NCBI GenBank assembly: GCA_000002435.2 | Contig: CM018792.1 | From: Giardia intestinalis | Lineage: Eukaryota | DNA length: 64,000 bases | Direction: 5' to 3' (one strand) | Part shown: positions 1 through 64,000 of the stretch, piece by piece | Position numbering within the stretch: the first letter of the stretch is position 1 | How the letters are laid out: each line of letters opens with the position of its first letter | The notes under the pieces: model-generated | What the model was told of the DNA's origin: nothing | The model's input: the letters and a program-made list of their open reading frames with translations, nothing else | Database searches by the model: none | Translations under genes and position numbers: made by a program

Positions 1-581
1 CTGAAGTGATCAAGTGTGCAGAGCTTCTCTATGTCCATAAGAATAACGCGATCATCTCCATGCATACTAAAATAGTTTCCACCCACGTGCTGCCCAGGCA
101 TTTTGGATTGTGTTACCAGAACCTTATAAGCCTCATCTGTCAAAATCAAATTTCCGCGTCCGTACAACTCAACTATCAAGTATCTTTTCAAGTCGCTGTT
201 ATATCGGCTAAACTCCAGGATGATTACACGATCAAAGTAGAACTGACTGACTCCTGTGCATATCATATTGCATATTTCTGTTCTGAGCCTATTTGAGAAC
301 GCCGTAGGCGGTATCGCCTTGCTCCAGTCAAAGCGTGTAGCATGCATATAAAACCCCGGCTCTATTATGATTGACGGCTTCGAGTATGTATCTATTAGTG
401 TCTGATTCTTTGTTTGGCACTGATCAATGACTGTAGTGGATGCATGAAACCGAAGAAGATAGGTGGTCTTGGAGAGATTTGTAACAGAATTAAGGCGTGT
501 ATTAACCAGAATAGCCGAAAGCTCTTTAGCCAAAACAGCTACATCAAAGGATGACGGGGTAAGTTTACGCGAGACAGACAT
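1..581 (-). CDS. NFACT-N domain protein (Rqc2/NEMF/Tae2-like ribosome quality-control factor). N-terminal ~193 aa only; the C-terminus runs off the window start
   Basis: Hand translation of the minus strand from the ATG at 579-581 gives MSVSRKLTPSSFDVAVLAKELSAILVNTRLNSVTNLSKTTYLLRFH...NLILTDEAYKVLV... with no stop up to position 1. It is absent from the ORF track because it has no in-window stop. The pattern LLRFH...GFY...RF...LILTD is typical of the NFACT-N domain. Confidence 0.6.
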   Translation of the reverse strand, partial: MSVSRKLTPSSFDVAVLAKELSAILVNTRLNSVTNLSKTTYLLRFHASTTVIDQCQTKNQTLIDTYSKPSIIIEPGFYMHATRFDWSKAIPPTAFSNRLRTEICNMICTGVSQFYFDRVIILEFSRYNSDLKRYLIVELYGRGNLILTDEAYKVLVTQSKMPGQHVGGNYFSMHGDDRVILMDIEKLCTLDHF

Positions 582-589
582 AAATTATC

Positions 590-740
590 TCAATTTTTTA
601 ACACGTTAAGATGTTTGCCTTTGTGCGGGTCGCCAATAGTGCCATTGCACATGTAAGACCATACGGAGACATTAGCTATGTCGGAAGAGAGAAAAGCAGT
701 AGAGGCAAAAGTTTTATTTGCGACAAGAAGGCAGATCAAG
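590..740 (-). pseudogene. 3' portion of a small secreted Cys-containing protein gene that is split by the GC-rich insertion (...LICLLVANKTFASTAFLSSDIANVSVWSYMCNGTIGDPHKGKHLNVLKN*)
   Basis: This is the same frame as the 5' portion at 4915-5091. The frame is continuous through the 10-bp direct repeat. Track ORF 590..778 continues the same frame with its N-terminus inside the island. Confidence 0.4.
731..740. repeat. Left copy of the 10-bp direct repeat GCAGATCAAG (putative target-site duplication)
   Basis: An exact 10-mer is also present at 4915-4924. Both copies coincide with the points where GC content jumps. Confidence 0.6.
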
Positions 741-875
741 CGTCCTGAGGGATCCTCTGTCGTCTCCACCTGCTTCACGCCGTGCTCCGGTGGGCTGGCA
801 CTCTGCGGTCGGCTCGAGCGCCTGCGGGCCTAGGTAGTAAATTGCCATCAGCGGGTCCTGCTCGCGGCCGCAGAC

Positions 876-2450
876 CTATTGCCTGGGAGCGGGGAGCTCC
901 ACGTCGCGGCCCTCGAGCCCGGGGGGCACGCGGTCGAGGACGGCGACAGATACGCCGCTCACGCCCTCCTCGCGCAGCGCGCTGGCCAGGCGCTTCCTGA
1001 ACCACTTGGCGGAGCTGGCCTCCTTGCCCTCCCGGTACTTGAAGCAGAAGTAGAGGGTCCCCCCGCCCCCCTCGTCCTGCACGACCCGGCTCAGCAGGTT
1101 CCACCACAGCAGCGGGCGGTCCTCGCCGCACCAGAAGCCCTCGCGCCGCCCGAGATCTCGGTAGGCCTCGGGCAGGTGGGCGACCTCCACGACGGGGCCC
1201 TGGGCCGCCTCTGCAGGGCCCCCGGCGCCGCACCAGACGTCCCCGGGGTCGAGGGCCGCGAGGCCGGAGCAGTCGCCGGGCACGCGCCCCTGGACGGCCC
1301 GGATCCCGACGCCCCGGTCGCGGGCCCTTCTGCAGGCCTCGGCGAACTTCTGCAGGGGCGCGGCGTGCCTGAAGCCGATGTACATCACGTACTCCCCGGC
1401 CTCCTCGCCGTGCAGGACGCGGTCCGGGGGCGTCTTCCCCTTCAGGACCCCCAGCCCCCGGAAGCCGGCCCCCCGGTACGCGTCGGGGATGCCTGTGAGC
1501 CGCACGACGCAGGCCGGGTCGCCGAAGGGCGCGCCCGCCCGGACCTTGGTCCTCGTGGTCCCGTCGTCGGTGTTGAGCACGACGCGCCGCTGGGCCCTCT
1601 TGATGGGCGGCTCGTCTGGAGGCTCTCCCGTCCCATCGGAGGAGCCGGAGAGCTCGACGTCGCTCACGGCGGGCGTCCCATCCACGCGCTCCGACAGCGT
1701 GCGGAGGTCGCGCCCGGGGGCCTCTGCGTATGCGTAGACGCTGCTGCGCCGGAGGGCCGGCCCCACGAGGAAGTTCCGCTGGCAGACGGAGTAGGCGCAG
1801 AGGCACGCGGCGTGGGCGGTGGGGAAGCGGGCCGCATAGCCCCGCAGCGCCCGCGCGCCCTCCCCGAGGACGAACTCGGAGAGGGAGACGCCCTCGGCGA
1901 AGACCGCGAGGTCTGCCAGCAGGCCGTCCCCGGACCCGGGGGCGCGGGGCACGACCCAGAGCGTGCCGTGGGCCTCGTGGGACTGCGGGAGGGACGAGAG
2001 GGCGCCGAGGCTGCTGAGCGAGACCTCGACCAGGGAGCCCGCGATGGCGCCCGCGGCCGGCAGGGGGGTGCGCGGCGGCTCGCAGGCCGGCTTCTCTGCA
2101 TCCCCACCGGGCCCGTACCGCTCGAGCAGCCGGCGCTCCCTCGGGTCGAGCGGGCGGCTCCCCCGGGCCTCGGCCTCCCGGCGGCCCCTCGCCACGCCGT
2201 CCCCCAGCGCCGCGGCCCGCCCCTCCTCGACGCACAGGCTCCTCTGGATGGTGTCGGCCAGGACGTCCGGGTCCCCCGTGAGCTCCAGGGTGCGGGCCGC
2301 CAGCCCGAAGAACGCCAGAAAGGTCCTCTGCTCGAGGCGCACGTTCACACTCAGCATGCATTTACGGACCCGGGCGGCGTACAGCGCGTGCGCCCCGTCC
2401 CCTGGCACGGCCGGCGGGGAGAGGGCGGCACCGGCGGGGCCCGCGGACAT
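876..2450 (-). CDS. Island ORF B, hypothetical protein, 524 aa, no recognisable domain
   Basis: ATG start. It is the long open frame in the only frame/strand combination with strong period-3 signal: position-3 G/C above 90%, position 2 mixed. Amino-acid composition is balanced, unlike the overlapping RGP-rich frame 775..2361. It starts 12 nt after the stop of ORF A on the same strand. Confidence 0.5.
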   Translation of the reverse strand: MSAGPAGAALSPPAVPGDGAHALYAARVRKCMLSVNVRLEQRTFLAFFGLAARTLELTGDPDVLADTIQRSLCVEEGRAAALGDGVARGRREAEARGSRPLDPRERRLLERYGPGGDAEKPACEPPRTPLPAAGAIAGSLVEVSLSSLGALSSLPQSHEAHGTLWVVPRAPGSGDGLLADLAVFAEGVSLSEFVLGEGARALRGYAARFPTAHAACLCAYSVCQRNFLVGPALRRSSVYAYAEAPGRDLRTLSERVDGTPAVSDVELSGSSDGTGEPPDEPPIKRAQRRVVLNTDDGTTRTKVRAGAPFGDPACVVRLTGIPDAYRGAGFRGLGVLKGKTPPDRVLHGEEAGEYVMYIGFRHAAPLQKFAEACRRARDRGVGIRAVQGRVPGDCSGLAALDPGDVWCGAGGPAEAAQGPVVEVAHLPEAYRDLGRREGFWCGEDRPLLWWNLLSRVVQDEGGGGTLYFCFKYREGKEASSAKWFRKRLASALREEGVSGVSVAVLDRVPPGLEGRDVELPAPRQ

Positions 2451-2462
2451 TTTAAGGAGGGC

Positions 2463-4781
2463 CTATGCCCCCAGAATGCCGCACTTCATGGCCAGCGACG
2501 CGTGCGGGAACTCGTCCCCGTCGGCGACCACGCGGTGGTTCGTCACCGTCGCGACCCCGAACGGGACGAGGTCCGACGTGATGACCTGGCCGTTGCTCCG
2601 CAGCCGGACCAGGCAGGACAGCCCGGAGGCGCCGAACGCCCCCGCGCAGATCTGCGCCCACTTGGCCGCGTCGCTGACGGGGAGGCAGACGTCCGGGAGC
2701 CCGACGGCCCGGAACCCGTTCGCCAGCAGGACGTGGATGAGGGGCTCCTCCCTGTTCGCGCTGTCTCGCAGGGTGAACGCACCGTTCAGGCTGCAGAGGC
2801 TGTGCTCCAGCAGGCCGCAGACAGAGGCGATCCGCTCCCGCGAGATCGGGAGGGCCAGGTAGAGCGGGCCGGCGGGCGGGGCGCTGGCCAGCTCGGAGAG
2901 CGAGCGGATGTCCGCCAGCCGGCCCTGGGCCCTCCTCGGCGCAGAGGGGTCGGGGGGCGTCTGCGCCGCGAGCCGGAGGTAGTCCAGCAGCCCCAGCTCC
3001 GCGACGGACGAAAAGTAGTACTGGAGGCGCAGGAGCCGGCAGCCGAGCACGAACCTCCGCGCAGCGCGGGGCGCCGCCAGGAGCCGCCGGAGGAGGTGGC
3101 CGTAGAAGGCAGAGCCGTCGTCGCAGTAGAGCCCCGGCGCCCTGCCGGAGGCGAGCAGCAGGGGGCTCCGCCTCGAGGGGAGGATCTTCTCGGCGCGCGG
3201 GGCGGGGAGCCTCTGGAGGTGCGGCACCGCGGAGAGAGAGGCGACGAAGCAGCCGCCCTCGACGTCATCGGCCAGGAGGTTGACGACGCAGAGGGGCCTC
3301 CCCGTGGCGGCGCAGAACTGCTGCAGCGCAAGGCAGCCGGAGCCCGGGTCTGCGGAGAGCACCTGGGACGAGGCGTCGAGGTGGAGCCGCGGCACGTAGA
3401 GCGGCCTGCCGCACCGTTGGCACGCCCTCCCGCGAGAGACGGGCTCCGAAGAAGGCTCCGCGCCGCCCTGGCCGTCCTCTGCCTGTCTGCCGGTGTGTCC
3501 GGGCGGGTCCGGGGCCGCGCTGTAGAGCACGTTGAAGGCCGAAACCGCCGGCCTGTGCTCCAGGAGGAGCGTGCAGGGGGAGCCCGCGCAGGTGCAGTAG
3601 GCGACGTCCAGGGGCGTGTGGGCGGCGCGGGCCCTGAAGAGCTGCCGCCTGTGCTCGGGAAGCAGCGCGGCGACGGTGTCGTCCAGCAGCCGGGCCAGCG
3701 GGTACGGGCCGAGGTAGGCGATCCTGAAGTCGGCGCAGCAGAGGTTGCTCAGGACCAGGTTCACGAACCGCGCGCCCTCCCTGCGGTAGACGTTGAGGAG
3801 CCGCGAGGCCGCCCGGTGCTGCTCCTCCGTGTAGCGCAGCACGCAGTACCTGCAGGCGGCCTGGCCTCCCGGGGGCCGGATGCCCTGCGAGGCCGGCTCC
3901 AGCCTCAGGTAGTGGCCCGCAACGACGTCCTGCTCCAGCGCGCGGAGGTGCGAGCGCAGGTCCTGCTCGGACGCGAAGGAGAGCAGCGTGGCGCCGAGGC
4001 CCGCGGGGGCGGGGGGAGCAAGGGCGTCTGCGAGCCCCGGCGCCGGACTGCCCCCGTACTCGGCCTGGAGGTCGCGGAAGGCGCCCGGGAGAGGAGGGGG
4101 CTGCAGGGGGCTCGACGGCCGGGCGGCGGGCAGGCTACGGGGCGGCGCGAGCTGCGAGAGGGAGCAGAGAAGGTGGTGGATCTCCTGGGAGACGAGGTCC
4201 CTCACCGCGGCCACGGTCCCGGGGCGGAGGCCGCGGAGGTGGCCCTCGACGCTGGCGAGGAAGCTCCGGGCCAGGTTGTTCGCGGCGCCGTACAGCCCCC
4301 CGCCCAATGCCCCGGCCGCGAAGAGCAGGGAGACGGCGTACGAGTGGGGCCCCGGGCTGTGCTGCAGGTGCTCGGAGAGGGGAAACGCCCGGGCGGCGCC
4401 GACGTCAAAGTTGTGCACCTCGTTGAAGAGGAACTCGTTCACGCGGTCGTGCACGGACGGGGCCCTGGAGGGCGGGGCGGGCCCCAGCAGGCGCGGCCGG
4501 GCCGGGCGGGGGAGCGAGCACAGGGTTCCGACGTAGACGCTGCCGGCCGCCCCCGTGGCCCCGAGCTCCTTCACCCGCCAGAGCCCGGGGCGCGCGCTCC
4601 CCGCCAGCGCGAGCTCGTCGTCGAAGGCGAGCTTGATGGCCTGGGCCGTCTTGCGCAGGTCCTCCTCGGCCAGGCGGCGGCTGCGGCTCACCCAGCACCA
4701 GACCGGGACGGGGACCGCCGAGACGCTTATGGAGAGCTGGACCTCCTCGACAAGGCCGGTGTCGATGAACGCATAGCGCAT
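2463..4781 (-). CDS. Island ORF A, hypothetical protein, 772 aa, Ala/Arg/Leu/Pro/Gly-rich, no recognisable domain
   Basis: ATG start. The first ~80 codons, translated by hand, show almost exclusively G/C at position 3 with A/T common at position 2. The frame is open for 772 codons. The 1376-aa plus-strand ORF 879..5009 is its antisense shadow, with its GC-rich position at codon position 1. Confidence 0.5.
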   Translation of the reverse strand: MRYAFIDTGLVEEVQLSISVSAVPVPVWCWVSRSRRLAEEDLRKTAQAIKLAFDDELALAGSARPGLWRVKELGATGAAGSVYVGTLCSLPRPARPRLLGPAPPSRAPSVHDRVNEFLFNEVHNFDVGAARAFPLSEHLQHSPGPHSYAVSLLFAAGALGGGLYGAANNLARSFLASVEGHLRGLRPGTVAAVRDLVSQEIHHLLCSLSQLAPPRSLPAARPSSPLQPPPLPGAFRDLQAEYGGSPAPGLADALAPPAPAGLGATLLSFASEQDLRSHLRALEQDVVAGHYLRLEPASQGIRPPGGQAACRYCVLRYTEEQHRAASRLLNVYRREGARFVNLVLSNLCCADFRIAYLGPYPLARLLDDTVAALLPEHRRQLFRARAAHTPLDVAYCTCAGSPCTLLLEHRPAVSAFNVLYSAAPDPPGHTGRQAEDGQGGAEPSSEPVSRGRACQRCGRPLYVPRLHLDASSQVLSADPGSGCLALQQFCAATGRPLCVVNLLADDVEGGCFVASLSAVPHLQRLPAPRAEKILPSRRSPLLLASGRAPGLYCDDGSAFYGHLLRRLLAAPRAARRFVLGCRLLRLQYYFSSVAELGLLDYLRLAAQTPPDPSAPRRAQGRLADIRSLSELASAPPAGPLYLALPISRERIASVCGLLEHSLCSLNGAFTLRDSANREEPLIHVLLANGFRAVGLPDVCLPVSDAAKWAQICAGAFGASGLSCLVRLRSNGQVITSDLVPFGVATVTNHRVVADGDEFPHASLAMKCGILGA

Positions 4782-4914
4782 GCCCGCGGCCGCCGAAGTA
4801 TTTTATGGAAAGCTCCCGGGCCGGCCGGGCTCCCGGGCGGGCGGTGTGGGCAGGCTGCCTTTCTATCCGCTAGCTGGAGCGCACCCAGAGGCGCCGCAGC
4901 AAGACAGCGCGGAT

Positions 4915-4924
4915 GCAGATCAAG
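4915..4924. repeat. Right copy of the 10-bp direct repeat GCAGATCAAG (putative TSD)
   Basis: Identical to 731-740. It sits immediately outside the GC-rich block. Confidence 0.6.
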
Positions 4925-5091
4925 TCGTTCACTGTGGAAGGACACCGAGAATAGTGCTCAACGCAGTGTGTATCTGAGTTCCTGTCGCACTTCTTTGTAT
5001 CAGTGTTGAGGGTGTAGCCCGGGAAGCATGTGTCCTTCCCGCTGTCCTTTGCCAGCACGGTTGCACAAACTAGGAGAAATCCTACCAACAT
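4915..5091 (-). pseudogene. 5' portion of the disrupted small secreted Cys-containing protein gene (MLVGFLLVCATVLAKDSGKDTCFPGYTLNTDTKKCDRNSDTHCVEHYSRCPSTVNDLIC...)
   Basis: ATG at 5089-5091. A signal-peptide-like hydrophobic N-terminus is followed by a Cys-spaced segment. The frame runs into the island and stops after 14 codons (track ORF 4870..5397). The upstream extension of the track ORF is probably non-coding. Confidence 0.4.
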
Positions 5092-5759
5092 TAGCCGGAG
5101 TACACGTGCCACTGCTCTTCCGTCAGGCTGATGTGTTGCCGCGAGCAGTGAGAGACAGCCGCTCTTGCTCTCCTTGACCAGTTGTACTAGAGAAGAACGA
5201 GATAAGAGCACACCCACCGGAGGCCAGCTGATGGCACGATTCCCCCTGGCTTCGATAGGAACAGGATGAGTGGGGGTCAGATTCAGACCGTGCCTCTCTT
5301 GTGGAGTGATTGTTTGGGATGCATTCCTATACATTGCTGTCGCTGTGCTCGTCGGCTTCCTCTGCAGAGGCAGGCATCTCGGTAATAAACGCGTCATTGG
5401 TGAGTTCTACTGATAGCGCCTAGATGTCATTAGTCCACGAATGTCCTGTTAATCATCCCAGAGAGCATGCCCTAAAATGTGACTTGCTTGGGCTCTGGCA
5501 GAATTGTGAATAAGCCAACTTAAACGTGTAAGTTTGTGCTATTGAAATTAGGAAAGAAGCGGTTCTCTTTCTCTAGCGAAGGACTAATAGAGAGCAAACC
5601 TCTAACTCTGCATATTGACAAAAGATTAAGAGTGATTCATAGCCTCGAAGATCAAAGCAAATGCCACAGTAGATACAATCTGATAATTTACTTTGCTATA
5701 CAAACTATCAATAGTTGGAGTACTAAATTCTACAAAAAGTGAAGGAGTACAGCACGAGA

Positions 5760-6725
5760 TTAGGCCTCCTGATCAACTGGAAGAGCACTATCTGCTGGTT
5801 GCTCATTAGCTGACTCGATCTGAGACTGGTTACTAACATCTTCCAATTGCTCCCTAGGTATCTGGGGCTTATCTGCATCGACCTGGGGAGGATGGCTAGT
5901 CGTGACTGGACATGAATTTTCAGGGGATCTGGGGGATTCAAGGCCTCCTTCAGCCTGCATTAGAGGATCCGGAAGAGAGGCCACATACGCTGCAAATGCC
6001 TCCATAATGGATACTGACTTGTCAGACTTGGCACGTTGATCAAGCGCAGCAGAAAGGCTGCTTACCTCTGCGTTGAGCTTGATGAAGTAGTCACCCATGC
6101 AACTGGTTAACTCGGCAATGAGGCTCATTGTAGTCCAGTCGATCTTCTCGAGGCTCGCGTGCTGATTAGCCATATGTTCCTTGTATGCTGTCTCGTCCAC
6201 CTCCCAAGAGCGCTTCAACTTCTGCATTTTAGCTGTTGTTTGCGATATTGCTTTAACCATCTTGTTTCCGCTAGAGCCTAGTTTCATATTCAAGATATCA
6301 AAGTCCAAATCATCGTACTGGCGCTTCTTCAAAAGGATTCCTTGTCGTTCCTTGTCAAGCTTTGTCATGCACCCACTCACAGTACGAAATGGCTTAACAA
6401 CACGCTCCTGAAAGCTCTGAGCGAGGTTGGCTACCGTAGAAACCAAGCCAGTATTGAGCGTGTTGACCGCTGAGATGAAGTCCTCGAGACTCTTAACATA
6501 GGGAGCACACTCAAAAGGTAAGAGATCCGGGCTTGGTGGGTTGCGCGACTTCAGGAGGGCCTTCTGCAGGTTCTTGGCAAACCCTTGGCCGATGACTCTC
6601 AAGTGTACAGAGAGCTTCTGGATCCACTCGAAGTTGTCGATGAGCTCATCAATACGTATCATCTCTGCGCGCTCGTAGAGGCGCACCTTGTTGGAGAAGT
6701 CGAAGTCAGGTTTAACCACGTCCAT
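5760..6725 (-). CDS. Hypothetical protein, possible BAR-domain (amphiphysin/Rvs-like) protein, 321 aa
   Basis: Track ORF 5760..6749 starts at TTG, so I trimmed it to the first ATG (MDVVKPDF...). It is predicted helical and coiled along its length. The C-terminus is acidic and low-complexity. Confidence 0.55.
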   Translation of the reverse strand: MDVVKPDFDFSNKVRLYERAEMIRIDELIDNFEWIQKLSVHLRVIGQGFAKNLQKALLKSRNPPSPDLLPFECAPYVKSLEDFISAVNTLNTGLVSTVANLAQSFQERVVKPFRTVSGCMTKLDKERQGILLKKRQYDDLDFDILNMKLGSSGNKMVKAISQTTAKMQKLKRSWEVDETAYKEHMANQHASLEKIDWTTMSLIAELTSCMGDYFIKLNAEVSSLSAALDQRAKSDKSVSIMEAFAAYVASLPDPLMQAEGGLESPRSPENSCPVTTSHPPQVDADKPQIPREQLEDVSNQSQIESANEQPADSALPVDQEA

Positions 6726-6913
6726 TTTTAAAAGCACTTTAAGACACAACTAAATCAGACAACTTCACAATGGGCTGTGGCTGGCATCAGATTGTGCTAA
6801 AACAATTGGACTCTGTCTGCGTCTCATACCTACTCTCTGGAGCAACACCCCCAAAAAGTTTACAATCAAAACGTCTGAAAAACTGCTAAAATTGGAATCC
6901 TTAATTTACCCAT

Positions 6914-7579
6914 TTAATGGGCTTTCCCCTCTGCGCTCTCCTCGTCCGCGGCTATTAGAACTTGCTGGACATTTCGCTTCCCCATCTTAACTAAGAAAAA
7001 TGTCAATCCCAAAATTCCTGTTACAAGAGAAATTCCGGCCATTTTTTCAAATGTAGCTTTATCGGAGTCAAGGATGATTATCTTCCGTGCGACCGCAGTT
7101 ATCGCGACTAAAATGATTATTTCTACATGAGCATCTGATGTTTCTATGTGCACAGCCACGCTCTGCATCAGCTCAAGTCCAATGAGGACATAAAAGAATG
7201 AACTAAAAAGGCTTCCATACTGGGATGTCCCAAATATGAGATTTGGCGGTGTTGCAAAGCTGTTATACAGGGAGTACCCGCACTCTATAAGGGACGTCAA
7301 AATGAATATAGCTAACAACAGTGCCAAAATAACTATGACGTACTTTTCAAAGATGAGCATGGCGACAATGTACCGCTTCAAAAACTGGTTAGAACATGAT
7401 TCTCTCCGATTAGCTATCTCTGCTGACTCCTGTGCTATCGTCGGCTTTTGCTCCGGCATGTCCGCTGGCAAGAAAACGCCTCTATCGAGAGCGATAGACC
7501 GCCGCGTTGCAGAGGGCTGCATGGCTACAATACCAAAGTTAGCTTTACTGGGTACAGAGGCCAAGTTGTCGCCATTCAT
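6914..7579 (-). CDS. Multi-pass membrane protein resembling the PsiE (phosphate-starvation-inducible protein E) family, with an N-terminal ~65-aa extension
   Basis: ATG start. There are four hydrophobic helices. The segment FFYVLIGLELMQSVAVHIETSDAHVEIIILVAITAVARKIIILD resembles the PsiE core ...YFLYFEFIALIVKYF...YIGITAIVRLIIVD as I recall it from E. coli. Confidence 0.6.
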   Translation of the reverse strand: MNGDNLASVPSKANFGIVAMQPSATRRSIALDRGVFLPADMPEQKPTIAQESAEIANRRESCSNQFLKRYIVAMLIFEKYVIVILALLLAIFILTSLIECGYSLYNSFATPPNLIFGTSQYGSLFSSFFYVLIGLELMQSVAVHIETSDAHVEIIILVAITAVARKIIILDSDKATFEKMAGISLVTGILGLTFFLVKMGKRNVQQVLIAADEESAEGKAH

Positions 7580-7624
7580 TTTTAAATCTTGACGGTGAAA
7601 CTTGTCTTGCTACAAGCAGAATGG

Positions 7625-9562
7625 TCAGCTTGGATACTTTTCATTGAGCTTCTTCTGTGCCTCCCACTCCTTCACCAACTTCTTGTATCGGCTTTTTGGT
7701 ATGGGCAAAGGATTACCGTCAGGCCCCGTCTCGGCCAAGTGAGTGGGAATCCCACGCTCATCAAAAGCTGAGAACTCCACGTTCTCTAGAAACATCTTCT
7801 CGGCTGGAATTAGGGCCTTTTCGCGCTCTAAACGCTGCTTCTCAAGCTTTTCCTGCTGCACCTTCTCTTGTTGAAGCCTTTTGGCTTCTGCTAAATCCAG
7901 TTCTCTTTGGCGTTGGACCTTCCACTCCTCAACGTTTATCGGCTTAATATAAGACTCCTTGTCTGCATCTTCGATAGCAAATCCTGTCAATGGTAGGTGC
8001 TCATCTCTGAGCCTGTCACACAACCCTAGAAGCATCTTCTTTAGAGTCTTGGTATCTGTCTCAGCAGTATTAGTGGTTGAGGCCATCAATAGATCCTTTA
8101 TTTCTCTCCTGAAGTTACAGACGACTCTAGCGACTTGCAAGGCGTTTTCTGCCGTTGAAGTTTCACCTCTTGCATACGAGAAACCCATAATTGAGAGGAC
8201 ATGTACAATTTTATCCCGTGCATTAGATAGGAGAAACGTGCTGACCTGCCTGCCTTCTGTCTGGCATGCAAAGATGTATGCCTTGCAGTTATCGATCAAC
8301 AACATCACATGACTCATAGCGGAAACAATGTTTATATCGTTGCGGAAGGCCGTATCCACGTTGGAGAGGAACTCTATGGTCTGCGCTTCAAGAGCCTCTT
8401 CCGTTGTACTGTATCTAAGGTTCTTGATTGGCTCAGAAAGCTCTTCCTCGTGCTGAATGATCTGGCGACAATTGGACAGGAAACTGGTGATTTTTTTGTC
8501 CTTGGCAACTGCAGCATCCATCATCGAGATGCTGTAATCCAGCGACGCGCTGTATGGAACCATGCAAAAAAGCATGCGAACTTGGTTTGCCGTAAAGATG
8601 CTAAGAATCTCACGCACGGTTTTAAAGTTCTTTTTAGACTTTGACATAACATCCCCTGCTATCTTCAAGTGCCCACTGTGCAGGAAGCATCCTATCATGT
8701 TCTTTTTCCCGGCCCAGGTCTCCAACTGGATCAGCTCATTGTCGTGGTGAGGGAATTGTAGGTCACAGCCACCCAAGTGGAGATCAAACGCCCCTCCAGT
8801 GTCCTTCCCTAACACAGCTGCCGCCATCGCGGAGCACTCTATGTGCCAGCCAGGCCGTCCGGGCAGGGTGATCAGTTCCGAGACAGCGCCATTTTTGTGG
8901 GAAAAGGTTGCATCCCACTTGGCATCCTCTGGTTCTGTTTCTTTCCATGCCTTCCAGAGTGCGAAATCTGAGGCTGAGCGCTTTTCTGAGACGCGATTCT
9001 TGCTGTCCATCCCATCTGCATTCTGGATCAGGAGCTGGAGCTCGTCAGAACTACTGCCCAGAGGCCGAAGCTTGGGATAGGAGTACCCAGCGCTGCGGGC
9101 TGCGGCCACGTCAAAGTAAACAGACCCCGCGCTCACATATGCAAATCCGTTGTCCATGATCTTCTGGATGAAGAGAATGATGTCGGCCATGTACTCGGTT
9201 ACGCGAGTGACCACTGTGAAGGGACGAACTGAGAGGGTGTGCATGTCGGAAAGGAACTCCTGCTCGTATTTACGGCAGATGTCGAAGATGGACGAGCCCC
9301 TCTCTACGGCGCGGGCGATGATCTTATCGTCGACGTCCGTGATGTTGCACTGGTAGCGAACGCGCAGCCCGAAGTAGTCCTCGAGGATGCGGCGGACGAC
9401 GTCGAAGGTGACGTATGTGCGCGCGTGGCCCAGGTGGGTCGAGTCGTAGACCGTGGGGCCGCAGATGTAGGCCAGGACTGTGCTGGGTGCGTGGGTCCTG
9501 AGCTCCTCGAGGCGCCCGGTGAGGCTGTTGGTGAGCCAGACGGAGGTCGGGAACGCGGCCAT
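7625..9562 (-). CDS. CysRS: Cysteinyl-tRNA synthetase (class I; HIGH motif HLGHAR, KMSKS motif KMSKSKKN)
   Basis: 645-aa ORF with ATG start, full-length class-I aaRS architecture and a GC-rich 5' end. Confidence 0.93.
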
Positions 9563-9581
9563 TTATCGGCGCCGGGCGGAG

Positions 9582-9587
9582 GCAAAA
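9582..9587 (-). terminator. T-run (TTTTT on the minus strand) directly after the tRNA-Cys 3' end; probable Pol III terminator
   Basis: The plus strand reads AAAAA at 9584-9588, immediately 3' of the tRNA discriminator base. Confidence 0.4.
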
Positions 9588-9659
9588 AGGGCCTGACCGG
9601 ATTTGAACCGATGACCACTCGGACTGCAGCCGAGCGCTCTACCCCTGAGCTACAGACCC
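9588..9659 (-). tRNA. tRNA-Cys: tRNA-Cys (anticodon GCA)
   Basis: Minus-strand sequence GGGTCTGTAGCTCAGGGGTAGAGCGCTCGGCTGCAGTCCGAGTGGTCATCGGTTCAAATCCGGTCAGGCCCT folds as a cloverleaf. The 7-bp acceptor stem has one G-U pair. The D stem is GCTC/GAGC, the anticodon stem CTCGG/CCGAG with loop CTGCAGT, and the T arm ATCGG-TTCAAAT-CCGGT. The discriminator is U. Confidence 0.9.
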
Positions 9660-9722
9660 CTGCTGCGAGCCGGAAGGGATGAACATGCATCCTCGTGTAG
9701 CTTTGTGGCTCTTCCGAAAGCA

Positions 9723-10151
9723 ATGGCGTTCCAGACCCTCGACGCGATCAACGAGCTGGCCGCGCAGGCCGCCCGGGTGGCCGGTCCGGCGCAGCCCCCG
9801 CCGAAGGCCCCGCAGCTCGCAAGCCGGGCCTGCGACACCCCCGGGACGGCCGAGGAGACAGACAACGAGGACCTCGACGACGTCCCGGCCGGCGAGCTCG
9901 AATGCAAGGTGTACAGCGAGGAGCATCGGAAGGCCGTTCGGAAAGAGATACAGCGGACCATCAAGAGCGGGATCGTCATCACCATCATCAGCGTCGTCAT
10001 GGTCCTCGTCCTCACCTGGTTCATTGTAAGTAGATTCCCGCTGGTCCTGGTCATCGTCTGGGCCTCTATGACCGCCGTCCTCACGATCCTTGGTGTGGCT
10101 GCCTGGATATGGGTCTGTGCACGGTTCAAAAAGGCACGTGCAGAGACATAG
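9723..10151 (+). CDS. Small hypothetical membrane protein (two TM helices, Ala/Pro-rich acidic N-terminus), 142 aa
   Basis: Track ORF 9705 starts at GTG, so I trimmed it to the first ATG (MAFQTLDAINEL...). TM segments are IVITIISVVMVLVLTWFIV and LVLVIVWASMTAVLTILGVAAWIWV. The overlapping minus ORF 9650..10246 looks non-coding. Confidence 0.5.
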   Translation: MAFQTLDAINELAAQAARVAGPAQPPPKAPQLASRACDTPGTAEETDNEDLDDVPAGELECKVYSEEHRKAVRKEIQRTIKSGIVITIISVVMVLVLTWFIVSRFPLVLVIVWASMTAVLTILGVAAWIWVCARFKKARAET

Positions 10152-10290
10152 CCTGGCGCGCTCTTATGGAAATAGAAACAGTTCGGCAAGTAAACAGTTG
10201 TTAGCAAGGCATGTATGTTCATGGTTCCATCGGGTAAACAGGGCATGTAGTGTACACGTTCTTAAAAGCTAATTCTCGAGTGCCTTGTTT

Positions 10291-11496
10291 ATGACCGAAT
10301 GCCTGGAGAGTAATGAATACTGTATTTGCACGCCAACAGCAGATAATAGCGTAGTTATATGTAAGTGCAAGGAGGGATATGTTAGTAGAGACAACCAGTG
10401 CTACAGCAAAGAATGTTATGACAGTCTCACAGACAGCTTTTGTGGAAACTTAGGCTTTGCTACATGCGATAATAGTGCACAGAAGTGTAACTGTGGCAAT
10501 ACAGGCCTTACTCTAATGTCCTTTCATGGGCGATGCGTAACAGAGAATTGTTTAATTGGAAAAGAGCCTAGCCGGACTGAGTGTTGGAATAGAGGGTACT
10601 GTCAAATTAACTTAGCTGGAGGGATATGTCGTTGTTACTCTGCATACTTAAACGACACTGGGTGTACTAAGTGCAATCCAGAAACATCCCTGGAGAAGAA
10701 GGTATCAAATGGAGTTGAGTGCATTCCAAAAACGTGCATGGATAAGGAGAATCCTAGCGTCGATCTTGTATGTAATAACATCGGAACGTGTACTCCCTTT
10801 GTCAACTCAGAGTCAACCATGCTGTACATATGTAAGTGCAATAGCCATGCTTTCAGTGTAGGAGACTCATGCTATCCAAAGGAGTGTGTGATTACAGACC
10901 CTCTTGTCTCCAACAGCCTCACTGTCTGCAACTCAAAGGGATCTTGCGATTTCAAAACAAGTAGATGCAACTGCATCGCACCTTACACAGGAAGATTCTG
11001 CCGGTCTTGCTTACCGGAATATATCCACCAATATATTGCAACCGAGAACGGCTTTCTCTTTCTCTGCGTCCACGAGAACTGCTGGGATGAGTCGCTTAAT
11101 ACGCACTGCAGTGGTCACGGGAACTGTACAATGGATGCCGTGTCTAAGGTCTATAAGTGCTCATGTGAGCAAGGATACAATCTTGTGAAGGGCACGTACA
11201 ACATTTGTGCGTCAAACACCGTCCGTAAGCGTAATCGGCAAGGCTACCTTCTGCTGTCTGACGTCTTGTTTGTCGCGCTCTTTGCCGTGGCCATTCTTGG
11301 AATAGGTGTATATCTCCTTGTGAAGCTTTTGTCTGAAAAGAAGGCCAAGCGAGACCATGAGCTTTACATCCATCAAGAGAAGATCACAATAGCAAGGAAT
11401 CTCCATAATGATTTGTCATCAGCTAAGCAGGCGTCTGCTCAATCTAGCGTCCTTTCCACTGCCGAGTACATAGCTTTTCAGCGAAGGTACATGTAG
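10291..11496 (+). CDS. High-cysteine membrane protein (EGF-like/CXC repeats, C-terminal TM plus short basic tail) that lacks a signal peptide
   Basis: Trimmed from a TTG start to the ATG at 10291. It has over 50 Cys in CxC/CxxC/GxC spacings and the TM segment LLLSDVLFVALFAVAILGIGVYLLV. An in-frame stop lies 21 nt upstream, so no N-terminal extension is possible. Confidence 0.7.
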   Translation: MTECLESNEYCICTPTADNSVVICKCKEGYVSRDNQCYSKECYDSLTDSFCGNLGFATCDNSAQKCNCGNTGLTLMSFHGRCVTENCLIGKEPSRTECWNRGYCQINLAGGICRCYSAYLNDTGCTKCNPETSLEKKVSNGVECIPKTCMDKENPSVDLVCNNIGTCTPFVNSESTMLYICKCNSHAFSVGDSCYPKECVITDPLVSNSLTVCNSKGSCDFKTSRCNCIAPYTGRFCRSCLPEYIHQYIATENGFLFLCVHENCWDESLNTHCSGHGNCTMDAVSKVYKCSCEQGYNLVKGTYNICASNTVRKRNRQGYLLLSDVLFVALFAVAILGIGVYLLVKLLSEKKAKRDHELYIHQEKITIARNLHNDLSSAKQASAQSSVLSTAEYIAFQRRYM

Positions 11497-11636
11497 TGCT
11501 CACACTGTATGTCAGCACCTCTGTTAGGTTCTTCCTGTTTCAGTTTAGTTAGTAAATTAATATGCCTTCAGCGTCTGTACAGCTTGCACAGTGGATTTCT
11601 TATCCTTGGCCAAGTCTCAATTAAATCAATAAGCTC

Positions 11637-12743
11637 ATGGGCATAGTTGAGCAAATAGCTGAGGTAAAGACTGAGATGGCACGTACCCAAAAGAACAAGG
11701 CCACAGAGCATCATCTAGGACGCCTGAAGGCCAAGCTTGCGCGACTGGAGAGTCAGCTCATCAGCGAGGTCACAAAGAAATCTGGAGGAAAGGGGTCTGG
11801 ATTTGATGTTGTTAAGCAGGGACAAGCTAGAATTGCACTCGTTGGGTTCCCATCTGTGGGGAAAAGCACCTTTCTCACGCGGTATACCAACGCGGAGTCT
11901 GCATCAGCAGCCTATGAATTCACCACTCTTACCTGTGTTCCAGGCACGATGGAGATAAATGGAGCGCCAATACAGATTCTTGACCTCCCAGGAATCATCG
12001 AGGGGGCCGCCACGGGCCTAGGGAAAGGACGACAGGTGATTGCAACCGCTAGAACAGCAGACGCCATAATAATGATGCTTAGCGCATGCAACGCAGTCAA
12101 GGAGAGGCGGATCCTTACAAAGGAGCTAGAGTCTATGGGAATCCGTCTGAACAAACGCCGACCAAGCATTGAACTACGCCCAGCCTCAATGGGGGGTATA
12201 CAGGTGCTTTCGGACAATGTATTGACCGTCCTAGATCACGACACAATACGGGCCACTCTTGCAGAGTATAAAATCCACAACTGTCAGGTGCTTCTCCACT
12301 GCGATGCAACCGTCGATGACCTAATTGACGTAGTAGAGGGCAACAGAGTTTATATGCCGTGTATCTACGCTATCAACAAAATTGACATGGTAAGTATTCC
12401 CGCTGCCGAGTACTATGCAAAGCAGCCGGACACCGTTGTTATTTCAGCAGAGTGCGATCTCAATGTCGATTACCTGAAGCGAATTATCTGGCAGCGGCTG
12501 CAGTTAGTACGCATCTATACCAAGAAGCGGAACTGTCCGGCAGATCTTAGTCAAAAGGAAGCGGTTTTTCTCAAACAAGGAGATACAGTCGAGAAGCTTT
12601 GTGCAAATATTCACAATGATATGGTATCCAATTTTTCGTATGCAATGGTGTGGGGTAGAAGTGCCCAACACTGTCCTCAGCGAGTCGGAAAAGACCACAA
12701 GCTAGCCGACGAAGACGTTGTCCAGATAGTTTTGAGAAAATAG
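11637..12743 (+). CDS. DRG: Developmentally regulated GTP-binding protein (DRG/Obg family GTPase with C-terminal TGS domain)
   Basis: Motifs GFPSVGKST (G1), DLPG (G3) and NKID (G4), with a DRG-type N-terminus MGIVEQI...TQKNKATEHHLG. Confidence 0.93.
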   Translation: MGIVEQIAEVKTEMARTQKNKATEHHLGRLKAKLARLESQLISEVTKKSGGKGSGFDVVKQGQARIALVGFPSVGKSTFLTRYTNAESASAAYEFTTLTCVPGTMEINGAPIQILDLPGIIEGAATGLGKGRQVIATARTADAIIMMLSACNAVKERRILTKELESMGIRLNKRRPSIELRPASMGGIQVLSDNVLTVLDHDTIRATLAEYKIHNCQVLLHCDATVDDLIDVVEGNRVYMPCIYAINKIDMVSIPAAEYYAKQPDTVVISAECDLNVDYLKRIIWQRLQLVRIYTKKRNCPADLSQKEAVFLKQGDTVEKLCANIHNDMVSNFSYAMVWGRSAQHCPQRVGKDHKLADEDVVQIVLRK

Positions 12744-12799
12744 CATAAGCAGGATCAACCAGAACGCCCACGGCTCCCTTCTGCTCCTGGTGACGCACT

Positions 12800-12806
12800 A
12801 TTTACT
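12800..12806 (-). promoter_or_regulatory. AGTAAAT (Giardia-type AGTRAAY polyadenylation signal) overlapping the EB1 stop codon
   Basis: The minus strand reads ...CAGTAAATAG with TAA as the stop codon. In Giardia this signal commonly overlaps the stop. Confidence 0.35.
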
Positions 12807-13518
12807 GATGATACTCCGCATACAGAATATCCTCTATCTTCTTCACGACACTCTTAATGTAGAACGGAGAGTCTTCTGGCTCTGCAATCTCCACTTGTGT
12901 CATAAGTTCGTTCATTTGATCCATATATATCTCTATTTCATGCAACTTATCAAAGTAAAATTGTGACTCTAGCTGACCCTTTGCAATTTGACGACGTAAG
13001 TCCTCAAGCTCCTTAGAGTCAATTGAGGGCCCGGACGTGCTTGAGGCCTTGGGGTTCTGCATGGATGCAGCGGTGCTGCCTGACCTATTTCCTGGTTTTG
13101 ATGTTTTAGTAACAGCGTTGGCAGATCCAGATTCTGTAGCACCAGACTTGGATCCCTTGTAATTTTGGTCAAAGAACCACTTGAACCATTGGAAGAACTC
13201 GAAGTTGTCCATGTACTTCCCTGTGACTAGCTTATTGACGTCAATGCCCTTATCTATATTGTTACGACTCAAAACGTCCTGTATGATCTTAAAATTTTCT
13301 GACCTTTCCCACTCGTTGATAGCATTCATGCGAACACGATGCATGTTCACCTGTCCCGGATAAACAAGATTCAGGGCCATACAATAGTGGTGTCCCGATG
13401 CCAGGTCCTCAACTTTCTTGACAGGCTCATTAAGCAATTCTGATATCCACTTGAGCAAGGAGACGCGGCCTACAAAGTAGCAGTCAGACACATTTCCGGG
13501 TGCTTTTACCGGCGGCAT
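12802..13518 (-). CDS. EB1: EB1 microtubule plus-end binding protein (CH domain plus EB1 C-terminal domain)
   Basis: Trimmed to the ATG at 13516-13518. DNFEFFQWFKWFFDQNY and the C-terminal FYFDKLHEIEIY match conserved EB1 signatures. Confidence 0.9.
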   Translation of the reverse strand: MPPVKAPGNVSDCYFVGRVSLLKWISELLNEPVKKVEDLASGHHYCMALNLVYPGQVNMHRVRMNAINEWERSENFKIIQDVLSRNNIDKGIDVNKLVTGKYMDNFEFFQWFKWFFDQNYKGSKSGATESGSANAVTKTSKPGNRSGSTAASMQNPKASSTSGPSIDSKELEDLRRQIAKGQLESQFYFDKLHEIEIYMDQMNELMTQVEIAEPEDSPFYIKSVVKKIEDILYAEYHQ

Positions 13519-13576
13519 CAAGCGTGAATTTAAATTTTGAGCTTTTACTTACGTTTCTACCCAACTTAGCTCACGC

Positions 13577-14005
13577 ATGCAAGACACAAGGGCTATAATG
13601 GAAAGTATCACTCAGTTTGCTCTAGACTTGGAAGCCTTTTTTAGGCCCGAAGAGGAGCGCATTGTCACATGCTTTCATACGCCCATCAACGAAGACCATG
13701 ATTGTGGTACAGATGGCAGGGGATCACCTGCTACGTTGGCTGCAGCATTTCATGTACGCAAGAACTACTATGAAGACGGTATGATTTCGTCTTCTCCGTC
13801 TCCAGTCAGTGTCCATTCCTACCTGGAGGCGCACGATTGGAGCAGTGAAACTGACTCGCATGATGACAAGAGAGGTAGAGAGTATGACCAAGAGTCAGAG
13901 GACGGATCTACCGCCGGCACACTAGCCAGTGCGCACTCTTCTCTATTGCTGTCATCGCCAGTAACACCGGACAGGTCTGCTGGAAGTGACAGCGATGTAT
14001 GGTAG
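13577..14005 (+). CDS. Hypothetical acidic Ser-rich protein, 142 aa
   Basis: ATG start 55 bp from the EB1 start (divergent). No similarity recognised. Confidence 0.4.
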   Translation: MQDTRAIMESITQFALDLEAFFRPEEERIVTCFHTPINEDHDCGTDGRGSPATLAAAFHVRKNYYEDGMISSSPSPVSVHSYLEAHDWSSETDSHDDKRGREYDQESEDGSTAGTLASAHSSLLLSSPVTPDRSAGSDSDVW

Positions 14006-14017
14006 TTTACAGCTGTG

Positions 14018-17000
14018 TTATTCTCCAAGCAATGCATCAAGCATATGCACAAGTGTCAAATTGTGAGCCAATAGAAACCCCCCATATGTCTGTTCAAGAG
14101 CGACCAAGATTTGTTTCTTACATTTCTCTGCGTCTTCCTTCGGCATATGTTCTCCCTCATTTATATCGTTAATATGCAGCCGTTTAAATGCTTTAATATA
14201 CACATTGCTGTTGTCTTCATCGCACATGGACATAACTTTATAAACAAACCGCTTGAAGAGTATGGGAGAAGCCGCTTTCAAAATGTCTGTGCAGCGCTCT
14301 ATCCCGAGAAGAACAAACTGCGCCTGTGTAGTCTCGAAGACCTTGATCAGTGAGTAGAACAAAATCACAATAAGTACCCACAGATGTGCATCTGCTTCTG
14401 AAGCTTCTTCTAGGCTTCTACTACTTAAGAAGGAAAGGAGATACGGAAACGACCTGCTCACCTTGGTACTATTTTGCCGTGTAGAAAACGATAGCGCCAC
14501 AATGAGTTGCATAAAGAGCTTCGTGATAAAAGATAGGGGTGACTGCTTAGAATTGATATTGACCGTCACAGAGTCAAGAAGCTTAGTGATTAATTTTCCA
14601 CAAATGAAGGCACAAAGCGTTGAAATCCTCTGCGTTGAATATAAAATGAGGGGTAGAAGAACTTGGTAGATGAGCTCATTGATGTCTGCCGCAGATAAGT
14701 TGAGAAGTAGCTTTAGGTCCTCAGTAGTAAAGAGTTCGATGCTTTCCAGCTGGTCGTTTGAGGAGTCCCCACACTCTCTAAATGCGTTCCAAACAGTTGT
14801 TAGAAAGACATTTGACGCAGGAGACAGTGCTTGCGGCGGCGGTGCCATGAAGTAAAGTCCCGAAAGGTAGCGGATGTGTGGCAAGTACGTGCACTGGGCC
14901 TTGTTAAAGGTACTATAAAGGCTTTCCAAGAGACCGATGTTCTCCGACGCCTTGGAGGCAAGAGTTGACATGAAGTACAGAAGCTCGTTAACGGTGGAAA
15001 CGACGAGCTCCGACGTTTGCTCATAGGTCGAGACATTCTTCAATAGTATGGCCCATTTCCAGAAGGCGCCACTAGGTAATGCCTGTAGAAGCGGCAAAAA
15101 CGTGTCTGGATTAAGCAAGTACGCCGCAAGTGGTTCTGGCATGGAGTAGGTACGTGGACCACAAAGCAGTGGGCATTCTCCTATGCTCTGTATGCATGTA
15201 TCCGCGAGCATACTGGGAGACTTTCCATTAAGAAGAGACTCCGCTAAGGGAGACATGTCTGCAACTTCAGCGTTTGCTGAAGCGTCCATAAGGTGGGTAA
15301 TAAGCTCTCTCAAGCAGTACATTGCTGGAAGAGACCCAAACTTCAAGGACCCCATAAGATTTGCAAGCAAATATTGACCGGAAAGATCACTCGATGTTTT
15401 GCTAATGGTCCAATCGACATGAATTGTTAATCTGACAGCAACAGAGACATAGTTGCGATAGTAGCTACGGAGCCATCCACTTTCCCGAGATAGGTGATGT
15501 CCCGATCTGGCTTGCTGATCTAAGGAGACGTCGTCTAAACACTCATCAGTAATAGATTGTATAATCAGCCAGGTATAAAACTCCTGGACAAGTGGATGTG
15601 ATGAGATAATAATGCCGCAGAGAAGAGAGCGAATATCCGCCAGCTCGAGACGGCGCTTAACATATTCATGCACAAGAATCAAAGAGGTGGCCGGCAGAGA
15701 AGCAATGCTTGACATGACGCCAGAACAGTTTGTCAGACAAAGAACACTGATCAAATACTGTTCGATGAAGGACTTGAGCGTCACATAGTAGAAATTCCTC
15801 TTGCACTCTATGCCCGATAAAGCAGCCAGAAAAGAAGGACATTGTTTCACCTTCCTCGCGCAAGCAGAAATGGATGACAGCTCCTCCATGATAGCAGAAT
15901 ATATCTCCCTTCTATGAGTGAACCCCATTGTGCTTAGCTTATCCCACGCGAGAGATAGGGCCTCCTGACAGTACGGGGCAAAGAACAGATTAGCAATGAT
16001 TTGACCGACAAACCGGTAATCAGATGAATTAATGCTCCCCTCTAAGGCATGAGAATAGGAGTCTAGCGTTGGAAACACAGCCTTGTCTATACAGCATAAC
16101 GAGAAAGACTGTTCATAAAGAGTTCTAAGTATCCCACAATCCATCAGCCATGGAACTGTTGCATGGGCAAGCTTGAAGTGATCACTAGGAATGATGTTAG
16201 CAAGAGAACCATCACCTAATAAAGCGTACATGAGCATGTTGGCCCCTTCAGTTTCATTATGTTTGAGTAATAAGTAGATAAAGTTCAGAAAAACAAACCT
16301 CATGTTGTTATGGGAAAGCCAATAGACAGGGAGGTCCAGTAGACAGCTTATTGAGTCGCCCAGGGTTTGATACTTGTGCTTGATGTTCTCGCTTTTCGTG
16401 GCGATTTCAGCTGCAAAAGGAGGCGCTTTAGTTGGAAGGTTGCAGGTTGATAAGGGAGTAGAAAAAGTATAGATGTCATACAGCTCGGCAAGGTATGTAG
16501 TAAGCTCCCTCTGAACAGACGCTTGCGAGACGCCTTTGCAGAGCTTGATGCAGATGTATTTAAGTAGCTTATCGCATAATATATTTGGGCTGTCTTCACA
16601 GTTGAAGCCAGCGGACAAGATAGTTCTAAGTGACATTGACTCTGAAGACGGAGGGTCTTCTCTAACAATAGTGAGCATGGTTAAGATCCGCAGAATAAGT
16701 TTCTCTGTAGATAAAATGGAACTAGAGCAGGGTAAATAAAAAGATATAATGTAGTGAAATAGCATGGTAGGAAATGTTATGTCTTCAGCCCACCGAGGGT
16801 CGAGAAAAAGAGTAATAAATCCTTTAGACAAGCAGAACCGTAGTACCCCCTGTTGAAGAAATATGCGCATAGTGAACTGCATGCTAATTGGAACGGTACT
16901 CATTACCGAATAGAAAAGTGCATTCTTAAGTGCTGCCAGAGCTCGGCTTTGCTCTTCAGAGTCTACTGTCCCAGAGGCCTCTGGAGCTAACAGAAGTGCA

Positions 17001-17713
17001 ATTAACAGGATACGGACAGAAAGAGCCATGTCATGGAACGGTTCAGTCACGAATGTCAGTGCATCAACCTGGGCAGTGCGTAGTTCGTGGTTGCTGTAGA
17101 CGCGGGCAATGCGCAGCAGAACCTTTTGAGCGTCTGCAGGCAAAGACAGCTCCTTCACAGATGGAATAGCTAGCTCGGCCTGCAGTATATCTAGCGTAGA
17201 AACCAACTCTGCGACTCCACGTGAAAGGCCAACAAGGAGTCTGGATGGAGTCATGAGCTTTGTTGAGTGAATAGGTGAAAACCCGATAATTAGTGAGCAC
17301 AGGAGCGCTACCCATGCTCGGACCCCTGGAGACGACTTCAGGTCGGAGAGTAGCTGGCTTGCTGGTGTATCTGATTGAATCCCTAGAAGTGCCCCAACGG
17401 AGAAGATGGCACTGGTAACGGTGCAAAGCCGTTGAATGCTGATGTCTCGTTGATCTAGAATATAGGTATGGATCCGCTTTACAAGATAGTCTAAATCCAG
17501 CCTAGCGTGCGGCATCTGGACGCTTCTATCGTGCTTGAAAAATGTGTATCTATTTAGCTCCTGATGAGACGCATTTCCTTCCATTAGAACATACTTCCAA
17601 ATCAGCGCGACAATTGTCTGACTGGCTGATAAGCTTGTCTGGGCACCAACTGCTCGTTGCAAATCATTGAGGGCCGCGTTGTCAGAGATGTACTTGGGCC
17701 CTCCAGGTTTCAT
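14018..17713 (-). CDS. Large hypothetical protein, 1231 aa, Leu-rich and helical
   Basis: ATG start with an uninterrupted 3.7-kb frame and compact spacing to both neighbours. Confidence 0.8.
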   Translation of the reverse strand: MKPGGPKYISDNAALNDLQRAVGAQTSLSASQTIVALIWKYVLMEGNASHQELNRYTFFKHDRSVQMPHARLDLDYLVKRIHTYILDQRDISIQRLCTVTSAIFSVGALLGIQSDTPASQLLSDLKSSPGVRAWVALLCSLIIGFSPIHSTKLMTPSRLLVGLSRGVAELVSTLDILQAELAIPSVKELSLPADAQKVLLRIARVYSNHELRTAQVDALTFVTEPFHDMALSVRILLIALLLAPEASGTVDSEEQSRALAALKNALFYSVMSTVPISMQFTMRIFLQQGVLRFCLSKGFITLFLDPRWAEDITFPTMLFHYIISFYLPCSSSILSTEKLILRILTMLTIVREDPPSSESMSLRTILSAGFNCEDSPNILCDKLLKYICIKLCKGVSQASVQRELTTYLAELYDIYTFSTPLSTCNLPTKAPPFAAEIATKSENIKHKYQTLGDSISCLLDLPVYWLSHNNMRFVFLNFIYLLLKHNETEGANMLMYALLGDGSLANIIPSDHFKLAHATVPWLMDCGILRTLYEQSFSLCCIDKAVFPTLDSYSHALEGSINSSDYRFVGQIIANLFFAPYCQEALSLAWDKLSTMGFTHRREIYSAIMEELSSISACARKVKQCPSFLAALSGIECKRNFYYVTLKSFIEQYLISVLCLTNCSGVMSSIASLPATSLILVHEYVKRRLELADIRSLLCGIIISSHPLVQEFYTWLIIQSITDECLDDVSLDQQARSGHHLSRESGWLRSYYRNYVSVAVRLTIHVDWTISKTSSDLSGQYLLANLMGSLKFGSLPAMYCLRELITHLMDASANAEVADMSPLAESLLNGKSPSMLADTCIQSIGECPLLCGPRTYSMPEPLAAYLLNPDTFLPLLQALPSGAFWKWAILLKNVSTYEQTSELVVSTVNELLYFMSTLASKASENIGLLESLYSTFNKAQCTYLPHIRYLSGLYFMAPPPQALSPASNVFLTTVWNAFRECGDSSNDQLESIELFTTEDLKLLLNLSAADINELIYQVLLPLILYSTQRISTLCAFICGKLITKLLDSVTVNINSKQSPLSFITKLFMQLIVALSFSTRQNSTKVSRSFPYLLSFLSSRSLEEASEADAHLWVLIVILFYSLIKVFETTQAQFVLLGIERCTDILKAASPILFKRFVYKVMSMCDEDNSNVYIKAFKRLHINDINEGEHMPKEDAEKCKKQILVALEQTYGGFLLAHNLTLVHMLDALLGE

Positions 17714-17762
17714 TAATTCAAATTAAAATTGTTGGCCGCAAAAAACCCATTATTTGAAAGCT

Positions 17763-18173
17763 ATGGCCGGCGAGATGATCCACCCCCTCCCGCATAAGAT
17801 CATCATCAAGAAGAGGAAGAACAAATTCATCCGCTTCCAGTCCGAGCGCTTCGTCCGCGTCAAGCCTTCGTGGAGAAAGCCCCGTGGGATAGACTCTCCG
17901 ATGCGCCACCAGTACAGGGGTCAGCGCCCCATGGTTTCCATCGGCTACGGTTCCGATAAGGAGACGCGTTTCATGCTCCCCTGCGGCTTCTTCAAGCACA
18001 GGATATCCACTGTCCACGAGCTCAAGACCCTCTTCATGAACAACAAGACGCACGCTGCACAGATTGCACACGGCGTTTCTGCGAGGTCGCGCAAGCAGAT
18101 CCTTGAGGAGGCCAAAAAGATGGGCGTGCGTGTCCTCAACGCCGACGCCAAGCTGCGCAAGGAAGAACTGTAA
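17763..18173 (+). CDS. RPL32: 60S ribosomal protein L32e
   Basis: Trimmed to the ATG (MAGEMIHPL...). KKRKNKFIRFQSERFVRVKPSWRKPRGIDSPMR aligns with eukaryotic L32. High GC3. Confidence 0.93.
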   Translation: MAGEMIHPLPHKIIIKKRKNKFIRFQSERFVRVKPSWRKPRGIDSPMRHQYRGQRPMVSIGYGSDKETRFMLPCGFFKHRISTVHELKTLFMNNKTHAAQIAHGVSARSRKQILEEAKKMGVRVLNADAKLRKEEL

Positions 18174-18193
18174 GGGGCTCTCCCGGCTTCTCG

Positions 18194-18200
18194 AGTAAAC
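18194..18200 (+). promoter_or_regulatory. AGTAAAC putative polyadenylation signal ~20 nt after the RPL32 stop
   Basis: Matches the Giardia AGTRAAY consensus. Confidence 0.35.
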
Positions 18201-18257
18201 AGCAAGACGTTGGTGTGCTCTAGATTTACTGAGCCTAATGGCCAGCCGCGTGGGCAC

Positions 18258-19472
18258 CTATGCGTGCATGTGCAGGAGGCTGCCGTCTCCAGTAAGCTCG
18301 TAAGCGGTGACTGTGCTCGTACAATCAAGAAGCAGGGCCCGCCTCTGGCCCCATGCTATGGAACGTACGGAGAGATCTGCTTCTTGCTGCTCATCAGAGT
18401 CTGCTCCGCTGGGGGTATCACTGCCTTTAGTATTGGTAACTCCCGCCGGGGATAACTCTGGACGTGTGCCTCGCTCTGCTTGCGTGCTGGAAATAGGTAA
18501 CGAGAAAACAGCATGTCTAGTGAAAACCCCGTCGGAGAACTTAAACACCGTTACGGAGCCACTGAACTTCCCGCATGTCACAAAAACAGAGTCCTCTGCC
18601 TTGTGCACGCTAAGAATATAGTCATGCGACTTAGTAAGGGAACGGATATCCATGTTCTGGTAGAAGATAGCTCCATCTTCAGGATCTGCCAGAGCCATTC
18701 CCATGGACCCCGTCGTCAAGCATAAAGACTCGGTGGAGTAATAAACAACACCGAGCGGAAACGGATACGCCGATCCGAAAATAAATATGTCATCAGAAAC
18801 ATCTTCAGAGTTCCCAAAGAGCACCTCCCGCTGAGGCCCGGAAGCGTCGAGATTCAGAAAGCCCAACTCACTCACTGCGTTAATGAATAAAAGCTCTGTC
18901 GGCCGATTCCTGCAAAAGGACAGATCTGCAATATTAGATGTGCTTAGCTTGATAGGCGCCTGGAGCCCAGAAGTATCACCAGCCAACAATGGGCCCAGCT
19001 CATACGCACAGATGAAAGTCCCAATAGACGCTACCAGGACTGCTCCATTAGTGGCCAAACAACTTACTGGGCCCACAAGGGCCAGCTCTGCTACTGCATT
19101 AACCCAAAGATTTTTCTTGTTGTTTTTGTCAATTGTTACGGTGTAGACACAGACGATATTGCCAGCTGCAGCAAGGATTATGCAGAACGGCTCTGTGCCT
19201 GTCTTAGTAGCCTCCGGATCTGTCTGTAACAGTGACCACCGGGGGGTGCCAGGATCAGATAGGGAGAGGACAGTGAACACTTCGCACTTGGGGATTTCTC
19301 CAACCTGAGAGATGTGCCCCGCTTCATTAAGCAAGTATAGACGGAGGTATCCAGAAGATACGTGCACATAAAAGTAGCTATCACCGCCATCTAAGAAGCC
19401 AACAGACGTCCCCACTATAGCAGCACCCTGCCCAACGGAGTACGGCCGGTACAGGGGCGCGAGCATATACAT
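18258..19472 (-). CDS. Hypothetical protein, 404 aa, probably beta-rich (possible beta-propeller)
   Basis: ATG start. Convergent with RPL32. Confidence 0.7.
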   Translation of the reverse strand: MYMLAPLYRPYSVGQGAAIVGTSVGFLDGGDSYFYVHVSSGYLRLYLLNEAGHISQVGEIPKCEVFTVLSLSDPGTPRWSLLQTDPEATKTGTEPFCIILAAAGNIVCVYTVTIDKNNKKNLWVNAVAELALVGPVSCLATNGAVLVASIGTFICAYELGPLLAGDTSGLQAPIKLSTSNIADLSFCRNRPTELLFINAVSELGFLNLDASGPQREVLFGNSEDVSDDIFIFGSAYPFPLGVVYYSTESLCLTTGSMGMALADPEDGAIFYQNMDIRSLTKSHDYILSVHKAEDSVFVTCGKFSGSVTVFKFSDGVFTRHAVFSLPISSTQAERGTRPELSPAGVTNTKGSDTPSGADSDEQQEADLSVRSIAWGQRRALLLDCTSTVTAYELTGDGSLLHMHA

Positions 19473-19532
19473 GGTGCACGGTCTAATAAATGTAAATTAC
19501 TAAAAGCAAATAGGACAGATTTTTTTAAAAGT

Positions 19533-19976
19533 ATGTCGATCAGTCTTGTATTCGTCAGCAGCGAGCAGGCCCCTGTGTTCACCGGCCAGATGCTTTTTAA
19601 TGGGAACTGGATGCCAATAGATGTCAAAGTGGAGATGTTCCTATTTTCGCTTCTGGATTTGGTTTATGCAAACCTTGCCAAGCAGATGGAGCAACCCACC
19701 GTAGATTGTCTCATGCTAAAGATTGCAGAATCGTTGGGCTATGTGGCCCATGCATATGTAACCGTTGACAGGTCCATACTCTTAATGTTAATTCCTGTAG
19801 AAGCCAAATGCAATTCTAATCAATTAAAGCTTTTTTTCCTTGCCGCAGAGGCTCTCCTTGCAGCCGAATCCATGAATCCGTTTTACAAGCGCTCGACACA
19901 CGTTATGGATGAACCCTTCTGCTTTGCTTTAGCCCAGAAGCTTCACGCCCATTTACTTAATAAAACTTGGGGTTAA
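19533..19976 (+). CDS. Sedlin (TRAPPC2/Trs20)-like longin-fold protein, 147 aa
   Basis: ATG start. The N-terminus SLVFVSSEQAPVF and the motif SMNPFYKRS resemble sedlin FYFVIVGHHDNPVF and SMNPFYEPNSPI. Confidence 0.55.
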   Translation: MSISLVFVSSEQAPVFTGQMLFNGNWMPIDVKVEMFLFSLLDLVYANLAKQMEQPTVDCLMLKIAESLGYVAHAYVTVDRSILLMLIPVEAKCNSNQLKLFFLAAEALLAAESMNPFYKRSTHVMDEPFCFALAQKLHAHLLNKTWG

Positions 19977-20001
19977 ATTTTGAAATTAAAAAGACTCCCT
20001 C

Positions 20002-21105
20002 ATGTATAATGCCAATCCAAAGCCTTCACAGCAGGGTGGAGCCCGCGAAAGCAGAGATTCTAGGGATGTGCGACAGCAGTATATCTTCCTCAACATCATC
20101 GGAAGCGGCTCCTTCGGGAAGGTCCACAAGGTCCAGTCCAGGACGAACGGGCGGATCTTCGCGTGCAAGGAAATCGACTACGCCAAGATGAGCGAGAAGG
20201 AGAAGAAGCTCCTCGTCCACGAGGTCAACACGCTCAAGGAGCTCAGCCACGAGAACATCGTCTCCTACATCGACCGCTTTGTCGAGCGCGAGAACGCGAA
20301 GATGTTCATCGTCATGGAGTACTGCGAGAATGGAGACCTCGCAAAGTACATCAAGCGGCACAAGACAGACAGGCGCTACATCGCTGAGGAGAAGATCTGG
20401 TCTGTCTTTGTCCAGCTCCTCCATGCCCTTAACTATTGCCATAGCATCCATAGTGAAGACGAGTCAGGTGTCCACAAAGTTATCCACCGGGATATAAAGC
20501 CCGGTAACGTGTTCCTCACTCAAGATGGCTCCATCAAGCTGGGAGACTTTGGTCTCTGCCGTACCCTCGGAGAAGATTCTGTGGCCCAGACAAACGTCGG
20601 CACCCCCCTCTACATGGCCATAGAGGTCCTCCAGAAGCAGTCCTACACAGAGAAGGCAGACATATGGTCCCTCGGCTGCGTCATCTACGAGCTCTGTGCC
20701 CTGCAGCCCCCATTCGTGGCATCTAACATAGAGTCCCTCAAGACGAAGGTTAAGCAGGGTGCACGCCCTGCCATACCGTCTCACTACTCTAGCGATTTGT
20801 CAGCTGCAATCGACTTAATGCTCAACCCCAATCCTTCAGCACGACCATCTGCAACAGATATCCTTCAGCACAGTCGTATCATTGAGATGAATGAGAGAAT
20901 AAAAGCTATGCCTGCATATGCTGCACAGGCGCCGCCTGAAATACCAAAGAGTGCTCCACCAGGCGGTGGACATGCCCAACGTGAACGTGAACTTCGTGAG
21001 TGGGAAGAACGCCTGAACACGAAGGAGCAGTCCCTACGAGCACGTGAGGAGCACGTTGACCGCACACTAGCAGCTCTGAACGCCGGAACATATAAAGGCT
21101 ATTAA
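20002..21105 (+). CDS. NEK: NEK-family serine/threonine protein kinase
   Basis: GSGSFGKVHKV, HRDIKPGNVFL, DFGLCR and a C-terminal coiled-coil tail. It is NIMA-like in the ordering of its conserved features. Confidence 0.88.
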   Translation: MYNANPKPSQQGGARESRDSRDVRQQYIFLNIIGSGSFGKVHKVQSRTNGRIFACKEIDYAKMSEKEKKLLVHEVNTLKELSHENIVSYIDRFVERENAKMFIVMEYCENGDLAKYIKRHKTDRRYIAEEKIWSVFVQLLHALNYCHSIHSEDESGVHKVIHRDIKPGNVFLTQDGSIKLGDFGLCRTLGEDSVAQTNVGTPLYMAIEVLQKQSYTEKADIWSLGCVIYELCALQPPFVASNIESLKTKVKQGARPAIPSHYSSDLSAAIDLMLNPNPSARPSATDILQHSRIIEMNERIKAMPAYAAQAPPEIPKSAPPGGGHAQRERELREWEERLNTKEQSLRAREEHVDRTLAALNAGTYKGY

Positions 21106-21195
21106 CCAAATGATAGTTTTTCCTTGATTTACAACGTGGCAGTAAACACATGTATAATCCGTATGTTAGAAGCTATGGGAGAAAAGCTTGGTGCC

Positions 21196-23343
21196 CTACG
21201 TGCCAGCGCTGTGGTTCTTATTATCTAAACGACGTTTGTCCCGTTCCTCGTGACTTTCCAGCAATGGGATAAAACGAGAGACAACATATCCTTCACAGTT
21301 GGTTGCCTGCTGGTTATCGAGACGGAGAATATTCCAAATATTGCGACGGAAGACCTCCAGCAGCCCAGCTATACTCGCTATCCAAAAGTCCCGTAGAGAC
21401 GGATGTGGAATAACTAAAGATATAGGCAAATAAATGCGGATTGCTATATTAAGAAAGAAGCAGAAGTACAGAGTTGGAATACTAAACAGAGATGATCGTT
21501 GCAAAATCCCTTTCCGGTATGCTTTCGAGTCTGAATGGATTTGCTTGAAAAGTAAGGCGCCCGAGCCCCCGCTGAATAATGCCCAATCCTCCACTGTATC
21601 CCAGTAAAGTTTATAAATTATCTCAACCCAACGGATAGAGTATAGCGTATACTTGATGCCCGATATTTTGACCAAAGCAGAGACCTCCATAAAGCAGCCT
21701 GGGATTGAAACCAAATACTTCAGCATATTGTGGATATTCGGATAGGCATTCCCGGACTCCTTATATCTACGCCCACACTGCATGGCTCGGATGATATTGA
21801 ATGTCGTCAGAAAGCATGCAGTAATGTAGTCCGGTATATAACCACCAGATAGGACGTAACACAAATCTATAATCATCACAGAAAGAGAAACACACTGATC
21901 CATGAAGAAGAATTGGGGAAAATTGATCCGTCGTACGCGGGGATTCAAGCAGCGGAGGAAGACCATCAAACAGTAATGCCTTAATTTGTGCCTTTTGGAG
22001 AAAAAGATGGCGGTTACGAGCCAGTAGAAGTAGAAGGCGAAAGGTATGCACAGCCAAAGCTCGTAAGGAGTCAACTGTGCAAGAGCTGCCAAGTATTTAC
22101 CAAATGGATAGGGAAGAGGTTCCGAAAAGGCCGGCTGGCCATGACTTGAGAGAGAGGTGTATGCACTGGCGGTGCCCATCACGATCGCAATGCAGTGGAT
22201 CGTTGAAAACCAAAGTGCACGGATAGCAATGGTGTTGGCCCCTGCAACCATATTCGCAGAGGGCAGCTCCAAGATGAGAACATAGTTGATACGCTTAACC
22301 TCATAGATAGCAAAAACCATAGCTAGGGAAAGGCTGTATATTACTATGCTTAAGTGAAAACGATTCAAGTGTCTGCAGATTGGAGGTAAATCTATTAAGT
22401 AGTGCTTTGACATGATTATGTTCAAGACAATATCCACCAGCATCAATGCTATGGGGACGAAGAATCCTAGGCTGACCCCTGTGTGCAGGGCTAGGCGCTC
22501 TCTTTGTCTGGAAAGATCCCCCATCGGAGTACAATAGGAGACCAGCGTTTTCTTTGCGCCCTTTCCTTTTGTATCATAGTGTTGGCCGTATACTCGTTCA
22601 ATGTCGTCCTCAAAGTCACTCAAAGCGGACTGAGATGCAAAGCTGGTCTTGATCAGTAACTCCTTTATTCTTTCGGTGCAGAATGCAGACGTGGGAAACA
22701 TTTTGTCATGCTTCTTAGCTATCTTGATAAAGCCTGTTTCATTGAGAGAGGTAAATTCCTTGAGCATGCGGACGCTCTTGTATAATTCAAAGATGTTCTC
22801 CTCCACGTCTTTAAGCTCTGATCTGGTAAGCTTGGGGTGGCTGCGTTTCTTTTTGCTCTCTTTAATAGCTCGATCTTTTCTGCTATGCCTGCTGAGACTT
22901 TTGTTGGTGATCACAAACTCCTTGGCTACTTTCAAAGACGACGTCTCAATGTCTTCTGATGGGGCTCCTGCATCTTTTTCAGATCCTGCATTATTAGCGC
23001 CGTCACTATTGTGCACTGAAACAAGTGGCTCTGGTGATAGGTGTCCTGCTTCTGAAGAAAGAATTGCTTGAATCGATTTCCACAGATTTTTGTATTCGCG
23101 GCATTTGCTCTGGTAAAAGCTCTCAACTTGTCCCACTGATAAGCGTAGTTTTTCATAGAAAGCCTCTGAAAACCCAGTCCTGTTCCACTCGCTACGCTCG
23201 GCTTCAAGCCGATCGTTGACCGGGAGAAGACGCTCTGAGTCGTTTACGTGCTCGTCGAGCAACTTCTTAAAGCCATTATAATCTAAATAGTGCTGTCTCC
23301 ACTCTGGAATGAGCGTACTTACAAGACGTTCGCCAAACTTCAT
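21196..23343 (-). CDS. SPX-EXS domain protein (XPR1/PHO1/SYG1 family phosphate exporter-like)
   Basis: The N-terminus MKFGERLVSTLIPEWRQHYLDYNGFKK is a canonical SPX start. The C-terminal half has multiple TM helices (EXS). Confidence 0.88.
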   Translation of the reverse strand: MKFGERLVSTLIPEWRQHYLDYNGFKKLLDEHVNDSERLLPVNDRLEAERSEWNRTGFSEAFYEKLRLSVGQVESFYQSKCREYKNLWKSIQAILSSEAGHLSPEPLVSVHNSDGANNAGSEKDAGAPSEDIETSSLKVAKEFVITNKSLSRHSRKDRAIKESKKKRSHPKLTRSELKDVEENIFELYKSVRMLKEFTSLNETGFIKIAKKHDKMFPTSAFCTERIKELLIKTSFASQSALSDFEDDIERVYGQHYDTKGKGAKKTLVSYCTPMGDLSRQRERLALHTGVSLGFFVPIALMLVDIVLNIIMSKHYLIDLPPICRHLNRFHLSIVIYSLSLAMVFAIYEVKRINYVLILELPSANMVAGANTIAIRALWFSTIHCIAIVMGTASAYTSLSSHGQPAFSEPLPYPFGKYLAALAQLTPYELWLCIPFAFYFYWLVTAIFFSKRHKLRHYCLMVFLRCLNPRVRRINFPQFFFMDQCVSLSVMIIDLCYVLSGGYIPDYITACFLTTFNIIRAMQCGRRYKESGNAYPNIHNMLKYLVSIPGCFMEVSALVKISGIKYTLYSIRWVEIIYKLYWDTVEDWALFSGGSGALLFKQIHSDSKAYRKGILQRSSLFSIPTLYFCFFLNIAIRIYLPISLVIPHPSLRDFWIASIAGLLEVFRRNIWNILRLDNQQATNCEGYVVSRFIPLLESHEERDKRRLDNKNHSAGT

Positions 23344-23428
23344 GCCCAGGATGTTTATCTTCGCCGATCACAAATTAGTACGAATTGGGGTCTACACACG
23401 ATTTACAATACAAAGAGATTACCAAGAA

Positions 23429-26400
23429 TTAAGTAATAGACAGATTGATAGAGTCAAATATCATAGATTGACCAGTCCCTGAAGCGCCTGCAAGTAATTC
23501 TGTTGTTGAGCCGGGGAGATGCATACACCTGGTTCTGCTGAGTTTCCTTGCAGACAAAAGCTTCCAGAGAAGAATGCCCAAGGCAATAAGAAGAAGAGCC
23601 ACTGCAGTGACTGATAACCCTATGGTTAGCGACAGACGGGCGTTTGAGGCTGGGGGTACAACTGGCACGTATGGACCAGCTTCAGAAAGACATAAAATCG
23701 GTCCCGGAACTGCTGGGCCAACGCATGATAGGCATCCTTGCATTCCAACATATCCGTTTTTCCCTTCTTCGTCAGAGCATGCCACACAGTGAGAGGGATC
23801 AAAGACCTCATAATCAGTGGCTGCAAAGTATCCTTCTGCGCACTGGGTACACTGAAGATTACTCTTACAAGATGCACAGGTCTTGGGACACTGGACACAG
23901 CTATCCCCATAGTAGCCGTCGGAGCACACGGTGCATATATTGCTGGAGTACTCGCACGCCTGACAGTTTGTGCTCTCACACGGTGTACAGGATCCAGAGA
24001 GCGGTCCATATCCTAGCTGACACTTGCTGCATACGCCCAACCCCTCGTCAGTAGCAGACTGGGCGCAGACGTACGAGCCTGGAAGTCTGTCCGACTGATA
24101 ACACCCACCGGAATACAGGAAATATCCTGGAGCACAGTGGGTGCAGATACCATTCTTTCCATTCAAGCAGATGAGATCTCTTGCGGCCATGTGGCAGTCC
24201 CCATTGATAGGATAGTGACCAGATGTACACTGTGAACAGTACGCAGTGCCGAAAATTACTGCATTGCATAGAAGACAATTTCGGGAATTCTCGACACACG
24301 CGTCAGTACAAGTACTCGACCCTGTCCCAGCAGAGTGCGCCTTTCCCTTGATACACGTCAAACAGTCGCTCTCCCCTGGTCCAGAGCAGGTTAAGCATGT
24401 GCTGTGACAAGCTACACAGGTACCCTCTACCAAGTGGTAGCCAATCTTGCACCTACTACAGTTATCAGCCAAGTCTGTGCATTCCAAACAATTTTGATCA
24501 GTACATAAAACACAATGCTTGGAGGATGAGCTGACGCCGAAGCTAGGTACAGCACATTTAGGAACACACGATGATCCCGCGGGGTCCACTACGTACGCCT
24601 TAATGGTACAAAGCTCACAGATAGTAGGATCAGATACGCATTTAGCACATCCGCTTACCTTGCACAGAACGCACTCGTCTTTCTGCAAACTGTATCCATC
24701 GTGACATGCAGTACAGTAGCCTCTGAGAGAGGCCACACATATCCCATTGCCAGGGACGGCTGCTATGCTGTAGCATCCGTTGCCGTGGAAAAAGTAACCA
24801 GCTGTACACTCAATGCACCTACCAGCTAAGCAGTTATTTCCACGAGGATCCGATGTGCACAGACCATTAATTGGAAACTCCGATAGCACCGAGCAACGCA
24901 TGCACGCCCCCGTTTGCATATCGCATGAGCCTATCGCGCACTTTCCTGAACCCTCGCCTTCTGTACACATATTGTAACACTTTCCCATGCTCATAATCGA
25001 CCCTGATTGACACTCTAAGCAGAGTCCAGGGTTTTCTGAGGAGCAAGTTAAACAATTACCTCCACATGGCTGACACATTGGGCCATAGAAACCCTTTTCA
25101 CAAACGGTGCACTTACCCAATGCGTTGCAAGTTCTGCAATGAGGAATAGCGCACGCTCTGCATTTTTTAGTGCTCATGCACTTTGTACAGGTGTTTAGCA
25201 AACCGCACTCAGCACACTCCAAGGAGCTGCATGAGATGCATTCATTTTCCCATAGATAATAGTCATGGACACACACTTCACACACTGTCTTATCGGCATT
25301 GCACTGCATACAATTATTTGTTAGGCATTTAACACAGTGAGAACCTGTGTCATGAGTGCCACTGGGACAAGTCTTCATACAGTGGACAACTCCGTTGGAA
25401 TCGTATAGCTTGTAATTGGGAAGACATTCGCTGCATAATATCGTGTCCTCAACCAGCCGACAGATCTTACATCCGGTCGTCGTCTGGTCCCCCTGAGAAT
25501 CCGTAGTAAGTGCGCAGCTATGGCAACGGCCACTATCGGTCCTATCGGGGTCCTTCTCAAAGAATCCGTCCGCACATCCACTGCACACAGGAGCTGATTC
25601 ACAGATACACCCTAGAGGACATACCTTTGGCTCCTCAACACAGAGTCTTGCCTCCAGCTCAGGAGTATAACCATTGTTACACACACAGCGAGAAGCATTG
25701 CTATCAGATACCGGGGTGGAGTGAGAAGGGCACTCCGTATCACAGGAGACTCCATCAATACTTACAAAGTGTGCAGTGTTGCTGCACTCAATACACATGC
25801 TCTCGTTGCATACTTTGCACCCCGATCCACACTGGATACATGTACCGGAAGACGATAGCCTAAATCCATACTGACATCCAGTACACACAGCAGCATCATT
25901 AGCACACGTCAAACAGTTCTCATCGGAGCATCTGGCACATTTTAGGTCGGCCGTCAGCCTAAAACCTTCTTGACATATATCGCAAAAGTTATGTCCGGCT
26001 TGAGCACAAGACACACAGTTGTCAGCGCACACGGGTGGTGGGCACTCAACCGCCCCATCCGCTTTAGTTCCATAGAAACACTCTGTGCAAACGCTTGGAT
26101 CTTCTGCGCACAACTTGCAATATCTGTCACTGCAGTTCATGCAAGCATTCTTATTCTCTGCTAGACCATATCCAAAATCACATATGCATTTTGTTGGGGT
26201 ACTAGTGTCGGGTTTGGAACCAGTCGGACAGGCAGCAATACACTCTGTTCCTGCCAAATTCATGTAGGGTGTTTCCGGTAAGCACATTTCACAGGTATCT
26301 CCAGCATATCCAGAAGTGCACCTGCTACAACCTGAAACCTTACAGGGCACGCATGACATAAAGCCAGGATAATATCCAGGAGTGCACTCAGTACAGCTGT

Positions 26401-27436
26401 GAGAGCTTTCGCATATCTTGCAGTTTGCTGAGCAGGATCTACAAGACATCGAATAGGCATCACCGTATGTGCCAATGGGGCATGCAGCGTAGCAACTGAC
26501 AAAACCAGTTGCAGAGTCGGTAAGACTATAGTAATTCTGGAAGCACTTGTGACACTGCACTGGACCCGGTGTCGATGGAAGAGTACATTGGGAGCAGAAC
26601 TCTATACCTAAATATCCTTCGTGCTGAGAGCTAGTATCTCCGCACCCAATGCATACTCTTTTAGATCCGATCATCAGCTCTTGCGCGTTCGCTCGGCACT
26701 TGTCACAGTCGTCTTTAGAAGAACAGACAGCACAGTGATGCCTGCACAGCATGCACACGCCTGTGCTATCAAGGAAAAAGCCCTCCTTGCAGCTTGAGCA
26801 TGTGCTCTTGCCATTTGGACACGAGCTACAGTTAGGAACCTCGCAAGGAATGCACATTCCGGTTGCATCAGTGGAAAATCCGTCGGCACACTGTGTGCAT
26901 TTGCCATCACTCACAGTACCTGCACAGACAAGCTTTCCGAGACTAGAGCTCTTGGAGACACAACCACCATTGAACAGGAAGGAGGAAAACCCGCACTTGG
27001 TGCACACGTTATTGGCACAGGTATCGAACGGATTTGCACTATCACAAATGCCATTGACCGGCACATAATCCAAATATGCACACTGCGAACAATACGTGGC
27101 GCCCCCCAGAACATATCGATTTTCAACTGCACATATTAGTGGCGCATACTTTCCATTGAGATCGTAACAGCCGTCTTCAAACAGCATATAGTCTGAGGTG
27201 CACGATCCGCACTTAGTATTATAGCCCTGCAAGGTGATGCATATGTTAGGGTCATCGGGAACACATATACCGTTAATAGGAACGGTATTGAAGGTCATGC
27301 AATCAGTACAGACTGTGTCTTCTCCTAGCTTAAGAGAATGGTAACACTTTAAATCAGAAGTAGCTGTTTCCACAGAAGAAAAACCCTTTATGCGAGCAAT
27401 CCGAAGGGCTAGTAATCCAACGGAGAAGACCAGCAT
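23429..27436 (-). CDS. High-cysteine membrane protein (HCMP, VSP-like CXXC repeats), 1335 aa, with signal peptide, one C-terminal TM and a cytoplasmic tail
   Basis: N-terminus MLVFSVGLLALRIARIKG. Hundreds of Cys in CxxC/GxC spacings. C-terminus VTAVALLLIALGILLW plus a tail, not ending in CRGKA. Confidence 0.9.
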   Translation of the reverse strand: MLVFSVGLLALRIARIKGFSSVETATSDLKCYHSLKLGEDTVCTDCMTFNTVPINGICVPDDPNICITLQGYNTKCGSCTSDYMLFEDGCYDLNGKYAPLICAVENRYVLGGATYCSQCAYLDYVPVNGICDSANPFDTCANNVCTKCGFSSFLFNGGCVSKSSSLGKLVCAGTVSDGKCTQCADGFSTDATGMCIPCEVPNCSSCPNGKSTCSSCKEGFFLDSTGVCMLCRHHCAVCSSKDDCDKCRANAQELMIGSKRVCIGCGDTSSQHEGYLGIEFCSQCTLPSTPGPVQCHKCFQNYYSLTDSATGFVSCYAACPIGTYGDAYSMSCRSCSANCKICESSHSCTECTPGYYPGFMSCVPCKVSGCSRCTSGYAGDTCEMCLPETPYMNLAGTECIAACPTGSKPDTSTPTKCICDFGYGLAENKNACMNCSDRYCKLCAEDPSVCTECFYGTKADGAVECPPPVCADNCVSCAQAGHNFCDICQEGFRLTADLKCARCSDENCLTCANDAAVCTGCQYGFRLSSSGTCIQCGSGCKVCNESMCIECSNTAHFVSIDGVSCDTECPSHSTPVSDSNASRCVCNNGYTPELEARLCVEEPKVCPLGCICESAPVCSGCADGFFEKDPDRTDSGRCHSCALTTDSQGDQTTTGCKICRLVEDTILCSECLPNYKLYDSNGVVHCMKTCPSGTHDTGSHCVKCLTNNCMQCNADKTVCEVCVHDYYLWENECISCSSLECAECGLLNTCTKCMSTKKCRACAIPHCRTCNALGKCTVCEKGFYGPMCQPCGGNCLTCSSENPGLCLECQSGSIMSMGKCYNMCTEGEGSGKCAIGSCDMQTGACMRCSVLSEFPINGLCTSDPRGNNCLAGRCIECTAGYFFHGNGCYSIAAVPGNGICVASLRGYCTACHDGYSLQKDECVLCKVSGCAKCVSDPTICELCTIKAYVVDPAGSSCVPKCAVPSFGVSSSSKHCVLCTDQNCLECTDLADNCSRCKIGYHLVEGTCVACHSTCLTCSGPGESDCLTCIKGKAHSAGTGSSTCTDACVENSRNCLLCNAVIFGTAYCSQCTSGHYPINGDCHMAARDLICLNGKNGICTHCAPGYFLYSGGCYQSDRLPGSYVCAQSATDEGLGVCSKCQLGYGPLSGSCTPCESTNCQACEYSSNICTVCSDGYYGDSCVQCPKTCASCKSNLQCTQCAEGYFAATDYEVFDPSHCVACSDEEGKNGYVGMQGCLSCVGPAVPGPILCLSEAGPYVPVVPPASNARLSLTIGLSVTAVALLLIALGILLWKLLSARKLSRTRCMHLPGSTTELLAGASGTGQSMIFDSINLSIT

Positions 27437-27800
27437 TTTATTTTCATCTTTTCATAAAATTAGCAATAGCTGTTGCATAGTGTAACCGGAGTTGTAAGCA
27501 GTGATTCACTACCCCTGCTTCCAAATACAGCAGTAAATACCGGAACGCTTAAGCATGCCTTTTTTCCAGGCAGTAGCCAGATTTCAAGAGTGTTATGTTC
27601 CAGCGGATATTCCGTCATGCGCTAGCTGGCATGGAGCGATGGACACGCCAACGTTGCTGTCGGCTTGGGGCGAGACGTCCATCCAATCAATCCTCAAACT
27701 GACTGACTTTAGAGTCAGTCGTCTCACGGAGCAGTGGTTGCACTGTGTCTTTTATATGTGTCTGCACCAAGGAGGGTGTGGTTGAAAGGCCCAAAAAACA

Positions 27801-30473
27801 ATGATAAATTTCCAGGCTGATGAGAGCGCATTTAACCAGCGATGCTTTCTTAATCCGCCTTATATGGTTAAGCCAGTGACTGAAGTCGCTCTTCCTCAGG
27901 GTGCAAGTGTGATAGAGCAGCAACTGCAGAAAGCACGAGGCCCCCGTGTTACGCTTGAAACGCCTGCTGCGGCGAACCATAACGGTTCACATAATAATTC
28001 AGCAGATAAAGAGCCAGCAAGCACTGCCCCCACATTTGTGACTTTTGAGGCGGCCCAGACTGTTTCCAATCCGCCCAAAGTGAAGTCTATGCAGCCCGAG
28101 AATCTGGGGCAAGAGGACGCCGCAGATATCTTTATGGATGTATTCCAGAGCGCAGCAGAGTCTCTGAATCCGGTCGCCCACATTGAGAGGCCACTTATAG
28201 ATGAGCCCTTTGCAAACCTCATTCCTGCAAATGTTGAGCAAAATAAGCGAGGGGCGAACCCATATAACAGCCGTACAAATGCATCCGTAAACTATGAAAC
28301 GCTTCGGCCACGCGGACTTGTCAACTCCCTTTCCAAGCTTATCTTTGTTCGCACTGGCAATCTACGGACGATGTCTGACACCGACTTCAAGCTTTATGTA
28401 GCTAACTTGGGAGGCACGGTAACTACGGCTGTCAGTGGGCGGACAAGTTACCTAGTCGTCGGAGATGATCCTGGTGTAACAAAAATTAGGGACGCAAAGG
28501 CCAAATTTGTACGTATTATTTCAGAAAAGGAGTTTTATGATCTTGTTGTGAAGAAGAGCGGCGTTCCCGATTGGGTACCTTGGGTATCCTTCACTGAGAG
28601 CCTCCAACCTCTTACTACAGACGAACTTGCAGATGTTATTGCAGAGCACAATAAGCAGTACGAGTCTTCTGGTCAGGGCGGAGCAGGAGAAGAGCTGGTT
28701 GCCTTAGGAGCTATAGCAAGTTCTTCTATTGGTGATTCCGCCACCTCTACTGTAAAAGCAGAAAACTTTGACCAGCCTGAAAAGAAAACTACTGGTGTTC
28801 AGGGATCCACGGCTAGCAGAGAAGAGCATGAAAAGCATAAAGAGCTTGTCCGCTTCCAAACACCTATGTCTGAACTAGATTGGTTGATGAAGCATACACC
28901 TACTCGCATTTCTGCGGTTGTTGGGAACAATATAATGATCAATCAGCTTAGGCTTTGGCTTACAGACTGGGCGGATGTCTTCATAAACAAAGTGCCGGTG
29001 GAGTCTGTCCTCTCTTCAGAAGGGTATGCGAGGTACAACAAGGGCATGGGAGAACGCTTTCAGTTCAAGGCAGCTCTGGTTTCGGGGCCTTCGGGTATTG
29101 GAAAGACCCTCGCCGTTAATCTTATCGTCAAGGAGAGTAGCTACTCTCCTTATTACCTGAGTGTCGCCGAGCAGCGCAGCAAGCTTTCACTCCAGGAGGC
29201 GCTATCCGATGTCTTTGAGAGCTGTGGGATCATTAGGTTCTTAGGCGGGGCACAGAGGTTGAGCAGGTCGACAAGCAACGATAGTAAGACAGGCCTATGC
29301 TTAATAATCGACGAGTGTGAGAGTATGGACGCTGGAGGTGCTAGTTACTTGCTCTCAGTAATGAACAAGGAGTCTAACCGTGTCCCCATAATCTTTATCT
29401 GTAACAATGCGCACGACCAGAAGCTGAAGACCCTACGTAGCAAATGTGCACTGTTCCCCTTTGAGCGACCTCAGAAGGACATGATCGGGAAGTTTCTTTT
29501 GTCTGTTGCCGAAGCAGAGAACGTGTCTCTCCAATCTGGTCATGCAAGTCTTATTGCAGAGCGTGTGCGCAGTGACGTCCGCTATGCCATCAATGAGCTG
29601 CAGTTCAGGACAGCAGGTAGCAAAGATTCGTCATACTCAGCGAAAGCGTTGTCGTCACTTCATATTGTCACGGCAGCACCAACGATGTTTGAAACCTGGA
29701 ATCTCATTCTCGACTACCGCGTGCTCAAGCAGTGGGTTGCCAACACAAAGCAGGATGGCTGCTATCGATCTCTTATAACGCTCCACATGGGAGACCCTTC
29801 TTTGAATACTGCGGGGATATTCCAGAACTATCGCACGAAGACAGCCGGGCTCTTGAGCTACACCTCTGTCCTGTCCGACTTGCTATCCACGAGCGAGACC
29901 ATGCTGGCTAGGATGATGTCTGTTGGTGACTGGTCGTGTAGCCGCGATCAGGCCGTGTTTTCTGCTGTACTGCCGAACCTCATACTTTCTACCCTTGATC
30001 TCACAGGAACAGGAAGCTTTGGAACCTTTCGCCAAAATACTTTCCCAGGAATGGTGTTGAATGCAGTGAGTTCTGCTAAGTCGGCAGCTGCAAAGGTGGA
30101 CGAGTTTTGGACAAGGTCGGCTAGGCTAGGCACCTCGGGGAGGGGCAGTATACTAGCGTCAAACATGCCCATGTTTGCGTCTTTAATTGCTAATGGATGG
30201 GAGCTTTGTGGAGACGCTCTTTTGCAACATATGAAAAAAGGAAGAGAGCTCGCTCCAGATGAAGACTGCTTTGCTTCTCTGCTAACGGACACATTTAGCG
30301 GCGTTTCTATGGATACGTGGAAAGAGTTCAAAGAGATTCAGGAGATACCTCTCGTCAGTGGGAAGTCGCAGACAGCCCTCACCAGCTACCTTCAAGGCAT
30401 TATGGACTACGACTATCGGTCTATAGCGCCTTCCTCTAAAAAGAATCCTCGTGCCCGAAAAGTAAAGCAGTAG
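27801..30473 (+). CDS. RFC1: Replication factor C large subunit (RFC1) with BRCT domain and AAA+ module
   Basis: BRCT-like ...LGGTVTTAVSGRTSYLVVGDDPG...; Walker A LVSGPSGIGKTLAV; clamp-loader organisation. Confidence 0.88.
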   Translation: MINFQADESAFNQRCFLNPPYMVKPVTEVALPQGASVIEQQLQKARGPRVTLETPAAANHNGSHNNSADKEPASTAPTFVTFEAAQTVSNPPKVKSMQPENLGQEDAADIFMDVFQSAAESLNPVAHIERPLIDEPFANLIPANVEQNKRGANPYNSRTNASVNYETLRPRGLVNSLSKLIFVRTGNLRTMSDTDFKLYVANLGGTVTTAVSGRTSYLVVGDDPGVTKIRDAKAKFVRIISEKEFYDLVVKKSGVPDWVPWVSFTESLQPLTTDELADVIAEHNKQYESSGQGGAGEELVALGAIASSSIGDSATSTVKAENFDQPEKKTTGVQGSTASREEHEKHKELVRFQTPMSELDWLMKHTPTRISAVVGNNIMINQLRLWLTDWADVFINKVPVESVLSSEGYARYNKGMGERFQFKAALVSGPSGIGKTLAVNLIVKESSYSPYYLSVAEQRSKLSLQEALSDVFESCGIIRFLGGAQRLSRSTSNDSKTGLCLIIDECESMDAGGASYLLSVMNKESNRVPIIFICNNAHDQKLKTLRSKCALFPFERPQKDMIGKFLLSVAEAENVSLQSGHASLIAERVRSDVRYAINELQFRTAGSKDSSYSAKALSSLHIVTAAPTMFETWNLILDYRVLKQWVANTKQDGCYRSLITLHMGDPSLNTAGIFQNYRTKTAGLLSYTSVLSDLLSTSETMLARMMSVGDWSCSRDQAVFSAVLPNLILSTLDLTGTGSFGTFRQNTFPGMVLNAVSSAKSAAAKVDEFWTRSARLGTSGRGSILASNMPMFASLIANGWELCGDALLQHMKKGRELAPDEDCFASLLTDTFSGVSMDTWKEFKEIQEIPLVSGKSQTALTSYLQGIMDYDYRSIAPSSKKNPRARKVKQ

Positions 30474-30493
30474 TTCTTACGTAAAACATTTAA

Positions 30494-31105
30494 ATGATTA
30501 ATTTGAGGGTAGAAGAGATCTATGAGCGGCTTGCCTCCGTAATGGCCGCTCTGCCGCTGCATGTGGCCGTGCGCCCCCATGGGATAAGTAAGCATATGCT
30601 CCTCGAACGTTTCGAGAACAACAGAAAGGCTGACAGCGAGCTTTTCAAGAAGCAAGAGCAGACACAGCCAGCGTTCACGGAAGAGGCCTCAGATGATACC
30701 TCGTCCAGTGCCTCTCCTGAAAGTGACACCGACGACATCCAGGCAGCTAATCTTGGCGCAGTTGGGAGCGAAAAAGTCCAGATACTCGACGGCATCCCCC
30801 GGTCCCGCAAGGCTGCTGATAAGCGTGCTTTGAAGGAGGCCATTGCAGCTAAGAAGGAACGGGAACAGGCGATTGCTGCGGCCGCTAAGGGAGACCGGGC
30901 CGCGATGGACAGCGTCGTTGACAAAGAGTACGACGTGGCAATGCGGCGGGCGTCTGGTAAAAAGGTGCGCGACGACCCCGCGCGGATTCGTAAGTCGATG
31001 AGGAACAATCAAGGCAGGCGGCCCCGGGGGAAAGCAGCTTCAAAGCCCCAGAAGCCGAAGTTCCCCATGAAGTCCCAGGCGGGGTTCGGAAGAGGCCCGA
31101 AGTGA
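30494..31105 (+). CDS. Hypothetical basic protein, Lys/Arg-rich C-terminus (nucleolar or rRNA-processing-like)
   Basis: ATG start 20 bp after the RFC1 stop. Acidic Ser-rich centre and basic tail. Confidence 0.55.
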   Translation: MINLRVEEIYERLASVMAALPLHVAVRPHGISKHMLLERFENNRKADSELFKKQEQTQPAFTEEASDDTSSSASPESDTDDIQAANLGAVGSEKVQILDGIPRSRKAADKRALKEAIAAKKEREQAIAAAAKGDRAAMDSVVDKEYDVAMRRASGKKVRDDPARIRKSMRNNQGRRPRGKAASKPQKPKFPMKSQAGFGRGPK

Positions 31106-31124
31106 GACGTAAATGCTGATCGAT

Positions 31125-31487
31125 TTACTTCGCATGCCCCTTGCCGGCGGTCTGCTTGGCCGTCTTAGCTGTCTGAGCGGCGATTTCCCTCAGAGCCTGG
31201 TTCTCTTCATTGAGGAACGACTCCAAGATGTGAGCACGGAGCGCAGACCCGCAGAGCTTGCCGCCGTAGGGACGCGAGACTTTTCGCTGCTGGCGCGTGA
31301 GGTGCTGGGGGATCACACGGGGAATGCCGTGGATCTGTTTGCCGGTCTCTGCGCAATGGGGGGCATTCGGCAGCTTCTTAACGCGGAGGGACGTCAGCCT
31401 GTTCCCGGGAGTGCGCTTGTAACGCACGATCTTCGAGCGAGTCCTGTATGTGGAGTGGAAGCGGCAAGTGACGCGACAGTCGGCCAT
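31125..31487 (-). CDS. RPL34: 60S ribosomal protein L34e
   Basis: YRTRSKIVRYKRTPGNRL...PYGGKLCGSALRAHI matches L34e. Convergent, 19 bp from the previous gene. Confidence 0.9.
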   Translation of the reverse strand: MADCRVTCRFHSTYRTRSKIVRYKRTPGNRLTSLRVKKLPNAPHCAETGKQIHGIPRVIPQHLTRQQRKVSRPYGGKLCGSALRAHILESFLNEENQALREIAAQTAKTAKQTAGKGHAK

Positions 31488-31699
31488 CTCGGGCGGGCAG
31501 CTCTTTAGTAATTAAAAGCCAATTTAAAATTCTTTCTATTTTTAAAACGAGAATGTATCGAGCGAGCCTCGGAGGAACCAGAGAGGGGTAGTGATAGCGG
31601 AGACCGTGTCCCGGCCAGCGTGCAAGCGAGCCTTTGTGTACGATAACAGAGAAAATTATATCTTACAATGACGTCAAATCGCGATTTAAACGAAATAAA

Positions 31700-32404
31700 A
31701 TGATCACTCCTCTGCTCCTTGTGCTCTCCCTCGGCAAGGTTGTCGAGTTAGGCAAAGATGAATTCAACACGCTGCGCAATTCCGGCGCCTCCATGTCTGT
31801 TGTCTTCTATGCCCCGTGGTGTGGACACTGCAAGAATCTGAAGCCAGAGTACGCTAAGGCCGGGGCAGAGCTGGATGGTGTTGTGGACCTTTACATGGTT
31901 GACTGCACCAATGAGAGCAACGGGGGGAAGGATCTCTGTGGGGAGTTCGACGTTCAGGGCTTTCCCACGATAAAGATGATAAACACTGAGAAGGATAGTG
32001 TGCTCGACTATAACGGCGCAAGGGAGGCGAAGGCTCTTCGCTCGTTTGTCCTCTATAACATGAAGAAGCCGTTCAGGGACCATAGGACTCCAAAGGCCTT
32101 CCTGGAAGCCGTGAAAGCAGCGAAGGAGGACGGAAAGCTGCACCTGTTTATAGTCACTGAGAGCAAGGCAGCCAGCAGCTATCTCTTCAAGCTGGCCAAG
32201 AAGGTGTCCGAGAAGATGTCTATTCACGTGCTCCTCAACAGTACGGCGGACAAGATCAAAGAGCTCACCGAGGGCGGCTTGGAGAAGCACATCTCTGCTG
32301 GAAAGCTCTCCCTCTTCACTGTCAAGAAGAGTGCCACGGAGTCCTTCAGCGGGGCCAACACACCTGGCGAGATAGAGAAGTGGCTCCATAACCACGCCAA
32401 GTGA
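31700..32404 (+). CDS. PDI: Protein disulfide isomerase (single thioredoxin domain, CGHC active site) with signal peptide
   Basis: Trimmed from a TTG start to the ATG (MITPLLLVLSLGK...). Contains FYAPWCGHCKNLKPEY. Confidence 0.85.
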   Translation: MITPLLLVLSLGKVVELGKDEFNTLRNSGASMSVVFYAPWCGHCKNLKPEYAKAGAELDGVVDLYMVDCTNESNGGKDLCGEFDVQGFPTIKMINTEKDSVLDYNGAREAKALRSFVLYNMKKPFRDHRTPKAFLEAVKAAKEDGKLHLFIVTESKAASSYLFKLAKKVSEKMSIHVLLNSTADKIKELTEGGLEKHISAGKLSLFTVKKSATESFSGANTPGEIEKWLHNHAK

Positions 32405-32454
32405 ATGTAAACGTTTACTGCGGGTCTAGTAGATTTGTTCCAGGACCTGTAAGG

Positions 32455-33240
32455 ATGACGCTACTCTGTCCGGAGGTGATGGCTGGGTCGCTGGGAATGG
32501 CGGCTGTTTTGACCGACAGCATAGTCCAGTGTGCCTTGCTGGGCATTTCTGGAAGAGCGCTAGCCGACTTTCTGTTGTATCCCGGCGGGGCCCTCGAATA
32601 TGCGTCACTGTTACACGCGTGCTTCTCCATCAGTAACCAGGTGTACAATATCCGCAAGAGAGATGGCAACAGCTGGGCCGATGTCACACGGCTAGGCCTC
32701 CAGTTGTGTGTCAGTGCCCTGTCAACAGGAGTCAGTGCGCTGCTTGTAGGTGAGCGATACTCGATACAGTTGACCCTCTCCGCCGTCGCTTTTGCACTGA
32801 TGATTGGGTTGCTAGGACTGACGGAGGCGCTATTCCAAAGGATGCTGCTGTGGAGGGCCGCAGTAGGGCTGCAAGTCGTCAGCCTACTGTACCGTCTGAT
32901 AATGCACTCTGTGCTGTATGCAAAGCGTGTCCACTGGGAGCTGGATGTCGAGTACTATCACGTCCAGGAGTACAATCTGTGCATAGCCATTTTTGTGACC
33001 TGTAGCACGCTCATATCCATTTCAACGAGCAACCCTGGGGCTGCAGTCTGCGCTGTCGCAGTATTGCTTGGCTTAACGATTCGAAGTACGCTGAAATGGC
33101 AGTTGGGGGCTTTTAGAAACATGTGCATTGGCTGCCTAGTCCTTGCTATTGTCAATGCCGCCCAAGTAGTCTATAACACGGAGGTCCGACACCCTGTCCA
33201 AAAATCGCAGCAAAGCAAATTAATTAAAAATGGCACGTGA
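32455..33240 (+). CDS. Hypothetical multi-pass membrane protein, 261 aa
   Basis: Track ORF starts at GTG at 32401, so I trimmed to the first ATG. It has 6-7 hydrophobic helices. Its 3' end overlaps the NDK start by 11 nt. Confidence 0.55.
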
Positions 33241-33685
33241 ACGCACCTTTCTCATGGTGAAGCCGGACGGTGTCCAGCGCGGCCTCGTCGGCGAGATAAT
33301 CTCCCGCTTCGAGCGCAGGGGCTTCAAGCTGGTCGCCATGAAGTTCTTTGTGCCTTCGAAGAACCTTGTCGAGGAGCACTACAAGGAGCACGCCGCCAGG
33401 CCTTTCTTCGCCGGGCTCTGCAAGTTCTTGTCCAGCGGCCCCGTCTGCGCCATGGTCTGGGAGGGCGCCAATGTGGTGAGCATATCCCGCACCATGATGG
33501 GGGTCACGAAGCCGGCCGAGTCTGCTCCCGGCACGATACGCGGGGACTTCGGCATTGACGTCGGGAGGAACATCATTCACGGCTCTGCCAATCTCGATGA
33601 TGCGGCGCGTGAGATAGCTCTCTGGTTCAAGCCAGAGGAGGTGGCCTCGTGGAGCTGCTCTCTCGAGAGCCACATCTATGAGTGA
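33230..33685 (+). CDS. NDK: Nucleoside diphosphate kinase
   Basis: [23 protein letters not shown]...NIIHGS with the active-site His. High GC3. The antisense ORF 33224..33754 is a shadow. Confidence 0.95.
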
Positions 33686-34208
33686 ACCCATTTGGCCGTT
33701 CCTAATTAGTGACCAGAAACTCTCATTGTGGTTTTGGTATTTCTCCAAAACCAAAGATTGGACTGGGTGAGTGTGTATTAGAACTTACGCACGACGCGCT
33801 CCTCGCTCCTGCGGCCCACTTATTTATCTGCTCATAACTAGAACACCGCGTGGGATGCTCCTTTCGGCCGGCATTCTCCCTTCGCTTATCTCAAGTTACG
33901 TTGGACAGACTCTACGACCGACGTCCCTGAAAAGGCCAGTCAATCAGCCTATTATGGGCATCAAGTGCTGGGGCCTGGCGTCAAGCTGCTCCTTCTTGAG
34001 TCTCAGCGGAGATGCGCTTTACTGTAGTGGAGTTGTCGGTCAATATTTTTCTGTAGGTACACTGAAAGCTATTGACTAGAGAGGATCCTTATCTGGGGGT
34101 TCTGATTCCAGCCACACCTCAGCGTGGGTTTTGAGAAAACACTGCGGGGGCGTCTTTTTCCGCCGGTCAACATTTTCACAGAGCTCGTTTTAAAATATCA
34201 AGGTATAC

Positions 34209-35978
34209 ATGCAAGTCGAAGACCCTGGTGCGCGTAGCACAGTTCTCACAGAGGTATCCGTGCAGGGCGCCGTGGAGGATGGATCTGCAGCCCAGCAGCA
34301 GGCCGCCAAATCTGCACCTCCGAAGAAGGCTGGATCGCATCTCTATTCGTACGGGACGATGATCGGCATCGCTATAAACTACATTATAGGAACTGGCGCT
34401 CTATCTCTTTCTGTTACCATGGGGAGTGCAGGCGTTCTCATGACAGTCATAATCCTCATCATTGGCTCGGGAATCACTCTCTTTCTTGCGATCTACTTCA
34501 CAGAGGTTTTGGCGCGTGCGTATGCTCTGGCCAGAGGCGGATTTGCTCCCGAAGACATCCTTAACAAGCTGCACGAGTACGAAAATCCCGTCTCGGCCAC
34601 TGCCTCTGCCGAGGGCTCCAACGCAAGCGCTGCCATTGGGAACGCTACTATTGAGGGCGGTAAGGCCTGCAACACACTCTCTCCCGATTACTCTCTTTCC
34701 ACAGAATGCGAGTTTTGCATTTCTGAGCTCATGAAGATGTTCTATGGGAAGCCAGGCTTCTACATCTATCAGGTTTCTAATTTGATCTACTTCTTCGGGA
34801 CGGTCTGGAGCTACGGAAACGTCGTCGCATCGTCTCTGACTTCCATTATTCCGATGTACAGTCTTCCGGGTAGTCCTAAGACGTGGGAGTGTGATGTTAA
34901 TAAGATGAGTAAGTTAGGTGATCCTTGTTATACCGCTTACTGGATTTGGCTGTGTATTGCCATGGTCATCGCTTGTATTCTGATATTCTTTGATTTGAGT
35001 CAGCAAAAGGTCCTGCAAACAATCTTCACTGGGTGCCGATTTGCTACCATTGCACTGGTTCTTCTTTTTACGATTGTGGGATATTCCAGGGGGCCATATT
35101 CTAAAACCTATTCTAAAGGAAATGCTAGCTCAGCCATAAGAATATTGGAAACGGATATATACTGGATTGCTAATCAGTTTTCATCCATTGTATTCTGCCA
35201 GGTTTGCCACCATTCCATTCCGGAAATCATCCGACCAGTCAAGAAGGAGCACCACGGGAAAATTAACTTCGGATTCACAATCACCTATATGGTCATCTTT
35301 GTCATAACGTCGCTTATTTTGTTCATGTGTGGATCGTACTTTGGGACGCTTGGTGAGGGGTTATTGACGCTGAACTTTGGTCAATGGCACGGTACAGACT
35401 GGAATCTCTGTGCTAAAGACAAAACAGGTGGTGCAGAGATGGTTCTTGGCTATATTGTGCGTGTGCTGCCGCCTATATACGTGACGACAGCAATCCCCAT
35501 CAATGCGCTTACAATGTCCAATAATCTTTTGTCGCTTTTCCCTCTGAGGCTCCAAAAGCATCTTGCTTTGGTCGTTTTTGCTAAGCTCATCTCTATCATT
35601 CCGGCTATGATGATGGCTGGGCTCGTTAAGGACCTGAACAAGATTGTCGGCTTCTCTGGACTGACGGGTTTTGTTATTATCAGCGTGTCTGCTCTCATGA
35701 TCATCAAGGGTAGAAAGCTTTGCAAGCAGCACTTTGGAGACGCCAACCTAAGAACGCCGTTCAACTCGTGGTCTTCCCACATCGCTATAATATATACGAT
35801 ACTTGTGATAACTGGCGTTGGGTTCATATTGACAACTTATTCCGTCGTTGCGGATGCAATAGGTAAGGCAAGTCCAAGGTATGTTAGTGAATACCCTGAT
35901 TGCAAAAATAACACGGGTACCACGTCCTTGTCTCTTGTTTCCACTACTGTTGATAATTGTCCGTACAATAAAAAATAA
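34209..35978 (+). CDS. Amino acid transporter (Aa_trans/AAAP family), 589 aa
   Basis: About 11 TM helices. The N-terminal motif GTMIGIAINYIIGTGALSL is typical of the Aa_trans family. Confidence 0.82.
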   Translation: MQVEDPGARSTVLTEVSVQGAVEDGSAAQQQAAKSAPPKKAGSHLYSYGTMIGIAINYIIGTGALSLSVTMGSAGVLMTVIILIIGSGITLFLAIYFTEVLARAYALARGGFAPEDILNKLHEYENPVSATASAEGSNASAAIGNATIEGGKACNTLSPDYSLSTECEFCISELMKMFYGKPGFYIYQVSNLIYFFGTVWSYGNVVASSLTSIIPMYSLPGSPKTWECDVNKMSKLGDPCYTAYWIWLCIAMVIACILIFFDLSQQKVLQTIFTGCRFATIALVLLFTIVGYSRGPYSKTYSKGNASSAIRILETDIYWIANQFSSIVFCQVCHHSIPEIIRPVKKEHHGKINFGFTITYMVIFVITSLILFMCGSYFGTLGEGLLTLNFGQWHGTDWNLCAKDKTGGAEMVLGYIVRVLPPIYVTTAIPINALTMSNNLLSLFPLRLQKHLALVVFAKLISIIPAMMMAGLVKDLNKIVGFSGLTGFVIISVSALMIIKGRKLCKQHFGDANLRTPFNSWSSHIAIIYTILVITGVGFILTTYSVVADAIGKASPRYVSEYPDCKNNTGTTSLSLVSTTVDNCPYNKK

Positions 35979-36003
35979 ATAGTCAAGACGTTTTTCTTTT
36001 GCT

Positions 36004-37776
36004 ATGACGACCCTCCGCATCGATAACCTTACGCAGGAGGAGGCGGAACTCGTGCTGGCCACTGTCATGCAGGCACTACGGCCAGTGAAGGAGCTGCGCT
36101 CATATTGTGCGGTTGCCCTTTTCACCCCGTGCTCGTCGTCCCAGAGCCGCCTTTTGGCATTTTCCATGGACCTCACTGCCACCATTGTTTCTCAGGATGG
36201 TTCGACGCCCCCTGTGGTGCTGGCCATTCCACCACTTCCGCACTATCTGCTGGGCGGCGTCAAGTACGCAACGGCTATTTCGTGCATGGCGTTTACCACA
36301 CTTCTGCACCAAGATGGCCCTCCAGTGTTAATTATTGGGCTGAGCAACGGTGCCTGGGGCGTGTTTGACCTCGGCGGCTGCCTGCTTTTTCCATACATAG
36401 GAGACTCGAGATCTGGCTTATCAATTACAGCCGAACCTGTGATTGAGATTGTAACCCCAGAGAGCTACGATCTCTCGCCATCTGTTCACTTAACGGTCCG
36501 TCAGTATAGTCGCGTGCTCCATGTCACTCTTGAGGACCTCACTGCAGCCATTGCACGGAACATAGAAGCGGCTGGCTTTCAAGCTTGTTCATTTAGAGAC
36601 GCAGATCTTGAAACTAGCCAGCTTCCAGTCTCCGTTCACGACCAGAACCTATTCGCAATTGAACTGATGGACTCTGTAACTATGGAGGCGTTGCGTCCCA
36701 TTGGAAAGCTTAAGATAACCTATAAGTCTGTGGTGTACTACTACTCTGATGCCGTGTCCTTTATCGTGGTAGACCTTACCCAGTTCCATCCGTCGTGCAA
36801 TCTGAATCTGAAAGAGCCGCGAATACTTAGCGTCCCTGAGGATCAAGACACACAGAAGTTACTTGCATGTCCACTTCGAATAAATAGTATGCTTATTGAT
36901 GGGAGTCACTGCCTCATTGTAGGCCCCAATCCGTTTATTGTCCGCATCTCACCGGTCACTGTCGATATAGGCGCCATCAATCTACCAAGGGCCTTTCTGG
37001 ACACCATGGCCACCACTGTACTGCTACCAGACCAGGTGATATCCTTTTCTTCTAACGTCTTCAAAGTGGAGGTGCACGGATGTACACGCGAGCAAGCGGC
37101 GGTGTATGCCGCGCAATACATAGGTGGTAGCCTAGTAGATCAGGTCAACTACAGCATGGGATATCTCCGCGGCGATTTCAGAGCTGATGACCAAGACGTA
37201 GGTTGTGCCAGTGCCTGGGCATTGACAACAATGGATAACGTAGTACCGGAAATATGTAGCCCCATCTCAGACTTGGCTCTGGTACTCGACAAGGCAAAGG
37301 ATGCTATGGAGGAATTTGCTTCAAATAGATCAAAAGAGATTCAGAATGTATTTAGCTCGTATTTCCGTGTCCCATTCAGCATTTGGTGTGACAGCATGGA
37401 AGCCCCACACATCGTTGCACTGAGTGATGCCGGGCAAGTACTGTGCATGTCCCTTCGCTCCTTTGAAATCTGCGGGTCGCGATTTTTGTCCTTGCCTGCC
37501 ACCTCCTCTGATCTGTCCGGAGAACACTCATTCACTATCGCGGTGACCAGAGATGCTGGAGGGGCGCGCCTCCGTGTGTGGGCGTGGAAGCCAGACTTAT
37601 CCAATTTCTCCCAGACATATGAATGGGTCATTGCGTTACCGGGCCTAGAAATAATATCGGAAGGCATTCCTGATGGTCAGTGTCTGGTCCAGTCCAGAAG
37701 AACTGCTTATGCTGTTAAGGTAATACCCCAGGGTACACTCTACTCTTTAGAGTGGACCGTATTGGATAAGGGTTGA
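36004..37776 (+). CDS. Hypothetical protein, 590 aa (possible beta-propeller)
   Basis: ATG start 25 bp after the transporter stop. Confidence 0.72.
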   Translation: MTTLRIDNLTQEEAELVLATVMQALRPVKELRSYCAVALFTPCSSSQSRLLAFSMDLTATIVSQDGSTPPVVLAIPPLPHYLLGGVKYATAISCMAFTTLLHQDGPPVLIIGLSNGAWGVFDLGGCLLFPYIGDSRSGLSITAEPVIEIVTPESYDLSPSVHLTVRQYSRVLHVTLEDLTAAIARNIEAAGFQACSFRDADLETSQLPVSVHDQNLFAIELMDSVTMEALRPIGKLKITYKSVVYYYSDAVSFIVVDLTQFHPSCNLNLKEPRILSVPEDQDTQKLLACPLRINSMLIDGSHCLIVGPNPFIVRISPVTVDIGAINLPRAFLDTMATTVLLPDQVISFSSNVFKVEVHGCTREQAAVYAAQYIGGSLVDQVNYSMGYLRGDFRADDQDVGCASAWALTTMDNVVPEICSPISDLALVLDKAKDAMEEFASNRSKEIQNVFSSYFRVPFSIWCDSMEAPHIVALSDAGQVLCMSLRSFEICGSRFLSLPATSSDLSGEHSFTIAVTRDAGGARLRVWAWKPDLSNFSQTYEWVIALPGLEIISEGIPDGQCLVQSRRTAYAVKVIPQGTLYSLEWTVLDKG

Positions 37777-37811
37777 CGTTTTCGTTACACCTTTAAAAAT
37801 AAACAAACATT

Positions 37812-40800
37812 ATGAGCATAAGTCAAGGGGCAAGCGCCTTCAGCGATCAACCTAGTGATCTTCCTGCTGTGCTGCGCAAGAATGAAGTGAGCGCAGAGCA
37901 CCCCAAGATTAGCGTGTTCTATGACTCTTTACGGCTACGCGAGGGCTATCAAAGCAACCCGGTTCAGCGCGAGGTCCATATCCTCTTTAACAGTTGGGTT
38001 GGAATCTCTAAGCCGCCCCCCTTGCTTCCCCCATCGAAAGATCTTTCTCAACCATTTGGGTGCGACGTTCTTTTCGACTCTATCTCCAGCTCACCGTCCA
38101 CCCCTGTTATGTCCTCTGATCTCTCAACCCCGGGGTGTACATCGTTTAACACAGGATATTGTGAGCTTTCGTATTTGGACAGTCTGAACGAGTCTAGCCA
38201 AAGTGCATCTATAAATGCTGACCCCCACTCCAAAGACCTCACATTTCCTGGCCCTGCTCTTATCCAGCCACTGACACGGGACACCCTCACACGTACTAAT
38301 ACTTCCGGCCTGACTGCTGTTCCTGATTTGCCAACGCTCCCAGGTCTGTCTAATCTGCAGACTCTAAAAGTAGTTCCGAGTGACCTCACGCCACCTATAG
38401 TCTCTATACAATCGGCGCCTGTTCTAAACACTTGGGCTGCCCGGTCTCGTTCAGAAGTGACCAGTGGCGTCTCTCACACCGGCACGGCAAATCCATCCCA
38501 GGCCGACTCACAGACGACAAGTTCCTCCGGCACACGGCGTCAAAAGACTATGGAGCTCACCAACGCAGAAACGGGGATGCATGTTGTTGTTATCAAACCA
38601 GCAGTCAAGTCGCGTACCAAAAAACAGAAGAGAGAGACTGCACAAAACAGAAGCGGCAGCGAGAAGTTACATGCCAACCCCGAAGACGCTCCTCGACGGG
38701 TTGTCCAATCTTCTTCGGATACAACACAGATATTTCTTCCTGCCACTGTTACTCCAACTGCTCAATCATGTGCAGATTCTAAGAGTGATCCCCGCACAGT
38801 TATAGGTCTGACGTTTGAGTCAGAGCACAACAGATGTGAAGCTGATTTTGAGCCGTCCCCACGGAAAAGCAATCCCGATGGCTCATCCCCGGACACATCG
38901 CCCCTCAGTGCTATTGCAGACGATTTGAATCCCCCAATTTTCAATGGCCTGCTTAATGATGCTCTTCTAGATCCGAGGGAGCTGGAAGCAAATTATCTCA
39001 TCTCAAAGAATGACATCGCACTCGACATGGGAGGAGACGGTACCTACTCTGCTACTGATCCAGCGCACTTGCTGGGCTCTCCCCAAAACTGCACGGAGGT
39101 CATCTCAGACTTTTCAAGCACTGAAGTTACATATGAAACACCCCTAAGCGACCGACACCTCAAGTGGCGCAAGTCTGCGACGAAGGACGCTGTTCTTCTC
39201 CATCATACTCAAAGGACCCTGCTGTCTACTTCGGAGGGAAAGGGCTATACATACCAAGGCCGCACCAATTCAAGCACTCATGAACATTGCTTTATGGCTG
39301 ACTTCGACATTTTTCAACCATACAATGCTGCAGGCGTAGAGAGTGTTCTGCAGGCAAAGCGTACACGTAGGGACATTCTGAGTTTGTTGCTCTCTACTGG
39401 CTGTGGCGTAGCGATGAGACTAGGTTCATGGATGGTTACCATCTTATTGTTTGTAGCTTACCTTTTTGCTACGGGGGTGCTATTTGCCGTCAATAGGCTT
39501 TCATCGTTCATGCTCATGTCTCTTAGGGATCCTGTCCGTATCCTGCTACCCTTTGTATTGGTCACTTTCCTTAAGCGCTTGCTGTTTATCATTCCCTTTA
39601 TTTCTCATTATGTGGTGGAGTGGTTCTACCCCAGCATTATCGACGAAGCCCTGCTGGCCAATGGAAGCTACTACGGAGAGGGCAAAGTGCCAGATAAACG
39701 AGTGCTACCCACATATCTTTCATTGGATAGATCGTACAAAGACTTCTTCCCACCCATCTTTGTTCACTCCTCCAAAAAGAAAACAGGTTTTCTCGAGTAT
39801 CTCAAAGTGGTGATGGGGTCCATCCCAGTGAGCGATGTCCTACATAATATGCTCGACCAGACGTTTCAGTTGCGCCTTTACGCCCTCTATGGACAACCGG
39901 GACTGCGCCACGATGTTGGACTGTCCTCCAGCCTGAGCATAGCAACTCAAGACTATTTCGAGGTTCCTCTCAGCAGTTACAAGCTTTTTCATGACACCCC
40001 TAATGGAAGATTGCCACACAGTGGGAAGCAGCAGCTTAGTCGCTACTTTAACAGCTACCTCCCGATACAGGAGCACCATGTGAAGCCAATGACTTTTAGT
40101 TCCGAATACACTCTGGTCGGTAATGACCACTTAACTGAGAATGAGTATCGTCGAGCAAGTCTAAAGATGTACGATGTTGGTGAAAGGTTTAGACAGCCAG
40201 AAGGCAAGGATTATCAGGATATTTATTCTCACTACGGATTGCTAGCCGATCCCCATTCTATATATGAGCGACCGGGGGATGACATACGCTCTAAGAACTA
40301 TCGCTACAGAAGAATCATGGCCGGAGAGTACTTAGTTGTCGTTTCAGGGTCTGTTTCGGACTCCTTCTCGCCCACAGGTACGTCCGCAGATGCAGCAACG
40401 GTCCGGAAGTGGTTGGCCTATGGCTTTGTTCTTTTCGGCAGATCCAGCGTCTATGGGCCATTTATGGCCAAGGACACACATTACATAGTTAACCGAAGAA
40501 TCATTAATAATGACCATACAACGCTAACGGTCTCAGACAATACTGGAAACATTGTACGAATAACGTTGGAAGATCCTAACTTCACCCTTTACTGCCGCTC
40601 TCTGACACCAAGGCATTTGGAGATATCCAAGACTGCTAATGCAAGGGGCGACAACGACTCTATTCATGGAACCTTTGATAATTGTAATTTCAACGATTTA
40701 ATCATTTACTATAATCGCCCATTTACGTTTGATGAGAAGCCAGCGTTTATAAAGTTTGACACATTCGAGACTCTTGACGCCAGAGTGGCCCCCATTGCAG

Positions 40801-43800
40801 AGCGTAAGATCAAAGGCGAAGAGCGCTTGTTAACGGAGGACCTGCGGGTCACTCTTATAGACCCTACCTTCCCCCGCCTCTCCAAGGTCAACAACTCTGC
40901 CACACTGATCACCATCAACCCAAAAGTCCACATAAACGTGCTCTTTCAGAGCAGCAAGGTCCCCCTAGATAGAGTTGTAGAGTGCAGTGGTCGTGACTGC
41001 TCGAATAAGCTCTTGGCCGCGCCAGAGTATCTCCAATACTTTCGACCTGTGTCTGATGATTATCTCAGTTACCTTTCTATTAAGCCCCTTGTGGCGCCTG
41101 TGCCAGTGACACAGAACAGCCTATGGCCTTTCACAGATACTCAACTGGCATATTTCTATAAGGAATTAACGTTTTCCAGAGCACAGGTCACAAGGCAACT
41201 TGAAAGCTGCAGAAATAAAGATAAGAATAGCCACGGAGGCATCGACGAGTCCCAAAGGGATACGGGAATCTCCTCCATTCTCCAGCCGACTAAACATTCT
41301 CGGCATCGGTGCTCGCATTCATATATGGCTGACCTGCAGAACAACCTGAAGGTAATAGATTTGCAGATCCAGGACGTTGTTGCGTCTCAACAAGGCTATA
41401 CAGTCCTTACCTGTCTTTCAAACCGGAGCACAGACGAGCTGAAGACGACAACGCGGAGCCTGCGGACCATGGAGTGCACATTTCTTTTCCAGCGGATCGT
41501 CATTTCGCTTTTTTGTAGCTGGATTCTTTCGTGTGCGATCCACACTCATGCGAAGATTTTTTATGGTCTGGTTCATCAGGTGCAGAAGGGCACCTCACCT
41601 AAGAACAAGTCTAGTGCACATAGCGGCATTGCTGTGTCGTCGTATACGATGCTGTTTATTTCGCTGTGCTCTGGGATTCTCCGCCTCATCGACGCGTCAA
41701 GGAAGGGTGTTCGGAAGCGTACCGCCGTAGACTTTGCCACTTATCTTTTTGCACAAGCAATCAAGAGCTTCATCACCTTCTATCCGATGTACCTCATCTA
41801 TGTGAATGCGCCCAGATTGCTGGCGGCGCTGTACCTATCCAATCTACAGTATCGCTTGATAATAGCGTACGTCGTTGTGATGCTTCTTTCTGGTCAGTTC
41901 TTTGCCCACTTTGGGCTCTATAATCCTGCCAGCGGCCACCTCCCATATAGACTGCTCAAGAGCTTTAGTGAGAAGGTTGGCACGTTGACTCTGACCGTGG
42001 CCAAGAGTACAGCGTTTCGGTCCTTTTCGTTGTTATTATTGCGTGTACTTAACACAGAGCTTCTTCTTGTCGCCCCTGCGCTTATGTGGTTGTTCACTTC
42101 CGTTGTATTCCGGGTTATGTACCATCTTTCCATCGAGGGGATTTATGGGGGTGAGGAGCGGTTTTCGCACTCTCTCTACCGCGTGACTTTTAGTACTTTT
42201 GATTTTGTGATCCACCCTTCTCTATATTCCTCTTCGCTTTGTGTTTTACTGCTAAGTCTATTTCTGCTTCTTTCGTGTGATACGTTCGTTACTAACTGGA
42301 AGCTAACGTACTCTTTGCGACACATGCCCTCTTACACATCACCTGATCAGCAGCTGCCATCATCGTATCTTACTTCTACCTTTTCACAAAAGCCGTTTAT
42401 CCTTTTCGATACTGATTCCGCCCGCTTTGTTGACGAAGTGCGCAAGATCTATCCTGATCTGTTTAATGTGCAACTTGGGGCACAGCCCAAGCGGAAAAGC
42501 GCGCCATCTTCACGCCGGCATTCTGCAGCTTCACCAAGCACCTCCTCTGCCTCCAGCAGCGATGTCTTTTACTTCCGCCCCATCGAGGCTGTTACACCTA
42601 TTTATTATCTGGAAGAGTTGGGGCCTTGGTCACCCAAGATCTATCTTTACGGTAGCGCAGTGTATAAGAAGTTGTTTTCAGTGCCAGGCGTCTATGGATC
42701 CCTAGTTGCCACGACAATCTGGGTTTCTCCTCATGAACCTTATGTTTCGAGTGCGTGTCCAGCTAGTGATGCGTCCTGCACCTTTGCAAATGATATGTAT
42801 CAGGATATAAACTCTCTTCTGGCCCGGCCTCTTCGGTCATATCTCCAGGATTCGCGAAGGTTTTCGACAGTGATGTATGATCAGCCAGCAGATTTTCCGG
42901 GTAAGCATCAGCTGCAGAGCATATTGCATACTAGGGCAACTCTTTTCATTCGAACCACGAAGCGAATGGCGAGAACAGTGAGGCTGCAGTGCGCCACGCT
43001 CCCATGGTCTGTCTTTCTTCCAACCTATGAGTTTAAGATATCGCGATTTGTAATGCCATCCCAAATGCTTCATGCATTGGTATTCAACAATGCTCCTGGA
43101 CAGCCCATTGATCCTGTGATGAGCCTCGCCCTTTTCTTCAATGGAATAACTTTACCCTCGGCTCTGCTTCACCAAATGGTTCCGATGCAGTACACCTTCA
43201 CCGCTTCTCCTGAAGCAATACTCAAGTTGCAAAATTCTTTTGGGCACAGTCTTGTCAAGTATCTGCTTCTTCCTGTGAGTGGATATATGGTGACCAGAGG
43301 CTCGTCAGTTTCTCCGCCGAGCTTCCATTTGAACATTGTCGATCGCCCAGTCAGGCACGTTATCAATAGCGGAAGTGAGCAAGTGGAGACGGCCAGGTTC
43401 TTGTTAACTGACGACGAGGTGAACAGGGCAGTCAGCCTGGGAAACAACTTACTCGGAGGGCTCAAGGAGGTGCTCACTATTGACCAAGGAGAGCAACTGA
43501 GCAAGACCTCCGCTCCTCTGGGTGCCATAGTTCGTGACGACATGATTCCGAGGCTTACGCCACAAGATCTGCTGTTTGTGCTCTCGGTGTCGTTTTTGGA
43601 TTACTTTACAGTCGGCCACTTGCATCAAAGTCCTGATTCTCTGTCGCAAGATTTTCTACTACATTGCCCCAGCGACCTTGTACGCGCGAAGGACACAAGC
43701 CGGCACCGTGAGCATTCTGGAACCACAGACTCGCTGGGGAATCATATACCTTCTATCCGTGGTGGTATATATAATAATTATTTTCGACACGAGCTGAAGT

Positions 43801-45173
43801 GCTTGCGCTCAGACTATTCTCGACTTTTGCAGTACATCTGCCGGAAGGATGCCACCGAGTGTGGATATCTTCCTTTAGATCTCAGTGTGTATCGCCTCGT
43901 CTCCATCTTGGGGCGTCTGCCTCTTTTCAATCAGGGTTCTGTGTTAAGCCAGGGCACCCTATTCAACTTCAATCACTGCAATCTGCTGACCTGGATCGAT
44001 GGAGTGCTAGAGAAGGTTGCGGGTCATCGGGAAGTTCACAGCTGCTGTGCAGGGTTTGCTTCTGTGGTTTTCGAGGCATCCTCTGCGAGTCTCAGGTTCT
44101 TCGGACTAAATAAGAAAACAGTATCTGCCTTTCTTAGTAGGTTGGAACAGCCAGAGGAATACGTAGATACGGAGTTAGAGCGTGCCACATTTACTGAAGA
44201 TAAAGACTTAGATAGTACCTTGCTGGATTCCATTAACTTCGTCATCAACAGAATATATTTGCGCGTGCTGGAGCTTTCTGTCCTCAGCGTAGTTAGTCGT
44301 GCTGTCAGCACCATGTACCACTTTGTTCTTCAGGCATCCGGTTACACCACTGGTTCTTTGGAGCATCTCGCAGACGGGTTTAGGCGTGGAGAGGTCTACA
44401 CATCCTTCTTTATGGCGCTCCCGTCTTCTGTACGTCAGCTTTATAACGAAGAGCACAACCTGTTTTGCAATACATGTAACAGGGAGCTTCTAGAAATGTT
44501 TCGGCTTTCAGACGCGCACAGACTTGTAGCAGACTATGCCATGCAGAACCAGCTTTGTTCCTCGTGCTTTGCAAGCTATTACACCAACATTGTCTATCCT
44601 CTTGCTTCTTATGAGAGCGACATCACTTCGTTTCTCTTTAAGCGAATTGCAAAACAATTTACCAAGGCTTGGTGCTGTGAAGATGTGCTTTCGCTAATAT
44701 ATCATGCTGGCTTTGTTTCCGATGAGTACTTCCTCAAGCAGCTGTGCCACGAAGCTAATGCATTCATCAAAAAGGCACCTCCAAGCGCATATGCAATCAC
44801 CACCAGTGGATGCGTAGTAATAAGCTCTGGTGAGCTAAGTGAGGAGACACGCATTCTGAGACTGCATAAAGTATCCGAGGCCCTCTTGAGTGCGTTGCTG
44901 CAGATCCAAAGGATGCGTCATGTCTGCATGTTTAAGGCGCAGACATATCAAACTTGTGTCCCGTATGCTACATATTGCGAGTCTCGGTTATACGTCGAGG
45001 ACTCGCAACACCTAGCCTTGTTACACACTCTCTTAAACAACGAGAAGGAGCATGCGGGTGCTAAGGATATGTTCCTATATTCATCTAAACATGAACCACT
45101 AGGTCGTGCATGTAAGCAAGGGCTACGCACAGATTGGTATTATGCTCTCATCCAAAGCTGTAGCAAATCTTAG
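37812..45173 (+). CDS. Giant hypothetical membrane protein, 2453 aa: S/T/P-rich N-terminal ~450 aa, two TM clusters (~aa 520-600 and ~1180-1420), long C-terminal domain
   Basis: ATG start with an uninterrupted 7.4-kb frame. Hydrophobic helices such as MVTILLFVAYLFATGVLFAV and LIIAYVVVMLLSGQFFAHFGLY. Confidence 0.85.
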   Translation: MSISQGASAFSDQPSDLPAVLRKNEVSAEHPKISVFYDSLRLREGYQSNPVQREVHILFNSWVGISKPPPLLPPSKDLSQPFGCDVLFDSISSSPSTPVMSSDLSTPGCTSFNTGYCELSYLDSLNESSQSASINADPHSKDLTFPGPALIQPLTRDTLTRTNTSGLTAVPDLPTLPGLSNLQTLKVVPSDLTPPIVSIQSAPVLNTWAARSRSEVTSGVSHTGTANPSQADSQTTSSSGTRRQKTMELTNAETGMHVVVIKPAVKSRTKKQKRETAQNRSGSEKLHANPEDAPRRVVQSSSDTTQIFLPATVTPTAQSCADSKSDPRTVIGLTFESEHNRCEADFEPSPRKSNPDGSSPDTSPLSAIADDLNPPIFNGLLNDALLDPRELEANYLISKNDIALDMGGDGTYSATDPAHLLGSPQNCTEVISDFSSTEVTYETPLSDRHLKWRKSATKDAVLLHHTQRTLLSTSEGKGYTYQGRTNSSTHEHCFMADFDIFQPYNAAGVESVLQAKRTRRDILSLLLSTGCGVAMRLGSWMVTILLFVAYLFATGVLFAVNRLSSFMLMSLRDPVRILLPFVLVTFLKRLLFIIPFISHYVVEWFYPSIIDEALLANGSYYGEGKVPDKRVLPTYLSLDRSYKDFFPPIFVHSSKKKTGFLEYLKVVMGSIPVSDVLHNMLDQTFQLRLYALYGQPGLRHDVGLSSSLSIATQDYFEVPLSSYKLFHDTPNGRLPHSGKQQLSRYFNSYLPIQEHHVKPMTFSSEYTLVGNDHLTENEYRRASLKMYDVGERFRQPEGKDYQDIYSHYGLLADPHSIYERPGDDIRSKNYRYRRIMAGEYLVVVSGSVSDSFSPTGTSADAATVRKWLAYGFVLFGRSSVYGPFMAKDTHYIVNRRIINNDHTTLTVSDNTGNIVRITLEDPNFTLYCRSLTPRHLEISKTANARGDNDSIHGTFDNCNFNDLIIYYNRPFTFDEKPAFIKFDTFETLDARVAPIAERKIKGEERLLTEDLRVTLIDPTFPRLSKVNNSATLITINPKVHINVLFQSSKVPLDRVVECSGRDCSNKLLAAPEYLQYFRPVSDDYLSYLSIKPLVAPVPVTQNSLWPFTDTQLAYFYKELTFSRAQVTRQLESCRNKDKNSHGGIDESQRDTGISSILQPTKHSRHRCSHSYMADLQNNLKVIDLQIQDVVASQQGYTVLTCLSNRSTDELKTTTRSLRTMECTFLFQRIVISLFCSWILSCAIHTHAKIFYGLVHQVQKGTSPKNKSSAHSGIAVSSYTMLFISLCSGILRLIDASRKGVRKRTAVDFATYLFAQAIKSFITFYPMYLIYVNAPRLLAALYLSNLQYRLIIAYVVVMLLSGQFFAHFGLYNPASGHLPYRLLKSFSEKVGTLTLTVAKSTAFRSFSLLLLRVLNTELLLVAPALMWLFTSVVFRVMYHLSIEGIYGGEERFSHSLYRVTFSTFDFVIHPSLYSSSLCVLLLSLFLLLSCDTFVTNWKLTYSLRHMPSYTSPDQQLPSSYLTSTFSQKPFILFDTDSARFVDEVRKIYPDLFNVQLGAQPKRKSAPSSRRHSAASPSTSSASSSDVFYFRPIEAVTPIYYLEELGPWSPKIYLYGSAVYKKLFSVPGVYGSLVATTIWVSPHEPYVSSACPASDASCTFANDMYQDINSLLARPLRSYLQDSRRFSTVMYDQPADFPGKHQLQSILHTRATLFIRTTKRMARTVRLQCATLPWSVFLPTYEFKISRFVMPSQMLHALVFNNAPGQPIDPVMSLALFFNGITLPSALLHQMVPMQYTFTASPEAILKLQNSFGHSLVKYLLLPVSGYMVTRGSSVSPPSFHLNIVDRPVRHVINSGSEQVETARFLLTDDEVNRAVSLGNNLLGGLKEVLTIDQGEQLSKTSAPLGAIVRDDMIPRLTPQDLLFVLSVSFLDYFTVGHLHQSPDSLSQDFLLHCPSDLVRAKDTSRHREHSGTTDSLGNHIPSIRGGIYNNYFRHELKCLRSDYSRLLQYICRKDATECGYLPLDLSVYRLVSILGRLPLFNQGSVLSQGTLFNFNHCNLLTWIDGVLEKVAGHREVHSCCAGFASVVFEASSASLRFFGLNKKTVSAFLSRLEQPEEYVDTELERATFTEDKDLDSTLLDSINFVINRIYLRVLELSVLSVVSRAVSTMYHFVLQASGYTTGSLEHLADGFRRGEVYTSFFMALPSSVRQLYNEEHNLFCNTCNRELLEMFRLSDAHRLVADYAMQNQLCSSCFASYYTNIVYPLASYESDITSFLFKRIAKQFTKAWCCEDVLSLIYHAGFVSDEYFLKQLCHEANAFIKKAPPSAYAITTSGCVVISSGELSEETRILRLHKVSEALLSALLQIQRMRHVCMFKAQTYQTCVPYATYCESRLYVEDSQHLALLHTLLNNEKEHAGAKDMFLYSSKHEPLGRACKQGLRTDWYYALIQSCSKS

Positions 45174-45264
45174 TTTTCTACCTGGACAAGTATTCATTAC
45201 TTCATTAGATGGCCATAGAAATAACTACTTGTACACAAATGGACCTAGAAGTGGTGCTGAAAGA

Positions 45265-45368
45265 CGCGCCCGCCCGGCCCTTGACCCTCGTGGCCCCGTC
45301 GTCGGTGTTGGGCACGACGCGCCGCTGGGCCCTCTTGATGGGCGACTCGTCCGGAGGCTCTCCCGTCC
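45265..45368. repeat. 104-bp relic copy (~93% identical, same orientation) of island coding sequence 1530-1633
   Basis: Base-by-base alignment gives 7 mismatches in 104 bp. It forms a GC-rich spike inside an AT-rich 560-bp spacer. Track ORF 45205..45447 (-) reproduces the peptide GEPPDE(S/P)PIKRAQRRVV(P/L)NTDDG of island ORF B. Confidence 0.75.
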
Positions 45369-45733
45369 ACGTACTTAGCACTATCCACGAGTTCACTTGT
45401 GATAAGAGGGCAAACAGTGAGGCTTGGTCATAAAAATGGAAATTCATGTGGTTATCGATAGTGGACAGGCATACCTAGAGCCGTCACGCAAGTATTCTGC
45501 CTCATATAGGAAAGATCCTAGGCCAGAAATGGCCGAATGCGAGGGCTGGTCTGTATTTGCGGAACTGTCTCAGTTGTTGCGGAAAGCTGAGGAAGACGGC
45601 TTTCCTCTGCTCTAAAAAGTCCCCTTAGTGGCTATGGGCGGCATAGACAACTATCCTTTCAGCGACAACTAGGTTTTAGTAAATCTTTGAGCTCAACACC
45701 GGGAATCTTGACTTCAGTAAAATTTCCAGGTAA

Positions 45734-47398
45734 ATGCACAAGCCGCACACAACGTCCAAGTACAGGAAGGAAAGTGCTAGGCGTGTAGGGGAGGGAGGTA
45801 CTGGGGGAATATATATGGCACGGAACATAGCCACTGGGGAGCGCGTTATTCTTAAGGAAATAAAGTTAAGCAGTGCCGACGAGGGACTAGCAATATCAGG
45901 TCTTCGGGAGAGCTGCATATTATCTTCGTGCAGACACGAAAACATCATCAGAATTATCGAGACCTATTACTGGCGGAAAAACATCATCCTTGTGTTAGAG
46001 CTCTGTGAAAGGGACATCGGCGCTGTACTGAACGATGGATATACCATTCCAAAGGAGTTCCGCCAGTCCATTTTCTTTATGGCTCTACGGGGGTTGCATT
46101 ACCTCCACAGTAAGTGGATTTTGCACCGTGACATAAAACTGTCGAACATCTTGATTGCACACGACGGAACAATAAAGCTGACTGACTTTGGTCTGAGCAG
46201 GTATTACAAATATAATGGCTTTGACACTGGCAATGTAGGAACACAGACATATAGAGCACCCGAGCTAATTTTGAAGGGGCAGCAATCCACACCTGCATCC
46301 GATGTGTGGAGCATGGGCATCTGCTTCTGTGAAATCATTTTTGGGTGCGATGGATCAAACTACACGTTCTATGATATGGTCTCTTACGAGTTGAGCATGA
46401 TGACGCATGAACCTGGCGGCAGCGGCTGCCAGCGCCATAAGGCAATCAACGCCAAAGATTTTAGGGAAGAAATACCGAAGTCTCACGGGGACGTACGCGA
46501 CACAACAATGCTCACTACTCTAAAGGAAGCCCTTGGCTATCCATCTTTGGAGGAGCGACAAGGTCTTTCACAAAATGACATTTATCGTGTGATATTCCCG
46601 GACGAGAAACATAACAAGGAAAGCAACCATGCGCCGAGCAATCCTTCCAGACTACTTAGAGATATACTGCACAAACATGGCGGGTCTGAAGAGGAAATAG
46701 ACCTCATTCTTCACATGCTGAATTGGTCGCCCTATATAAGGTACACCTCAGATCAGTGTCTTAGTCACCACATGTTCGCTAATATTTACTCCAGTTCCAA
46801 AGTAGATTGTACAAATAAAGTTGATAGCCAAATTATTCACAGTAGCCCTTCTGTTGTGAAGCACAGATTATCAGAGTTTCCTCGCAACAACCACCTAACC
46901 ACACGGCCAGATCAGAAACACAAGCAAGTCGCTATACCACGACTCAATACGCACAGCATAGTTCAAGACCATGTCCTCGACTTTGACGCACAGGTGCAGT
47001 TTCATAGTATTGACGGTCAGCGAGACCTTTCGTATTCCTTTTTGCTTGGTGCCTCTATGCTTGGTGAAAACTCTAACACGCCCCACTGTGGTCGGCACGA
47101 GTCTAACAAGCAGGAGAACGGTGTGCTCTCCAGGTTGCCCCTTCCACTAGAGTGTTCGGACGACAGTTCATGCGTAGTGTCATCAAAGAGATCCCACCCG
47201 CCGGTATGTCGCGAACAGGACCAAGAAGACCCAGTGCTACTCAACATGCTCAACAGCCTTACAGGTGGGTGTAATGAAGATCAGCTAGAAAGCGTGCATC
47301 GAAGTAGTCCTTTTGGATGTTTGTCTAGAAATTGGCAACAGAGCGCGTTTCATCAAGAAGCCACCAATGTAGACAATTCTTGGGATGATGCTAGTTAG
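45734..47398 (+). CDS. CMGC-group (CDK-like) protein kinase with a long C-terminal extension
   Basis: GEGGTGGIYMA, HRDIKLSNILI, DFGLSR and TQTYRAPELIL. Confidence 0.85.
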   Translation: MHKPHTTSKYRKESARRVGEGGTGGIYMARNIATGERVILKEIKLSSADEGLAISGLRESCILSSCRHENIIRIIETYYWRKNIILVLELCERDIGAVLNDGYTIPKEFRQSIFFMALRGLHYLHSKWILHRDIKLSNILIAHDGTIKLTDFGLSRYYKYNGFDTGNVGTQTYRAPELILKGQQSTPASDVWSMGICFCEIIFGCDGSNYTFYDMVSYELSMMTHEPGGSGCQRHKAINAKDFREEIPKSHGDVRDTTMLTTLKEALGYPSLEERQGLSQNDIYRVIFPDEKHNKESNHAPSNPSRLLRDILHKHGGSEEEIDLILHMLNWSPYIRYTSDQCLSHHMFANIYSSSKVDCTNKVDSQIIHSSPSVVKHRLSEFPRNNHLTTRPDQKHKQVAIPRLNTHSIVQDHVLDFDAQVQFHSIDGQRDLSYSFLLGASMLGENSNTPHCGRHESNKQENGVLSRLPLPLECSDDSSCVVSSKRSHPPVCREQDQEDPVLLNMLNSLTGGCNEDQLESVHRSSPFGCLSRNWQQSAFHQEATNVDNSWDDAS

Positions 47399-47420
47399 CG
47401 TGCCTCACTTACTCACGTTA

Positions 47421-49718
47421 TTATTCAGATAACTTCTGCTCTATCGCAGCCTGCCGCACGTCATCATAAAATATTCTTACTTTCTTCCATGTGTCAAAGC
47501 GGGTGAACTCACAGTCGTTGAATAGCTCTGATAGATTGCACGTTTCCCATATTTCCTTGCAGTTCATGATACTATAGGGATAGCCCTGGTTGTAGCTAAG
47601 GTATGTGCGACGCTCAGCCGCGGTGTGTTGCTCATTTGTGTCCTCAGAAACCAAAATGTAAAAGTACGCGTTCTGGTCACCTGATTTCGGCCGTGATATC
47701 CTTCCCATTCGCTGGGCTTCTTGACGTCTGCTTCTTTCCTGCCAATCCAACTCGATAATTACATTGGCGTCAGGTAAGTCGAGGGATGTATCTCCAACGG
47801 ATGATAGCATGAGACAGCTGATCGTTCTGGTGGCAAACGCATTTACAAGGCACTCCCTCTCATCGTCACTGCAAGCGCCCATGATAAACGGGACATCGAA
47901 CATACGTGCGTACATCTTTGCCGCCATAATAGTATCGCAGAAGAGAAGCACTTGATCTCCCCGCCGGGTGTGGTACTCCTTCAGGTACCACGCAGTTTGG
48001 ACCTTGTACGGATTGAGGATCGTCAAGTACTTCATGTACGTCTTGCGTGTGATCATCACGTCGTTGACGCACACAGTAGTTCTGTCTTGATTGGTCGCCT
48101 GAGCTGTGTTTTGGTCTAGCCAGTCATCGTAAAAGATATGGTGCATTGGACAACGTATTTCAGCGCACTGCAATTTTGCGATAAAGCCGCGCTTTGCAAG
48201 ATCAGACCAGTTGGATTCGTAGAGCTTATTCCCGAGGAGATACAGATTTGTCATCTCGTCATCTTCTCGAAGAGGCGTCGCAGTGAGCCCTATTTTGCAG
48301 TATGACCGCAGGAAAAGATTTGCCTTGGTGTTAACATTGTCTGTAACAAACAAGGTCCTGTAGGTCTCTGCCATCACCTGATGCGCCTCATCAAACAAAA
48401 CAATCCCCCACATAAGTGAATGCACCTTGTTGAGCGTTTCTTTACTCTTAGCGCTCTTTGCATTAGTGAGCATCTGGTAGGTGCTTATGAATACGATATG
48501 GTACCCTGGGATAAACTCAGTCTCCTCGTCTTTGTTTGCCGAAAAAATATAGACACGATCGCTCTCGACTGTGGAGAATTGCAGAAACTGACTCTTCCAC
48601 TGTTTAGACGACAGATTTCCGTTAGTGACTACTATGCAGGAGTGCCCAAGACGACACGCACAAGCAACACCCAAGAGAGACTTTCCTGCGCCACATGGCA
48701 GAACGACTAACCCAGAATTACAGCGCTTAACGATCTGCGACGTGTCTAGCTGCACCTCAGATATGACTTTCTTTGAAGCATGGTCTTGGTAATCCCGTAG
48801 GTCGGTAGTGGGTTTTAGCTGTGCATTGATTTGAGGTGCTTTTACTTGGTATGCCTTTGCAAACTCCTCTTTGATCTTCTTAAGTTCGCACATTTCTGCC
48901 TCTGTATTGATCTCCGCGGCCATAAGAGACTGTAACCGCTGAACTTGCTCATTGCGAACGGCATCGATGCCCTCGTCAAGAAGAAGATATTCCTCTATGG
49001 TAATTAAAGAGCGCGTACCGCTCAGTGGGTCCCGCATTTCTTTTAGCTTCTTTCGAATACTAGTGAGTGCTTCGAGTGGAAAAAAGTATCGCTTCAATTT
49101 AGGAATGCTTGCGATCTTAAACGACTGTGTGTACCACAACGATTGGTCAGATTGCACACCTTGCTCGTGAGTCTTAAGCTCGCGTTTCTGCAGCTCCTCT
49201 GCAGTATCGTTCCGCTTTTTGCGCAGGAGCTCTTCGAAAAGCGTGTCAGCCACATTGTCAGAGGCATCCTCCAGAAGGTCCTTGATATCAGGGGTCAGGT
49301 CTAGGGTCTGGGGAACACGTAAAAGGAATCGGTTGCTGTCATAAATGGAAAAGCTAATGGTGCCTTGATTGTTAGCTAAGCGTCGCAGCGCAGAGAGAAG
49401 CGTGGGGGGAAGGCGGCGATACTTAGAGTAGTAGCCGAGCCGGATCTCTATCTCCGTTGCCGTGTATCCCAGAGAGAGACCTATGTGGAGTGACTCTTCT
49501 GTGATTCGATACTCGTGTACATAGGTCGGCCGTGTTTCGGCTTCTGCAAGGCTAACAAGGAAGTTGTAAGCCTCATCATACATCGGGGAAAACGTCTCCA
49601 AGAGTACAACATGATCGGCACTTAAAGCATTCGTTGAATAAGGAAAGACCGAAAGAGGCCTTTTGTGGTGATCGGGCTTTAGGTCTTCGAACGAGAGAGG
49701 AGCATCTTTGCTGCTCAT
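47421..49718 (-). CDS. XPB: TFIIH/NER helicase XPB (ERCC3/Rad25/Ssl2)
   Basis: Trimmed from a TTG start to the ATG. VVLPCGAGKSLLGV (motif I), FDEAH (motif II), GLTATPLREDD and the downstream helicase C-terminal motifs are collinear with XPB. Confidence 0.9.
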   Translation of the reverse strand: MSSKDAPLSFEDLKPDHHKRPLSVFPYSTNALSADHVVLLETFSPMYDEAYNFLVSLAEAETRPTYVHEYRITEESLHIGLSLGYTATEIEIRLGYYSKYRRLPPTLLSALRRLANNQGTISFSIYDSNRFLLRVPQTLDLTPDIKDLLEDASDNVADTLFEELLRKKRNDTAEELQKRELKTHEQGVQSDQSLWYTQSFKIASIPKLKRYFFPLEALTSIRKKLKEMRDPLSGTRSLITIEEYLLLDEGIDAVRNEQVQRLQSLMAAEINTEAEMCELKKIKEEFAKAYQVKAPQINAQLKPTTDLRDYQDHASKKVISEVQLDTSQIVKRCNSGLVVLPCGAGKSLLGVACACRLGHSCIVVTNGNLSSKQWKSQFLQFSTVESDRVYIFSANKDEETEFIPGYHIVFISTYQMLTNAKSAKSKETLNKVHSLMWGIVLFDEAHQVMAETYRTLFVTDNVNTKANLFLRSYCKIGLTATPLREDDEMTNLYLLGNKLYESNWSDLAKRGFIAKLQCAEIRCPMHHIFYDDWLDQNTAQATNQDRTTVCVNDVMITRKTYMKYLTILNPYKVQTAWYLKEYHTRRGDQVLLFCDTIMAAKMYARMFDVPFIMGACSDDERECLVNAFATRTISCLMLSSVGDTSLDLPDANVIIELDWQERSRRQEAQRMGRISRPKSGDQNAYFYILVSEDTNEQHTAAERRTYLSYNQGYPYSIMNCKEIWETCNLSELFNDCEFTRFDTWKKVRIFYDDVRQAAIEQKLSE

Positions 49719-49738
49719 CAAAAGCTTTTTAAAAAGAA
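49719..49738. promoter_or_regulatory. 20-bp AT-rich bidirectional initiator region between XPB (-) and SNU13 (+)
   Basis: The entire spacer is AAAGCTTTTTAAAAAGAA. Giardia promoters are short AT-rich elements abutting the start codon. Confidence 0.4.
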
Positions 49739-50107
49739 ATGCAAATTGACCCCAGAGCCATTCCGTTTGCCAATGAAGAGCTGTCGCTAGAGCTTTTGAA
49801 TTTAGTAAAGCACGGGGCTAGCTTACAGGCAATAAAGCGTGGGGCCAATGAGGCGTTAAAACAGGTGAATAGAGGAAAGGCAGAGCTTGTAATCATCGCT
49901 GCCGATGCAGATCCCATTGAAATAGTTTTGCACTTACCACTTGCATGTGAAGATAAGGGGGTACCATATGTTTTTATCGGGTCAAAGAACGCGCTTGGAC
50001 GTGCCTGCAATGTATCTGTCCCTACCATAGTGGCCAGCATTGGTAAGCACGATGCTCTCGGCAATGTGGTGGCAGAGATAGTAGGGAAAGTGGAGGCACT
50101 GGTATGA
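49739..50107 (+). CDS. SNU13: L7Ae family protein (Snu13/NHP2-like 15.5K)
   Basis: KRGANEALKQVNRG...AADADPIEIVLHLPLACEDKGVPYVF aligns along its length with 15.5K/Snu13. Confidence 0.9.
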   Translation: MQIDPRAIPFANEELSLELLNLVKHGASLQAIKRGANEALKQVNRGKAELVIIAADADPIEIVLHLPLACEDKGVPYVFIGSKNALGRACNVSVPTIVASIGKHDALGNVVAEIVGKVEALV

Positions 50108-50146
50108 CGGGAGTGCGTTTACAGTGCAAGCATCACTAGTAAATGC

Positions 50147-53100
50147 TCACCGGTACATGCTACACACTACTAGTATTTGGAGTGCACTATATACGAAGGC
50201 TAGGTTCTGCAGGCATGCATTTCTAGACAAGTCGGCTTCCAAATTCTTAAGGCCGAGACAAGCTGCGACATGCCGGCCAGAAAGCCCAGACGCCAACAAT
50301 CCGTTAATTCTATCGATGAGGTCACGAAAAGGCACGTCCTTTAAAGAGATCACTTCGCCGTGTTGAGAATTAGGAACTGAGACCGTTGATGAGTCCGGAA
50401 TGCCTTGCTTAGCTACGATGACTGCTATCTTCGGGAACGAACCACACGTGGCTTTCAGGCTGTCGAAGAAGGAGCAAACTCCGCCCGGAAGTAACCTGAG
50501 TAGAGTGACGCAGGATGGATGAAGACCTATGGCCCGAACCATGAGTTCAAGAAGCTCCTGCTGATCAGCTGTTAAATCTGTAGCTGTATTGGCATCATTA
50601 CTACGTAAATATGCCACAGGGTCAACGTATTCTAAACTTAAACCTAATAGCTCAAAGAGGTTCTCTGGCAAGTAGGCTAAGATATCTTCCAAAATACGTG
50701 TGGATAGAAGCTGATGAAAAATGGGGTATTGAAGACACATCTCCAGGTACAGCTTGTTCGAAAAGGTGTGGCAGATTGATGCCCCTGTGCACGCTATCAA
50801 CAGAAGCAATAAATCACCAGCCGGAAGATGTGATAAAAAGCACTGTACTAGCAGCGCAAATGAGATTGCGACAGGTGTATAGTCAGCGTCCTCCAAACCT
50901 ACGACGTAGCGGGCCTGACCTAATTCAGAAATAGCAGTCAACAGAAGAGACAGCTCATGTGGAAGGTAAAAGCCAGGAAAGAGTAGACACTTCAATGACA
51001 GGCTTTGCTGCTGGTGAAACGCAAGCAGGGTAGGGTCAACGAAATTGAGGTTCCACTGTGGCGCAGGATAGGGTTGTGAACACTGGGCAAAGTGTTTGAA
51101 AACAAACGAGGGAAGATCAGCCTTATGTAATGACTGGAGGGAGTCCAAGACTACGGCAAGACTCAGGATATCGTCGCTTGCAACAGGATGGTCCTCGTTA
51201 CTTGGGAAAGAGCTTGGTGTAACACTGTTCTCCTCTAAAGTGGTGCTGCCTACATCGTCTCGGCGGCTCTCTATTTTAGAGTCTACCTCCTCCGCAGTAT
51301 TATCTGAGGAATGCTGCATGATTAGGTCTCCACCAAAGACATAAGGTTCTTCTTGGATATCTCTAGGCAACACAGACGCATCTTTCTTGGAGGGAGATTT
51401 AGCCCAAAGGGGAGAGAAATCCAAGGTTGAAAGGTCTGCATCAAAAAGAGTTATCAATCGTAGCATAAGGGCGCGCAGAACTGCGCTTCTTACACAGTCC
51501 TTGAATGTAAAGTCAACAGCAACTGGAAGCAAGCTCTGTGAAAAGAGGTCTAGTATGCCAAGTGAGCACGACTTGTATGTGCGCTGGACACGAAGCTCTA
51601 GCTCGTCTGCCAGCCGATTGGATTCAGCAATGTACTTGCGTATGTATGCAAAGTCAATTGAGTTAAAAAGCTGATTGTTATGAAGATACTTGTCTGGGAG
51701 GACTTTTGAGGTGAGTATTTTCTCTATTACTGATATGTTCCCGTGAGCACGACATATAACCATGTTGTACACTACACGATAAAGAAGATAGATGGCGAGA
51801 TTTTCTTCGCGGATGGGATCTAGAGTATAAATGCTTTTGTGTCGCAGATAGATGCATGTCCATGACTGCTGTACTTCCTTGAGAACTGACCACCTTGAAG
51901 AAATGTCTTCAAGGGGTACACTGTCTTTATTTGCTGGGGCTGATTGTGCCTGTGATATGCGATAAGCAAAGCGAGCAGAGGCTTTATTGGAACCATCAAG
52001 GGGGAGGGGTAGAGGAACGATCAAGGTCTTGGCAGCACTTACTGCATAAATACAGGATTCCACATCATGTGGTCCTGCTGTCTGTTTATAGAACTTAACG
52101 TCAGGTAGCAAGCTCTGCAAATATTTCACAACATAAGGGAGGTCTGAAGAAGGGATACTCTTTGAAATAATTGGCTTTGTAGAGTCTTGTTCATATGCAC
52201 GTAAAAGAACTGTTAGATTATAAAAGTAGAATATGACAGGGTGAGAGCTGTGTAAGATATGCACGAGCTGATCAAGCTTGCGTGTCGGGACTCCTCTTTG
52301 AATGGCCCACTGTGCCTCTTCGCGCATAAATTGGGTGTAGAAAATCTGGAGTGTGCGTGTAAGGATGAGCTTAGTAAGGTCTTGAGCATTTTTTGCAGCC
52401 TCCGGTGAAATTACTGCATCTTCCTCGAAGACGGAATCTAATTCAAAAGTGTCCACACAATCTTTGTAATTCATATGCGTGATAAAGAACATATCCAAGA
52501 CATCTACCTTTAGTTGACCCGATGCTAAAAACCTAGCAAAACTGTCAACTACAAGAAGGAACATACGCCATGACGGGGTGTGAGACAAGCGTGCCGTCAT
52601 TCTCGAGAATGTTGTCGACGGGTCTGACATCAGTGGTTCTGGGGTATTAACGTACAGTTGATAGTCAGCGATAACCCGTAAATACACCATGAAAGATATA
52701 GCTATGTGCAAGAGCAACTTAACCAGTACTTTGGAGTGTGCTGGTAGGCGAGAAAGCACGCCGCGAACAATCAACGTTGAAAAATACCTGCTGGCATTTG
52801 CTGGAATAGCTAGAGGCTGAGATTGGGGAGATTGCTTAAAATAAATCTTTTCTTTAAAGATCTCTAGATTGAAGATGTCATTTAGTTGAGCTTCGAAGAT
52901 ATCATCTAGCTGCTCGGGACTCTTGTTCTGGCAGTTGCTGACCTCTTTCAGACACTGCTCATAGAATTGCATGAATCTATTATAGATTGCAGAATAGACC
53001 AGCCCCTTGTTAACGTCTCGAACTATTATATAATCCAGTACATGCCTTATGAGGATGTATATCGACTGGTCCCAGTGGAGGCCTGGAGCCGAGGATGGAC

Positions 53101-54721
53101 TTAAAAACGTTAACATCTCATAAGGAACATATGAATATGCGCATGTTCTCCTCTTCGTTGCAGTAGAAGAAGGTTGTGGGCCCACTAAATAGATGCTTTC
53201 AAGGAGCACTCGAATGAAGATGACTTCCGACGAGAGAGGGAGGATGGAGCGTTGCACAACAGTTAGCTGTGTCTGTAGGTCGCGTCCTATTATGTTCTTA
53301 ACAGGCGGAAAGGCCTCAATGACATCTTTGTACGGGCTTTGATTGATGAATGGATTCTTCTCTAGGAATTCTAACAGCTCGTGGGTCATGACAGCGTCGG
53401 CAGCTGCTCCGCGCCAATAGTAACCGGAAATCATAACAATGTTAGTATCCCTCTCTGCTTCTGCTTCTGCTTCTGCCGCTTCCTCAACCTCTGTTTCTGC
53501 CCTCAGTCTTACTTCAGTTCCCAGATCAGTAGTCACGCAGTTGGTAAGACACAGAGCTGCGTAGTCCTCAAGCGTAAGCGGTGATAGTGTCGCCAACGTA
53601 GGAGATGACCAGTCAGCAATGGAGGAATACTCATTGAAAATGCCCGAACTAAGAAACCAGATAAAGAGGGGATGTATAGACGTGTGTAGCTCATCGATGG
53701 GTGGCACAGAAAATGTGATATTCTGTATCATGTACATAATTAGCTTAGAGAAGAGGGCGTCGACATTCGAGGCACGGATTGTTGAAAGCTGGCCAGTCTG
53801 AAGCGAACTGAGTGGTAAGGTGGGGGGTAGACTAAAGAGCCAGTCCAAATATGCTAGCGATAGAATAAATTCATCTCCAATGGAGCACACAGGTTGAGCA
53901 TCGAGAACGGCCATCTCCGCTGACAGAAAGAGTCTGTTGAGCTCTGTATGAGAATTAGAGCGTAGAATGCTTTTCTGGATAAATGGTAATAGCTTTTCGG
54001 TTAGGTTATCAAGTAGATTTCTGCCCGAGTTGATACGTGAAAACAAATCCATCACAAAGCTCTTCTCTTTTGGCCTTTTGGACACAGGTAGTTCTTCCAG
54101 TGCTTTTTCAATGATATAAACCTCATAAATTTCCTGATAAAGGGGAAGCATGTGGCCCATATCACGGAGAGACTTAACTCCTTTCAGATTGATGTGGAGA
54201 TCTTCCTCGTAAAGCACACTTAAGACATCATCTGATCGCACACTGTATAAGAAATCTTTGTGAGACTTTGGGAGCCTCTTATAGTAGGTGAGGAGTAGCT
54301 TTTCTGAATAGTAGAAGGTGCCCCAGTCAGAAAGCTCACCAGAGGGGGTCCCCAATTCATTAGTTTGGAGCATCATGCCATCATCGAAATGCGCATTTAT
54401 CGGTGAAAACTCTGGCTTTTCTCCGCCAACAACTGTCCTCATCAGATGTTTAAACCATTTTCTAAATGATATCTCGTACATGGTGTCACTAGTTAAGGAA
54501 CGCATGGGGAGCTTCATATCCGTATCATGAAGATGCTGAGATCCACTAAGAACAGATTTGTCCAGTTCAACTAGGTTATTAAAAATGAGGTCGGCTGCAA
54601 TCTTTTTTAGCTTGGGGCTTGGCAACCTATCTACTTGCTCTGGTTCTGATGCTACTATATTGAGCTGAGGGTTATCTAAGGGAGTACTAGAGGGCACAGC
54701 TATCGGGGAGTCTGGGTTCAT
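50147..54721 (-). CDS. Large hypothetical protein, 1524 aa, helical-repeat-like
   Basis: ATG start with an uninterrupted 4.6-kb frame. Contains an in-frame (GCTTCT)n microsatellite encoding EAEAEA. Confidence 0.82.
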   Translation of the reverse strand: MNPDSPIAVPSSTPLDNPQLNIVASEPEQVDRLPSPKLKKIAADLIFNNLVELDKSVLSGSQHLHDTDMKLPMRSLTSDTMYEISFRKWFKHLMRTVVGGEKPEFSPINAHFDDGMMLQTNELGTPSGELSDWGTFYYSEKLLLTYYKRLPKSHKDFLYSVRSDDVLSVLYEEDLHINLKGVKSLRDMGHMLPLYQEIYEVYIIEKALEELPVSKRPKEKSFVMDLFSRINSGRNLLDNLTEKLLPFIQKSILRSNSHTELNRLFLSAEMAVLDAQPVCSIGDEFILSLAYLDWLFSLPPTLPLSSLQTGQLSTIRASNVDALFSKLIMYMIQNITFSVPPIDELHTSIHPLFIWFLSSGIFNEYSSIADWSSPTLATLSPLTLEDYAALCLTNCVTTDLGTEVRLRAETEVEEAAEAEAEAERDTNIVMISGYYWRGAAADAVMTHELLEFLEKNPFINQSPYKDVIEAFPPVKNIIGRDLQTQLTVVQRSILPLSSEVIFIRVLLESIYLVGPQPSSTATKRRTCAYSYVPYEMLTFLSPSSAPGLHWDQSIYILIRHVLDYIIVRDVNKGLVYSAIYNRFMQFYEQCLKEVSNCQNKSPEQLDDIFEAQLNDIFNLEIFKEKIYFKQSPQSQPLAIPANASRYFSTLIVRGVLSRLPAHSKVLVKLLLHIAISFMVYLRVIADYQLYVNTPEPLMSDPSTTFSRMTARLSHTPSWRMFLLVVDSFARFLASGQLKVDVLDMFFITHMNYKDCVDTFELDSVFEEDAVISPEAAKNAQDLTKLILTRTLQIFYTQFMREEAQWAIQRGVPTRKLDQLVHILHSSHPVIFYFYNLTVLLRAYEQDSTKPIISKSIPSSDLPYVVKYLQSLLPDVKFYKQTAGPHDVESCIYAVSAAKTLIVPLPLPLDGSNKASARFAYRISQAQSAPANKDSVPLEDISSRWSVLKEVQQSWTCIYLRHKSIYTLDPIREENLAIYLLYRVVYNMVICRAHGNISVIEKILTSKVLPDKYLHNNQLFNSIDFAYIRKYIAESNRLADELELRVQRTYKSCSLGILDLFSQSLLPVAVDFTFKDCVRSAVLRALMLRLITLFDADLSTLDFSPLWAKSPSKKDASVLPRDIQEEPYVFGGDLIMQHSSDNTAEEVDSKIESRRDDVGSTTLEENSVTPSSFPSNEDHPVASDDILSLAVVLDSLQSLHKADLPSFVFKHFAQCSQPYPAPQWNLNFVDPTLLAFHQQQSLSLKCLLFPGFYLPHELSLLLTAISELGQARYVVGLEDADYTPVAISFALLVQCFLSHLPAGDLLLLLIACTGASICHTFSNKLYLEMCLQYPIFHQLLSTRILEDILAYLPENLFELLGLSLEYVDPVAYLRSNDANTATDLTADQQELLELMVRAIGLHPSCVTLLRLLPGGVCSFFDSLKATCGSFPKIAVIVAKQGIPDSSTVSVPNSQHGEVISLKDVPFRDLIDRINGLLASGLSGRHVAACLGLKNLEADLSRNACLQNLAFVYSALQILVVCSMYR

Positions 54722-54727
54722 TTTTTG

Positions 54728-55237
54728 ATGGGCACCTTTGATACTTGCTACGGAGACTTACTGGACTATGCTGCCAAGGGATGTTTTGATGTGATTGTTC
54801 ACGGGTGCAATTGCTTCTGTACAATGGGCGGTGGAATCGCAGCCTCTATTAGTTCCCGCTTTCCGGCTGCACTGAAGGCCGACAGTGAGACTGCTGAGGG
54901 GGATAGGAGCAAGCTGGGATCATATACTTCGGCCACCGTTGCTATAGGCTCCACAACAAAGACAAATCGAATGGCTCTTACCGTCGTGAATGCTTATACG
55001 CAATACATGTACAGGCCAACCAGAGAAACGCCCATTCCATGCGACTATGATGCAATTGATAAGGTAATGGCGCGCATCAATCAAGATTTTGCCGGAAAGT
55101 CCATCGGTCTACCACAGTTAGGGGCAGGGCTCGCGGGTGGCGACTGGAAGACAATTGAGGAAATTATTAGGAAGCGATTGCATTCCTGTCACATAACTAT
55201 TGTGTTGTTTAAAGCGTCGCAGACGCCCTCTGAGTGA
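54728..55237 (+). CDS. Macro-domain (ADP-ribose binding/processing) protein, 169 aa
   Basis: Trimmed to the ATG. DVIVHGCNCFCTMGGGIAASI resembles the macro-domain DAIVNAAN...GGGV core. Confidence 0.65.
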   Translation: MGTFDTCYGDLLDYAAKGCFDVIVHGCNCFCTMGGGIAASISSRFPAALKADSETAEGDRSKLGSYTSATVAIGSTTKTNRMALTVVNAYTQYMYRPTRETPIPCDYDAIDKVMARINQDFAGKSIGLPQLGAGLAGGDWKTIEEIIRKRLHSCHITIVLFKASQTPSE

Positions 55238-55304
55238 ACTTCTGCTGAGTTTCTGGTTTGAAGAATTCAAAAAGTTTAGCTTTGATCGGTACTTGTACTT
55301 TCCA

Positions 55305-57353
55305 ATGGGCAACCTTACTCTCGATGACTGGTTCGATGCAGTTACCAATGCAGATATCTTCAAGATCAATGTCATGTTTGGTAAGTACGCTTGTAGCCGT
55401 GACGCTAATGGAGACACTGCACTTCTGCGGGCTGTCCGGGCAGGAAATGAGACGCTTGTGAAACTATTGTTAGCAAAGGAGGGTGAGATGGTCGATAAGA
55501 ACGGCTTTGGCGCTTTACTTTTGGCTGCGCAGCTGGACCGCGCCCGCATAGCGATTCTTTTAGCGAAAGTAATACCTGACCAGACAACACCGGATGGGAT
55601 GAATGCGTTAATGGTTGCTGCAGCCAATTCATCCATGAACACTGCTCAGGCCATTCTGCCGCATTTCGCCAACGTAGCAGATGACAATGGTTTGTTTGCC
55701 GTGAACCACGCAGTATCATCCGGCTCTCTGGAGATGGTTAAGCTTATCTGCAAGCGGTTTCCCCCAGCAGGTGATGCTCTACACAGAGCACTTAATCTTG
55801 CACGTACAGCGGCATACATTGAAATTACACACTACTTAGAAGGATTTGTACAATCAAGTACAGCCTCGTCTATCGGCCCCAGTGTTTGCTTGTCATCTAG
55901 CAATGTCTCAATGCCATTTGGGACCGTTATCAACGGGGTATATGATGCAAGTCAACCCAGTGTAATTAATGATATGAGAGACCAGTTGAATCACATGAAC
56001 GTCAGCATTTCCAGACTTGCCGAGCCGAACTCTGTCTCAGAAAGCTCTCTACTATCCACTCTTCTTCTCTCGACTGGTGGTGCACCCGTGGATGCGTGGG
56101 CCTCTCTCAACACTGCTCCACAGTTTCTGGATGCACTCACTGGCGCAGCTGTGCTTACCACTGATAATGGGACAGTCATAACAGCGGGGGAGCTCTTAAA
56201 GGAGCTAAATTCACTGCATATGGAGCTCGAAAAAAAGGACCTGGCACTAGCACGACAGGGTATGGAGGTAGAGTCTCTACGAGAGCAGCTTAATCAACTT
56301 GCGACCAAAACGGGGTCCGCTGACCTTTCAGAGTTTTTGTCGCACTTTGACCAGAGACTTTTTCAGGAGTCTGCTGAAGGAACGCTTCCATTGTCAACTG
56401 AACAAGAACTTTTATCGGAACTGAAGCAGCACATTAATAGTCTTGCAGTGTCAGCTGACTCATTGGCCTTGAAGTACGTATCAACTAAGCTTCCGGGTCA
56501 TATGAAGGAAGAATCCAATCAGGAGCTTGATAAAGATATGCACGAGCTCAACCAGCACACAGCAGAAGCCTTAGAGGCCATCGATATGTTGCAGTGTAGT
56601 CCTGGTTCCAGACACGGTAGCTCCCTGCTTGGTATCGATGGAACTTGTCTTAGAGCCTCCGGGCTTACACCTCTCATGCGAGCAGTTATTTCTGGTAAAG
56701 ATCTCGACCCGATAAAAATGCAAGAGTTTGCAGGAAAGGTCACTAGCGACGGAACCACTGCACTCATGCTTGCCGTGCAGTGTGGCAACATAGGCGCTGT
56801 GACAGCGTTAGCTTCCTTAGAAGCAGGCATGGTGCGTGCAGATAAAAAGACTGCTCTGGCGTTAGCTATTCAGAATGACTTCTATGAAGCAATCAAAATA
56901 CTTCTGCCTTTGGAAGGCATAGACATTTCGCAAAACAATGTAATAGCGACTGATAACCAGAAGAATCCACTGACGCTTGCTGCAGAGCAAGGGGACATTA
57001 TAGCAGTCTATTGCTATCGAAGCCTATTCGCTCGTCTGCACGATGAGTATGGTCAGACAGCTCTCATGCATGCAGCCAGTGTCGGAGAAGAGAGGGTAAT
57101 AGATTTGCTTATTGACTATGAGTGCGGAATGCAGACACCAGAGGGCATCACTGCACTGATGTTAGCTGCTCAGCGCGGGCACATCGGCTGTGTCGAAAGG
57201 CTTCTTCCGCATGAGCGTAATTTGCGTGACAATAATGGTAATACTGCTTTACACTACGCCACGAAGTTGGCTCAGTATGACAGGACAGACGCTGAGCTAC
57301 ACAGTTCCTTAGTGAGTCTCCTGAGCGAGAATACTGATTCCACCGTAAATTAG
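55305..57353 (+). CDS. Ankyrin-repeat protein (Giardia protein 21.1-like) with central coiled coil
   Basis: Track ORF starts at TTG at 55200, so I trimmed to the first ATG (MGNLTLDDW...). Ankyrin repeats GDTALLRAVRAGNETLVKLLL and multiple TALM..A units. Confidence 0.82.
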   Translation: MGNLTLDDWFDAVTNADIFKINVMFGKYACSRDANGDTALLRAVRAGNETLVKLLLAKEGEMVDKNGFGALLLAAQLDRARIAILLAKVIPDQTTPDGMNALMVAAANSSMNTAQAILPHFANVADDNGLFAVNHAVSSGSLEMVKLICKRFPPAGDALHRALNLARTAAYIEITHYLEGFVQSSTASSIGPSVCLSSSNVSMPFGTVINGVYDASQPSVINDMRDQLNHMNVSISRLAEPNSVSESSLLSTLLLSTGGAPVDAWASLNTAPQFLDALTGAAVLTTDNGTVITAGELLKELNSLHMELEKKDLALARQGMEVESLREQLNQLATKTGSADLSEFLSHFDQRLFQESAEGTLPLSTEQELLSELKQHINSLAVSADSLALKYVSTKLPGHMKEESNQELDKDMHELNQHTAEALEAIDMLQCSPGSRHGSSLLGIDGTCLRASGLTPLMRAVISGKDLDPIKMQEFAGKVTSDGTTALMLAVQCGNIGAVTALASLEAGMVRADKKTALALAIQNDFYEAIKILLPLEGIDISQNNVIATDNQKNPLTLAAEQGDIIAVYCYRSLFARLHDEYGQTALMHAASVGEERVIDLLIDYECGMQTPEGITALMLAAQRGHIGCVERLLPHERNLRDNNGNTALHYATKLAQYDRTDAELHSSLVSLLSENTDSTVN

Positions 57354-57555
57354 CGACATCACTTGCATTTTCACATTCATGTAAACTGTCCTAGGTAGTG
57401 AAGGAAGAAGTTCGCATGGACGGTAGCTAGGACTATGTGCTGAGGGGTCTGACTACTCAGGGTGCTTTTCTGATCCTCTCGTCCATCAACGATGCGGCAG
57501 CCACCCTTCCTACCCTTTGCTTCCCGAGAGAAAATTCAAAAATACAACAATTCGC

Positions 57556-60500
57556 ATGCAGTCATCAAACTACACAGAGCCAAACATAGACAGTTGTGAT
57601 GAGGTCTCTATGGAGGGTGACGATAGCACTACCGAATATGTTTCGTATCGCGACGAAGAGACTTTACAAGAGTCGCGCTTTAGCACAGAGGGATATGAAG
57701 TCAGTCCCAGCCGCCAGCAGCCAGAGAGTTTATTGACATCCTTGTGCCCATATAGTGCAGCTGCGCTCGATATCTCTGGAAGCTGCGCAACCCACTCGGT
57801 AACAAACACATATCTGGACGCGCCCATGACCTCGATTCTCGAAAAACTGCAGCAAGTATCTCATGAATATTCTATACCAGAGCTACCCTTACTACTAGAT
57901 GCATATACTATGCACATTCTCGCAGAAGATAGAAGCTCTGGCTCTTATTCGGAACTCAGAGCTCTGCAGGAGGAAAACGAGGCGCTTAAACGGCAGCTTG
58001 AGGCACCATTCAATTCGCGACATACTGAAGAATTAGCACTTATAGTTGCCTTTAAGCAGGTGATGGAAGAGAAGGATAATGAGATAAGTGCCTTGAAGTT
58101 GAGACTTAGCGAGTTAAGTAGCCAGGCTATTAGCTCAAACGGTTGTGCTCCAAGTGCAGTGAAGGAGGATCCTTCTATTACTTCTGTTAACTATATCTCT
58201 CCGCCGGGTTTACTAGCAGACGAGCAGAGCTCAGCGGTGTTGCTGAGCGCCCTTGAACAACTGGCTTTTGTGCAATCTGATATCATTGGGTGGATGGATT
58301 CCATTCCGCAGCAATTTGCAGACACAGTAGCTGACCCTCTTAAGTCAAGCGTTGAGGCATTGCTCCATAGTTTGAATCTGTCATGTGAAGGCACCAATTC
58401 CATGATGGGTCTAATCGCCCTTTTGCTCGACACTGTTTCGCAGAAGCCACAAGGCGTAACTATGGAAGAAATAGCGCATGGATTTGAGCAGTATATTAGC
58501 GCGTCCAGAGCCCTGACGCAACATCTTCGGGTGTTCACGAACGTCTCAAATGCATCCTCGCCTATTCCAACGAATGCTGATGTAGAAAGGGAGATGGACG
58601 AGGCCAAGCACCTTAAAAAGATGGCAATTATGGCACTAGTAGAAGCGCAGAATGCTAGGAAGGCCATTGAGGATAAACAAAAGGAGTTGGCCACAAAGGA
58701 AGAAGAGCTCGAGGCTGCCCACGCATCTGCGTCTGCACTGCTCCAGGCCGCACAGTTAAAGCAGCCTTCTGAGATGCCGTTACCAACACCACCACTAGAA
58801 CAGACAGCGGCAAGTGACAGAGAAAATTGCAAGACGCCTACTGAGGATAACTGGGTAGAAAAAGCTGCTGAGGGTTCACTGACTGAATCTGAACAGTATT
58901 CTGGCTACCTCAAAGACATGGATGTCATTCTGGACTTGATACTCTGTATTCGAGATGCACTTTTCTCAGATAATGCTGTGCAGGCCCGGCTATCCGAAGC
59001 TTCTATTGTAGACCAATCTTACTCTAAAGATCCTCTGCAGCAATCTATTGATTCTGCATCAGCCATGCTCCTGTCTATTTTTAAGGCCCTTACTTCCGAT
59101 ATACCTGACCAACGCTCTACGCAAAGCAGCAGTGCCTCTGAGATAGATGAGGAGTGCATGCAGTCACTTGGAAAGAGGCCTACAATGGCGTCCGAAATGA
59201 TCTCAACTATCTCTAAGGTTTCTCAACAAAACCTAGAGGTTGCCGTGCCTTACACATGCGCCGCTAAGCCTGAGACAGTTAGCGAAGAGCTAGACGAGGT
59301 TATTCTATTGAAGAAGGAGCTTCTATCACGTAACGAGGTTATCCAATTAATGATACAAAAGCTTGAACAAAAGGACAGAGATATTAGTCGACTAACGCAG
59401 CAACTAACAGCCTCTGCTGATGGGCTAACACGGAGTCTCAGTGTTGAGCGCTTTGGGGAGCCCATTTCGCTAGAACCCAACAAAAGCACTGATGACTTAA
59501 TCAATGAATTTACTCTTGCCACAGACACGGCCTCTACCAGTTCTACACTAGTGAAACTACGGTTTGATGTGACGGCCAAGCTATCTATGATGGAAAAGCT
59601 GATGAATTCTCAGGGTATAACGGATAAGGGCTCTCTATTTTCACTGGTTAACCACTATCTGAGTCTAATAGAGGCGTCTGATAACCCTCAGTATGCTCTT
59701 CCTATAGATGGTGGGCTAGATAAAGCCACTGAAAAGCAGCCTCTTGACAATTTTGTGTGCTGGACTGAAGTTGAATCTCCAGTGGCTTCTATTCCAACAA
59801 ACTTCAGGGCCGCGCTGGGTCCAGCAAATGAGCATACCATTGATGAAGTAGGATATGCAGCCCTTAACTCCAGAGTTGGGAAGATGCACGAATGGCACAT
59901 TCCTATCCGCTGTGACAAAGGTACAGACCCTGACGGAGACTTTGTCGATGCCGATACACCAATCTCTACAAACCCCACTGTGGACTGGCAAACACATCAG
60001 AAGCAGCTTAGCGATTTGAAAGAACAAATTGCTCTACTCCAAGGAAAGGTTGACTCTGCAAACGAACGGGCCCATCAGGCAGAGCTTAAACTAGAGAGCG
60101 ATTCTCGATTTGTTGACACAGCCACATCTGATCTTATATCTTCCTCCATTGACAATTATAAGAGAGAAATTGAACAGAAAAATGCACGAATACATTACCT
60201 TCAAGCAGCATTGGCTGAATTTACGAGCAAAGAGACTAACAAGACACCCAATCCTGACAGTGGACTACTAGTACAACTAGAAACGATGAAGCAGCTCTTG
60301 GCAACGCAAACAGCGGATTTGAAGAAAGCAAATACAATGTTGGAGATGGAGCAAGAGAAGGCAGCGGACTTATCTGCTAAATTGGTTGCAGCCGAGTTAC
60401 TATCCAGTGAAAAGGAGGACGAATTGGCTAAACACAGATTAAATGAAGATAAATTATTAACGAAGCTTCACGAAAGTGAGGAGCGTGAACTGCTCATTGA

Positions 60501-62385
60501 GAAGCAGACAGCTGAGATAGCTGACCAACGAACAGACCTTTGTGAGCAGACTCGTGAAGTGCAACGTCTGAAGCTTTTGCTATTAGATAGAGACAGTCAA
60601 ATTCAGCGGGTAAGAGATATCAACGAACGACTTGCCGAGAATATTGCTGCTTTAAGAATAGATTTGGAACAGCAGAGACACCTTGGTGGGCCGCAGACGT
60701 CCGAGTCAAGACTCGACTCTTCATACAGGTTGACCTCACAAATCGAAGACTTGAAGCTTGATATTCAGAGGGTTCAAATGGAGCTTACCAGAATGGATAG
60801 AAGCACACAAAACGGTGCCCTGCCTGGGGAGTCTAACGATGATTCTTGGAACAGTGACTTTGTCTCTCGTGAACAGCTGATACAGATGTTAGTTGAGCGT
60901 GATATGAAGATTGCCGCAATATTAGAGGAAAAGGCATCTCAAGAAACACCCAATACCATAGAGCCATCCGACGTGCAGATCAATAAACCAAAAATACGTT
61001 CTCGCCCCCAAAGCTCCAAACGCCCGCTCCAAAACACTCAATTGTCCCAGACCCTGAAGCAGCGGCCTGTATCCTCAAGTTCAACTGCTAATCTATCTCT
61101 AACACAACACGGTAAAAAGGATGCAACAATTAATTCATTAAAGCACCAGCTAATAGCAGCAGAGAAGTCTATTTTTTCTCTAAAGCAGGAGCTGACATCT
61201 GTGAACACCAAGCTTTCACAGGCAAAGGCAGCAGAAATAGCTCTCAAGAAGCTGTTGCATGAAAAGCAGAAGGAAATAGAGGACTTGAAGATTCAGAATA
61301 CAACATTAACTCAAAGGTTGGATAAATGTGACAGGAAAGTAGCTGCTCTGGAAAGCGATAAGTGTGATTTAATGGCGAGGTTAGTCAACGCTACTGACAA
61401 CAGCGATAGCTCACCCCAGGCGCGCCTTCAAAAGCTTCTGAATTCTACGCTCAATAGCAAGGAGGAGCACTTCAGAAGTGAAGGAGGCACGGCGGGGACA
61501 GAAGCGACTGACACTACGCGCCGTGCTAAGATTGGATTCACCCCGCTGATGCACGCGATAACAACGGGCAATCCCGATGAAGTGACGTCTAATCTGGCTT
61601 ATGCCGGATACCATACAACTAACGGAACGACTGCACTAATGTTAGCAGTTGAGTATAATAACGTACAGGCCATTAAGCTATTGTCTCGGATAGAAGCACG
61701 GATGACTCGGGAAGCAGGGGAAACTGCACTTGCAATCGCTCTGGCTAAGGGTAACCTCGCAGCCGCTAAGCTCCTCACGGAAACAGAAGGTTTAAACACA
61801 AGTCACATCAGTCGAACAGGAGGAACAATAACTGAGCTCATGAAGGCGGCGGCAGATAATAATCTCGTCGCAACGTGGTGTTATCTCCCTATTCAGGGAG
61901 GTCTGCATGATCAAGATGGATGTACGGCCCTTATGCATGCTGCAAAAAAGGGAAGCGTAGGAGCTGCACGGTTACTTTGTGATAAGGAGGCAAGAGCACA
62001 GTCAAAACAAGGAGAGACTGCACTGATGTTTGCTGCGATTAACGGGTATACGGAACTGGTTAGAATGCTAAAGGACAGAGAGTGGGGGATGTATAATATT
62101 CACGGAACTACTGCGCTAATGTTCGCGGCACAGTATAATAGGCCACAAATTGTTTCTCTACTCATTGATAAAGAGGCAAGGATGCTAACAAAACGCATTC
62201 ATGAGCACGGCGCCGGGTTCTGTGCCCTAATGGCAGCGAGTCATTACGGAAACATAGAGTGCGCGAAGCTCTTGCTGCCGAAAGAAGCGGATATGAAGCA
62301 GCCAAACGGCAAGACTGCGCTGTCGTATGCCCAAAGTGATGAAATGTGGAACCTGATTAAACATTATAGAAAAGCCCAGATTTGA
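57556..62385 (+). CDS. Long coiled-coil protein with C-terminal ankyrin repeats (21.1-like), ~1609 aa
   Basis: Trimmed from a TTG start to the ATG (MQSSNYTEP...). About 1200 aa of heptad-rich sequence, then 6 or more ankyrin repeats (TALMLAVEYNNVQAIKLL...). Confidence 0.82.
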   Translation: MQSSNYTEPNIDSCDEVSMEGDDSTTEYVSYRDEETLQESRFSTEGYEVSPSRQQPESLLTSLCPYSAAALDISGSCATHSVTNTYLDAPMTSILEKLQQVSHEYSIPELPLLLDAYTMHILAEDRSSGSYSELRALQEENEALKRQLEAPFNSRHTEELALIVAFKQVMEEKDNEISALKLRLSELSSQAISSNGCAPSAVKEDPSITSVNYISPPGLLADEQSSAVLLSALEQLAFVQSDIIGWMDSIPQQFADTVADPLKSSVEALLHSLNLSCEGTNSMMGLIALLLDTVSQKPQGVTMEEIAHGFEQYISASRALTQHLRVFTNVSNASSPIPTNADVEREMDEAKHLKKMAIMALVEAQNARKAIEDKQKELATKEEELEAAHASASALLQAAQLKQPSEMPLPTPPLEQTAASDRENCKTPTEDNWVEKAAEGSLTESEQYSGYLKDMDVILDLILCIRDALFSDNAVQARLSEASIVDQSYSKDPLQQSIDSASAMLLSIFKALTSDIPDQRSTQSSSASEIDEECMQSLGKRPTMASEMISTISKVSQQNLEVAVPYTCAAKPETVSEELDEVILLKKELLSRNEVIQLMIQKLEQKDRDISRLTQQLTASADGLTRSLSVERFGEPISLEPNKSTDDLINEFTLATDTASTSSTLVKLRFDVTAKLSMMEKLMNSQGITDKGSLFSLVNHYLSLIEASDNPQYALPIDGGLDKATEKQPLDNFVCWTEVESPVASIPTNFRAALGPANEHTIDEVGYAALNSRVGKMHEWHIPIRCDKGTDPDGDFVDADTPISTNPTVDWQTHQKQLSDLKEQIALLQGKVDSANERAHQAELKLESDSRFVDTATSDLISSSIDNYKREIEQKNARIHYLQAALAEFTSKETNKTPNPDSGLLVQLETMKQLLATQTADLKKANTMLEMEQEKAADLSAKLVAAELLSSEKEDELAKHRLNEDKLLTKLHESEERELLIEKQTAEIADQRTDLCEQTREVQRLKLLLLDRDSQIQRVRDINERLAENIAALRIDLEQQRHLGGPQTSESRLDSSYRLTSQIEDLKLDIQRVQMELTRMDRSTQNGALPGESNDDSWNSDFVSREQLIQMLVERDMKIAAILEEKASQETPNTIEPSDVQINKPKIRSRPQSSKRPLQNTQLSQTLKQRPVSSSSTANLSLTQHGKKDATINSLKHQLIAAEKSIFSLKQELTSVNTKLSQAKAAEIALKKLLHEKQKEIEDLKIQNTTLTQRLDKCDRKVAALESDKCDLMARLVNATDNSDSSPQARLQKLLNSTLNSKEEHFRSEGGTAGTEATDTTRRAKIGFTPLMHAITTGNPDEVTSNLAYAGYHTTNGTTALMLAVEYNNVQAIKLLSRIEARMTREAGETALAIALAKGNLAAAKLLTETEGLNTSHISRTGGTITELMKAAADNNLVATWCYLPIQGGLHDQDGCTALMHAAKKGSVGAARLLCDKEARAQSKQGETALMFAAINGYTELVRMLKDREWGMYNIHGTTALMFAAQYNRPQIVSLLIDKEARMLTKRIHEHGAGFCALMAASHYGNIECAKLLLPKEADMKQPNGKTALSYAQSDEMWNLIKHYRKAQI

Positions 62386-62408
62386 AAGCTTGGTCTACAA
62401 TCAATGCT

Positions 62409-63653
62409 TTAGTAGGCTTTATTGATATTGTCAACTAAATCTTTGCTGTAATTGGCCGTTAATTCTGACAGCATTGTAGGGAAAAATTTAATCGATGTAT
62501 TATCAACTTTTAATGCTTCTGTCACGATGCTTGCTCCGTCATGCTCCTTGTTTCTTCGCCTCCATGAGACAAAAGAGTCAAGGCCAGTAACATTCTTTTG
62601 AATGTCACAATTCTTTTCCAGGGGCGCTATGTCCCTCTTTGTAATTACCTCACCCATAGCAAGCTCATCATATACCTGTATTTTATCTACTGAGCCCACT
62701 ATTTGGTGTGTCTCTCCATATGAATCCTTTTTCCGCGGTATTGCACTATTAACTGCAAACTCATGATCAATAAGCGTGCTTGCAGGTTGACGCACAAAGG
62801 ATAATCCAGTGTAAAGACTCTTGCTATTTGGATACTCTTCTAAATCTAGCCCGGCCAAATTGGTCAAAGGAGTGCACGTCGTGGTGGGTGCGTTGTTGAA
62901 CTTGTGTTCAGCGGTAACCACTGACTTGAGTGACCTAATTATTGGCCTTGCAGATCCATGGGCAACATACTTACTAAAAGGTAATAGCCTCTTCGTGGAT
63001 TCCTGAGTCATTTTGCTAGGAAAATATGCATCAGGCGATGTGCACGAGTCATTTTGTGAAGAAGGACTTTCACGTAACTTGGTCAGAAGTCGTGAAAATG
63101 GTGCTTTTCGAGTTTTAGGCCCATTTGGAGAGTCGAAGCCAGTCTCGTCAAGTACTTCTAGGGTCTTTTTTACCTCTTTATCAATAGAATCGTTTATTGC
63201 GGCTGCAGCAGCTGCTAGGGACTTCTTTTCAGCAGTGAGATAATCGCTGGGCGCTAAGCTGCCCTTTAATCTTATTAAAAGCGACGGCTTTAGAGCAGGA
63301 ACAGAAAGAGAAGTATCTGCCGAGGCCGACTGCTCAATGGTGAATTGTGTGGTGTCAGATACTCTTCGCTGTCTAATAGCGTTTTCTAAGCCTTTGGTCG
63401 GAGCCTTATTTTCAATAAAGGGCTTGCAGGGGCCTTTCTGTCGCAGCATAGCTACACTCTTCTTCCACTCTGCTGGCGGTTCTTGCGGGTTTAGCAAACG
63501 AAGGATGTCTGTCGAAAGGTCTGCGGACATCTGGGATATCTCGGATTGTATTGGAGGCGCGCTTGGTGATGCTGCTTTAGGGGATGCAAGAGAGCTTTTC
63601 AGTTTCCTTCCTACCGTTCTAAGAAGCTGTAGTGTCACAGGAGGAGACTCCAT
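62409..63653 (-). CDS. Hypothetical Ser/Pro/Lys-rich protein, 414 aa
   Basis: ATG start. Convergent with the previous gene, 23 bp apart. Confidence 0.65.
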   Translation of the reverse strand: MESPPVTLQLLRTVGRKLKSSLASPKAASPSAPPIQSEISQMSADLSTDILRLLNPQEPPAEWKKSVAMLRQKGPCKPFIENKAPTKGLENAIRQRRVSDTTQFTIEQSASADTSLSVPALKPSLLIRLKGSLAPSDYLTAEKKSLAAAAAAINDSIDKEVKKTLEVLDETGFDSPNGPKTRKAPFSRLLTKLRESPSSQNDSCTSPDAYFPSKMTQESTKRLLPFSKYVAHGSARPIIRSLKSVVTAEHKFNNAPTTTCTPLTNLAGLDLEEYPNSKSLYTGLSFVRQPASTLIDHEFAVNSAIPRKKDSYGETHQIVGSVDKIQVYDELAMGEVITKRDIAPLEKNCDIQKNVTGLDSFVSWRRRNKEHDGASIVTEALKVDNTSIKFFPTMLSELTANYSKDLVDNINKAY

Positions 63654-63830
63654 AGAGTCTGGAGGAAAGGAAATGCCGCGTGTTTTTTACCAATCTCGCG
63701 GAGAAGGAAGTGGTAGATCAGCAATAGTTATTCACTTTATGCACCACATGATTGACTTCTAATCTTCTTCAAGCGTGCCAAGCAAGAAGAAATAAGCATA
63801 ATGTGCCGCAAAATGCAGGATACAGGCTAT

Positions 63831-64000
63831 TCTGGAATTATATCTGTATGGATCATCAGATAACCATTGAGTTCCTGCATAGCACAGGTGAACTGCTCAT
63901 CAACGTTCTGGTTATCTCCTAATGGATCCACCTTTGCTTCTGGGGCAGGAAGAGAATCCGAAGATATCACTTTGGGGGCATCCTCCTTATCGAGTGCGGG
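63831..64000 (-). CDS. C-terminal 56 codons of an unidentified gene whose start lies beyond the window end (...FTCAMQELNGYLMIHTDIIPE*)
   Basis: Open frame from the window edge to the TAG at 63828-63830. Weak on its own. Confidence 0.3.

Follow-up and report, generated by a model that had tools for sequence, protein, structure and literature searches.

Does the position of a tRNA-Cys(GCA) gene directly upstream of the gene for its own synthetase, CysRS, and in the same orientation (both on the minus strand), mean that the two genes are regulated together in Giardia duodenalis, or is it a by-product of compaction and rearrangement? The reference genome carries annotations for both genes, which are standard components of it; a literature search for linkage of CysRS and tRNA-Cys in Giardia, or for adjacency of cognate tRNA and synthetase genes, yielded nothing relevant. 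The sequence-only reading of the 64,000-nt stretch analysed here (the window) had called such adjacency uncommon, and indeed it is expected a priori in only about 0.5-2% of cases per Giardia-sized genome: with 63 tRNAs and 5,901 genes as inputs, chance adjacency of a cognate pair amounts to 2.1% per genome if the tRNA may lie on either side, and to 0.5% if it has to be upstream and co-oriented. With a prior this low, coincidence is not a comfortable explanation if one genome is considered by itself. The tRNA-Cys gene is the only tRNA gene in the window. The elements of the locus are as follows:

7625..9562, minus strand: CysRS coding sequence, 645 aa (GL50803_5867), from ORF, translation, Pfam and identity
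9563..9583, minus strand: 21-nt spacer separating the T-run from the CysRS ATG, presumed site of the Pol II start
9584..9588, minus strand: T5 run resembling a Pol III terminator (discriminator plus four trailer Ts), read from the sequence
9588..9659, minus strand: tRNA-Cys(GCA) gene, 72 nt, from ARAGORN and Rfam RF00005
9660..9722, no strand: 63-nt spacer separating the tRNA 5' end from the divergent ATG, from the comparison of four lineages
9723..10151, plus strand: divergent gene, 142 aa, ORF for a predicted membrane protein of unknown function
9301..10000, no strand: GC island, 65.3% GC, with the intergenic region that contains the tRNA at its centre

ARAGORN placed the tRNA-Cys at 9587-9660(-) with the anticodon gca, and Rfam returned an RF00005 match at 9588-9659(-) with 64.7 bits (gathering score 29, E = 8.7e-12), which exceeds the curated threshold and covers model positions 1-71 of 71, i.e., the full length. 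The acceptor stem has 7 bp and every stem is intact. The main identity elements recognized by CysRS are the anticodon GCA and the discriminator U73; both are present, U73 being the T at 9588 directly 3' of the CAGGCCC acceptor strand. The gene has the structure of a nuclear-type tRNA gene, with A-box-like (TAGCTCAGGGGTAG) and B-box-like (GGTTCAAATCC) sequences, no encoded CCA and a T-run in the trailer (TTTTGCC); it also lacks an intron. Note that minimum free energy folding of the tRNA alone gave no cloverleaf, as is usual for single-sequence folding, and that the covariance model is the relevant test. All 72 of the 72 positions are invariant in four lineages of the G. duodenalis complex, whose CysRS genes share 76-83% nucleotide identity and whose tRNA flanks are heavily diverged. 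Such invariance amid diverged flanks identifies the tRNA-Cys, as judged from conservation, as a functional gene under purifying selection. A decaying pseudogene or tRNA-like relic, which would turn the adjacency into meaningless debris, is effectively refuted on the same grounds and retains hardly any probability: the full-length, high-scoring match, intact stems, correct GCA anticodon and U73 all speak against it, as does 100% conservation of the tRNA beside flanking sequence of which ~22% is invariant. An exact-match scan of metagenome contigs for a second, unlinked tRNA-Cys copy gave 0 hits, an uninformative outcome.

The downstream gene encodes a class I cysteinyl-tRNA synthetase, as judged from its catalytic domain, motifs and orthology. 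Residues 26-351 match Pfam tRNA-synt_1e (PF01406, 7.8e-89), the translation carries HLGH (HIGH-type) and VMSKS (KMSKS-type) motifs, and the protein is 99% identical to the annotated G. duodenalis CysRS, 56% to that of G. muris and 43% to those of Spironucleus and Hexamita. Its start codon is secure, because an in-frame TAA stop immediately precedes the ATG and conservation of the N-terminus extends to G. muris. Thus, the identities and coordinates proposed for both genes stand (ARAGORN, RF00005 with 64.7 bits, PF01406 with 7.8e-89, 99% identity). Linkage of tRNA and synthetase genes is typical of giant viruses and prokaryotes, and an origin from either was considered; it was rejected, given the 99% identity of CysRS to its G. 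duodenalis counterpart and the 100% identity of a neighbouring protein to GL50803_00112018. CysRS is normally expressed in four isolates according to published RNA-seq data, with FPKM values of 54.8 (WB), 125.7 (AS175), 75.8 (P15) and 147.8 (GS) (PMC3610916, supplement). On a scale with a median of 1.28 for the bottom 5% and of 1119 for the top 5%, these values are mid-range, and repression of the Pol II gene adjoining the tRNA is thus not seen in any of the four isolates.

Read along the minus strand, the junction runs ...GGTCAGGCCC, T, TTTT, GCCTCCGCCCGGCGCCGATAA, ATG. The first T of the T5 run is the discriminator U73, and the remaining four belong to the trailer. The gap had been put at 26 nt, which is close, though off by one to five: the distance to the ATG (9562-9560) is 25 nt from the discriminator and 21 nt from the end of the T-run. 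The proposed T5 Pol III terminator-like run is real and is kept as T4-T5 in four diverged lineages, at or no more than 2 nt from the discriminator in all four (no longer than T4 in L008), while the rest of the spacer has diverged in sequence and also in length (25, 15, 39 and 35 nt between tRNA and CysRS). The next run of at least four Ts on the minus strand lies 683 nt downstream. At its other end the spacer closes with GATAA, which together with the ATG makes an initiator-like ATAAATG. The AAATG at the CysRS start is invariant, with ATAAATG/GAAAATG conserved across the lineages; apart from the T-run, it is the only element conserved downstream of the tRNA. ATAAATG resembles the published consensus of Giardia transcription start sites, e.g., AAAATAAAATG (PMC3792122), and we infer for it a putative function as the Pol II initiator of CysRS.

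Giardia promoters occupy ~50-60 bp directly upstream of the ATG, and transcription starts 1-10 nt upstream of it (PMC12209930; PMC3610916). The 5' UTRs measure 1-14 nt, and ribosomes do not scan (PMC3610916). As only 25 nt are free at this locus, an overlap of the CysRS promoter with the tRNA gene or its terminator, as the sequence-only reading had proposed, is expected and fits this literature. Such overlap with an upstream gene is, however, routine in a genome this compact (the median intergenic gap within the window is 88 nt). What sets CysRS apart is composition: its upstream region ranks 3-4 from the bottom in A+T among 30 genes, with a fraction of 0.38 (rank 3) at -60..-11. With the upstream region A+T-poor and the usual AT-rich context missing, CysRS may depend on something that the tRNA gene supplies. 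Furthermore, neither TFIIIC nor C53 is detectable in Giardia, so that Pol III promoter architecture and the efficiency of termination at T4-T5 cannot be assumed from yeast or human.

On the other side of the tRNA, the 63-nt spacer has the same length in all four lineages, with 14 of its 63 positions invariant; among these are an ATG at -31..-29 relative to tRNA +1 and a TNCTTT beside the divergent start. The spacer would have to hold the initiator of the divergent gene (AAAGCAATG, plus strand) as well as any upstream Pol III element. The divergent gene has 142 aa in all lineages and a conserved N-terminus, MAFQTLDAINE; against Pfam, its product gave only a sub-threshold match to MgtE.

The pairing of tRNA-Cys and CysRS is present in all four lineages of the G. 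duodenalis complex, but all neighbouring genes are collinear within the complex, too. Outside it, neither ARAGORN nor Rfam found the tRNA in the ~6 kb around CysRS of G. muris (L001), of three other Giardia-like lineages of the comparison (L003, L004, L005), of Spironucleus (L006) or of Hexamita (L007). Conserved synteny, one of the checks proposed in the sequence-only reading, exists in the complex and is missing from these six loci; the linkage is confined to G. duodenalis-complex loci and does not reach beyond the range of general synteny. In G. muris and L005, the gene directly upstream of CysRS is EB1, with a gap of 17 nt in G. muris; as this spacer is so short, the promoter of CysRS in G. 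muris must fall within the coding sequence of EB1. Promoter overlap with an upstream gene is hence generic and no hint of shared regulation. In G. duodenalis, EB1 and CysRS are separated by the DRG gene, a 403-aa gene, the 142-aa gene and the tRNA. This block is not kept together in relatives, and the loci of the DRG GTPase in two of them (L014, L015) have other neighbours and no tRNA. The adjacency of EB1 and CysRS would accordingly seem to be the ancestral arrangement, the direction of the rearrangement being deduced from these gene orders. Segmental duplication was tried as the source of the two 142-aa genes that flank the inserted block and was rejected, as BLASTP gave no similarity (E = 25).

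We consider it quite likely that the locus consists of two independent, ordinary transcription units placed head-to-tail in a hyper-compact genome, and that their pairing is a chance, lineage-specific rearrangement with no selection on the linkage. Pol III would transcribe the tRNA-Cys(GCA) and stop at the T-run, whose first base is the discriminator, and Pol II would initiate the CysRS mRNA a few nucleotides 5' of the ATG, at the minimal AT-rich ATAAATG. The 50-60 bp promoter window of CysRS would then extend across the Pol III terminator into the 3' part of the tRNA gene, and little would be needed beyond the initiator and possibly the T-run. The pairing would have arisen in the G. duodenalis lineage, when three genes and the tRNA were placed between EB1 and CysRS, and would have been retained through the general stability of local gene order in the species complex rather than through selection on the linkage.

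Two other readings would give the adjacency a function. The tRNA gene, if constitutively occupied by Pol III and free of nucleosomes, might act as the effective upstream promoter or "opener" of CysRS, possibly also of the 142-aa gene, so that the output of CysRS would follow the transcription of tRNA-Cys in a parasite whose demand for cysteine is very high. This would account for an upstream region that lacks the AT-rich context (0.38) and yet supports an FPKM of 55-148, and the symmetric GC3 peak around the intergenic region (see below) suggests a special chromatin or recombination state. The arrangement is also kept in all four lineages of the G. duodenalis complex, but this retention is uninformative, because all the neighbours are collinear as well. 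As the linkage is missing from the G. muris locus and from five further diplomonad loci, at which CysRS functions beside other upstream neighbours, and as a spacer varying from 15 to 39 nt leaves no fixed geometry between tRNA and start, such an effect of shared chromatin appears unlikely. Still less probable, indeed very improbable, is a dicistronic transcript, in which Pol III, or a polymerase starting further upstream, would pass the T-run and RNase Z, cutting after U73, would free a CysRS mRNA with a 25-nt leader. The shortness of the terminator (T5 here, T4 in L008) and the lack of a back-up run of at least four Ts for 683 nt would make read-through easier. C53 belongs to the Pol III termination subcomplex in yeast, and its apparent absence from Giardia points the same way. 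Moreover, pervasive transcription has been documented in this organism (PMC3610916; PMC1885649). However, the T-run is the sole conserved feature of an otherwise freely drifting trailer, which argues that termination is selected, and the conserved initiator-like AAATG argues for a local Pol II start. The leaders of Giardia mRNAs, at 1-14 nt and used by non-scanning ribosomes (PMC3610916), do not suit this model either, and an uncapped 5'-monophosphate RNA with a leader of 15-39 nt would, on general grounds, be expected to be translated poorly.

We therefore find a functional coupling of tRNA-Cys and CysRS unsupported. Of the shared regulatory context or read-through suggested from the sequence, neither is borne out by a linkage absent in G. 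muris and five diplomonad loci and by a terminator and an initiator-like element conserved between the two genes. The sequence-only reading had itself said that a CysRS start downstream of the terminator at an independent AT-rich initiator, together with a lack of conserved synteny, would refute it; with a putative initiator at just this place and no wider synteny, the functional interpretation appears largely to fail by its own measure.

The remaining feature of the locus is its composition. A GC content of about 65% had been given for positions 9300-10000, and we measured 65.3% against a background of 48%; within the window, only the 701-4950 block is a stronger island. The enrichment arises at synonymous sites and is symmetric around the intergenic region: GC3 reaches 0.95 in codons 1-60 of CysRS and 0.96 in the first 45 codons of the 142-aa gene, and declines with distance from the intergenic region in either direction over ~400 bp. 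Similar islands without tRNAs occur elsewhere in the window. The peak is weaker in the sister lineages and absent at CysRS of G. muris, where there is no tRNA. Substitutions from W to S exceed those from S to W along the whole gene in the lineage of the window (29:7, 29:14, 105:55), and L009 shows the reverse; as no nucleotide-level outgroup is available, this skew is to be read mostly as lineage-wide shifts in composition. Giardia rDNA is very GC-rich, and rDNA was also considered for a 75% GC block; it was rejected, since the block has neither an Rfam match at the gathering threshold or at E <= 0.1 nor tandem repeats, and codon-position GC shows it to consist of two minus-strand protein genes.

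A tentative and rather doubtful interpretation of the island is that the tRNA-containing, nucleosome-free divergent intergenic region is a recurrent hotspot of recombination initiation or gene conversion, with the GC peak as a footprint of GC-biased gene conversion. In this scenario, the tRNA gene could also give open chromatin to the AT-poor CysRS promoter. If true, it would be evidence from sequence that homologous exchange is frequent in Giardia, an organism in which sexuality is under debate, and would make tRNA genes candidate markers of hotspots.

Compared with known systems, two independent units at this locus resemble the abutting units of compact protist genomes, where gaps measure tens of nucleotides and the promoter window lies inside the upstream gene. 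The AT-rich initiator-like element at the CysRS ATG is likewise in keeping with the short promoters of Giardia. Nevertheless, the region upstream of CysRS is much less AT-rich than usual, and what precedes CysRS here is a Pol III gene, so that two polymerases share ~100 bp. In yeast, tRNA genes affect neighbouring Pol II genes through tRNA gene-mediated silencing and as barriers, and here, too, a Pol III tRNA gene would lie less than 100 bp from a Pol II start. In contrast to yeast silencing, CysRS is not silenced (mid-range in four isolates), and TFIIIC is not detectable in Giardia. Plants possess dicistronic tRNA-snoRNA or tRNA-mRNA transcripts. Dicistronic tRNA-5S transcripts of Yarrowia are mentioned in PMC3369914. 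The Giardia pair shares with these the tRNA directly upstream of a co-oriented gene; but dicistronic units have no internal terminator, whereas here a conserved T-run (T4-T5 in all four lineages) separates the genes. Giant viruses and some bacteria cluster translation components, including tRNA genes with synthetase genes. The physical linkage of a cognate tRNA to its synthetase is similar, yet it concerns a single pair on a cellular eukaryotic chromosome (G. duodenalis WB) and is not kept in the sister species.

As it stands, the pairing matters little and is best read as a by-product of compaction and lineage-specific rearrangement; the sharply bounded synonymous GC islands may serve the question of recombination in Giardia better than the tRNA/synthetase pairing does. 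The locus does, however, offer a clean natural case in which a Pol III terminator and a putative Pol II initiator share ~25 bp. The transcription apparatus of Giardia is stripped down (no detectable TFIIIC, divergent TBP), and the locus could therefore be used to test the minimal size of a Giardia promoter and the influence of a Pol III unit on its neighbours.

In the entire 64-kb window, ARAGORN calls a sole tRNA, tRNA-Cys(GCA) at 9587-9660 on the minus strand. The Rfam tRNA model matches 9588-9659 on the same strand over its full length (64.7 bits; gathering score 29), and both programs thus bear out the identity and the canonical structure assigned from the sequence. The gene has a GCA anticodon and U73 (position 9588) as discriminator, does not encode CCA, and at the sequence level possesses everything expected of an ordinary nuclear tRNA-Cys. 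Downstream of it lies the gene of cysteinyl-tRNA synthetase (CysRS; GL50803_5867, PMC3610916 supplement).

9588-9659, minus strand: tRNA-Cys(GCA), canonical, 72 nt (ARAGORN and Rfam)
Minus-strand sequence GGGUCUG/CAGGCCC: acceptor stem of tRNA-Cys
TAGCTCAGGGGTAG, minus strand: A-box-like element of tRNA-Cys
GGTTCAAATCC, minus strand: B-box-like element of tRNA-Cys
9588-9584, minus strand: T5 run, its first T being the discriminator itself
7625-9562, minus strand: CysRS open reading frame, 645 aa
9723-10151, plus strand: gene of a 142-aa protein, divergent from tRNA-Cys

The synthetase shows all sequence-level features of a class I CysRS, with the class I catalytic domain (PF01406, E 7.8e-89) and the HLGH and VMSKS motifs read in the translation, and shares 99% identity with CysRS of Giardia duodenalis. 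Its start codon is secure, since conservation of the N-terminus extends to G. muris and an in-frame TAA directly precedes the ATG. An automated gene call in the G. duodenalis-complex locus L009 (753-2828) lengthens CysRS to 691 aa by reading through the tRNA gene, and the AS175 annotation (AS175_2532, PMC3610916 supplement; 1,890 nt) is shorter than those of WB, P15 and GS.

On the minus strand, the 3' strand of the acceptor stem is followed by T TTTT GCCTCCGCCCGGCGCCGATAA ATG. The discriminator is 25 nt and the end of the T-run 21 nt away from the CysRS ATG (9562-9560). The sequence-only reading had therefore located and described the pair correctly, except that its spacer of 26 bp is off by one to a few nucleotides and the strand was left unstated.

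Comparison with the CysRS loci of three other lineages of the G. duodenalis complex (L002, L008 and L009; CysRS 84-86% identical to that of the window in amino acids and 76-83% in nucleotides) separates constrained from free positions. In the alignment of the four lineages all 72 positions of the tRNA are invariant, whereas only 14 of 63 are in the 5' flank, and the 3' spacer differs between lineages even in its length. The tRNA is thus under strong purifying selection, which marks it as a working gene. Downstream of it only two features survive the divergence: a T-run at or adjoining the discriminator (T5, T5 after 'TC', T4 and T5) and AAATG at the CysRS start, present as ATAAATG or GAAAATG. 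The distance between discriminator and ATG is 25, 15, 39 and 35 nt, so the geometry is not fixed. Upstream, exactly 63 nt (9660-9722) separate the tRNA from the ATG of the 142-aa gene in all four lineages. The invariant positions of this flank form two clusters, one being the A-rich initiator AAAGCAATG (plus strand) beside the start of the 142-aa gene, the other lying at -37 to -20 of the tRNA and containing an invariant ATG at -31 to -29. The latter occupies the position expected for a TBP/BRF-type element and may be an upstream Pol III element, although with four sequences this is not statistically compelling. Such an element could be relevant in Giardia, in which TFIIIC, TFIIIA and B'' have not been detected (PMC3369914).

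The co-oriented tRNA-Cys(GCA) lies directly upstream of CysRS in all three of these loci and in those of four near-identical isolates (L010-L013). This says little about selection, as all neighbouring genes are collinear there too. Outside the complex we compared G. muris (L001), a second muris-like genome (L005), two more distant Giardia-like ones (L003, L004), Spironucleus salmonicida (L006) and Hexamita inflata (L007). In none of these six loci was a tRNA found within ~6 kb of CysRS, ARAGORN and Rfam (at gathering threshold) being in agreement. The linkage thus holds in all loci of the complex that we compared but in none of the six beyond it. In G. muris and L005 the order is L32e(-), a gene of ~1,110 aa(+), EB1(+), CysRS(+), with only 17 nt between the EB1 stop and the CysRS ATG of G. 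muris.

L001 (G. muris) 5255-6001 and L005 4650-5473: EB1 just upstream of CysRS
9562-13521 of the window: corresponding synteny break

L32e, EB1 and the large gene are retained in G. duodenalis, where three extra genes (for a DRG GTPase, a 403-aa Cys-rich protein and the 142-aa protein, a predicted membrane protein) and the tRNA separate EB1 from CysRS. As two lineages share the EB1-CysRS state, we infer an insertion in G. duodenalis rather than a loss elsewhere. The inserted block is not preserved as a unit: the DRG genes of two non-duodenalis relatives lie among completely different genes, with no tRNA close by. The simplest reading of these gene orders is that genes were rearranged in the stem lineage of G. 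duodenalis, which by chance put tRNA-Cys ahead of CysRS. Two genes for 142-aa proteins flank the block (13577-14005 and 9723-10151, both plus strand) and were considered as duplicates; their products are unrelated (BLASTP E = 25). The 403-aa protein (10291-11496, plus strand), separated from the pair by one gene, has 10% cysteine and weak EGF-like Pfam matches. Its proximity to a cysteine-decoding pair is probably a coincidence, as Giardia has many such genes.

Giardia promoters fall within the ~50-60 bp that precede the ATG, and transcription starts 1-10 nt before it (PMC12209930); the reported start-site consensus is AT-rich (e.g., AAAATAAAATG; PMC3792122). With only 15-39 nt free, a CysRS promoter of this nominal size must extend across the Pol III terminator into the T-arm and the 3' half of the acceptor, as the sequence-only reading had proposed. 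Overlap of this kind is nothing unusual here. Genes in the window are separated by a median of 88 nt, and in G. muris the CysRS promoter must fall within the coding region of EB1. Most economical is a model of two independent units, in which Pol III would stop in the T-run and Pol II would start CysRS at the conserved ATAAATG. Read-through from the tRNA into CysRS would be helped by the short terminator, after which no further run of at least four T occurs for 683 nt, and by the lack of a detectable C53 in Giardia (PMC3369914). However, the T-run and the local initiator are both conserved among the lineages, and Giardia needs very short leaders (1-14 nt; ribosomes do not scan, PMC3610916), making read-through highly improbable.

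Somewhat less remote, yet still unlikely, is that CysRS relies on an open chromatin state that the tRNA gene or the divergent promoter would create. In its favour, few of the 30 genes in the window have an upstream region poorer in AT than that of CysRS (AT 0.40 at -10 to -1, rank 4; 0.38 at -60 to -11, rank 3). Against the suggested shared regulation or read-through, the linkage is absent from the six loci outside the complex and not conserved beyond general synteny, and the conserved T-run lies between the genes. Nor is the neighbour repressed, as tRNA-mediated silencing would require: CysRS FPKM in four isolates (WB 54.8, AS175 125.7, P15 75.8, GS 147.8; PMC3610916 supplement) is mid-range for the transcriptome (bottom-5% median 1.28, top-5% median 1119). 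CysRS is thus not silenced by the tRNA gene that lies 25 nt away.

For the 63 tRNA and 5,901 protein genes of G. intestinalis (PMC3916229), chance alone would put at least one tRNA beside its cognate synthetase with a probability of ~2.1%; for a cognate tRNA upstream and co-oriented the figure is ~0.5%. These values are low for a single genome and unremarkable over many genomes and feature types scanned, and the pair does not recur independently to support them. Our literature search found no paper on this linkage in Giardia. The pair behaves as any abutting genes in a compact genome, differing from other such Giardia pairs only in using two different polymerases, and nothing in the linkage lies outside known biology.

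The surroundings are indeed GC-rich: 9301-10000 has 65.3% GC (background 48%; ~65% had been noted), the strongest island in the window except for the block at 701-4950. The effect resides in synonymous sites and is symmetric around the intergenic region, with GC3 falling from 0.95 (codons 1-60) to ~0.58 in CysRS and from 0.96 (codons 1-45) to 0.66 in the 142-aa gene. The gradient is also present, though weaker, in the three other lineages (strong in L008, weak in L002 and L009) and absent from G. muris CysRS.

701-4950: GC-rich block, sharply bounded, 4.25 kb, 73.6% GC (genome 48%)
876-2450 and 2463-4781, minus strand: its genes, 524 and 772 aa, GC1/2/3 ~0.75/0.55/0.95

These two adjoining genes (876-4781, GC3 0.95) form an island without a tRNA, and a gene at 20002-21105 (plus strand), also with no tRNA nearby, has an internal GC3 peak (0.72, 0.93, 0.60 and 0.42 along its length). 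High GC3 is therefore a regional phenomenon with no demonstrable tie to the tRNA. Milder patches (62-64% GC) occur at 30851-33600. The 701-4950 block is not rDNA, as it gave no Rfam match, and no tandem repeats were found in it. Its genes are joined in a manner typical of Giardia (TAG-GCCCTCCTTAAA-ATG). With 100% identity, the 772-aa protein corresponds to GL50803_00112018; taken with the 99% identity of CysRS, this assigns the window to G. duodenalis assemblage A, isolate WB or a strain nearly identical to it. The 772-aa protein has no Pfam domain, and the homologues found all belong to the G. duodenalis complex and are only 51-56% identical (CysRS, 84-86%), so this extremely GC-rich gene is also fast-evolving. 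Two public assemblies, a contig of isolate DH (L010) and a metagenome contig (L011), stop within the block.

GC3 mosaicism seems to characterise this chromosome at the regional level, and localised mutational bias and GC-biased gene conversion are hypotheses for it; a local hotspot of gene conversion or mutation would fit the peak at 9301-10000. These sharply bounded synonymous GC islands are a more promising lead than the tRNA/synthetase linkage.
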